A stretch of 64,000 bases of DNA from Marsupella aquatica (lineage: Eukaryota; Plantae; Marchantiophyta): NCBI GenBank assembly GCA_973895155.1, contig OZ316895.1:23830281-23894280 (forward strand), given 5' to 3'. Positions 1 to 64,000 of this stretch are shown here, piece by piece; the first letter of the stretch is position 1; each line of letters begins with the position of its first letter. The position numbers were made by a program, and so were the translations under genes. Below the pieces are notes generated by a model. That model made no database searches. It was not told the DNA's origin and saw only the letters and a program-made list of their open reading frames with translations.

Positions 1-312
1 TGTCAAATGCCTTGTAAACTATGGAATCTCAGAATCACGACATCGCGACATCACAGATACTTGAAATCTTGGAATGATGATATCATGACATCGCGACATG
101 ATTCATCTGTGACATTTGTACTGACAAAAAGTGAATTGAGAAACCTCTCCTCAAATGGCAACTATGCGGATCACTTATTCTTTTGCACTATGGGATTAGG
201 CTGAGGTGGTGGTTCTCTCGTAATGGAATTACGAGACACAGCTTCCAAAATTGCTTCCCTCACATCAGTATGATGTGTTGAAAAAGGGAGAGACTTCAAC
301 TGAACTCCATAA

Positions 313-2467
313 CTAATCAGCGGCAAATGTCGAAGTACGAACATGTACTGAACCCGAGTACGTGGCCTCCATAGCAGCTCCTATGACATCCCAATTTGTG
401 AAACTAGTATAGTAAACTTTCGGAAATCTCTTCAAGTATGCATCTGTATCAACCAAGTCCAGCTCCATGCCATGAAACATTGCCATAGTTCTAGTGAAAA
501 AATTGATGTAACTTCTTATCTGTGTCGTGGAGATGTCATCCCACTTCTGCTGACACACATGCCGAGGGGTGAAGGGCACAATGGTGTTCACAGGATCCCT
601 TGAGATGCCCAACCGGATTTGTCCTATTCGTCTGATTCAAGAAGTTCATCATGAACCTCAAAGAATATGCAGGCAAGTTCCCAAAGAAAGAGCAAAGGAG
701 CTCACTGTCCTCCACTTGTAGGTCCCCGTACAAGACCATCACTGCTAGTGTGGGTCGGAAATGTTCACCTTCTTGCCAGAACTCATCAAATTGAGCTAAC
801 TCAATCTGAAAAGGTGCCAGTACTGGGAGGTTGAATATGAATTGACATTCACCTTTCTTCAACTTGTAAAACCTCCAGAACTCATTGATTGGGCCATTCA
901 TAGTCGACACCAGCGCACATAAATTTGCAAATCTCTTCAGTTGTTGTACTGGAGTCACCGATTCCACTCGAATGGTTGGTGTGAAGGTTGTTTGTGTAGC
1001 TTCATCCACCATTTCCCTAAATTGCTTCCTCTGCATTGGGGGCTTAGCTGGAATTGAACTGAAATCAAATTTTAACAGAGCCACAGTATTGGGTTCTTGC
1101 CCAATGGGGACCTGTGTAACAGGGAGCTGCACAATTGGCTCCAACACAGACTCCATCACATCCGTTTCAGTTGCTACAGGCAATGTGGGAGGACTATTTC
1201 CAACAGGTGAATAGTCAGACATAGGACTGAATCCCTCACTCAAATCCTCAGCTCCTTCCCTATGAGCATCGCATAATGATGGTCCTGGGCTGTGCAATGG
1301 AGTTCGAGCTTTTGAAGGAGGAAGTAAATCAAACAGCATATCCAAAATTTTCTCCCGTGGACAACTAAGAATGTACATGGCCTGCTGCACAATGTCGGTA
1401 TTAATCCTAGCCTCATATGCCTCATTGGCACTCATTGGAGTCCCTCCCAGGCCACGTGGAGAGGCATCTGGTATCTGCAAATCTCGGCCTTCAAAGTCAT
1501 CAGTGTCTGCCTCTACATCGCAGTGGCCTCCAATGCTCATATTGTCATTGTCCATGTTCTGTTCAACGTCCATTGGTTGCAGACCATCGTCAGCCTCCAC
1601 TTCAAGTCCAGCTAAATCGCTGTCGGATTCTGCATGATTGTCGGGTTCTGCATCGCTCTCGTGTTCTGCATTGCTCTCGGGTTCTGCATCGCTCTCGGGT
1701 TCTGCATCGCTCAGGAGTTCTGCATTGCTCTTGGGTTCTGCATTGCTCTCGGGTTCTGAATCGCTGTCAGATTGTGATTGCCAATCGTCTGGCACCTGAA
1801 TCCCGATGTGCACTATTAACTGCTTCCTCACCCGTTTCTCAGAATCCAATAAGCAGTTCTCGTACCAATACAATTGCGCTAGGTAGTTTTGCAAGTATGT
1901 TGGTTTCCCCAAGGCCAGATGCTTCAGCTGATCAAAAATTACATTCCTAAGCAACAGAGCCCAATTTATGGTGCTCATCCCCTTCCAAGCTGCTATTATA
2001 GTATTTGCCAGGCTGACAGGTGCCACAGACGACTTCCTTGGATGGAAAATTGGGACTAGAAATTGCATCAGAAGGCGGCAGTCGTGGTCGATGCACTGGC
2101 TGACCTTCCAACCACAACTCGTTTTCCTTCCCCCACCAAAATACGAGTCAGACAAGGTATTGTGTTTAGAGTAAAGGCCTTCACCTTCCCAAGGGCATTG
2201 AAAAGCATCAACTACGAAGTGGAGACTCCATTCCTGTGGTTTGCCTCTAACACCGTCGGTCGCATGGGACCTCCTCGGCCTTGGAACTAACATTTCATCA
2301 ACGTAAGAGATAGATAGCACGCCCCAAGGAATGAACATCAATGTCGTCAGTTTCATTTTCCCCAACATTCCATGCAACTTCTTCACATCCTGTAGCAACG
2401 TTGGGAGCTCCGCCAAAACCTTTTTAGGTACTGCAACGACGTCCCGCTCCTCATGCACAATCACCAT
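313..2467 (-). CDS. Transposon-associated protein of unknown function (643-aa ORF 536-2467, probably continued by a frameshift into ORF 313-612)
   Basis: The N-terminal domain (PWG...W...F.C...GW....C.D...R.L.QFLVPIFHP...NW..L...PTYL..YL..LY) resembles, from recollection, bryophyte TE-borne hypothetical proteins. It is followed by an acidic SDAEPE/SNAEPE hexapeptide repeat (18-bp unit, ~1625-1770) and a Pro/Ser-rich linker. Confidence 0.55.
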
Positions 2468-2929
2468 CGTGGCTTCAAAAAAAGTCAGTTCTCAATGTTG
2501 GGCAGTTGCGCATTGCGGTATGAAGGCATTTCAATACCACATTTGGCTGTGCGGAGGTTTAAGCAAAACGCGCCCAAAGTTCAAAGCGAGGTTTAGGGTA
2601 TCGGGTACGTATGCGCGTTGGTGGGAAATATACCTTCTGAAATAAACACTTGTCATACAATACTGTTAATTGAGTTGGTATACCGCCACTCAATATTGAA
2701 AATGAGCCTCTCTGTATCACTGCATAGGCCAATATGAAAATGCAAATGTACGTGCCTAATAACAATGAAATAAAATGCGAGACAGTGGGGAAGGTGAAAA
2801 ACAAATACCGGAATGGGTATTAGAAGAAACATTTCATAGAATTATCTTTGGTTCCTCCCACATCCATAATTATTAGTAGGATGTTGCCACAATAAATTTA
2901 AATACACTAGTTTTAGTGTTCTCAGCGAA

Positions 2930-4537
2930 TTAACGCATTGTATCTGATACTCGATGGAGGCATCCTCCTGGCTGTCTATGGAAATGTAATGCATGCGTCA
3001 TGACAGTTGATTGCAATCCGAGTCTACGCCGTGTTGCAACTGCACTACTGCGATTGTTCCGGTAATGAAGCAAGTTCGGTGCATCATTATCAGAATCATT
3101 TTGTTCCTCCACTTCTAACTCCCCATCTTCATCTGTCCACAAATCATTTCTGCTAATAACAAAATTGTGTAATTTTGCACACATTAGTATCCAACGTACG
3201 AGCCACACACAATCTTTGTTCTCCTTCAGTTGAATCCGCATTTCCTTCAACGAATGCCAACGTGACTTCAGTACCCCAATGCAATGCTCATTTGTTACCC
3301 TGGCAGTTGCAACACACATGTTGAATTCCTCCTTCTCCTGGCTGCTCTCAGACCGTTTGTAGGAGCAAACCAAATGCTCCATTATCTGGTATCCGCTGTC
3401 TCCAAGCAAGTACTGAGTTCTTCCAAAAAGGTGTCCATCATTTTGTTTGCGGTAGAGTGCTGATCTTTTATAACAAGTGAGATCTGAACAAGACCCGGGC
3501 ATACCTGCATGATGCAAGTAGAGTGCAATCAGTGATCATCACATGAAGGTCTTTTCACATCCAACTTTATGATATTGCGACATGGCAAAATCATGTTATC
3601 GCGACATCGCGACATCATAGCGAAGAACATGCTTCATTATTATCCTTCTTGATAGTTTGGTAGTCAGACATGGCGACATCATAGAAGAAAGGAGAAGGAC
3701 ATGCTTACCAGTGTACATGTATAGGATCTTGCGTCTGTGATCACAAACAACTTGGGCATTTAGCGAGTACCTTGACTTCCTGTCAAAATAACATTCTCCA
3801 CCAGTTTTGGGTCTTTGAGACAAAGGGATTAACGTTCCATCTATCAGCCCAACGCAGCCAGGAAAACCTGTTTTGATAAACTCGTCTGAAATCCTTTGAC
3901 GCTCTGCTCTCTTAGGCCATTTCAAGTATTCCTTCAGGGCACACTCTAAAGCGGTCACTGAGCGGGTTGTGAAATTGCAAAGTGTCCCATTACTTACTCC
4001 CCATGTAGGAATGAGACGGGAAAGGCATGCACCATTACCATCATGACCTAGCCGATCAAGAGCCACTGCAAGCTGCCAAGCAACAGGTGCCTGTGGATTG
4101 TTTGATTCGCTTTGAAAAATGGGGTGCTCCTCAATGAGGTCAACAAGTGCATAGAACGATTCCCGGTCCATTCGAGTCATTTGCCGAAACTCACGAGGAA
4201 GCATACAATCAAAAAATTGGGTTACATATTCTTTTGACTTGTTGAAGAAGATTCTATCATTCAAAAATCTAGTGCTGTCCATGACAGCATACAATTCAAA
4301 CAACTCTTCAAGATTCCCCTCCAATTCTGACATGTCCCCACAATCATCAGAATCATCAGAAGAGTCCAGGTCTATATCTGAATCTGAATCTGAATCAGTG
4401 AGCTGTACATTGTCGCTGCTCATACAATCAGCACTTGAGTAAATTCCGTCATCATCAGAGCTTTCAAGTGCAATGTTCAGCTTCAGTGTTTCCCTCACAG
4501 CAATGAGAGCCTTCTGACATTCCGATATTCGAGGCAT
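2930..4537 (-). CDS. Harbinger/HARBI1-like DDE transposase, 2 exons (4537-3709, 3504-2930), ~467 aa, apparently intact
   Basis: Motifs FRQMTRM, GFPGCVGLIDGT (D1), YSLNAQVVCD, G/MPGSCSD across a GT-AG phase-1 intron, LLGDSGY (D2) and RVTNEHCIGVLKSRW (E). Confidence 0.9.
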
Positions 4538-4768
4538 GATGGCACTGAACAGAATTACAACATCATCAGGAACCAAAACAAGTGTGGAGACCAATCACAA
4601 TATTGCTAAAAGGGTTGTGCATCCATAATCTTCTTTGGTCAGAATTGTGCTCAAATAAAATCATCAGAAACCATGGCCATTGCCTATTGAAAGATTGGAT
4701 TACAATACAGAACCAAAATTGTTTGGCTCACTCATCATCGCTATCTAGATTATGGAATTTCAAAGTCC

Positions 4769-5374
4769 TCATAAATCATCTAATACTTTTGTGATCTGCT
4801 TGGCTGTTTTTTTCCCCTTCTGTGATGACGTGCTGGCCTTCCTGGGGGAGACAGCAGCTAGTTGGTGTGTAGGATAGTGAGGAGAAGGGGGAATAGATTG
4901 GAGCACTGTGTCCACAAAGGACATGTGCAAGACCTTCACCGCATATTCATTTATAGATAGAGTGATTTCCACTCGATGCAATTTTTGGGTGACACCAAGG
5001 ACGATGCGTGTCTGCTCCAACTCACTTAACAGTGCAAGGTCATGTGGAGTGGAATCCAACATGGTGGAGGCTACTTCCCATATCTGTGCACGCATAGGGG
5101 TAACTGGCGCATGTATTGCATCGCAAAGAACTACATGGAATCGAAAGGTAGGCTTTCCAGGGAGATTGTGGTTACATTTGGGCCCAAACTCGAGGGACTT
5201 CAGGCACAGTCGCCCAGATGTGAACCGGTGAGGACACTCAGAATATAAAAATTTCCTAGGATGGGGATTTGGGGCCTCAAAGTTCACTAGCCATGCCAGA
5301 GCAGGAGAGAAATTTCTACACTCTCCAGCTGATCTACTTTCATCCACTTCAGCGAGAGACGTCCACCCAACCAT
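4769..5374 (-). CDS. Hypothetical 201-aa protein inside the Harbinger element
   Basis: The ATG at 5374 is preceded by a TTGCAG acceptor and an upstream GTACGT donor (~5506), which suggests a 5'-UTR intron. The C-terminus is basic (QKGKKTAKQ). No recognisable domain. Confidence 0.45.
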   Translation of the reverse strand: MVGWTSLAEVDESRSAGECRNFSPALAWLVNFEAPNPHPRKFLYSECPHRFTSGRLCLKSLEFGPKCNHNLPGKPTFRFHVVLCDAIHAPVTPMRAQIWEVASTMLDSTPHDLALLSELEQTRIVLGVTQKLHRVEITLSINEYAVKVLHMSFVDTVLQSIPPSPHYPTHQLAAVSPRKASTSSQKGKKTAKQITKVLDDL

Positions 5375-5899
5375 GGTCGCTTCTGCAATTCATTCCGGGA
5401 TTAGGCACTATGTCATACACAATATGTAGAACCTCGTGGCACTTTCATGAAACTAAATCACAAACTTGTCCATCCTGGATCATGGGTGAATGCTGAGAGT
5501 ACGTACCTAGCTAAGTTTGCACTGATCGTTTGATGTTGAACTCGTCCCGGTACGCGATCTCGATTTCTCTACAAAACCACCACCAAAATTCAGGGAGCAC
5601 AGTCACAGCATGCGAGGGAGAGTAATAATTACTTGATTATTCATGTTACACACCAAAGAATTGAACGTCTACCGCTATGGTGAACTTCCATGATACCTGA
5701 GGGCCTGGGGAGACCTTCATTCGCGACCTTGTGGGGAGACTTCGTTTCTCGTAATGGATGACGGGGACAATTCTGAAGGTGTGGCTTTTGGTGCGTCGTG
5801 TTCAAACTGTACTGCGACAAAAGAGGTGTACAGTATTGGCGCCCACGTTAAAGGACATGTGTTAAAGTTAAGTGTTAATGCTACTGCCCGCGGCCAATA

Positions 5900-6024
5900 C
5901 TTACGGGACCAGATTTGGGGCTCCCGTAATAGAATAGTTATGGCCAGACCCGTAACTACTTCATTACGGGTGGACGTTAACCCGCTACGGGCCAGCTTAG
6001 CGGGCCAGCTTTGAGACGCCCTAA
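5900..6024. repeat. Harbinger subterminal repeats, terminal inverted repeat and TAA target site
   Basis: Repeated TTACGGG/CCCGTAA/CTACGGG in both orientations, then TTGAGACGCCC followed by TAA. Confidence 0.65.
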
Positions 6025-6141
6025 TACAGACCCGGGGGTTACACAAGGCACAACAGGTCGGCAACGGATCAACATTGGGAGGTCTCAAATATAGGCCCGG
6101 GGGTTTACACAAGGCACAACTGGTCGGGAACGGATCAACTC
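6023..6141. repeat. Two-copy ~65-bp tandem duplication
   Basis: CCCGGGGG(T)TTACACAAGGCACAAC.GGTCGG.AACGGATCAAC occurs twice. Confidence 0.8.
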
Positions 6142-6604
6142 CTTGTCTGCCGACCGAGGAGGCCGTCGGCATAAAGAGTCCGAGCATTCGGTATACTGGT
6201 CTGTTCGGCATAGGCTGAAGTGAGGCGGATTCGCTAGGCAGTATGGTTTGGAAATTTAGAGGTGGTGAATCGTTGCATGTTTAATTGATTGTCATGATAC
6301 ACTGCGGATCAAAAGGCCTTACATCGTGCGGTTGCAGGATTTGGACTGGGTTTTCGGTGATCCAGAGTTTGGTGGATGGTGAGTTTCACGGCCTTGTACC
6401 GTAGTTTTCATCCTTGTGGTGCTCTTTCCTCTGTCGCTTCCTCTGTTGCTACGATTTCTGTCAACCCGAGGGTTTCGTTTCTGCTTGTCATTTGTATGTG
6501 CTTTCTTTTGTTATAACTTGCGTTTGTGGCTGTCTTGTCTCTGCCTGGTTTCATAGCATATATCTTAAGAAGTAAGCAGTATATTGTTCAGCCTGCAAGA
6601 TCCA

Positions 6605-8687
6605 ATGGCGAGTGGTGAAGAAGAAAATATTATGAACCTGCTTCGGAGAACTATTTATGACGAAACACGACTGCGAGACGTTGCTGCGAAACTATGCCTT
6701 AGCTGGGTCGGAGTATCTATGTTGCTAGAGTTGTCGGAAATGGATCTCGAAGACATAATCCGGCGCGTGTTCCCAGTGGCACCTGACGGATTGGAAATGG
6801 CAATTAAGTTGGCAATTCGGCTTCAAAAAGGAAACTCTACGGATGGTAATTCCAACTGAATTTCACAGCAATGTGTTTCTCGTCAGTATCTTCTGGTTCT
6901 TGTTCTGGTTTGTCTTTTCGTTGAGTTTTTTCCTTTGAGCACCCCTCTGTTGCTGCTTTGTTTTCTTTGCTGAAAAGTGATCAAGGGTATCATGGACAGC
7001 AGCTGTCGCCCTTGCTCTGGCATTTGTTTGGAAAGCACTTTTGCAATTAAAGGTGTCCTGTGTCTTCCTGCTTTGCTAACCGATAAAGCATTTCTGCCGT
7101 GCCAAATTTGTAGGGCTCATTGCTCGAGTGATTATTGGATGACTTTCCTGTTTTTCTCATCCTCTTCAACACTTAGAGACCGATGTGTATGCAGAGGGAG
7201 CTCGACCTTCAAAGAAAGCAAAATTCCTGTCCTCGGAAGAAAGAATTTCTGCTAGAAGTAGCTATTTTGGGAAACTGTTGGAAGCCCCTGCTGAGCTCCC
7301 CGTAAGTGTCAATCAACTGAAGGAGTTTTTGTCCCTGACACCAGTAAAGCTCCCAGTACTCTATGAGCTAACTAACGAGAACTTGGGCCAGCCTAATCTG
7401 GTGGTACTTGATACTTCCGAAGGGGCGAGTCAATTGGCAATTTTTTGCGAAACTGTGTTCCGATTGATGAAACGTTCCCTTCCAGGCAATGAGGCCACCA
7501 GCTCACATGAATTGGCTACTCTCACTGGAGAGTTCATCTCGTTATTAAATGAGGAGGCTCCAGCAAACGGAAAATTACAAGGTTTGGACTGGTTACTGGA
7601 TTCACCGAATCCCCCGACTAGTACTGTAGCATCGCGACCACTAAAACCGCTATTAAGACCAGATTTTCAGCTGTTTGTGAGGGATTGTCTCATTCTCCGA
7701 TGGGAGAATAAGACAGACCGGGCACTTCGGCACGAGGCTGCAGTTGAGAACACCTCAAAATTAAAGGCATGGAGCCCTTTGTTCTATGGTAAGCTCCCTT
7801 ATGTGATTGGTGGTGGCTCCGGTGGAAGGCAGTTTCAATGGCTGAAGCTCTATCCGCGAGGCAAGGAAATTGTTTCTGAAAGTATCTCACAACTCTATGA
7901 CTTGAATATGTTGAGCGATGTAGCCAAGTTCCTACATAGCACCATTCGGATGCACTGTCTCCTACAGAAACTACAGGAAGAACTGGATAGTAACATCCCC
8001 TTGGCATTATATAGGCCAATAGCAAGAGGTGATGGTGGAGCAGTGACGATCTATCCTGACTGCGTGACGAAGGAAATCCCACGATTGATGAAAGATAAGG
8101 TGACCGCGATAAAATGCCTGTATGAAAAAATCGATGGTTCCAGGTACCTGATCCAACTTATATCCGCCCGATCATCCAGGGCTAAAACAGTATTGCGACT
8201 ACAACCTGTTGGTGACCCATCTGCAAAGCCTAAGGATTGCAAGGATTTAGTAAATGCCACGCATGACATGTTATGCGGCCTTGCGGACTTGCACATGAAA
8301 GGCTACACCCACAGGGACATAAGGTGGCCCAACGTTCTCAAAGTAAATGATATGGGTGAATGGAAATGGGTGATCATAGACTTGGAAGCTGCTGGAGACG
8401 ACAATGAAGTATGGGTTGGTGAGGACTTAACGGGTTGGGATGCGGAAACGTTGGAAGAAGACAATGACAAAAGGAAAAGATACACCAAGGGATCGGACAT
8501 GTACCAACTCGGGAAACTTATAGCTGAATGGCTCGATGACTTTTCTGAGGGCGGTAAGGAAGAACGTCAATTGATGAGATCCCGGGCAAAACAAATGCAG
8601 CAGGAACGTACAGCAGCAGCGAAGATGCTTGAGGATATCTGCAAGAAACGTTGCGAACGATGTCGCGTGTTTGGCACAAAGCTGTAG
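6605..8687 (+). CDS. Crinkler(CR)-like protein: helical/SAM-like N-terminal header, PD-(D/E)XK REase-like domain and atypical protein kinase; 2 exons (6605-6845, then 7177 or 7195 to 8687)
   Basis: The phase-1 donor GATG/GTAATT at 6846 matches both AG acceptors (7176, 7194) in frame. RPDFQLFVRDCLILRWENK is a PD...(E)xK-like motif. Kinase motifs are HRDIRWPNV, IIDLE and SDMYQLG, with no canonical Gly-rich loop. Confidence 0.65.
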
Positions 8688-10058
8688 ACAGGATTCTGAT
8701 ACTCGTAGCAGTAACTCATTGGAAGGTGATCTGCTTTCCCTGAAATTCGTGTTCTTCCATATTTGTTGAGTTCTGTCAACTCGATTGCTGTTGATTGGCA
8801 TCAACTGTCTCACCTTGGCAAAGAGGAGACTGCCCTATGTTTTTTCTTCTCCAAATCTTCATTGACAGACAGATGCAATAACAAAACCCAATTGTAGACT
8901 TCCGCAGGTTTCTGAAAGGAAGACCGGGAGTAAACTAAAGAGAGATATCGAAGACTTTACCTGGTGAGATAAGGCAACTCATAGAAGAAGTTTTTCTTTA
9001 TGGCATATCTGAATTTCAGGACTTGTGAGTCTCAAAATTTATCAGTCTGGCCCTGGTGTTAATGACAAAGGACCGTCCTGAGATTTGCGTTGGTTGCCGA
9101 ATACTATCCATCGTTTGAAAGTTTGGCAGTTGAATGAGAGGGGGCTTCGTTTTGGCGTCATATGAACTACGTTTTATAGGGCAGAATGTACAGAAGAATT
9201 TCATATAGTGTAGTTCCGTATTTGTTTTGACAGCTCGGTCTGATTATTTCATAGTAGATTGCTGTCAGGTTTTGGAAAGGAAGAAGTGAAGGCACACGCA
9301 ACCATGCCTCTCAGATCAATCTCTTTGTAGACCATTATTGGGTTTAAATTGTCAGATTTCGTACATGATCTCACGACTTGCAGAGTGAGCGCGGCAGATA
9401 TGTCAAAGATAGTTCAAAAGGATCTCACAATGAAAAAAAGTATCTAATTGTCAAACGATGTAGGTATGCAGTAGTTCTATTTGGGGGAAACTCTAGTAGT
9501 TGTAGCTTATTCTGCTAACTTCCCACTCAGTTTCCGATGCAAAGGGAGAATCTCCTGTTCGTTGACGATTGGGCCGGCGTGTGAAATAGCTCAAACCCAT
9601 ACCAAAGAGAGAATAAAGCTACGCTTAACCGATTGATATTTTAAACTCTCCTGTGCCCTTCTTCGGTCCCGTGTGTCCTCATTCTTGATTGGGTCATTAT
9701 TTGGCATCTTGTACTCTGTCCTTTCCGTTCCCAAGTGGCGGATTTTAGACTTAAAAATCACTCTATTCGACAATAATCAACGGAGAATTTACTTCATCAT
9801 CCCAAACTACTGAATGCCTTTGGACCTAGTTGCTACTGTAAGTGCAGAGAAGTATATTAAAGTATGCTTACATGTGGAGCATAGAATAAGCTTGACAACT
9901 TCCATATTAGCTCACTGTTTCCCCTGTCGCAGCTTACCCATCTCAAGATGGAACTTTAAAAACTGTACCAGGACGTTCGCCTCGATGAGTTTCTATACGC
10001 AGTGGTCCAGTTGACTACACAGATAATCTTGAACCTTTTGAAGGACTCATGAAGACAA

Positions 10059-11079
10059 CTACTTCATTGTCCACTGATTGGGAAATGATTCACGGTAAGC
10101 TGCATCTTGATCCCTGGCTAGCTGACTAACAGTTGCATCCGTGACACGCCCATTCAGTAGCCTGCGAGCCAGCCTATCCTTCACCGTTGGTTTCTTTTGC
10201 AAGAGAGCGGTCAGCCCACCTCTTGGCTTTTCTGTACGAGAGTCAGCATTGCCCCCTTCACCAAAAGCCCCACTAGGAGCCTCACCAAATTCTCCTAATC
10301 TAATTTGAGCAGTAGCTGCTTCTCTTAGGCAGGCCTCGTTGTGCTCTCTAGTTCTTTTCGCTCTATGTCTCCGTGCTAGTGCCTTGGCTTGTTCGTCCAT
10401 CTTCCTAACGTTCCCTATCGCCTGCTCCGCTAGCTCGACCGGGTCTAAGCTTTGATGACCTGGAAGGATGCCAGTTTCATCAGATTCGTCACCACCAGTT
10501 CCTGTCAACTGTCTCGCATTTTCTGTCTCGGGTCCAATTGCTGACTGCGCGTGCTTTACTTCTTCAGGAATAATATTTCCTTCATCGTCTCGTGCTCTTA
10601 TAGGCCCATGGAGTGGGCATTTTCGAAGATCTCTCCGTTGGCACAACCCTCCACTCCTCAGAGGAGCTCGACAAGGGCGAATTTCAACCTTTGGGGCTTT
10701 GTAGTACGATGCCCTTACGCTGATTTCCGCAATCTTCTCAACAGGGATCATGATATCATAGTCAACCTTCCCCAGGGATTCTCATATTCCATCCCCCATG
10801 AGTTGGCAGGGATGGCACTCTGACTGCCCCAAGTGTCCAGGAATGAGCCCCATGGCAACACCGGGGCTTCCTTCAGCAGATCTTGCTTGATACCCACTAC
10901 GTCCATTTTCTCCGAATTGCTTTTGATTTCTTCACTCTCCACTGTAGTCGTATAGCCGGAGCTGGGGCGTCAGCAGACCGGCTATTTTCAACTGGAGGAC
11001 TATGTGGAACAACTCCTATGTCGGTCAATAGATCTCCCTGTTCCCAAATTTCGACAACGAATTCCTCCCGGTGAGACAT
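10059..11079 (-). pseudogene. UVSSA: UV-stimulated scaffold protein A (UVSSA) 3' fragment with frameshift(s)
   Basis: UVSSA C-terminal motifs are present: APVLPWGSFLDTWGS, ENPWGR.DYD, the zinc finger CRAPLRSGGLCQRRDLRKCPLHGPI.ARDDEG, and YRESFPNQW. There is a 1-nt frameshift near 10766 and probably another near 10940. No upstream exons were found before TE debris begins. Confidence 0.75.
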
Positions 11080-11449
11080 GTTGACGGCATTTTAGTGATC
11101 ATTCTAGTACCGTAATCCTTTCCAGAAATGTTCTTACGGATATACCACCTAAATCATGTCGAATGAAGTTATGTTGAGGAGTTACCTTGGTGTTTTCCTA
11201 ACTCTCTCACCATACCTCAAGATTTTCATTATGTTTTGTTAATTGTTTCTATTTTACAATGTTAAGCAAACATTCAAAACTATCATGTCTTGCTGAGCAA
11301 TCATAGTAAAAGGCTCAACTTTGTATTTTTGTTATCTTACTCATTCAAAAATGCTGAATCATAGAAAATCATTCCTTACATATTTTTCCATGGGATCGAA
11401 TACCGTGTTTTGGACCTTATATGTTAATTTATATCCCTGATATGATATT

Positions 11450-11930
11450 ACACCGTACATAACTACGTGTCTCTAGATCTAGTTCCCCTACAATTGTTTC
11501 TAGTTGAACCAAAGTTGATGAGTAGGGACAGTACATGGGTTCTTGCGTGCATAGACTTTGTGGATCTTCCTCGAAGTGGTGTGATTTCATTTGCGTCTAT
11601 CACCATAGTAACCAGATATCCAGACTCAAATGCATTTTAGCATTTTGAGCAATGAATGTTAATTACTTGGTGTTATTGACACTCTACACCAGATTTATTA
11701 CTGTACATGTCTATGTGCCTCTGGATCTAGTTCCTACAATTCTTTCTAGTTGAACCCAAGGTTGACAAGTAGGGACAGTGGGTTCCTGTGTGCATAGACT
11801 TTGTGAATTTTCCTGGGGAAGTGGTGGATTTCATTCGCACCAATCACCATAGCACCTGGATATCCGGACTCAAATGCATTTTAACATTTTTGGTGATGAA
11901 TGTTAATTACTTGGTGTTATTGACACTATT
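11450..11930. repeat. Diverged two-copy tandem duplication (~245-bp unit)
   Basis: Both copies run from GATCTAGTTCC..CAATT.TTTCTAGTTGAACC to TGAATGTTAATTACTTGGTGTTATTGACACT. Confidence 0.85.
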
Positions 11931-12098
11931 GTAATGGGCTCGTAGACTATTGTAAGAACCTGGGGAGCATGACCATTCTCATTGTCACCACAGTCTAGCA
12001 TGACATTTGTCTAGATATCAAACTGATATCAAACCACTTAGATAGTGTGCCACCAGAGGTTTGGTGTACATACCTACTAGTGGCAAGAAGGGACAACG

Positions 12099-12780
12099 AT
12101 GTCTTCCAAGCCTATGGCGATGCCAACATTCTATTTTATCCCACCACTTGTGGTGACGACATTGTGTCAAGCGCAACATTCAGAATATCTTCAGCACAAT
12201 GGGCTTGCAGACTTTGTTTCGGGAGTTCGTTGGGACACTAAGAGTCATTCTAAGTCTGACATGATAGATTTCATCCGGAACTTTGACAGTGAACAATCTG
12301 AAACATGGGTTTGTGGGGGAAGAATAGACTTGAGTTTGGATTCTATCAAGAAGACATTCAAGTTGCAAGGGTCAGGGGAGCCATTTGAGCAAAAAGCAGT
12401 TTGATATAATCCAAGGTCATTCGCAGGGATTAAAAGGAACGACAATGGTTCTTACTCATTGCAATATTGCAAAGATTCCCTAATCAGAGAGAGGCTAGAG
12501 TTTCAATTGGGGGCTCTTCACTTTAAGGGGAGCAGGGCCGATGTGTCTTTGTGCCAGATAAAGCAAGTTGAAGAAACAAGTAGTAGGAAGAATTGGGGAG
12601 AATATCTCGGCGGGAGACTGATCGACCTCCTTTGCAGAGCCCGGAAACAAATCTCCAAAGGTAACATGACTTGCACTTACAATTTTGGATCCCATCTGCA
12701 AATTCTGTTGAGTGAGAAGTCCCCTTCAATTGTGTCTTTGCCAAGGCCACAGGTATTCCATTGGAAAACATCTACTCAAG
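12099..12780 (+). pseudogene. Decayed transposon-associated ORF, a distant relative of the N-terminal domain of ORF 536-2467
   Basis: ORFs 12099-12404 and 12459-12872 share a frame across one TGA. The pattern ...TFKL.G.G...Y...YC.D...R.RL.F...NWG.YL parallels ORF 536-2467. Confidence 0.45.
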
Positions 12781-13265
12781 TGGGTGTGGAGCCATGGAGT
12801 GGAAAACCACGGGGTGGAGGAGAACTGCCGAGGACAAAAACATCTCACAATGCATCTGCAAATTGTGAATGACGATGATGCAATGTCAGGACATGCAAAA
12901 GGAACTGTTGTTTCTAGTGTGCATGAGGGTGATCCATGTAGCAGTGGAGGACTTCTCGGGCTGTTCTCAACCAATGGAGCAGAGCCGCAAGGTCAACAAG
13001 ATGGTTCTTTTGTCCATGAAGACATTGAGTCTTCAAGAGACAGAACCTCTGTCGGGGGGTAAGGAACATGAAATGTCAGGGAAGACATTGGGTGAAGCGG
13101 AAGCAAAGCCTGGTTTCCAAAATACGTATCCCATAAGGGTGACCAGTACGTCCAAAAAAATAAAGTCGTAACACTTTGGTTATGAGAGAACTTTGACACA
13201 CCCTAGTGGCCATGTACCTTCTTAGGAGCACACTTTCCTGTTCTGAATCAGTTATCATGTTATTC

Positions 13266-13725
13266 CTAGTTTACAGTAATACAGTTTGTTCTGGCAAGGG
13301 ATGTAGAGGTCTTACCGTTGTTGAGGTTGAAATTCAGATGTTGGCTCTTGTCAGCCCATCCCCTCAACATACCTCTAATGCTAGAGGATCTCTTGATGGT
13401 CAAATCCTGGCTCAACACCAAGGCTTCAGTAGCAGTCCACCACCGTCTTTCTCTTTTCCCTGGTCCAGTCTTAAGCCCTTGTACAATGATCGCCTTTGCC
13501 AACTTCACCCACTCACTGGTGACCCCAGTCAAGATCTTGGCAATAAGCCTCATCTTCAGAGCCTGTGCTTGTTCCCTGAATGGCAGAGCCCCGAGTCCTC
13601 CCATTCCCTTGGATGCAGCAAATGTCCTTCCAGCCCATGAGAGCTTTTTTATGGTCATTATTCTGTGACGGTCCCCACACAAACCTCCTACAGATCTTCT
13701 CAAGTACCATCTTAAGTTGTATCAA
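13266..13725 (-). mobile_element. L1-clade LINE ORF2 fragment (post-RT region), frameshifted
   Basis: EKICRRFVWG...KKALMGWKDIC, then a frameshift to K.MGGLG....Q.QALKMRLI.KIL....EW, which is the typical plant L1 post-RT segment. Confidence 0.8.
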
Positions 13726-14299
13726 AGTAAATTTTTAACCATAACCTTACCATCTCAAATCTGTTTGGGCTGGAATTTTTCTTTCAGCTGCCTAGCTTGG
13801 GGACCTACTCACTAAAAACAATTGAAGAAAATAATTTTACCATAATTTTTTTTATAGCTTTATCGTCTCAAATTAGTTGGGCTGTAAGTTTTGTGCATCT
13901 AGCTTTGGGACCTACTCACTAAGAATATTTGGAAAAAATAAGTCTCATCACCGCTATCAGATGAATTAGGTGAGAAAAGAGAAAGAAAAAAGACACTCAG
14001 AAAAGAGATGGGAAAAAGGAAATATAAAAGTGACGTGGGGAGTGAGCGGAAGAAAAGGAAACTCGTGGGTGGCAAGAAGACGGGAGAAAGGTAGAAGAGA
14101 GATAACATATAAGGTTTATTTAAGCCACAAGTAAGTTATGAGCTCTTGCCTAAAAAGACTGGGGTGCACATAATAAATTTGATCCGCAGATTTCGAATAG
14201 CAAGTCAAATACATTAGCGAGTAGAGAAGGGGCAAATGATTTAGAGATTGACGCTCATTCTCCTGAGATGGTGCTTATTGATATAGAGATTGACGCGCA

Positions 14300-14871
14300 T
14301 TTTCCTGAGATGGGGTCACAAGCTCCGGCTAAGATAAAATAAAGAACGCTGGAGGGTTTAGGTAATTTTATCATCTCAATCCTTTCATTTTGAAACAATG
14401 CTTCTGGGAAGCCCATACATGCAAAGGCCTCTTGTCAGCTCTTACTGACCCAATTCAGGACGTTCTTCTTTCCGGGAGAAGAACTGATGGACATTTCCTG
14501 AGATGGGGTCAGAAGCACTCGCTACTAGGAAGAAAGAACGCCTGAAGGGAGGTACTTTTATCAGCAAAATCCTTTCATTTTGAACAATGCTTCTGGGAAA
14601 CCCATAGACGCAAAGGCCTCTTGTCAGTTTTTGTAGATCCAATTCAGAACGTTCTTCTTTCCGGGAGAAGAACTGATGGACATTTCCTGAGATGCTATCA
14701 AAAGCACTTGCTATGATACAAGGAAAGAACGCCTGAAGAGTGGTACTTTACAAGCAAAATCATTTCATTTTAAGACACTGCTTCTGGGGAGCCCATAGAC
14801 GCAAAGTCCTCTCGTCAGCTTTTAGAGATCCAATTCAGGACGCTCTCCTTTCCGCGAGAAGAACTGATGGA
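14300..14871. repeat. Three-copy ~190-bp diverged tandem array
   Basis: CAATTCAG.ACG.TCT.CTTTCCG.GAGAAGAACTGATGGAC recurs at ~14451, ~14640 and ~14831, with the intervening sequence also shared. Confidence 0.85.
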
Positions 14872-16175
14872 CTGCCCGATTTCGATGAACCTACCCTGTG
14901 ATAGAGCATTCTCCTTTCGTGGTTTTCCTTCAGAAGAGAAGCACAACTGACTGCGATTTGTATCAGTCATGCAACCAATCAGGCCAGTATGGCCAGACCA
15001 GTAGTGGTAAGACAAATAGTAAAAGTAACACCAACCGCCCTCAGACACGATGTCTTCAGTGATACAGATGGTCAGCCATGCCCCTTCACACATCTGTATT
15101 TTTTTTTCGAACTATCGTCTCTTTTCCACAATGTGCCCTCGTGCTCCTCGGGCTCCTCGGATGAGTCCCCCGCAGTTCAGGGTGCTGTCGATGGAGAGCT
15201 TCTCATCTATCATTGATCGCTTTTGTCTCGTTCACCACGAAAACTGAGATGCATGATTGCAAATTTTGAAGTTCGCGGGTGAACAATACCTGAGGACGTG
15301 TATTTCAAGTACAGATGACCAACAGAGACATCTTCAGGAATTAAGTTCTGTAGACAATTGCAAATAGTTACACTGATACGAACAGTTCAATGAGAAAGAA
15401 AATTCTCTCGTCGAAGAAGTTGTTTTCTGAGTCCTCTCTGCAGGATGTACACCTGAGAATGGCATTAGTTCTACCATCGCCCACGGCACTACAATTGACC
15501 CACCTGTAAAGTCCACTGCCGCACCTAACCGTGCCATCGACCTCTGCTCGTCGAATTTCCAGAAGAATTTAGGGTATATACTACTTCCGTAATTTGCGAC
15601 TGGGGGCCTCAAAGCGCGAAGTTGGGTTGGTAGGACAACATGCCGAACTTCTTGTCCATGTGACCCAAGACGATATATTCTGGTCGTCAAAGCCAAATAC
15701 AAACAACCGAACGTCAGAGCACAACTGAGTAACGTAACATTTCGCACATCCGTGATTTCAACTGTCAAGAAGTAACTCAAAAAAGTTTTTTGTTATATGT
15801 CGTCCCGTAAATCTAGAAATTTATTGTCTCACAATTAAACACTTTGAAAATCATTTTCTTCCCGATGTGTTTGTCAGTGGCAGTACCTGAGGGGTTGAGA
15901 ATGGCTTTTAGCTCCCCTTGCTCGCAAAATTGGGGACTGGATTAGAGTCTTTCAGGCCTGGTAAGGGCTCGTTAAAGCGCCAAATTGCATAATCTCACAG
16001 CTCCTGTCACAGATCTGTCATCGTCGATGGCTGCAATACGCTTCCAACATGATGCTTTTCGACCGAATGCCCTTCCTTGATCAAGCAAACAAGGAAAACC
16101 TGATTTTATCTGGGCTGCAAGTGAGCACCGCTTTAGAGTCACTTTCCACCCAGTGCAACACAGCTTTCATTCTTG

Positions 16176-19100
16176 TCACCAGTAATCACCACACGAACAT
16201 ATGCCATCTTTAAAATGGTGAAAGCGAATTGCATCCCTCGCTATAATCTCACGTCCTGTCACCTTAGAGATAAACTTGGTTGCTGTGTGGCAATCTGGAC
16301 AGACCCGAAGGTTCTTCTTTATACGAATTGTTTCCCCCCGAGGTATGTGCATGAGTCCGTAAGCAATAGCCAACTTCTCACTGTGAGAGCAAAGAGCTAA
16401 TTCTTTATCCTCCTCATCGATATCATGCAACACAAGCCTGGTATCTGGAATATAGCCTTCAGACTTCAGTTCTTCAGTCAATTTATAGAGCTCACTATAT
16501 ATCGCCTTCGACTCAGGGTGAGAAGTATCACCTACAACAAATTCATGGATCTTGTTATCAACCTCGATCCAGCTACGACCTGGCTCCTTCCGAACACCTC
16601 CCTCCTGCATCATGGTGCGCACCAATGACTTCTTTTCCCACTTACCAGCTGCAGCATAGATGTTGGAGAGGAACACATATGCAGAAGCATTGTTGAGGTC
16701 CAACTTGAAAAGCTCTTTAGCGGCAAACTCACCCAACTCCACATTAGCGTAAGTTCTACAAGCCCCAAGCAGGGCTGCCCAAGTTACTCGATCTGGTTCA
16801 ATTGGCATGTCAGTAATGAAGAGCCTTGCTTCCTCCAAGTGTCCAGCCCGCCCAAGAAGATCCACCATGCAGTTATAATGCACAATGTCAGGCTTGATGC
16901 CATAATCTTTTGTCATAGCTGAAAACAGTCTACGACCATCATCAACAAGGCCTCCATGAGAACAGGCTGAAATCACTGCCACAAAAGTAGCCCTGTTGGG
17001 CTTCACAAAGTGCGCATTCATTCTTCTGAAGAGTGCCAGGGCTTCGCGCCCACATCCATAGTCTGCAAGTCCTTTGATCATGGTATTCCATGTGACTACA
17101 TCACGTTTCTCCATTCTGTCAAACACTAGTCGGGCGTCGTCTAAATTGCCACTCTCTGCAAGCATGTGAACCAGTGCTGTGCCCACACGCAAATCCGACT
17201 CAAGTCCTGCTTTCCTAGCTTGGCCATGAACCTCCTTCACCCACTCCAAAGCCCCCGCACTCGAAGATGCATTGAGAATACTCGCAAAAGTGAATGCATC
17301 TGGTTCGAAGCCTTCGCGTCTCATTTCAAGAAACAGTCGATATGCTTCAACATCTCGACCACTTTCAGCATATACTCCAATCATAACATTCCACGTGATG
17401 CAATCTCGATTAGTCAATTTTTCAAATATTCGCCTTGCCTCCATAATGCGTCCACACTTTGCATACATCTGAAGGAGGGCAGTCCCTACACGCACATCTG
17501 ATTCAAACCCGGCATGTCGAATACACCCATGAATTTCTTTCCCCCATTTGAGAGCTAAAGGGCCGGCACATGCCTTCAGGATGCTCGCAAAAGTGAATGC
17601 ATTTGGTTCAAAGCCTTCCCGTCTCATTTGGCGAAACAGTCGATATGCTTCATGCCCACATCCATGTTGTGCAAGTCTATCGATCATTGCCGTCCATGTG
17701 ACTACATCGCGTTTCTCCATTCTGTCAAAAACTCGTCGGGCGTCATCTATACTGCCACTCTCTCCATATATGTGAACCAGCGCAGTGCCCACACGCAAAT
17801 CCGACTCCAGTCCGGCTTTGCGAGCATGGCCATGAACGTCCTTCACCCACTCCATAGCGCCCGCACTTACAGAAGCTTTGAGGATAATTATGTAAGTGAT
17901 TGCATCTGGTTCGAAGCCTTCGCGTCTCATTTCAAGAAACAGTCGATATGCTTCAACACCTTGACCACTTTCTACACATGCTCCAATCATTGTGGTCCAT
18001 GTGACAATGTTTCGATTAGTCAATTTTTCAAATACTCGCCTTGCCTCCATAATGCACCCACACTTTGCATACATCTTGAGGAGGGCATTCCCTACACGCA
18101 CATCTGATTCAAAGCCGGCATGTCGAATACACTCATGAATCTCTTTTCCCCATTTGAGAGCTATTGGGCTGGCACATGCATTCAGGATGCTCAGATATGT
18201 GATCTCATTAGGCTCCACACCTTCTTGGCGCATTTCATTGAGAAGTTCTAGTGCAGATTCAGCATGATTACTCTTAGCATATCCTACAATCATGTTGGTC
18301 CAAGTAACAACACTCTTCTCCTTCAGCTGATCAAAAACTCGGCGTCCCATCAACAATTGCCCACATTTGATGTACACATTCAGTAGGGTTACCGCCACAA
18401 ATAGATTCTTATCCATGCCACTCTGGATGATGTGGTCATGCACCTGCTTGGCTGCTGAAAGGTCTTTCTGTTTCGAGCACATTTGCAGAACTTTAACAAT
18501 TGTGTACGGGTCTGTTGTAATGCCTCGTTGCAGACGATTGTGCAACACAGCAATTGCTTGACTTGTGGTCCCCGCCTTATGCATGTCCGTGCTGTCATTC
18601 CCCTGTGAGAAAATTCCCTCCGTGAGCACAGTTGCGCACGTTGGTCCTGAACATATTCCAGCGGAATGTCAGTTGGAAATACCTGTTTAAATAGAACCAC
18701 AATCTCCCCTGACCTTTAGCTTCAACAGCAGAAGCACGAAGACACTTTCGATAATTTAGCTCGCAAATTCAAATTTACCATTTCCAGCAGTGTCGTTGGT
18801 AGCATTTGCAACTTGCTTCACCAAACTGGCTCGAACGCTTTTGATTCCATCCTTTAATGCAATGGCCTTTGCCACCGTCACACCATCCCTATTAACTTCA
18901 GGAGAATCAAAACTTTGCCCAATAAGCACATTTCGACCCTGGAAAAGAGTTACAGATTCACAAAGCAATGAGTGACTAGTTCAAGGATGTCACACACCTA
19001 CGACACTAAAGATAATTGTATAAGGGGCAGACAAATTACGTTAAGCAGCTGTCGTCTATACCTTTGGGCCCATGGGAACCTTCACAGCATCTGGTAATTG

Positions 19101-19354
19101 CTCACCACCTTGGAGTATAAGAGCCCCTGCCTCGACTCCAAACCTGATATCCTCCCGCCCATAATTTCGCACCCGTTGCGACCTGCTTGAATTCTGCAAT
19201 CGCAACTCCCAGTCAGACCAACAAGGGCCTGCTAATTGCGTTAAGGACAACGCTCGGGTTCAACTGCTATGGTCTCAAACAGAGTACAAATGAACGGAGA
19301 TTTACGATTCACCTGTGATTTGAGAGATAAGTGGTGAACACTACTTCCTAACAT
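16176..19354 (-). CDS. PLS-class PPR protein with E1/E2/DYW cytidine-deaminase domain (putative organellar C-to-U editing factor); predicted exons 19354-19313, 19193-19062, 18938-18779, 18646-16176, with an HSP60-derived N-terminus
   Basis: P-L-S repeats, PGRSWIEV (PG box), HSEKLA, CPDCH and terminal CSCGDYW. The long ORF has no ATG at its start but a CAG acceptor at 18649-18647 joins in phase to the upstream exons. Confidence 0.92.
18600..19354 (-). other. HSP60: Degenerate 5' exons of mitochondrial chaperonin-60 (HSP60/CPN60) fused to the PPR gene
   Basis: The spliced translation RNYGREDIRFGVEAGALILQGGEQLPDAVKVPMGPK/GRNVLIGQSFDSPEVNRDGVTVAKAI...SLVKQVANATNDTAGNG/PTCATVLTEGIFSQG aligns with the HSP60 consensus RNYAAKDIKFGVEARA...VTMGPKGRNV...DGVTVAK...VKQVANATNDVAGDGTTCATVLTRAIF.EG. 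Confidence 0.88.
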
Positions 19355-21304
19355 GCTACCTAGACAGTACAATCCGACCATGTCTACTAGCGACTCAGTG
19401 GATAAAAACCTACTGGTAGAGGACGGAAAATTAGGAACTGAGGACCTGAATAATCCAATCTATCCGGGAACAATTGAGCATTGGAGAGGAGGGTCAGTAA
19501 CTCACACATAGAAGCTGGAGTAACATTCCATTTCCTATGGCACGGTAGAACTAATTGAGAACGTATTTCATTTACACAAATGTGTGCTTGCTGTTACCCA
19601 CGGCGAAGTCAAAGGGTCTCGCTTGGGTATTCAAATATAATCTCACGATATTTCTATTCATTCTCCTCTGCTCGGGCCCCTCTTCGGAACCCTGAAATTA
19701 TTCGAAAGTCAGGTCAACTAAGGTTAGGGCTTAGTACGCACACCATACTCACTTGTTGAAAGGCACATCTCCTGCAAGATGAAACGGGCGGTCAGCAGCT
19801 AAGATGGAGAATCGGATACACTAGCTATACAAAAAAACTTTCCCCGTGCTCGCTAAACTAGAAAACGTTCACAGAAACGGTTGGATCGATTGTTGATAAG
19901 CAGTCGACAAGTCTGCCAGAGAGTATTGAGGGAGCAATTTAGGTCGATCATTTCGGTACAACCTAAGAACAAAGTTAACTATCTCCATATTGACATCAAT
20001 CTTCGCTGCCTCATAGAAGGCAGTGACTTCTCCGTGAATTTCTTGAACTAAACCATTACACGGCAAATCATCTTCATTGATTGATTCTCCACCGCGAAAA
20101 CACTCTGCCAATACACCGCCCACCCGTAACTTTGGAATTCAAAGGTAATGCTCCTATGTAGATTCATTATTAAACGCTGACAGTGAAACTTTCATAATCT
20201 CGCAGCATAGCCGAATCTCTTCACCCACAATAAAATTCATATTCAATGCAGACGTGCGCAATGTGACACGAGGAAAGAAATATTGAAGAGGCTGTATATG
20301 TTTTCAAAGGCCTAACTCCGCAAATCAAATCCAAACTCCCAGTCAGCAAATCCATCTGATTCCACTACTTACCATGACCTAAATCTCATGACCTAACAAG
20401 ATGTCCGGGATCTCCCATCTACTACTGTGACCCAAACTACAGATCCTGGGTCATACATAAACCTCAGGAAAATCTTGCACTCACTAAGGCCCTGTCGCAG
20501 CAGGCATTCCAAAGACGACGACCCAAAAGAAGGCATTAAGAGAAGGGTAGAAGAATAGACTGACAGCCAAGAATTGAAGAGAACACGAAGTAACCCACCT
20601 TGCAGCAGACACAAAGGCTGTCGCCGGCCTCTGCATTGTCGAAGCTCGCTGCCTGCTGCTGACTGCTTGTGTAATGAATTGAGCATGAGGCAAAACTGCA
20701 AAACCAGGAACAAACTTATCTCGGCCACCTCTACACTGCTTGTACCCGTCTTGCTGGAATGCTGGGCTGAATATGCACCCAATCCAGATGTCAGCAGCCT
20801 TGACTGCATGGTCCTCATAACTAAATGTCTAAGCCATATATTTCAATCGGTGATCAGCGAAAGTGCGGCTTCCACCATACATGTACCTGAGTATGGTTCA
20901 GACGAGTGGGAAATGCATTTATGGATGCGTCAAAAGTTCCTGCCAGGCGTTTCTAGTCGTCTTCTCAACTCTTTTCCAATATCAGCACCAGTAGTTCATC
21001 TTCTACCGAAGGTAACGACCAAAGTGTAAATAAGGAACCGTTTTCCTCCATTCTGACTTTATAAAGCAATCTTTTCCTTTTATCAGTCAGCTCTTGCACA
21101 TTGTCTCTCTTATTGTTATGTGCTGCCACGCTTGTACCTTGTTTGGGGCTATTTTGCCTTGGTTTGCTTTGTTACATGTTTTCAGTGCTCAAGAGCGCAC
21201 AAAATGTAGAATTTTCAACTGATTCCCTTCGGTGTCTACATGTGTGTCTGACTGTAGGTTGAAGAGGGTTTAGTAGCTTTGAACGTTGGAACATGTGCGG
21301 TCAT

Positions 21305-21445
21305 GTTCCAATTCATGATGCCCACTACTGATGGGATTGACAACAAACAACTTGATGTGGTTGTGGAGTATTTCTCACATGTTCCAATGCATGATACCCA
21401 CTGCTATTGGGATTGACAACAAACAACTTGATGTGGTTGTGGAGT
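21305..21445. repeat. Two-copy ~75-bp tandem duplication
   Basis: GTTCCAAT.CATGAT.CCCACT.CT..TGGGATTGACAACAAACAACTTGATGTGGTTGTGGAG occurs twice. Confidence 0.8.
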
Positions 21446-22329
21446 TTTGAAAGTGCCTAGTATGGAAAGGTACATATCTCCGTTGTGCGAATAAAATTGT
21501 CGTTCCTTTGATGTGAAGTGGCCACGAGATATTTGCCAAGATTGTGGAAGGTCATAATCTTTTTCGACGATATTCAGTGTATTGTGGTCATAGTGGTTTC
21601 CGTCTTCAAATCTATTTTTCTGGGGTACTGTAATTGAAGGACACCACACCCAAGGGCCGAGTTGGCGGCAGACGTAAGAGAGCATTTACAAGGCCTACTT
21701 TGGTTTGAGTAACTGAGAACTGGATGTCTTGGCGGTCCGAGCAGACAAAAGACAGCGACATCCCAGCAGATTTGAGTAGAGAAGCTCAGAATGTGTTCCG
21801 GACTTCAAAACTGGATAGACAATTGTTGTGAAGACCAATTATGCTCTATATCTCAATAAATTTCGAAGTATGTCCGCACTTATAAGAATATTGAAGACGT
21901 TGCTTCCCAGATATCAAATCTCAAACCTTCGAAAAACAAATGCATGATTCGTGATGAGTTTAGTAAATGTACTGATTTTGAGTGGAAGTCAGTCAAAAAT
22001 GGGCCTCAGACCTGCCATGGGCGAAAGGAAGGTACTAAAGTAAAACCTCCATGGAAGAGAAACGTACCAGCCTATGTAGCCTCGTTTTATCTACTCATTA
22101 AGCACAGCCCAAAATTTTCAATTGTAGATCTGAACACCATTGTCCGGAGCACAGAGTGGAGGGAGGAGTCACCAGGGAATTCTGTCACAGCAGAACGCCC
22201 TGGTCAGCCTGGGCCAGTGCTCAACGTAAGATAACGCACTCCATAGCTGGAGATCTCCTAATGAAAGCCATGGGGAGAACTCCCTCCTTAGAGGGCTTGA
22301 CCCAACACAGAAACCAAAGTTAACTGGCT

Positions 22330-24886
22330 TTATTTGGCCAATTCCTGAGCTGGATGAATGTAATCATGCTCTGAAGGTTGTGAAAAGTCTTCCGGCATGG
22401 ACTTCCAATGTAAAGAAGGTACCCAGTCAATGTGATTGGTGATCTCGTTCATCAACTCAGAAAGCAGAACCTTGCTCCCACTGGCACTTAGATGCATGCC
22501 ATCACTGCAAACAAATTACAATGGAGCCATCCAAATATCAGCAAAGATATCCTAGCCTCAGGGCTTGCCATTGCTATAGCATCCAAGATTGCCAAACTCT
22601 AAAGCGCCATCCTGCATATTTTCTCACCAGCAATGATGGAATTGTGCAAAAACCCTAATGAGGGAGATGAGAAGGAATTCCACAAATTCTCAATACATCT
22701 GTGCTGCGTCTTACGTCAGGCAGGAACCCCAGTCATCGTTTGATAGCTGAATCGCTGTCCATAAGTCTACAACACCAACCCCTGCTTCTGATGCGGCAGC
22801 TTTACATGCAGCAGCATACTGGCCAGCACGCTCATTCGTTCGATCTGGATATTTTCGTGCGTTCTCCCCATGTTTGGCACTGCAAATAAAATAACGACTG
22901 AGCATCTCAGACATTGCTCTGAGCTCCAACATTGGTACACATGTAGGAAGAGGAACGAATAAGCACTTGATAGGTGCAAATCGGTCCCAGAAAAACTTTG
23001 AAATGCAAAGTGTACCTCAGATGCTTAATTCTGTTTTCCTCATGGATGGGTGGTGCTGTGATCAGTACGACTCGAGTTGTGTCTGAAAGTCCCTGAAATC
23101 CAGTCACAAACACAAAAGCATTTAGTCGACGAATCGGTAAAGCTGTACCAGTCATGGCATGTGAATTGCTCACTAAGATATTTGAGTGGAAATCAAAGAC
23201 AGAGACAAGAGAGAGACCAACAACAGGAAGTACGGTAAAGCATTCACAAAACATCCCACTCGAAGCTCAACCTTCAAATAGGAAGCTATTTTGATTAGGT
23301 TCCCCTTAAACTCGTCGATAGGCACAGCTTGACCCTTGCCACTCGGGACAGGAACTGCAGCATCATTTGCACCAAAGAAAACCACGACGAGAGCCGGTTG
23401 GGTAGGCATGTCCTGGAAGAAATGACACAGTGCTATGTTGAAGCACCACATGCTAATCATGGTGTGGAAAAGCGATAAGCAGAGCAAAATCAAGAACTCA
23501 GGCAGCTGTCTAAGCAGAACTCAGCAAACACCGATTGATATCAGGAGGGCTGCAATGGAAGGCAAATATATGTTACCTTCGCCCATATAGAATGCAAATC
23601 TCTGGTGTACTACATCAGTAGAGATATCATCTCTTCGTCATGCATTGTGATAGAAACAAAAACAGCGAAGCTGTGTGGAAAACTTGTCTAAAACTTATTG
23701 CTCCTCAAGACATAGATTCTTGCTGACTAACATAGAATACAGTTTATCAACTTTTCATCGACCGGAATTGGGTTTCTCTTGAAGTTATATTCCTTCAATT
23801 CAAACACCTAAAGGACACGGACACATCTCGGTTATCTCCAACTGTTGTCTCAACGGTAGCACTATTAGACCTAAGATTATCCATCCGTGAGCACAATAAC
23901 TACAACATCAAGGATAACATCTACATATTTCCTGTACGTGGCTCACTATAAAACGCCGTTTGCAACACGAAAACGAACGCAGATTTCTCTTACCTTCGGG
24001 AAAATCTGATATAGCACAGAAAGAGCCCTACGAGTGTTCCATCCACTGTAACCCCTGAGTAAGAAGTCCGCCTGCAAAAGTCCAAAGAGAGGGTGTGAAA
24101 AGAGGGTAAATCCAATTTGAGGAAACTAACTCGCGGGTATCTAGTAGGTATACACTCTAACTCACAGCTTCGGTGCACTCAATTTATAATTTGCTTTAAG
24201 AAAACTGTAAACTTTATGTTTAACTCTGTCCTTCAATGAAAAGAATCTAGGTTGCGAAATTTTCTTGCTCTGGAGGATTCCATGAAGCTCAAAACGGGAA
24301 GAATCTCATTCAAATTTTCCTCCAGAGAATAATCCGATGCTACTGATCTAGTGGCCAGATTTCCTTTGTGTGCACTGCCGAAGATCAGGGCTCATCATAT
24401 CTCACACTACTGAGAACTAGCCTCACATTAGATTTGTTCATACGAATTGACTTTGCTGTAATGATTCGGGAACCCATCTTCAGGTCGCCCCGGGGCTTCC
24501 GTAGGAGAGAACTCTAAGACGATCCCCAACGATGGGCTCATTGTGATCAATATAACTTGGGAAATGGCACATTGCCTACCTTCAGGTCCGATTTCTGAAC
24601 GAGCAAACGAAGAGATCTCTCATCGGGTGCATATTCTAGCTCTCAGACTCGTTACAGGGGACGACGATCCACGAGGAGAGCCAGAGAAACACGATTTGGA
24701 CTAGACTCCAGATCAACAAATGCGTTGGGAACCAAAAACAAAAGGAACAGAGTGCAAAAGAGTATGCGTATGTACCTTCCGTTGATAGAGATCCTGAAAC
24801 GCAGCTCCCCATCCACCCAGCTCATACGAGAATTGGGTCATGGAAGCTCCGAACAGCACAAACAAGGGCCTCTGATGCGCTGCCAT
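22330..24886 (-). CDS. SGNH/GDSL esterase (IAH1/CPRD49-like), 6 exons
   Basis: Block I FVLFGASMTQ (catalytic Ser), RGYSGWNTR, FFGANDA, LITAPP and DGMHLS...WVPSLHWKSMP. GT-AG exons lie at approximately 24886-24776, 24075-23993, 23412-23272, 23092-23015, 22881-22715 and 22506-22330. Confidence 0.9.
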
Positions 24887-27390
24887 AGTCACCCACAACA
24901 GAAAACTTTGGGCAAAGAGTCCTGAGCATTGGCCAGAGTCCGTCAAAATCAGCGAGAGTCCAGCCCAGCGTTAGCTTACAATAGTTTCTTAGAGTCACAG
25001 CTCCCATGCGAGTTCCTAGCCGTGGAGGCTGGCGAGCTGCACGCGTAAAGCACAATCGATTTCAGTGCAATTCCGATAGATGCACATCGGCACCAACAAC
25101 ATGATGATGGGGAGTTCAGATGACTGAAGTACATAGATCCCTGCATTTGCGACCATTGTACAGGGAGCTCTGCCCAAGTGCACCCTCCATAAGTGCAAAC
25201 TCTGGGTTACTGGGCGATCTTTCTTCCAACGAAAACTCCCATATACACAAAGGGGGTTGGCGAGAACGGCCTGCAATGATTACACACAAAACGGTCAGAT
25301 GTCTTAGTGATAGAATCTTCACCGATCAGTCAGATGAATCCATTCATAATTAATATAAAATTACAACTCAATAGCAAAGCCTCTCTTAAGGTTACCTCAA
25401 ATCTGAGTTCCTCATCGAAAGTCTACTGGCCACAAGAACCACTACAGTGGCTTAAAATCACATATTAAACTAAGGACAACTATAGGGAGCCTTCTCAGTG
25501 GGTGACGACCGAAGCTCAGCCATTTAGGATTCACACATGCATTCGGTGGATTGAATCAGCTTGTGGGTAATAGAATAAAAGACGTTCAAAGATATCTGCG
25601 GTAACCCCGATGACAATAATCTAACCTACTTCTCTATAGCTACCTCACGAGCATCAGATGGGAAGCATCATCAGCCTCGAGGTGGAGCCCTTTCGACGCG
25701 GGTGCAGAGTAGGAGCTTTGTGAGCCATAGATTCCAAACGCTTGGACCGTCAGGAAAGTCACCTCTCCAAAGCATAGTTCACTGTTTAAGGTTAGCAAAT
25801 TATTGAAACAACGTAGGCACCTTAAAGTAGGTTTCCAGAGTCTCCATGGACAGCGATTGTCAGTACTGAGGTATCCCCAGATCATAAGACAAATGGACAT
25901 ACGGAAATTAGGGACAATTGTTGGCTGGAGACATAACTATTCGCGAGTTCAAAAGACAGCGATGCTGACATTGCTGAAGGCCAGCTTCACCGCGATCAAG
26001 TGGCATTCAGTTGCGTAGATGGGATAAGTAATGGTCATGCGCCTGAAGGAGGGGTCCGGCAGCTGTCTGAGGTACTGAGAGAGGTGCTAGATTCCTTAAT
26101 ATGTTGTACTCGCCATTCCAGCAAAGACTCAATGGACAAAGCAAGAAAAGAAAGGAGCGTGTTATAATTGCGAAGTGTTTGGAAAATCCCCAACCGTTCA
26201 ACCGGAAAAACCTATGGCCTTCAGTTCTCAATTCCTGAGTGTCATTTTACTACAGAAAAATCCTGAAGTCAAGTCATCCCCAGAAAGCTCACCCTAACCA
26301 CTACAGTGGCGACTTTCCACCCAATTTATGGCCAGACAAGAGATTTATTTTGATCGCTTGATAGCAGATCTTACGTAATGCAAACTTCTGCTTCAAATAG
26401 CAACCAACATCATAGACCGAGATACACTATCGTGTGACTGACACCAGAATTGCTCACAGAGAAAGGCGTCTGAAAAGCAACGGGCAGCTAACTTGATTGC
26501 TTTGTGGGGAGGAGACGAATCTCACTGAGCTTCTGCACACAAGACGTCGGGGTTGACGGCAACAAATCCAAGCCCCGTCCCTCGCCGACCTCGAGCTATC
26601 TAGCATTCCCCCAAAAGACCATCATCATACCAAATTCAAGCCGCAATCCAAGCAAGCAACACTCGAAAGGGATTCACGCCACCGACAAACCCCTAAATCC
26701 CCTCATTCTCTCACCTGGTGGAGCAGCCATTCCCAATTCCGGACAACGATCTCTCTGTCATCGACCGGCCACCATCACGCCCTAAACCTTCCCAGCAACT
26801 CGAATCGCTCTCCTCCTGCTCACGGATCCTCGAATTCCAAAGCTTCACGGATCCTCGAATTCACAGCCAGAATTCTCTCTCTCGACGCAGAAGCGAATTG
26901 AGGCCCCAACCACCTCAACTCTCCAATCTCTGCAAACTCCTTCAGCATCTGCCGTTTCCGAGACCAAAAGAGACCAATTTGCCACCACAATGATAGCTCC
27001 ACGAAATGCCTAATTAATCCTTCACCTCTGGCCTGTTCTGGCCACTCCTCTACTCCTCGAACAACAACGACAAAGGACGCTCGAGGCTCTTCAGTAGCTA
27101 AACGCTGGGCGACCTTCTGCCCACGCCAAATCGCAAAGGGATACCGGGCTTGATTGTGCACCGCGACGTCCCTTCGTTTTTTCCCGTTGGGGGGTTTAGG
27201 GTGCCCGGAGAAGGAGTAGACGTGGCCACGAGCGTTTGGTGATGCCCGAATTACAGGGGACGGGGTCCAGAGGTTTGCACGGCAAATCGCCAAAGGATCC
27301 CGGGCGCGTCAGCCGTCTCCACTGTCATGTGCGGGCTTTCCCCCGATTTTTCCCCAGTGCGAATTTCGAGAATCTCAGAGCGAGAGGAGC

Positions 27391-27630
27391 TGCAGGATTC
27401 TTTAATGAAGCTCTTTGGATTCCTGAGAGCTGAGCTGAGAATGTAGAGAAGCAAGATACCCAACATTGGATGCAGGATTCTTTAATGGTGCTCGTTGGAT
27501 TCTTGAGAGCTGAGCTGAGAATGTAGAGAAGCGAGATACACAACATTGGATGCAGGATTCTTTAATGGAGCTCGTTGGATTCCTGAGAGCTGAGCTGAAT
27601 GTAAAGGAGCGAGATACAGAACATTGGATT
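27391..27630. repeat. Three-copy 80-bp tandem repeat just upstream of the RNase H gene
   Basis: TGCAGGATTCTTTAATG starts at 27391, 27471 and 27551. Confidence 0.9.
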
Positions 27631-27760
27631 GATTTAGTCTCTCAAGCTGGGAAGATTACGAATCCTGACAAGTGAGGGGAGAACTGGACATAAGACGGCG
27701 CAGAAGCTTTCTGGGATTTAGAAGGCCATCGATTGCACGAGTAGACGCTCGAAGAGAACG

Positions 27761-28567
27761 ATGCCTTTCTATGCTGTTGCCAGAGGCCATTGCCCTGGCG
27801 TTTACAACTCCTGGGACGATGCCAAGAAGCAAGTCGAGCGATTTCCTAATGCTCGACACAAAAAATTTACGTCGAGAGAGGAAGCTCAGGCGTACATCTC
27901 CGAGCCCTCCGCTGCCGGAGTGTTCATGCAGAATGCAGCAGCTAGAAGTGGGCAAGCTGCGGGACAGGGTGCTGTTCAGCAGTCCGCGAGAGGGCCACCG
28001 AGGTTTAAGGAACCTTCAAATTGCGACGAAGAGCAGGAGTTTGCCGCGGATTATAGCAGATTGAAGCAGGGAGACCTCTCAGATCACCCCATGGATTCGT
28101 CGACATTCGTGGCCTTTACCGATGGCAGCGCCTTGAGTAATGGGAGGTCGAATTCGAGGGCTGGCTGGGCGTGCGTGTTTCCTCATAACCCCGAGTGGAA
28201 TCGAGCTGGACCGCTGGCTGGAGAGCTGCAGACGAACAATCGAGCTGAGTATCGGGCTGCGATTGAGGCGATGTTGCGAGCTAATGTAGAGGACCCGGCG
28301 AAAGTGAAGCCGCTTTACATCTACTCTGATAGCATGCTGCTCATCCGCTCCATGACTGAATGGATTCCGGGATGGATAGCACGAGGATGGGTCAAAGCTG
28401 ATGGAGCCCCCGTTTTGAACAGTGATTTGTTGAAGTGGTTGCTGAGGGAGCAGGGTGAACGACGCATCTTCTGGACGCATGTCCTGGCGCACACGAATGG
28501 AAGAGACTGGAAGTCGAAATGGAATGATTTAGCAGATCAGATGGCCAAGGAACAGGCACGTCAATAG
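27761..28567 (+). CDS. Ribonuclease H1 (Cauli_VI hybrid-binding domain plus eukaryote/fungal-type RNase HI domain), intronless
   Basis: N-terminal FYAVARGHCPGVYNSWDDAKKQVERFPNARHKKF. Catalytic motifs FTDGS (D), TNNRAEY (E), YSDS (D), HVLAH (H) and WNDLAD (D), plus the basic protrusion WIPGWIARGW....G.PVLN.DL. Confidence 0.93.
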   Translation: MPFYAVARGHCPGVYNSWDDAKKQVERFPNARHKKFTSREEAQAYISEPSAAGVFMQNAAARSGQAAGQGAVQQSARGPPRFKEPSNCDEEQEFAADYSRLKQGDLSDHPMDSSTFVAFTDGSALSNGRSNSRAGWACVFPHNPEWNRAGPLAGELQTNNRAEYRAAIEAMLRANVEDPAKVKPLYIYSDSMLLIRSMTEWIPGWIARGWVKADGAPVLNSDLLKWLLREQGERRIFWTHVLAHTNGRDWKSKWNDLADQMAKEQARQ

Positions 28568-29499
28568 ACGGGAGATGGTTTATGCTGTGGAGCTGTGATG
28601 TAGTCGATTTTGCGGTATGACAATCATCGAGCTGAGTATCGGGGAGCAATTGAGGCGATTGGGCCATTTAGAAAAGTGTGAATTGTGCGTCTGCATTCGA
28701 TTGCAAAGATTTCCTTTTTTTGGCGAAGCGATACGTGTATCTTGTTTAGGGCGATGGTATGATCGAGTCGAAGGGACAATATTGGAGCTCCCTTAGTTTT
28801 TGGATGACTTTTAGGACTCATCCTCGGGATATGAAATGTAGATAACGTAATCAGTAGGACTGACTGTAGAGGTCTCATTGTGTCGTCCAGAACAATCTTC
28901 CAGAAAATCCTTCTTCTAAACGATTTCGTTTACTTTCTTTCGTCTTGGGCTCACTGATAGAATCAATACCGACTGCACCGATGTGGGTATCATTCCCATT
29001 TTGATATCGATGATTTACTGTAAAGGTTCGATCGACTTTGTAGTTTCCAACTTTCAAGTGTCGAGAATCTCAGGTTGGTCACTTGGCACATTGTGTGATG
29101 TTTTTACCACTCACTAGACCTGAATTAGATAGACGCCCATGGAGTCTTTGCTAGGAAGTGGTTGTTGTTACATGATACTTGACCAAAATGCATTCCCATG
29201 TCCAGAGAATGCATTCTCAAGTAATTCGTTCGAATGAGCGGACACGTCACACTTGCTTGGTATGAAAATGGTGCAAAGCTTGGAGACAACTGTTGGAATA
29301 CCATCCGTAGTCCAATGCGCCATTCTGGGTCCGACCAATGACAGCTTTCAAGAAGGAAAGGGCATAACATAAACAGCGCACTCAGATAGATATTCTGTCA
29401 ATCTGAAGACAAGATGCTCACAAGGATGGGACAGATTACAGAATGTAGACTGCAAAATTCGCATTTAAGAAATTATGAGAAGGCCATTAGGCGAATTCT

Positions 29500-38142
<8,643 letters not shown>

Positions 38143-38584
38143 ACCACTGTACTGAGCGACGATACACTACACCACACGAAGCTATGGCACGTGAACGGGC
38201 TAGAGACGATCGGCATCACCTCCATCTTAAGGATTGGCTATGCCTGGAGAGGAGAGGAGAGGAGAGGAGAGGAGAGTTCGCCATTCTTTGCCCGTCACTC
38301 GAATTCATTCAATCCATTGGAAAGGCAATGGCTACATTTGACTTCCGAGCTTTTTCCTGCTGGGCGAGATCATCCGAACCCCCAGGAAAGACTGCGACCT
38401 CAAAACGCGAAGATTGATTTTAGCTCCACAATTTCTTTCTGGCTTCCTTCGTTTCTTTTACATTTCGTCAAATCCCCCCTCCATCATCATAAAGCTTCAA
38501 TTACCATTTTCAGCCAAAATTCCTCAAATATATATATTTCTTTATTTTTTTTTTTTTATAAAAACTTTTGGTGGGGGAACAAGC

Positions 38585-38786
38585 CCCAGAACTTTATTCC
38601 ATTTGAAAAATCTCCAGCAAAACAAACCCTGCCTGAAGAGAGGAGATAAGGAGAGAAGGAAGCCAAAAAAATTGGGGCTAGAGAACCCAGAACTTTATTC
38701 CATGTGAAAAATCTCCAGCAAAACAAACCCTGCCTGAAGAGAGGAGATAAGGAGAGAAGGAAGCCAAAAAAAGGGGGGCTAGAGAA
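38585..38786. repeat. Near-perfect 101-bp tandem duplication upstream of IleRS
   Basis: CCCAGAACTTTATTCCAT.TGAAAAATCTCCAGCAAAACAAACCCTGCCTGAAGAGAGG starts at 38585 and 38686. Confidence 0.9.
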
Positions 38787-39741
38787 GGAGCACACCCAGA
38801 GAAAGGAGAACGGGTCCAGCCCCACCAAACTGCCTATTAGGAGGAGGCAGAGAAGAAAGGGAGGACGAGACCCCATAGGGCCTAAAACCTCAAACTAGTA
38901 ATGATAATGGGTGGATAACTATAAGACCAAAAACCATCATCAATAACCAAGCAGGAAAACCAGGTCTGAACCAACCAAGGTCACCATCCTTGCAACTCCC
39001 CCTCTGCCGGCAACCAAAAATCACCAGCACCACACCGAATCAAAGTCGAGGTCAATAATCCGCCACCAATACACCAATTCCTCAAATATTTTAGATCCCA
39101 TTAATAAGTTTCTCGGCCACATGGCGCGCCACTAGCCATATTTAATCGGATGGCTCTCATTAAATACAGGGAGGTCTAGTGGCTAGAATTCGATCTAGGG
39201 AATTTAGGGATGGAGTGCTCCTAGATACTCTACAAGATAACATTACCCCTGCTGACTTAAAGAAAGCTTGAACATTAGGACTCTATGTAACAAGCTTGAA
39301 TGCACATTCTTTGAGTGTTAGTACAAATGATGACAAAATCCATGATCATAATTTTAACATACATAATACATCATATTTCTTTCTATCCACATAAATTTTT
39401 GTGGGGGCCCTAGAGTGACAGCCGGTTTCACTCTAGAACCCAACTCTAGCTCCAGATCTAGATTAATTATATAGATTTGTGCAAACTATTAGATTGGCCT
39501 TAGCTTATCCATAGTCCCCTAAAATTTCAAACTTTTCTTTTGCAAATGCACCCAGAAATGGAGGTTCAACAATGGCACCACTAAATGATAACTCCATACA
39601 TGCAGTTTGCACACATTCATTTAGTGGTTAAGGCAATACATGCATTAGAAGCAATTATTAATATTAAATGCAGTTAACAACTACACAAAGTAGTTTCTCT
39701 TGAGCAAACTAAGACGGGACTGGGACTTGTACCAGTATGCA

Positions 39742-40266
39742 CATATAGCATGCTCATCCTGGAACATGCTTTATTTTTTGTCTTGTAGTGATCTGAAAGT
39801 AAATAAAATATAAGAGCATAGAAGTGCTATTATATAAGTAAAGTGTCTACCAAGAAAAGCACAGTGACCAAGAAAAGATACAGTCAAACGATGCTACGAT
39901 GTGTGGACTTACCTCAGGGTGCCTTATGAATGACACTCCTTTCAATAAAAACCATAAACCTAGGAAAGAAAAACATGAGGAGAACTTAAGAGGCTATGCA
40001 TTCATGTTCTTCAACATCATTTCTCTCACTTGTGGTGGTGAAGCCTTTGGTTTCATCTCTAAGAAAACCCATATTGTGAAAGGGGGCTGCCAAAATAAGT
40101 TCAAAACACTCTAGAATACCTAAAACTAAAGGGGTCTAAAAATTAATTAAAAATGTATAGAATACAAAGGCTGCCCCTTGATAAGGCAGATTGAAATGAA
40201 AATACATGATACAAAAATCTGAATAAGACAAAATCTGAAATGTGCATTCATCATATAGCAGCTTCA
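39742..40266. mobile_element. Small non-coding dispersed element, copy 1 (direct-repeat ends CATATAGCA, terminal hairpin)
   Basis: It shares both ends with 50814-51405: left CATATAGCATGCTCATCCTGGAACATGCTT and right TGAATAAGACAAAAT...TGCATTCATCATATAGCAGCTTCA. Confidence 0.7.
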
Positions 40267-40629
40267 CCTACACGATAATTGCCCTTTCCCTCACGCTCCA
40301 GCTGAGATCGCCTCCGCCAACCTTTCACGCCCTTGGTCGAGCCCCAGTCCACTGCGAACCCACTTCCTTGAGCTCCAAGAACTCAAACTCTCTCGTTCCT
40401 TGACTATATAATCTTGTCTAACCTCGATGCCCGAGAAAGTGTGTCCTCCCCAATCCATCTAACCTTTAAAAAACATGTATCCCCCCACTTTCCAACACGA
40501 CCCAAGCCTAAGATCGCTCCAGAAACCCAAAGTGTAAACACACCACCAACGTCGCCTTTCGCCTTCAGTTCTTGCTCAGCTCAAATCTTACATTTTTGTG
40601 ATCCAGCTCACGAAAGTTCTAGCCCTTAG

Positions 40630-40922
40630 TGAAGAAGAAATTATCTAATTAAAGTGCACTCCTCATGTCTTTAAGAACATTCCAACAAACAAGTAGTCCA
40701 CAAGAATACATGAAATCTTAATTTATTGAACTCTAGACCCACTGGCTATGCCAAATCTTCACAATACAAGCTCTATCTATCTCTCAATTCTTCCACCACA
40801 AGCAAACACTGCTTGGATATATAGTGTGCAACACGACTAGCCTAACCAAGTCTGCGATTAAGGTTAGCCTCCATGCCATTCTAGTCATAACTCTAGATCG
40901 ACCTAAGAGTAAATACCTAATA
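40630..40922 (-). mobile_element. Old solo LTR related to the Copia LTRs at 46816 and 49482
   Basis: TTTATTGAACTCTAGACCCACTGGCTATGCCAAATCTTCACAATACAAGCTCT, ATATAGTGTGCAAC and the end TAAGAGTAAATACCTAATA align with the corresponding Copia LTR segments. The left boundary is approximate. Confidence 0.65.
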
Positions 40923-41788
40923 GTTTCATGAAGTATCCAATTCAATTGTGTCTCAAGGTTCCCACTTATTTTCTTTGAAGTGAACCCATCATGCCCCCCA
41001 AACTGTAGAGTTTCTTTAATGCATTTAATGGAAGTCTTACAAATTATTCTGGAATAGCTTTAGAATTTTTCCTAATCAATTTTGAGCATTATTGAAATTT
41101 TTTTTAAAAAGTTAAATTGTAAAAATTGTAAAAAATAGAGTTAAATACAAAAAACTATGTTATTTTTAAGGTGTTTATTACCCAAAAACTTTGCGTGTGA
41201 TATGAGACCCCGTAGCTAACAAGGCCTGGAGAATTGTGCAATACATAAGGGCTCCAGGTATGAGCCAAACACTAAAGAATATGACATATGAGACGTGACA
41301 ACACATATGGGGAAGCACAAATGCAAATTGTGATGCAATCATTGGGTTGTGCTACAAGTTAGACCAATTCTAGAGGATTAACATGGTACTACCTCTCAAG
41401 GGGGCCAATACCAACCAAAAGAATTGTTGGCCTTGTTACTTCACTCTTCCATCAAGTCTATTTGAGACTTCGCTCTCCTAGGTGACTTCTGACCAGCAGG
41501 TTTGAGGTTCATCCATGATATGGCATTTTTGCTCCAATTTTAGGTTTGAATTCTGCTAAATGTTGGCGCTTGTAACAAACTTTGTATGAATCATGAAAAA
41601 ATACGGCTAGAATACAATACTTACTTGTGATTGACAATATGTATTGGAAAACTTGCATGCCCCATGAAGGATGTCTTTGCAAGATAAGCACACATTGTAT
41701 GCCCAAATGAATCAAGGTCAACCACCCAAATGGGAACAGGCAACTCCTACATTTGGCAACATTGGCACTTACCGTAGACAATCCCAAA

Positions 41789-42308
41789 CCGTTTTTTACT
41801 ATCCTGTCCCCGAAACTGGTCGTTATTGTTAACTCGTCCCCAGACTATTTTTATTACTAGGCTGTCCCCCTTTTCGTATACTGGTTAGCTTAACCAGAGT
41901 TCTTAACCCGAGTCCCTTGGGATTGGTCGCTCGCCATGTGGCAAGGCGCTATTGGGCCAGCCGTAACTCGGTTGGAGGTGACCTAACCCGGGCCCGAGTA
42001 GGGCTTCTCCTCCCCCCAGGCACATCGCAGCCCGACAGAGGGCCGCCCGGTCCTCCCTACCCGCAAAATCCCCCTCGATGACACTCCTGAGTGGCCCGAC
42101 GTTGTCTCCCCTCCCCCTTTGTTTTTTCCAAAGAAAAACACAGGCAATGTTTACACATTGCCTTTGTGTGTACACAGTCGGGCCTTGAAGCTGCCGAGTC
42201 GGGCCTAGATTGATCGAATGCAGTAGTTGCGGCTCACGAGGGGAGGGTTGGGGCGAATGTGAGAGGATCGCCATTGAGAGGGCGAACTTACTAGCCGCAG
42301 TTGGGAGG
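41789..42308. repeat. MULE left TIR
   Basis: Reverse complement of ~45970-46489 with scattered substitutions. Confidence 0.92.
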
Positions 42309-42646
42309 GCAAACGGATCAACTCCAAGTAAGTTCCTGAATGTTCACAGATAGATTTTCTGGCGATTTTCTTGAACAACGTCTATTCAATAAGGTAGCGC
42401 AACAATCAAGGGAGGGAGAACATATATTGGGCTATCGAATGCTTTACGTACGTAGGAACAAAGTAGGGTTGTTGGGGCCGTTGTTACTGCTGCTATTGTG
42501 AAGAACCTGGACATTCGGCTTAATATGTTACTCCTGCTGTTTTGATCGACTCCAAGTAAGTGTTCTACTTCCGAATTGACAAATGTTGACTCTGTTATCT
42601 TTCACAAGGCCTGCTTGTTGATGCTTAAGCCCTCATTGTAATTGCA

Positions 42647-44601
42647 ATGCTCTATGCTTCAGGGAACATGGAATCAGTACAGGAACTGAAGCTGAAATTA
42701 GGCAGGACATTTGAGAGTTGGGAGGAGTTAAAGAGAGCCATTGTGGATGATGGAGTCAAAACAGAGAGAGTTTTAGTCACACACAAGAAGGACCACAAGA
42801 AGTGGAAGCTAAAATGTCGGATGAAACATAGCAGCCATGGGGAGAAACAATGTCATTGACAACTAAGGGCAACCAAAAAATCAAGAACTGAAACAATAAC
42901 CATCACCTGCACTCACCTGGAACATACATGTGAGGCTGTGGACCATTATAGACGTAGAATGCACTCAAATTCAGACAGGCTAGCTGACAAAATATTGGAT
43001 ATCATTCAGAAAAATCGACAGACCAGACCTGCATCCTTGAGAGATACAGCTCAAGCATTAGTTCACCCGGACATCAAATACCACACTGCATATGCCGCAA
43101 AGAGGAGGTGTCTAACCCGTCTAGATGGAGACCAGACTCAGTCCTTTCACTTAATACCTGCCCATTGTCACCATATCCTAGAACATGATCCAGGGGCCGT
43201 AGCAAAGTACAGAGCTCCTCAAGGTCGATTGGATATGCTTTTTGTTTGCCCTTCAGCTTCTAGGGAATCCTTTTGTCATTGCAGGCCAATGATTGCATTG
43301 GATGGCACCCACACACGGTGCATGTACCCTGGAATTTTGCTTCTGGCCACCACACTGGATGCCAATAATATCGTTATTGTGCTGGCTTACTCTTGGATGC
43401 CATCAAAAAATGAAGCAAATTGGATGTTGTTTCTGAATTTGTTAAGAGATGCAATTCCAGATTTGAGCAAGCCAGGCACTGTTTTCATTTCAGATAGGGA
43501 GAAAGGTTTGAGTGATGGAGTACCAGAAGTTTTCCCACATGGGCATCGAGCATATTGCACTTGGCATCTTGCAGAAAACGTGCACAAACACCATGGCAAA
43601 GAAATCAGGAAAATGTTTGAGAGCTTGCCATATGCTGTCACTCCAACAAAGTACAGTGCCAAGTTACAACGGATCGAAGAGAAGAGCAAAGCTGCTGCTG
43701 ACTACATTAAAAAAACAGCAGATGCAAAATACTATTCCAGAGCTTTTTTTCCCATTCGAAGGTAATAGTTTGCATAGTCAATTCAGCAATTTCATGTGTC
43801 TGAATTTGGATTGCATTTTATTATACTGAATGATAGTGTTGGATCGAAATGGTTGAAAATATTGTTTTTGATCATAGATGGGGCCATGAGACTTCACAAC
43901 AAGCTGAAAGTAGCAATCGTGCTTTGAAACTACAATGGTAGGAGGTAACCTTGAACATGTCATGTCAAATTTGGGATTACATCATGCTAAAATACTTTGA
44001 GGAAAAGGAGTTGGTTGTAGGAATCACAACTCCTTTCCCTCCCAACATAATGGCAGCATTGAGACAGGTGGAGGAGAAAGCAACTCATCTTACTGCCCAC
44101 CCTTCAACTCACTCTGAGGTGAGAATTACTAATGAACGGAACATTCAATACATTGTGCAGTTGGATCCACATTGGTCTTGCAGCTATGGTGACTTTCAGG
44201 ACTTGCTTCTGCCATGCATGCATGCCTGACGGGCCTTGACCAGGCTATACAAAAAGCATTATGATTATGTGTCACCACTATATAGCTCAGACACCTTCAA
44301 AAAAACATATGAGACTCATCTACCGGCTTTGATAAGGAGTGACTTGCTGCCTGATCCCAATTGCGGGCCACCATTAAAGAAGCGTCAAAAAGGGCGTCCA
44401 ACTGAGAGAGCGAGGATGAGATTTGATGATGAAGAAGTTTGTAGACTACCTCGGAAGTGTGGAGTTTGTGGTGACCGAGGCCATGACAGACGAAATTGTC
44501 CCAATCGTGCGAGTGCACGAGAGGCAGTGAGATTATCCAGGCAGCAGGTTACTGGTGATGCGACATTGGACTCAGACAAATTTCTGGACCTGGATACTTA
44601 G
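42647..44601 (+). pseudogene. MuDR/MULE DDE transposase with SWIM and CCHC zinc knuckles; one intron (43762-43877) and three in-frame stops
   Basis: Motifs GRTFESWEELK, IALDGTH (D), FISDREKGL (D), CTWH, WGHETSQQAES (E), SWIM-like CSYGDFQ...PCMHA and CGVCGDRGHDRRNC. Stops lie at 42857-42859, 43939-43941 and 44227-44229. Confidence 0.9.
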
Positions 44602-45145
44602 AACGACAGTGTGCACGGAAGTGATAGTGGTGACGAGATTGGTGACAGTTAGGACTCTAGCTCCCTTGCACAGACCAATAACATTGGTGGTAGTCACACT
44701 ATTGTTGGCTGGGGAACACATGAAAATTGTGAAATTAGTAGTTTCTCACAATTGCTAGCTACAGTAGAATCTCAGGCAACAGATGTTTGAAGTATATGTC
44801 AGCATTGTATGTGTCTTTTGCACATGAGGCACTCACCTTTTTCACAATTGAGGGGTATGAAATACATATCCACAACACACTATCTCTGTTTTGCTACAAG
44901 TTATAACAATGGAAAACATAATTTCTTGAGCACATATTCTTTCTCTTTTGCAATGGAAACGAATCTGTGTTGTGGACAGAATTCTGTTGAATTCAGACAG
45001 CACAATTTGAGAAGAGTGAATAAAAAATGACAGCGTTTGGGAGATTTTTTTATTACAAAACCATAGCTTTACATTGATGCATTGCTACATTCCTAGCCAA
45101 AAGATGAGTTGAAACAACACAGGTTTCCTCTACATATGAGGCAGT

Positions 45146-45718
45146 CTACAGCTCCGACAATGCCCAAGCACCCCTTTTTTTCAACCCCTTCTGCATAAAG
45201 TCCATTGCCTCGGCCCTGGTTTTGAAGGACTTAAACTTGCAGTCACTAAAACCATAGACTTGTTTCTCACATTCATCCCATGTCCCATAAATGCCTGGCT
45301 GAAATCCATGCACAACTGCATAGAATTTATGCTTCTGCCCTGGTTTCCATGTGGAATTTGGGCCCTCAATATAGTTCACTTCTGAACCCGGTGAGTTGAT
45401 TTCTTCCTTAAGTAAGATGCCTGAGCCCTGGACATTGGCGTTGGTCCCTGATTCAGTACTGATGAACTCCACCTTTTGGGTTGAGTGTTGATTCTGGGGA
45501 TTTGTCTGCTCTTCCAACAGGTGTGCTGGAAGCTCTGGTGCACTTGGTTGAAGCTTTGGAGCTGCATTAGATGTTGAATCAAATGTCTGCAAATTTATGT
45601 ATAGGTGGTCCCGAGCACAGTCGAGCACATCTGAGACCCTACGAAAGAAGGTGCCCAACATTGCCAGGATTGCACAAATGCAGATCAATAAGAACTGAAT
45701 GATAGTGCTAAGCTTCAT
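45146..45718 (-). CDS. MULE accessory gene: hydrophobic N-terminus and C-terminal Cauli_VI (RNase H1 hybrid-binding-like) domain, 190 aa
   Basis: KFYAVVHGFQPGIYGTWDECEKQVYGFSDCKFKSFKTRAEAMDFM matches the Cauli_VI consensus. The N-terminus IIQFLLICICAILAMLGTFF is hydrophobic. There is no RNase H catalytic domain. Confidence 0.8.
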   Translation of the reverse strand: MKLSTIIQFLLICICAILAMLGTFFRRVSDVLDCARDHLYINLQTFDSTSNAAPKLQPSAPELPAHLLEEQTNPQNQHSTQKVEFISTESGTNANVQGSGILLKEEINSPGSEVNYIEGPNSTWKPGQKHKFYAVVHGFQPGIYGTWDECEKQVYGFSDCKFKSFKTRAEAMDFMQKGLKKRGAWALSEL

Positions 45719-45969
45719 TGCTTACGTTCCTGCCCTTCTCCACTAGAAATTGATCCTTGAACAACAACAGCGAGAAGCAACAACAACAACCCGACTTTGT
45801 GCTCAGTCCTTCACAGCACCACCACCAGCAATAGCCATAGCTACTTCACCCCAGTGCTAAAACATTCCTCGCACATCTGCTCTTGCAGGACTGTCCTTCC
45901 ACAGTTGTGCTAACATTCAGGAAGGAGCTTGGATAAGCGAGAGTCGATCCACTCCCCGATCCACTCACC

Positions 45970-46489
45970 CTCCCAGCTGCAGCTAGTAAGTTTGCCCTCT
46001 CAATGGCGATCCTCTCACATTCGCCCCAACCCTCCCCTCGTGAGCCACAACTACTGCATTCGATCGATCTAGGCCCGACTCGGCAGCTTCAAGGCCCGAC
46101 TGTGTACACACAAAGGCAATGTGTAAACATTGCCTGTGTTTTTCTTTGGAAAAAACAAAGGGGGAGGGGAGACAACGTCGGGCCACTCAGGAGTGTCATC
46201 GAGGGGGATTTTGCGGGTAGGGAGGACCGGACGGCCCTCTGTCGGGCTGCGATGTGCCTAGGGGGAGGGGAAGCCCTACTTGGGCCCGGGTTAGGTCACC
46301 TCCAACCGAGTTACTGCTGGCCCAATAGCGCCTCACCACGTGGCGAGCGACCAATCCCAAGGGACCTCGGGTTAAGAACTCTGGTTAAGCTAACCAGTGT
46401 ATGAAAGGGGGACAGCCTAGTAATAAAAATAGTCTGGGGGATGGGTTAACAATAACGACCAGTTTCGGGGACAGGATAGTAAAAAACAG
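45970..46489. repeat. MULE right TIR
   Basis: Reverse complement of 41789-42308. Confidence 0.92.
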
Positions 46490-46815
46490 CAATCCCAAAT
46501 TGCTCGTCTTTTCAGGCATGACACGTAACTTGTGATGAGAAACTCACACTAGGAAGAACACTCCTTTGGACTCCATGATTACGGAATACTAAACATTCCC
46601 ACAGGACAAAATCTTTATATATTTTAATTGAGATATACCATGTTTGAGTGGGAGGGGAAAATGAAGTACTTGCATAGAAGGTGGGAGGGGCAATAATCAA
46701 GGAGGGCTTTTTTCTTTCTCAATTCTTGCCCCTCCGATCCCCCCTTTTCCACCCAATGGGATGGGGCAAGGCAAAATAAAGGTTTTAGTTCTTTGTTTTC
46801 CATAATAGTGTCTCC

Positions 46816-47236
46816 TGTTGAGCATAGACGACGATCGCAACGGCAAGCCCATGAACCATCCAACGCACAATAGTCGACACAAGAGATACGTGGTTCACCT
46901 CCTTGAGGCTACGTCCACGGGAACACACAAGAGAGCTTTACTGAACTCTAAGCCCGTCGGCTATACCGAGTCTCCACAGTGTAAACTCTCCCTATCTCTC
47001 AAGTGGCTCCATAACAATGAGCCTTGGTTCTACCTCTCCAAGCACACATGCCTCTTATGATATAGTGTGCAACTTAGTTGTACCTAACCACATAATTGTA
47101 CCTAATCACGTAGTTGTACCTAACCACATAGTTGTACCTAATCACGTAGTTGTACCTAACCACGTAGTTGTACCAACCCACGTTGTTGTACCAACCATGT
47201 CATACCTAACCTAGACGTAAGAGTAAATACCCAACA
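46816..47236 (-). repeat. Copia 3' LTR containing an 18-bp internal tandem array (GTTGTACCTAACCACATA-like, ~6-7 copies)
   Basis: Direct repeat of 49482-49902 with about 5 substitutions counted by eye. Confidence 0.95.
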
Positions 47237-47427
47237 ATCTTCCCCTTGACTCTGGTCTAGGGGAGAGTAATACTGCCAATGTATATGATCCCTCAGCGGG
47301 AAGTTCTGGACAGAAACCAAACCGGTTTCCCTCTCTAACTAGAGCAAACCAGAACTAAGCCGTAGCCTAATACATAGGAATGAGAAAGAGCATATATCAG
47401 TAATTACAATGAATGTTTAAGAAAACT

Positions 47428-49467
47428 CTACTTGTGATGCAATTGCAAAACCTGCAATACGTCACGGTGTCTAGAGAAACTCTCCAAAGGAATCACTTTG
47501 GTAAATGCGTCAGCCGGGTTGAGTTTACCATCAATCTTGACTAGCTCAAACAAATTATCAGACACAGCCTGCCTGATAAAATGGTACCTGGCGTCAATGT
47601 GCTTCACTCTGCTGTCCATCACCTGGTTCACAGCAAGGTGGAGCGCACTTTGACTATCACAATGGAGCTTCACATTCCCCTGTGGCAATCCCATTTCAGT
47701 GATAAGTCTATCCAACCAAATCGCTTCCTTTGCTGCTTCCGCAGCTGCAACATACTCCGCTTCTGTAGTAGATTGAGCAATACACTTCTGCAAAGTAGAC
47801 CTCCAACTTATGCATCCACCGCCAAGTGTGAACACGTATCCTGTTGTTGATCTCCTTCGGTCCAAATCTTGTCCATAGTCAGAATCTACATAGCCAATCA
47901 ATGATCTAGCATTCTTTGCATTCGCATCAAATAAAAGACCATGATCCACGGTACCCTTCAAGTACCTGATAATCCACTTCACTGCTTCCTAGTGTACCTT
48001 CCCTGGATTCGACATGTACCTGCTCACCTTGCCCATAGCCATGGCAAGATCAGGTCTAGTGCAAGTCATCAAATACATGAGACTCCCCACTGCCTTGTCA
48101 TATGGAACCTTTGACATCAACCCCTTCTCTGTGTCATCCGTAGGACAGAACGCTGATGATAACTTGAAGTGTGGAGCCAACGGGGTACTTACTGGCTTGC
48201 TATTCTCCATGTTGAACCTTGCAATTACCTTCCTCGCATAACTGCTCTGCGTCAACCATAGCTTGCCAGCCTCCAAGTCCCTAGTGATCTCGATACCCAA
48301 AATCCTCTTAGCTGGCCCTAAGTCCTTCATCTTAAACTCTGCACTAAGCAGTGCCTTGAGCTTAACAATCTCAGACCTATCCTTGGCTGCAATTAGCATG
48401 TCATCCACATAAAGTACTAAAACAATGAACCCAAAGACAACATTCTTCACCGGTTTCAAATACACACAAGGGTCAAATACACTTCTGTGAAAACCTTGTG
48501 ACCGAATCCAATCATCAAACCGCTTGTTCCACTGTCTTGGTGATTGCTTCAACCCATACAAGGATTTCAGCAATCTGCAAACCAATTCCTCCTATCCTCT
48601 CTTCACAAAACCTAGCGGTTGTCTCATGAAGATCACCTCTTCCAATGTGCCATAGAGGAAAGCTGTGACAACATCCATCTGATCTAGGAGCAGACCAAAC
48701 ATTACAACAAGTACACACAATAGTCGTATTGTAGAGTACTTAGCAACTGGTGAGAAGACCTCATTATAATCCACACCTTTCTCTTGTGTGAATCCCTTTG
48801 CTACCAATCTAGCCTTGTAGACCTTCGATCCACCTCCTATGGAATTATCCTTTAGCTTGTAAATCCACTTGCTGTCCACCACTTGCTGACCCTTAGGCAG
48901 CTTAACAAGCTCCCAAGTTTTGTTGTCCTTTAGTGACTGCATCTCCGTTTGCATTGTTGCAGTCCACTTCTGCTTCTCCTTTGAAGCACTTGCCTCATGA
49001 AATGAAGAAGGTTCTCCTTCTTCCAAAATTAACGCATCACCCTCATCATCAGCTGTAAAATCATCCTCTTGCAGTTGAGATGAATCAACCCACTGTCCAT
49101 ACCTTGATGGAGCGCGTACAGTGCGACCAGATGTTCTTCTAGTCGATGACTCCGGTTGATCTGCGTGTGCTGGTACAATTTGAAGCTCAACAGCATCCAC
49201 TTGCTGCTCACCAGCATCAACAAACTCCTCTGGTTCCTCTGGCACAGGAACCAGCTCCATAATTGGAGCAACTCCTTCTCTCCGGTCATGCACCTCATAA
49301 CCAATCTCCCCCTCAACGAGATCCGGGATAGGAGATTTTCCTTTGTTAGTACGGGAGACCTGAGTATTCTCCTCCTCCTTCAATAATCTGGATTCATTGA
49401 AGGAAACATCCCTACTGACAACGAGCTTACAGGCAATAGGATCCCATAGCCTATAGGCTTTCACACC
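47428..49467 (-). pseudogene. Copia pol remnant: post-integrase SH3-like motif, RT and RNase H, with two in-frame TAG stops
   Basis: Motifs GVKAYRLWD, YKARLVAKGF, QMDVVTAFL, SLYGLKQSPRQW, LYVDDML, GYVDSD and KHID. Stops lie at 48592-48594 and 47989-47991. Confidence 0.93.
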
Positions 49468-49481
49468 GCTCTGATACCAAT

Positions 49482-49902
49482 TGTTGAGCATAGACGACGA
49501 TCGCAACGGCAAGCCCATGAACCATCCAACGCACAATAGTCGACACAAGAGATACGTGGTTCACCTCCTTGAGGCTACGTCCACGGGAACACACAAGAGA
49601 GCTTTACTGAACTCTAAGCCCGTCGGCTATACCGAGTCTCCACAGTGTAAGCTCTCCCTATCTCTCAAGTGGCTCCATAACAATGAGCCTTGGTTCTACC
49701 TCTCCAAGCACACATGCCTCTTATGATATAGTGTGCAACTTAGTTGTACCTAACCACATAGTTGTACCTAATCACGTAGTTGTACCTAACCACATAGTTA
49801 TACCTAATCACGTAGTTGTACCTAACCACGTAGTTATACCAACCCACGTTGTTGTACCAACCACGTCATACCTAACCTAGACGTAAGAGTAAATACCCAA
49901 CA
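49482..49902 (-). repeat. Copia 5' LTR
   Basis: Direct repeat of 46816-47236, adjacent to the PBS. Confidence 0.95.
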
Positions 49903-50813
49903 TCTCCCTCATCCTCTTTTCTTTGATCCTCTACCATCCCATAATTCCTTATTTTGCTCCTTAACTTTAACATTGGTTCAAAATTTTGTAAGACGGCCAC
50001 AATAAAGAAAACACAAACCACAGTTTATGGGTGCAAACCTCTCATTGTTTGCTGCTTACTTGTCAATATGAAACACTATATTTTTGGTTACTATTGTGAC
50101 AGTGTTGTTGTACATCAAAGAGGATGAAGATGAGAGCATGTGGATAAAATGGGTGTCATCAACAGTCCAAGCATGGTTGTAAGATAGAAAGGAGCACTTT
50201 TTGTTTTCATTTATCATTTCCAAGCATGGTTGTTAGATAGAAAGGAGCACTTTTTGTTTTCATTTTTCATTTTTAACTCGACTTGCAGTGGAAATTTTCC
50301 CTTCATGGATAACTTTATTTTCTCAACATTTTCCATTTTGTTGGGTTGTCCTTGCTCAATGTACGAGGCAGAAAAAGTTGTCAATGGCCTTCAAAATTGC
50401 TGCATTAAGAAAGTGCCAGAAACTAAAGGGACAGATTTCCTGACACCCCAATAGACTAGAAATTGTGATGAAGATCTAGATGAGAGATATGCTTAGTAGA
50501 CCCCCTTATGTAAAAAGTTTGCTTAATCAACCTCCTCAATACTTTTCCCCAATCTGGACCGTTGATGGCCAGACCTTTCGATCTCAGATCTGGACCGTTG
50601 ATAGAACTCCGGGATAGCTCAAGTAACAAGTTTCATTTTGGGACTAGATCAAGCAAAATACCTCAAATCTGGATCATCATATTTTGATGTCAAGAAAAAG
50701 GAAGTTTCATTTTCGTATTTCACAATCAATTATGATACGATACGAAGGATTCAGTCCTCATTGGGAATGAGTAACCGATCATAATTAGCTCTCATTCAGA
50801 ATGAGTGACTGAT

Positions 50814-51405
50814 CATATAGCATGCTCATCCTGGAACATGCTTCATTTTTTGTTTTTTAATGATATACAGATGTTCTAATTAAAATATAAACAAGACATT
50901 GACTAGGAAGACATACAAAGACTACAGTCTGTGATATTGAAACATGTGCACATAAGGTACAAAAATAAAAGTACACATATAAAGAAAAATAATAATGAAC
51001 AGGAAAGTTTAAGTTTATGGGATGTGCACATAATGTACATGAGTAGAGATGCTTATGTTACTTATGTACTTATTTTAAGTAATGACACTCAAAATAATTA
51101 AAACCATAAATTTAGGACACAAAATCATGAGTAGTGTTTAAAGACATAAGGTGTACACATTATTTAGATCATTTCTTCTGTACTCATGAAATAAGGGCTA
51201 GAAATTCAACGAGCTTTGTTACAAGGTGGATGATCTTAAAATATAGCAAAGATTTAAAAAAATTAGCAGGGTACCAGAATAAATTGGAAATCTAAACTAT
51301 ACAAGGGATGCACCTTGGTAAGACACATTGAAATAAAAATACATAACAAAAGAAATTTGAATAAGACAAAATACTGAAAATTGCATTCATCATATAGCAG
51401 CTTCA
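50814..51405. mobile_element. Small non-coding dispersed element, copy 2 (same family as 39742-40266)
   Basis: Same termini as copy 1. It interrupts a local degenerate repeat, and ATCATA is present at both junctions (50812-50817 and 51411-51416). Confidence 0.7.
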
Positions 51406-51672
51406 AAATAATCATAGTTAGCTCTCATTTGGCTGCGGAGTCAGAGAGTTTCGACAGCAATCAATTATGATACAAAAAGATTTAGTCCGCATTTAGATTG
51501 AGTAGCAGATCGCAGTTATCTCTCTTTCGGCTGCGCAGTCAAAGAATTTGGGACGAAGTTAATGATCCGACTGCTACCCATCATCCTCCGCGGACCGCGG
51601 TACAGCAATTGTACAGCACAGGTCTTCGCAGGAATTATTCAATGCATTCATCCATCGAAATAGAGAAGAGTC

Positions 51673-51998
51673 TGTGCTGCATTTCATCGATCCAAGCTCC
51701 ACAACACGGAGAGGAGCTATCTGATGTGAAGCTTTTGTGCTGCATTCAATCGATCCAAGCTCCTCAAACGGAGAGGAGCTATGTGATGTGAAGCTTTTGT
51801 GCTGCATTTCATCGATGCAAGCTCCACAAACGGAGAGCCGGAGAGGAGCTATCTGATGTGAAGCTTTTGTGCTGCATTTAATGGATCCAAGCTCCTCAAA
51901 CGGAGAGGAGCTATGTGATGTGAAGCTTTTGTGCTGCATTTCATCGATGCAAGCTCCACGAACGGAGAGCCGGAGAGGAGCTATCTGATGTGAAGCTC
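51673..51998. repeat. Tandem array of ~62-70-bp units (~5 copies) upstream of the SET gene
   Basis: GTGCTGCATT..ATCGAT.CAAGCTCC.CAAACGGAGAGGAGCTAT.TGATGTGAAGCTTTT is repeated, with alternating variants. Confidence 0.9.
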
Positions 51999-52178
51999 GT
52001 TAGATTCCCGAGTTCAGAAAATAGAGGACTCAAGCTGATCGTGAAGCTAGACTGACCTGAATCTCGTGGGATTCTCGAGAGTCAAGACCATATAGGTGTA
52101 TGAGTGTCTATCGGTTAGTCTCTCAACTCAAGAAGAATCCTTTCTGAGCTAGCTCGTGAATCTCTTCAGAGCCCGATA

Positions 52179-54239
52179 ATGGAGTGCGATGGCGTCACTG
52201 TGAGGGAGCTCTTTCACGAGCTTGACCTCAAGAGAACGCACTATGATAAAGTTCTTCACGGTCAGTTTCGTAGAGAGTTTATGCTGAGGAACGAAGGCGA
52301 GGGTGACGGTGCGAGCCAGGATCTTGCAACGCTTCTGGTGGACTCAAATGGGGATGCTATTCCTGTCCACACAAGCATGCTCTTGTGGCCGACTGCATGC
52401 ACGCACACGGGAGAACTGTTGTGCGTTTCCCTTGGAAGGAGAGTGGCCATCAAAGAGCCGTACGTTGAGATAAGCAGTGATGGAATGTATGTCATACGAG
52501 TGCTCAATCCTGCAGACGTGTTTCTGCTCGATGGCCATTCACCTGCAAATGCAACTGATGCCACCCGGATGGAAGACCTCCAGAGGATCCGCCTTGAAGG
52601 TAATCATTTCTTCGTCAAAGAGAATTGGGCCGTAGCGGTGGAAAGGTACTCACAATGCATCGCCGAGGCTGACGACTGTGGCACAGTTAGCCAGGAGGAT
52701 CTCAACAGTGTCCTCCTGTTGGCGTACACGAACAGGGCAGAGGCCAGGTTGCGATTGCATCACTACGAGCATGCTTTGAGTGATGCAGACGAGGTTCTTA
52801 AAATTAATCCCAATCACGTCAAGTCCTTAGTACGGAAAGGAAAAGCCGAACATGGTCTCGGACTCTTTCGGGAATCTTGCAAGGCTTTCAAAGTCGCTCT
52901 TGCACATTCTCCAGAAGATCAGCCAATCACAAAATGCCTGATGGCCAGCACCACCTCCTTGGAGCAATCTAGTACTGGGAAGTTTGAGCTGCATGAATAT
53001 GTGGGCAGGGGTTGTAGTGGCGGAGTCCGGTCCTATGCTGATTTCGTGGGACCGGTGGAAATCCGCCGAGTGAGTTATCTCAACGGGGGCAGAGGGCTGT
53101 TTGCAACGAGAAATGTTGAAGCTGGCGAGCTTCTTCTCGTAAACAATGCACTGGCTTGTGTAGCGGAAGATCAGAACTGGCACCAAAAATTGCTTGTAAA
53201 GCTTGCTAAGCGTGTGACGACATCCAAGCGTCAGATGGCTCAGTTATACAGCCTCGTCAGGTATGGACAACAGGTCATTCCTGTACCATCGATGGAGTTG
53301 TTCAGACCAGGAAGCAGGTGGTTTCCCCCCGGCTCGGAAAATTTAGAATTTGATGTGGGCGTCATCCTCGACGTACTTGGATTGAATGCCTGTACCATTG
53401 CAGACGATACTCTGGGCGCAGGTAATTGTGAATCCCCTTCTATTGCTGGTGTGTGGGGTATTGCATCGTTTGCGAATCACTCATGCACCCCAAATATCTT
53501 TCATTTCGCAATCGGGGATGCGATATTCTTCCGAGCGTGTGTGGATGTCAAGAAAGGGGAGGAGCTGACTACTACGTACCTGGATGGCATTGGCCTCTTG
53601 AAGGACGTTGAACAGCGTCAAGCGAACCTGAGGGAGGGATGGGTCTTTACATGCAAATGTGCGCGATGCGTCTTGGAAGAATCCCTCCGGCCACAGCTGT
53701 GGAAGATCAGAGTCAAATTCGATGAGCTTGTGCTGGCTAAAAGCAAGATGTCCTACAAATTCCAACTGTGGCCTGGTATAGAGCAGCTTGCCAACTTTGG
53801 TGCAAAAAATGAACTTGTGCGTAGTGCCAAGGATCTCGCCAGGATTGCCGATCGAGTCGAAGATGCGATAGAGTCTAATAACTCCAAACTCACACCCAAA
53901 GAGAAGGATTGGATTCGGGTAACGTTCCTCCCTGCTTTCGAGGCGAGGGTTATCTTGGCAATGGAGAAAGGTAACACGCAATCTACAATCTCGGCCCTCA
54001 AATTGGTCTTCGATTCGACGACCACCGTCTGGGTGAATTTTACAGCGGTGAAGGATGCTTTTTATCTGCTAGAAGAAGTAGAGGAAAGCTATTCCACTGA
54101 GAGTGAAGCATACCGGCTTACTCATGATCGAGTGCTGGCCATCTTTACGGGAGTCTTTGGCAAGGTGGCGACGGGCAATATCCCGAAGCTGGTCAATCTG
54201 TGCATGAGCAATTTGAATATCAGTGACATGGGAAGGTGA
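52179..54239 (+). CDS. TPR + SET-domain lysine methyltransferase (SMYD-like), intronless, 686 aa
   Basis: TPR repeats (LEGNHFF...YSQCI; YTNRAEARLRL..YEHALSDA; KSLVRKGKA). SET motifs GRGLFATRNVEAGELL, ASFANHSCTPN and GEELTTTY, and post-SET WVFTCKCARC. Confidence 0.9.
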   Translation: MECDGVTVRELFHELDLKRTHYDKVLHGQFRREFMLRNEGEGDGASQDLATLLVDSNGDAIPVHTSMLLWPTACTHTGELLCVSLGRRVAIKEPYVEISSDGMYVIRVLNPADVFLLDGHSPANATDATRMEDLQRIRLEGNHFFVKENWAVAVERYSQCIAEADDCGTVSQEDLNSVLLLAYTNRAEARLRLHHYEHALSDADEVLKINPNHVKSLVRKGKAEHGLGLFRESCKAFKVALAHSPEDQPITKCLMASTTSLEQSSTGKFELHEYVGRGCSGGVRSYADFVGPVEIRRVSYLNGGRGLFATRNVEAGELLLVNNALACVAEDQNWHQKLLVKLAKRVTTSKRQMAQLYSLVRYGQQVIPVPSMELFRPGSRWFPPGSENLEFDVGVILDVLGLNACTIADDTLGAGNCESPSIAGVWGIASFANHSCTPNIFHFAIGDAIFFRACVDVKKGEELTTTYLDGIGLLKDVEQRQANLREGWVFTCKCARCVLEESLRPQLWKIRVKFDELVLAKSKMSYKFQLWPGIEQLANFGAKNELVRSAKDLARIADRVEDAIESNNSKLTPKEKDWIRVTFLPAFEARVILAMEKGNTQSTISALKLVFDSTTTVWVNFTAVKDAFYLLEEVEESYSTESEAYRLTHDRVLAIFTGVFGKVATGNIPKLVNLCMSNLNISDMGR

Positions 54240-57200
54240 AGTCACGAATGATTCTGTATGGTGATCGCCGAGGGTTGCTGGAGATGTCCAGGATTGTAGA
54301 GTCTTTGTTGGTAGAGTGTATTGAATCTGTCTGTTTCCCTCGCTGCTGTTAGATGTTATAAAGGAGATCATCAGCAAAATTTTGGACTTTATAGAAGTTG
54401 TGTATGAGTCGTCGAGTAAACCTTTTCTGTTCATCTCACTTCGTCTTACATGTTCGCCTCCGGCTCTGTGTGACAAGTATCGGTCTACTAGTCTGCCCGG
54501 GTCTCTCTCTCTCAGAAGTGCTAATTATAAGTAGCCTAGTTCAGAACTTGAAACTGCTCATAGCCTGATATTGAGCTTACAGCCGATTGAAGCTTCTCGA
54601 ATTGGAGGTGACCTTCCGCCGCCTGACAGAAACTCTCGACCAAGCGCTCGAAAATCTTCGAAGACGGAAGTGTCATCCTCATTGAGAATAAGATGAGAAG
54701 TTCGTGATAGGATCCTGGTCAACCCATATTAGATGATGGAAGTGGTGGTAGGAGGGGCCATCTTAAATCTCGGCCCCAGTCAAAACTTCACTGAAGAAAG
54801 AGACTCATAGATTTAGATTTCAACGTAGACTTAGCTATTGTACACTTACAAACGCGGGAGACGAAAGTTTGGTTATCAATATGTCCACTCAATATTAATC
54901 TCAATCCAGTACGGAGCATCGTAGAGGATCGATGGGTGCTGATGGGAAGCGATTTACAACCGGACCAAAGTCACTGCAATTTGAGTCGAGTCGATAACCC
55001 ACCAGCTCGTTGAAGCTTACTGCGATATCAAACCCACCAAACTCCTTTTCGTTTTGGTTTTGATTCCAGCCTTGGGAGACGGCTTTAGCTTTCTCTGTTT
55101 CTCACCATGTCCCCTGTGTAAACACACTACTGTAAATAAAGGAGGTATCTTTTGTTAGCGTATATTTTCTTGCTTGGAAAACTTTCAAGACTATCAGCTT
55201 TCTCTATTCTATCGATGCAAGTCCTGTACTGTCCACTGGGATGTGGTGATTCTTCACCCTCGTATTCCTTCCGCTTAGGTTCAGTTTCAACGACAGGGTT
55301 TTACTACATGTACACGTTTTTATCAAATCGAATGCCAGTCAAATAAGGCTCTTGTTTGGGAGCCTGCGGCAGATAGCTGTACGAGTTGGCTGTTTTTTGC
55401 ACTAAACTCACTATTCAAACTGGAGACAGCTTCCTCAATTTCAAGATCTTTGTACCAATGACGCCTCTGACAGGTAGGGTCGTTAACCCAGACCTCAGTC
55501 ATCAGAAGAATCTACAGATAAGCTCGCAGCAAGTGTCCACTCTTCGGCACCCTGTGCTTTCACTTAGGCAGAATCTTCTTCTGGCATTTTGAAGTCGTCC
55601 TGGCTAGCTGGTGTTCTCGTATAGTGGTTCATAGACTACAGAAGCCTCAGATCTGATTCGAAGTTCGTTGTAAGAAACCACTCCAATTCGATCACATTGA
55701 TTCTGAGGCACATAGGAACTCCAATTCAATCATTGAGTCAAAGAAAGAGCGAGGCACATAGGGAGTAAGTCGAGTATTGCATTTAAACCGCTACCGTCCA
55801 TTTTCATAACCTGGTGGATCGAGGTCACCATAGTTAATCGATAATGTTCTGTATTAAAGTGAGAAAGTAAGGAGCAATGTTTTTAACAGAGTAATAAATG
55901 AAGTCAAAAGTGATTATACGTTACTCCGACAACTTCTGGGACAGTAACGGTTTTATTGGGGTTTTCATAATAGACTAACTACCATCGGACAAATTTTCCG
56001 GACGACAAGTTTCCCCGTCCAAGTGGTGCACAGATTAGTAACAAGGTCTCAACTGAGATTACCGATGACAAATCCACGATCCTGCTACAGTAGATGTTCG
56101 TTAACCACTGGCGATACGGCCAAATATCTAAGTATCCCACCTGTACGAGCCATGATATGAAGTACCTTTGTGATTCTGAGCATTCGAATTTAACAGGAGA
56201 TTAACACACGAAGTTCATAGACTAAAATACAAATTACACCTCCGATTGCCAGAGTGACTTAAACTGGATGTGTCCGACAACACTTTCGTTAATTGGAGGA
56301 GGTTTAGGGCGACAGTAAGATGGCAAGTCTTGAAACTTCACAGTGCAATGATTTTGTATTCGATTTATTAATGCACGGCAAAGTATTTCAAGGCAATGCA
56401 GTATGAGGTAACCTAGACGGGTGCATTAACAATAATAATCTCGATCTCAAGTACCTTCTATGGACAAGCAGACACCTTCCTGTTAGATCGCCAAATCAAA
56501 TCCGAGCAATTCGGAGCTTGAGCTTAGATTTGGTTTCAAACTTCTCTACTGACATTAATAACCAACATTGAATGACTCGCCTACCTAATAAACTTACACC
56601 GCCTTGTAACAACCTAACAAAGCCATGGCATTCAAGGAGTAGATATGAATGTAGTAGTTGTCTATATCCCGGCAGTAGGAAGTAGAACAGTGCTTCTGTA
56701 TCATTAAACTGATTTTACAATAAACTAACTAGTTGGAAGATGTTACAAACACTCCGAATCCTACGACTCCACCAGCATTTTACGTGTATGAAGCCTCAGT
56801 AGAGGAGGGGGAGTAGTAGAGTTGGGACCGTTGGTAGTATCTTCCAAAATAGATGCAGCTCCAGATAAGGACATCATATCCTGTAGACCATATGATCCCA
56901 TGATCAGAAATTCATAACCAGAGATAAATAACCAGGAGAGATTAAGACAAGGTGTTCGTGGACTGCAGTAAGCAACAAAACCAACTGCAATCTAATCATC
57001 AAGTATTGATCGAGAGTACACTCCATTCAGCAGGATTCAACTGAAATGACCCAAATGACTAGAATAGAGCTTCAAGGTATTGACTTACTTAGGTGAATCA
57101 AGAATTGTCTTCCAAAAATGACAAGGTTGCCATCATTGTCCCCTGTGATGGAAAATCTGTTGGGTAACGATACCTCCTATGATGTGTAGAGCTCACTTTC

Positions 57201-57413
57201 CCCCTTGATGGAACATCGGTTGTAACAGAAAGAAAAACCAGATCCAATTGTCAAGAAACATTCCTATCCACATAGTCCATAGGCTTTGAGATCTAGCCCA
57301 AAGTCTCTTGTGAACACTTCCTCATTCGGGATAAATACTTGCAAGCAATATAAAGAGGAAATACACAAAAGCCCAATTGAAGAAAGGAACAACACAGGGA
57401 TGGTTCTTAATAC

Positions 57414-58619
57414 CTATCCACTTAAATTACTGATAGTTGCTTCGATGTCATTGCCACCATACTTCATCTTTGCAAGCTCGACCTGCGTTTGCATGAACAG
57501 TTGCATTCTCTGCAGCTCTAGGTCTCGAGTGAATTCCATCCGAATCTTCTCCAAATCCATGAGCTGCTTCTGCTTCGACTGCTCCATTTTTTCGTAAATC
57601 TCCCCAAATTTGCTGATGGCTTTAGCCAAAGTTTTGAAGGGAACATCCATATTCTTCCGCTTCCGAGTGCTGCTTTGGGTGCCATCTGTGCCTCGGGCAT
57701 TCTGAGGAGAGCTGTAGGTCATGTCAGGGCTCTCCTTGGATCTTGAGCAAGTCGATGCATTGTTCGGTCCTGCGGGGCCCTCTACTTCAAACTTCCTCAC
57801 ACCTTTCAAGTGCTCTCCCCTAAAACTATCCACAGCGGAGGACTTTACAGGCTGACCTGCGTCCACTGCACCGGGAATACCTGCCTGTTTGGTGGTGGCA
57901 CTGAGAAGTTTGTCCAGCTGCTTGTAGAAGGGCCACTTGCTGTCAGTGCTGCCAATGGCAGACTGCTTCTGCTTCTCCACTTTATACTTCTTCTTCAACG
58001 TGTCCAACCTGTTCTTGCATTGCACATCCGTTTTGTGAACCTTGCTCATGGAGCTGACCACCATTGCCACCTCCTCCCAGTCCTCCTGCTTTAGGTTGCC
58101 CTTGTTCAGCTGCACATACCTCTCACCCCACGCATCCAGTAAAGTATATGTAGCTGGCTCTGTCCAGTCGTCCCTTATGGTGGGCTTAATGTCCACACCC
58201 ACCTGCTGCTGCTGGGGCACTTCCATTCTCTCAGCTTGCTGCAGCTGAGAAGCACCCGGACTGACCAGACGGGCTGCAAGTGATGCCAACCCATTGCTAA
58301 GATTACCAGGCACTCCTACTCTTTCACCCCTTTGTTCCAATTCGAAGTCTTGATCGTAATTATGCTGTTCTTGGTCTCCACGATCCTCATCCTCATCCTC
58401 GTCATCTTCATCCTCGTCGTCCTCATCGTCGTCCATAGCATCCTCCTCCATACCCCCTTCTTCTGCTTCTTCTTCTTCTTCTCCTTCTTCTTCTACTTCG
58501 TCTTCTGCATCTTCTTCTTCCTCATCCTCTTCTTCATCGTCCGCAGCATTCACACCCTCTTGCTGTTTCTGCTCGTGGGAATAACCGGACTGGCAGAAAT
58601 CTTTCGTTCTGCACTCCAT
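57414..58619 (-). CDS. Trihelix transcription factor, SIP1/ASIL clade, with an acidic N-terminal tract
   Basis: Myb/SANT-like trihelix DDWTEPATYTLLDAWGERY...LKQEDWEEVA...KTDVQCKNRLDTLKKKYK...WPFY, and C-terminal coiled coil LAKAISKFGEIYEKME...LEKIRMEF.RDLELQRMQ. Confidence 0.93.
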   Translation of the reverse strand: MECRTKDFCQSGYSHEQKQQEGVNAADDEEEDEEEEDAEDEVEEEGEEEEEAEEGGMEEDAMDDDEDDEDEDDEDEDEDRGDQEQHNYDQDFELEQRGERVGVPGNLSNGLASLAARLVSPGASQLQQAERMEVPQQQQVGVDIKPTIRDDWTEPATYTLLDAWGERYVQLNKGNLKQEDWEEVAMVVSSMSKVHKTDVQCKNRLDTLKKKYKVEKQKQSAIGSTDSKWPFYKQLDKLLSATTKQAGIPGAVDAGQPVKSSAVDSFRGEHLKGVRKFEVEGPAGPNNASTCSRSKESPDMTYSSPQNARGTDGTQSSTRKRKNMDVPFKTLAKAISKFGEIYEKMEQSKQKQLMDLEKIRMEFTRDLELQRMQLFMQTQVELAKMKYGGNDIEATISNLSG

Positions 58620-60629
58620 TAGATTTACTCACCCAACTCAACAACATGTACACTCGGTCGCTTCTCAACGGAATCCAATACCTTTCAGGATTTGCAGGCT
58701 GAATACTCTGGAGGATCTTGGATTTAGGTTCCCGGACTGCTCGCCCTGTCAAACCACCAGGGACATGAACGACACTCGGCAGAAGAATCCCCAGACGAAT
58801 TGTTGACCGTGAAATGCTGTGAGTTGGAGCTGGAAGCGATCTCGATCAATGAAGATACTCGTTGCTCAACGACTGAAAAATGTGGGCTTCAGTGAAGAGG
58901 GCTAAAACATCTTGGAGCCTGTCTCTTCTCTGTGGCTGTCTATCTGTCTTCTTGTTGTTCAGCAATCATTTTGCTAGCTGCCCGCTAACATAAGAACGCC
59001 CACCCTGCCCGTTAGAAATAACTTTATATCCTCCCCCGGGGCATAATTTTGTAGCGGGCAGCCAAACTGGTCTGTTTATACTCGACAGATCTGCCCTGAT
59101 GTCTTGAATACACGCGACATAACCCCCTCGGGCTGCCCATCTCTGTAATTAATTTTTAAATTCTGTTCTTTGAAAGGAGCACTTTATAAAACCCAAATAA
59201 GCCCGGAGTAAAAAGCCAGATCAAAAAGAAAAATTCAAAGGCCACGGACCACTCAACTACCAGACACATCCAGACGTGAGCACAGGAGAAAAAATGACAC
59301 TAAGAAGGGCTAAGGCGACAAAAACTCACGCATCCAAAGTCACCAAACTAAACAGCTAAAACAAATGCAAATGTGAGGGCCAGACTCAGTCTCCTCCACA
59401 GAACCAAATGCACTCTCTTTAGTATTGTACATTGTATCAAGTCAGACCTGAGGGGCAAGTTGACGGCTGGCCAAGCAAGTAAAATAGTCAAATAATGACC
59501 AACCAACTTGCAATTTGATGCATGTTCTGTCTGATTCTCCCCGACTCTCCCGGACCCCTCGACTTGACCCAGCCCAAACCCCAGCCCCAGCCCACCCAAA
59601 TCCAGCCCGGACTTCCCCTGATCCGATCCTGGCTCAACCGAACCCAGCCCAGACTACCCCAGACCCTGCCTGGACCCCACCTGGACCCTGCCCCATCCCA
59701 CCGCCCCAGTCCAAACACTTTTAACACCCGGCCCAAATCCGGCCCGACCCTGCCCCCGATTCCGGGAGACAGGGGCGACCCGGATGACTTATGACGGCCT
59801 CCAACGCCCAATTTGACTAGCAAGGTCAAACCGGGCATTCTGCAGGTAGCGGGTGCCAAGAATCATTATTAATTAGTTCATGGACCCCTTGGCTAATAAA
59901 ATCAGGGTGAAGAGTCGATCTGAGCCGTCTCTATTTCTTATCTCCGGAAATCTCGTCCGTCCATCATAATGGCCAATCTATGGCTCAAAAGAAAGATCTC
60001 AAATAGATCTATGGATGGTTTCTGTCCGTTTTGCAAATGGGTTAATATTTTTCAAATGAAAAATTAAACAAATCCAAGCCTTCCTAGCCGTTTTGTTAAT
60101 GTTACGATCTTTGCCATCCATTTTGTAATGCCTCTAGAAATCTTATTCATCCATGTTAGAAGGCGATCTAGGGTGCAAAAGAAAGATCTCAATGAGACCT
60201 ACGACTGGGTATTTTTTGTTTTGAGAATGATTAAATAATTTTGAGTATAAAATTTGATAAACTTTCAAGATTCCAACCATTCATCCTCCTCGATCCTGGG
60301 TTTCTATGTGCTCTTCCCAGCATTAATGGCCATACAATACGAGAGGTCCTTATATACCGGGAATTGCGATTTAACAAGGAAGTTATCAATTTAGTTATTA
60401 ATCATTATTTATTATATGAAAATATTTTTTATAAATCTTTGAATTTAAGTTTTAAAATTGGAAATGTAACTAAAATGGTTACATAGTGACAGTTTTAACT
60501 GTCTTGCTTTCTGCATTTCCAATGTTTTTACTTTTCTTTTTATAGGATGGCGCCCCAAAATCTACACCCAAATTCACAAACACGAATGAAAACTATAATT
60601 TTGATTCACAAAATCGATTAGTCTTGTTT

Positions 60630-60830
60630 GTTACGGTTGTTGTTGACGTGGCAAGCTGTGGTGCCAGGAATTTTGGAAGGGACCTCTAGTGAGATCCATA
60701 CGGTTGTTGTTGCCGTGGCAAGTTGTGGTGCCAGGAATTTTGGAAGGGACCTCTAGTGGAGTACTTATGGTTGTTGTTGAGTGACAAGCTGTGGTGTCAG
60801 GAATTTTGGAAGGGACCTTTAGTGGAGTCA
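60630..60830. repeat. Three-copy ~68-bp tandem repeat
   Basis: GGTTGTTGTTG..GTGGCAAG.TGTGGTGCCAGGAATTTTGGAAGGGACCTCTAGTG occurs three times. Confidence 0.88.
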
Positions 60831-61089
60831 GTAATTAATGATTTTCCAAGGGAATTGTATGACTTGTAAAAAATTCCTGGGCTGCCCGACTCTGTCCCTT
60901 CAAGAATCGGGACCAGTCCTGGGGCGCCCTACCGTGGGCACCACAAAAACGGTCTTTTCAAGAATCAAAACATCAAGTCCCAGGATCCGGGCCGACTCTG
61001 CCCCCCTGCCCCAATCAACCCGAATCTGCCCTGCCCGCTCCAAGCGCGACATCGGGCTGCGAGAAATGACAGCAGCCAAGGGGGAGTAT

Positions 61090-61272
61090 AAACGCTTCTG
61101 AACAGCAGTGGACTAGTTTATTCACAGTGGGCTTTGCTCGTGAGCTTGACTGACGAAACGCTTCTGAACAGCAGTGGACTAGTTTATTCACAGTGGGCTT
61201 TGCTCGTGAGCTTGATTGACGAAAGGGATTCTGAACCACAGTATCGCCAATTTTGGGCTTGCTCGTGAGCTG
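61090..61272. repeat. ~66-bp tandem repeat (2 full copies and 1 degenerate) at the 5' end of RRP17
   Basis: AAACGCTTCTGAACAGCAGTGGACTAGTTTATTCACAGTGGGCTTTGCTCGTGAGCTTGA is repeated. Confidence 0.85.
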
Positions 61273-61322
61273 GGCTTGATCGGCTAAAGGAAAGGAAGAG
61301 CACCCATCTGCCTTTTGTTGCG

Positions 61323-62712
61323 ATGGAGGACGAAGCGGATGACGATGTTGCGAGAAATCATGTGTCCAAACGATCTCGTTACAACAAGAGCACGGCGGTC
61401 GTCTTTGATGATGAAGACAGAGTGTACGTGTTGTCTCTTATTTCTCTCCGCCCTCTTTCTCTCAAGTTCAAGCTTTAGGTCTGGGAGCTGGGAATGTGTT
61501 CGAGGAAGTACTTGAAGTACCGAGAAGAGACCTTTTCCGCTGTGACTACTTTAGGGTTTTCTAGCATGCCCAATTTGATAATGGACGCAATGAATTTCGG
61601 CACCGAGGCTGAGAATTGATGTGCGTGATTCTCGACGAGATTTGTGATTCAATTTGACAAAACATGCTGCTGGAAATGTGCATTCTAAAATGTTGAGTTC
61701 GGGAATATTGGTGGCGTTCAGGGAGTTTCTCTCTGGTTTTCGGAAGAGAAAGGAGAAAAGACGGCAGGCCGCTGAGCAACAGAAGCAATACAAGGAGAGG
61801 CAAAAGAGGATTCAGGATCGTCGGGAGGTATTCATGTCTTTGCGCTCTCCTGATTAAACCAGCGGCTGCAGTTTTTCAGGGAAGGTCAGGTCTGCAACTT
61901 TGCTCTTTCGTTTAGGGTTTAGGGTTTAGGGTTTGAGGATCAAGGTTGAAACGGAAAAACGGTCCAAATTACTTGTGCGTGTAAGACAGCAATATCACCA
62001 GTGACTCTATTTGATCGGAGATGAAAATTGCCTTCATGCTGACTCCTGGGCCATAACTCATAGAACTTTGATTGCTTTAATTGTCTTTATGAAAGCATAT
62101 TGACTCTGCTGACAAGATGGGTCTTTGCGTGTATTCATCCTTGAAATTGAAATCAGAGGCGAGCTGCATTGAAAGAGGCCAAAGGAGAAACTGCAGTTAT
62201 TGAAGACGGAGCGCAAATCGACGGCGAGGATGAGTTAGCTGAAGCAATCACAAAGGATGTCTCTGGTATGAAGCTCCTTTTGAAGAAATATGAAATCATA
62301 GGAGGGAAGAATGCAGTTAGAAGTAAAAGAATTGGGAGAAAACTGAGCGACACAATTGCCAGATTATGTAGCTCGTTTGAGCAAGCTTTGAACGACTCGA
62401 GAAGTGCCAAGACAATGAGCGCTGATTCATGGCTGTCTCGCAGGTACTGCCACTTACGATGATAAAGAGACCACCACTGTAGTGCGCGTGACTACAATAA
62501 CGGCAGAGGACGAAGACCAGGAAACGGAGGAACGACCTGTAAGGAAGGCTGATAGACATGCTGCCATATCGCAAAAGTTAAAACCAGTGAAGGTGAAATT
62601 TAAGAAGCCGAAGAAAGTTCAGTCAGAAAAGCGAATGAGAAAGTTGACACGGCGGGAGAAATCAATGCCGAAGAACTTGAGGTCGCGGAGAGATAAGAAG
62701 CGGAAGAAGTGA
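61323..62712 (+). CDS. RRP17: Ribosomal RNA-processing protein 17 / nucleolar protein 12 (Nop25 family); exons 61323-61423, 61722-61827, 62157-62265, 62444-62712
   Basis: The spliced translation ...VVFDDEDRV/EFLSGFRKRKEKRRQAAEQQ...ERQKRIQDRRE/RRAALKE... matches the Nop25 motif FD.....E(Y/F)L(T/S)GF.KRK..RR. The C-terminus is Lys-rich. All introns are GT-AG and in phase. Confidence 0.85.
61911..61934. promoter_or_regulatory. Interstitial telomere repeat / telo-box (TTTAGGG)3 in RRP17 intron 2, plus a single TTAGGGTTT at ~61551 in intron 1
   Basis: TTTAGGGTTTAGGGTTTAGGGTTT. Telo-boxes are known to be enriched in plant ribosome-biogenesis genes. Confidence 0.6.
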
Positions 62713-64000
62713 TTCCTGTACTCCAGATTTCAGCACGGCGGGCTTGAGTAGATAGAGGTCACAAGCTTCCAGGAGCTTTCAAGGCTTGTCGGCTTCTCAA
62801 ATTCAGTTTGGGGATGAAACTGTCGAGTTTTGCTCCTGTGCCTCTTATTAGAATGAAGAAGCCCGTGAAGCCAAATTGCATAGTTTTCCTTTGAGGCAAA
62901 TGGAATCATAGCCAGATGAAGAAGCTGTCCTCTTTAAGGATAGAGGAAATCTGTGCGTTGACGGGTAATTGAGGCACCGATGGACTTGATTTGTATGATT
63001 CAGATGTGGATCAGGTCCTGCTTAACAGGAGGAAGAAGCACTCTGGAATAGATAGGGCAAAGTTCGATGGTGTAAGATCAAATTGACGGAACGTCTGACT
63101 TGGGAGAGGAAATATTGGCGTGGTGCGGGATTGGGACTAGATTGGAAAACTCATGAGGACCGACAAGAGAAGTACGAACATGAGGACTTCTGATGAGGTG
63201 TAGAGTTGACGGAGAGGCTTAGTATTGAGGAAGTGGAAGAGTTTTGGGATAAGGAAGAGTAGGATGCTTCCGCGAGAAATAGTGGCAGTTTGTTTTACCT
63301 GCTACCACGCAAAAGAGTATCCAAGATTGCCCTGTTTGGTGCAGTGAGTTTTTTCTCATCGTTGCGACGATGATCTCCGGGTGTGAATGTCACGGTGACT
63401 TTCAGAGCTTTGCTCATCAATGCAAGGCTCGGTTTTCCTTGCTCTGAGAGAAGCAAATTTAGTCCTGGTCGAGCGTTGATTTTCTTCACCTGGCTGTTGC
63501 TTCACTGTTGAAATTCATCATGCGTATGTATCAAGCACGGGCACCATGGCCGATAGGATCTTCGCTTTTTTCAGTGGCCATCAGGTTATTTTGAAGGTTG
63601 CTCGTGTTGACTGTGTTGGGACGTTTTGGGGATAGCGGGGACTTTTGGAAAGACCTTTCGTTTGCTCCTCCTGTGAGTATAATGCCCTTCTTTTGTGGAT
63701 CCAACTTTCATGAAATATCTGTGGATCAGAATTCAGTCAAAAAATAGTCAAATACGCAGCCGAATTCGGAGACTTATGTCAGTTCTTCCTGAAACCCAGT
63801 CAATTGTTCCGGACCAGTTGAGGATTGCTGAGGTCTGATTTCATACAAAATGAAGTACAATACATCCATGCAACTGCATTTGGACAGGTCAACCCAACAT
63901 CAGCCAAAATTGGTCTTTCGCCCACGGATAACTGATATCCAACGTACAAAATAAAAAAGCCAGTATAGCCAATTACACACACTTACCCCAAAACAGGCTA

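Follow-up and report, generated by a model that had tools for sequence, protein, structure and literature searches.

A PPR-DYW Gene Fused in Frame to the 5′ End of a Mitochondrial HSP60 Gene in the Liverwort Marsupella aquatica

Results

The window, by which we mean the whole 64-kb stretch of Marsupella aquatica DNA that was analyzed, contains on its minus strand an open reading frame (18668–16176) for a PLS-class PPR protein with E, E+, and DYW domains. Ahead of the repeats this frame encodes a linker that is native to a liverwort PPR-DYW family (18606–18510, with an internal methionine, Met138, at 18584) and is 66–75% identical over 32 aa to the Calypogeia proteins P0093, P0116, and P0106. 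The linker is followed by 17 PPR motifs of canonical length that fall into Pfam PPR families (18509–16791; four L1-S1-P1 triplets, then L1, S1, P2, L2, and S2), by the E1 and E2 motifs (16790–16587; Pfam E_motif, E 3.9e-20), and by a PG box, E+, and a DYW deaminase domain with intact HSE, CPDC, and terminal DYW, which ends at the stop codon (16586–16176; Pfam DYW_deaminase, E 7.8e-43). The PPR-E-E+-DYW architecture proposed in an initial annotation of this DNA was therefore upheld by Pfam. A P/L/S array ending in P2-L2-S2, E1 and E2 motifs, the PG box, HxE and CxxC signatures, and the terminal DYW place the protein in the DYW subgroup of the PLS class. The genes adjoining this one look like host genes, and the window also contains remnants of MULE and Harbinger-type transposases.

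The 2.5-kb PPR-DYW exon contains no stop codon and no intron; many homologues are likewise single long open reading frames over this region. Canonical fifth and last code residues occupy 10 of the 11 P and S motifs according to the PPR code, and the same code predicts a target of the pattern A-n-Y-G-n-G-A-n-G-U-n-G-Y-n-U-n-n-n-C. The PPR array contains an internal duplication of 606 nt (84–86% identity) with a dN/dS ratio of 0.42 between the duplicated blocks (p 0.0008). This ratio indicates purifying selection, which may predate the fusion described below. Among 120 listed homologues, the highest identity to the PPR part is 73%, to a Calypogeia protein, and in a phylogenetic tree the PPR part groups with all 22 Calypogeia proteins as opposed to 7 moss proteins (support 99/97), which points to a leafy liverwort as the likely source.

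Upstream of the PPR-DYW module we could trace the 5′ end of a mitochondrial HSP60 gene. Exon 1 (20636–20599, 38 nt) contains the HSP60 initiator ATG at 20636, opens the presequence (residues 1–30 of Calypogeia HSP60 as tblastn query, E 1.9e-9), and ends at a GT donor at 20598. After intron 1 (20598–19772, 827 nt) follows a mini-exon of only 19 nt that continues the presequence (exon 2, 19771–19753), as judged from a tblastn piece near 19770 (E 0.007) and from a joint in a relative's contig. Intron 2 (19752–19194, 559 nt) leads to exon 3 (19193–19062, 132 nt), which encodes the end of the presequence, an RNY (−3R) processing site assigned by analogy to Arabidopsis Hsp60, and the beginning of mature HSP60. 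Exon 4 (18938–18779, 160 nt), set off by intron 3 (19061–18939, 123 nt), encodes a decayed fragment of mature HSP60 with 77% identity to Calypogeia HSP60. Intron 4 (18778–18647, 132 nt) interrupts a GNGPT motif in the place of GDGTT, and the first nucleotides of exon 5 (18646–18607) are still derived from HSP60, up to a fusion point at about codon 130. All four introns are of the GT-AG type. Joining the five exons (20636–20599, 19771–19753, 19193–19062, 18938–18779, 18646–16176) affords a single open frame of 2820 nt and 939 codons with a stop only at its end, in which 132 gap-free HSP60-derived codons precede the 17 PLS motifs, E1, E2, and the intact DYW domain. The 5′ flank (20720–20637) also resembles HSP60-type transcripts, in their 5′ UTR region; 20720 is the end of the compared stretch, and the homology may extend beyond it.

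This gene model differs from the initial annotation mainly at the N-terminus. The three GT-AG introns named there are present, and the corresponding four-exon join is indeed open (2805 nt, 934 aa). Its first exon (19354–19313), on the other hand, has no similarity to HSP60 and lies within HSP60 intron 2, so that the N-terminus written there was incorrect; the actual HSP60 start is found 1.3 kb upstream of it. The amphipathic moment of that earlier N-terminus is 0.29, versus 0.57 for the corrected leader. We also considered exon 19354–19313 together with an in-frame ATG upstream of it (19381), and rejected it as the main start; it may yet be used as an alternative exon of minor importance. Since the corrected exons comprise the whole presequence and its own ATG, they strengthen the idea that an HSP60 5′ end was captured.

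The assignment of the leader to mitochondrial HSP60 is far beyond chance. Exons 3 and 4 match chaperonin-60 structures in the PDB (best E 4.9e-5 and 5.2e-13, respectively), with mitochondrial HSP60s ranking first, in agreement with the HSP60 assignment of the initial annotation, and are identical to Calypogeia fissa HSP60 in 89 of 114 positions. Residues 1–132 as a whole align without gaps to Calypogeia fissa HSP60 (P0003). The change of GDGTT to GNGPT noted in that annotation was borne out by the alignment. Because residues 133–579 of HSP60 have no convincing tblastn match within the 64-kb window and the ATP-binding motif is altered, the chimera cannot be a chaperonin: it contains only residues 1–132 of a protein of about 550 aa with equatorial, intermediate, and apical domains.

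The two parts of the leader have diverged to different degrees. In the presequence, 27 of 30 residues (1–30) are identical to Calypogeia fissa mtHSP60, and its physical character is preserved, with a net charge of +6, zero acidic residues, and an amphipathic moment of 0.57 as against 0.60 in Calypogeia. The mature part (residues 31–130) retains 77 of 100 identities, and 20 of 80 columns that are invariant in four plant HSP60s are altered, including GDGTT. In comparison, three other plant HSP60s share 88–89 of 100 mature residues with Calypogeia and only 12–13 of 30 presequence residues. The usual pattern, a conserved mature part and a variable presequence, is therefore reversed in the chimera. 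Taken alone, the difference between the two parts of the leader does not reach significance (Fisher p 0.19), and a simulation of neutral evolution gave a chance of 0.06–0.33 for three or fewer presequence changes. Arabidopsis Hsp60 matures directly after the tyrosine of the same −3R site (PMC4986872). The residue that follows RNY in the chimera is G, as compared to A or S in the consensus cleavage motif.

At an amino acid divergence of about 20%, the ATG, the mini-exon, and all eight splice dinucleotides of the leader are intact. We simulated neutral substitution at matching divergence (5000 runs per setting, substitutions only, single copy) and found that ATG, open frame, and all eight splice dinucleotides survive with a probability of 0.03–0.10. 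This value is suggestive and not decisive. Furthermore, 9 of 10 classified exonic differences against public runs are nonsynonymous, these ten being a selected, nonrandom subset of 449.

To compare the exon plan with transcripts, we used RNA-type runs of other organisms. Of six such runs (shares 0.05–0.08) four were compared (X1–X4), in addition to two of four larger runs (X8 and X9). The RNA-type contigs of the relatives are about 85–90% alike, and some cover 20720–20598; most likely they are HSP60 transcripts of other species. In one X1 contig, 20598 and 19193 are separated by 18 letters, corresponding to a mini-exon of matching size. The joint of intron 3 occurs in all four runs, and that of intron 4 in one of the four, among the joints listed. 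These joints confirm the exon plan of the donor and tell nothing about expression of the chimera; no joint bridging HSP60 and PPR sequence appears among those listed, all from contigs of other organisms' runs, and this absence counts neither for nor against a chimeric transcript. The leader thus shares with Calypogeia fissa HSP60 collinear residues 1–132, and with the relatives' transcripts common intron joints.

Where the fusion lies can be stated rather precisely. The HSP60 alignment stops at codon 130–132, the linker of the PPR family begins at about the same position, and the two homologies meet at a single in-frame point in exon 5, at about 18607. The end of HSP60 homology inside the PPR exon, as proposed by the initial annotation, could therefore be placed near 18607–18600. 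In four contigs of X1 the match to the window begins at 18607 and extends downward only; their upstream sequence is different and, when read in frame, resembles the family linker found in five homologues. A joint in X4 with 39 letters on its shorter side would fit HSP60 homology ending at 18607. On the PPR side, about eight codons of the family linker are retained upstream of Met138. A search for homologues of the junction region yielded none (0 of 1 candidates).

The continuity of the locus was also examined in the two larger runs. One X8 contig spans 18812–18500 with zero differences, and thereby extends more than 100 nt to each side of 18607; a second covers 20720–18964, again with zero differences. 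As X8 may come from the same sample as the window, these contigs argue against mis-assembly and do not represent a second population. X9, a run with another organism code and from another study, contains near-identical pieces of the introns of this copy (0–9 differences per contig), and no junction-spanning contig among the matches listed. We conclude that the PPR-DYW gene fused in frame to the HSP60 5′ end is a real chimera, in which the donor's ATG, targeting peptide, and introns are joined in frame to a coding region of unrelated origin.

The HSP60 piece is absent from all 120 PPR homologues that we compared, and no PDB match was obtained with the N-terminus of P0056, the closest protein in Calypogeia. 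When exon 4 was used for a weak search among longer proteins, only Calypogeia fissa HSP60 was recovered (1 of 30 candidates, 77% identical). The best 150 representatives for exon 4 are all shorter than 580 aa, and none of the nine that we inspected is a PPR fusion. A 27-residue match in a metagenome locus was embedded in unrelated-looking DNA and was discarded as chance. By a rough pattern for the PDF motif, 10 of 22 Calypogeia and 1 of 7 moss proteins match; the product of exon 5 in the chimera does not, and Pfam made no such call. A PDF-type module may have been removed from the front of the PPR protein by the fusion.

The window contains a single copy of the HSP60 5′ end. In X8 and X9, individual positions of exon 4 are covered by as many as 10–11 contigs, and HSP60 exons together with introns are spanned by long contigs of 10–20% divergence, for example 19250–18900 (44 differences, 17 gap letters) or 20628–20319 (54 differences). 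Low-depth contigs of the relatives contain odd joints, either from the mini-exon to the region of intron 4 or from exon 3 directly to exon 5. These contigs indicate that several recent copies of the HSP60 5′ end exist; summed contig depth was not taken as a copy number. Around the leader, no pair of terminal inverted repeats was found within 12000–26000, and no flanking direct repeat stood out.

Discussion

Because the two homologies meet in frame within exon 5, we propose that an older front end of the PPR gene was replaced. The initial annotation had suggested that a retro- or DNA-copied PPR-DYW gene acquired its promoter, introns, and mitochondrial targeting signal from a duplicated HSP60 gene. 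The capture of 5′ exons, introns, and presequence from a duplicated mtHSP60 gene and the exonic junction are supported, and a DNA-level route is likely. A retro-copy finds no sign at this locus, since four introns persist in the HSP60 part and the PPR linker is retained; for the same reasons replacement of a front end is likelier than the gain of a first one.

On the basis of these features we consider it probable that the chimera, a PLS-E1-E2-DYW gene with an HSP60 leader, encodes a site-specific mitochondrial C-to-U editing factor. By DNA-level recombination, the front end of the PPR gene would have given way to exons 1–4 of an mtHSP60 copy together with 40 nt of its exon 5. Transcription would start from the HSP60 5′ region, with splicing as in HSP60, and the HSP60 presequence would direct import and be cleaved at RNY. 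Some 100 HSP60 residues would be left behind as an inert spacer, retained solely because they preserve the frame, and the protein would edit one or few mitochondrial cytidines that match the predicted target pattern.

A rather unlikely alternative is a recent neutral accident that left no working product, in which a decaying 5′ duplicate of HSP60 came to lie in a PPR-DYW gene, its frame stayed open by luck, and the gene is either not expressed or yields, from Met138, a protein that lacks a targeting signal. Initiation at Met138 could indeed produce a leaderless PPR protein. The mature HSP60 piece evolves in a neutral-like manner, judging from the predominance of nonsynonymous changes among the ten listed differences and from the altered invariant columns, and other copies exist, some with odd joints in the relatives' contigs. 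A survival probability of 0.03–0.10 per copy is not tiny, and since several diverged copies exist, a single surviving frame by luck is likelier than the single-copy simulation says. Against this reading, the 132 codons of the leader are free of gaps, whereas the diverged copies have many. The ATG, the mini-exon, and the eight splice dinucleotides have outlasted the divergence of the protein sequence, the junction is in frame, and the long PPR-DYW exon has kept both its catalytic and its code residues without acquiring a stop.

It is also unlikely that a multicopy mobile element of the Pack-MULE or Helitron type captured the HSP60 5′ piece and delivered it into the PPR gene. Such a route would agree with the number of distinct contigs per place and with the long diverged contigs in two runs, as well as with the MULE and Harbinger-type transposase remnants in the window. 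The leader, however, is not bounded by terminal inverted repeats within 12000–26000, occurs only once in the window, and is flanked by apparent host genes; the extra copies might just as well lead sister PPR genes or be HSP60 paralogues. Delivery by a mobile element alters the origin of the fusion, not necessarily its function. Finally, an assembly artifact in which a PPR gene was wrongly attached to a broken HSP60 locus is highly improbable: this genome is repetitive for PPR genes as well as for the HSP60 5′ end, but a separately assembled contig crosses 18812–18500 without a difference (in a run that may be the window's own sample), and the join is in frame and lies where both homologies end.

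Our preferred reading, recombinational replacement of a PPR front end by an HSP60 leader, has precedents in other gene families. Plant cytochrome c1 reportedly gained its presequence by exon shuffling (Long et al. 1996, as cited in PMC7456531). Like cytochrome c1, the chimera would derive mitochondrial targeting from the 5′ exons of another nuclear gene. It differs in that it received a ready presequence and has its junction within an exon, whereas the donor of cytochrome c1 is reported to be a cytosolic enzyme, GAPDH, with an intronic join.

The literature describes exon shuffling as a recognized source of targeting peptides (PMC7456531), and nuclear sdh3 as having taken presequence, intron, and part of the gene from a chaperone, namely hsp22 in Rhazya and Gossypium or hsp70 in Arabidopsis (PMC4045975). 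As in sdh3, insertion into a mitochondrial chaperone gene or fusion with it has left the chaperone presequence, intron sequence, and a mature piece ahead of a new coding region. The recipient differs, since sdh3 had newly moved from the mitochondrion and was signal-less, whereas the PPR-DYW gene has long been nuclear and has relatives with front ends of their own; the donor differs as well, being HSP60 with four introns instead of hsp22 or hsp70. The SOD1-RPL32 chimera of Malpighiales obtained its transit peptide from a duplicated SOD1 gene, with plastid import established by GFP in Populus (PMC8018952). It resembles the present case in that a duplicated nuclear gene for an organelle-targeted protein supplied both the targeting peptide and introns. 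It differs in that a plastid ribosomal protein was re-equipped after organelle-to-nucleus transfer, in a single event and outside an expanding RNA-editing family. Bryophyte PLS-E-DYW editing factors, represented by the Physcomitrium DYW-class PPRs (PMC3858427), share the PLS triplets, P2-L2-S2, E1, E2, PG box, HSE, CxxC, and DYW end with the chimera, which differs in its N-terminal 132 residues of HSP60.

Borrowing of presequences from chaperone genes is thus already known for organelle-to-nucleus transfers, and the use of this device by PPR-DYW genes is new here in that we have not found it in print. No HSP60- or LHCB-led PPR-DYW gene turned up in the accessible literature, a coverage from which subscription journals are mostly absent. 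A 2026 survey of editing factors in four liverworts mentions HSP60 zero times in its main text, and its supplements could list such fusions (PMC13386178). The number of PLS-class PPR proteins varies widely among liverworts, with expansion of the PLS class (PMC6865856). How new PPR-DYW factors in such lineage-specific expansions obtain their organelle address has been little studied. The present locus displays donor exons, introns, ATG, and fusion point together, and in it a preserved address stands next to a chaperonin piece in decay.

A parallel may exist in Calypogeia, where 7 of the 22 PPR-DYW models begin with an LHCB transit peptide, these being unconfirmed gene models. Residues 2–89 of one of them, P0085, match residues 4–97 of the LHCII precursor (E 1.6e-18), and its first 90 residues match 7 of 120 homologues including itself, all within the 22 Calypogeia proteins. 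An Atlas search with residues 1–200 of P0085 returned generic PPR clusters only. In the tree of the PPR proteins, where 15 of 27 inner branches are open, the seven LHCB-led proteins may form one clade or several, and the count of one change holds only relative to the moss group. The LHCB-led models suggest a matching route to the plastid. As a tentative generalization, which we regard as possible and not yet as probable, PPR-DYW genes of leafy liverworts might on repeated occasions exchange their own front ends for 5′ regions from genes for abundant organelle proteins, HSP60 for mitochondria and LHCB for plastids, with the leaders then spreading through the family. If so, one recombination would re-address an RNA-reading and deaminase module between organelles, providing a general engine for fast turnover of editing factors, and the diverged HSP60 5′ copies would head a subfamily of mitochondrial editors. 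If the pattern holds widely, the target organelle of each factor could be read from its leader, which would help to pair hundreds of liverwort DYW proteins with their editing sites. A weak Pfam match to the chlorophyll a/b-binding family (E 0.02) was also observed for the Calypogeia protein P0051.

N-Terminal Regions of Related PPR-DYW Proteins

Seven gene models for PPR-DYW homologues in Calypogeia fissa (P0085, P0051, P0088, P0092, P0030, P0013, and P0111) begin with an LHCB transit peptide followed by the start of mature LHCII, which together form the N-terminus of each predicted protein (residues about 1–90). Judged by sequence, these LHCB-led models are a putative plastid counterpart of the HSP60 capture in the window's gene. 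Another Calypogeia fissa model, P0075, has a methyltransferase fragment at its start (residues about 36–110; Pfam Methyltransf_25, E = 1.4e-4), which would represent either a further capture or a fused annotation. By a rough pattern match, remnants resembling a PDF motif lie N-terminal to the PPR array in 10 Calypogeia proteins (P0013, P0030, P0050, P0071, P0075, P0084, P0090, P0111, P0112, and P0116); the same pattern finds no such remnant in the window's gene.

Partial HSP60 Copies

Across the HSP60 5' exons and introns of the window (18650–20720), the public sequencing runs X8 and X9 contain many diverged contigs. This diversity points to several recent partial HSP60 copies, and in RNA-type contigs from relatives such copies are joined at aberrant splice sites. 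Around the segment that the initial annotation had proposed as exon 1 (19354–19313), and that the corrected model places within intron 2, the number of X8 and X9 contigs is far higher at 19325–19399 than in the remainder of this intron, with 7–10 contigs at position 19350. Given this excess, the segment is either a small repeat or a part of the HSP60 intron that is more conserved than the rest.

Surroundings of the Chimeric Gene

A 71-nt direct repeat (92%, 21302–21448) precedes the ATG of the chimera by about 700 nt, and a degenerate tandem repeat with three copies of a unit of about 190 nt lies downstream of the gene (14237–14904). The upstream neighbor (about 22300–24000, minus strand) contains exons resembling those of an SGNH/GDSL esterase, and the downstream neighbor is a DUF2043 gene (10059–10781, minus strand). 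Remnants in the window comprise a DDE_Tnp_4 transposase (2930–4594, minus strand), a MULE transposase (42860–43765, plus strand), a copia-type reverse transcriptase (47989–49560, minus strand), and two ORFs with an RNase H1 N-terminal domain (27722–28567, plus strand; 45146–45721, minus strand). Two further ORFs are located on the plus strand: one of 514 codons matches a fungal-type protein kinase (7143–8687), and an intronless one of 706 codons encodes TPR and SET domains (52119–54239).
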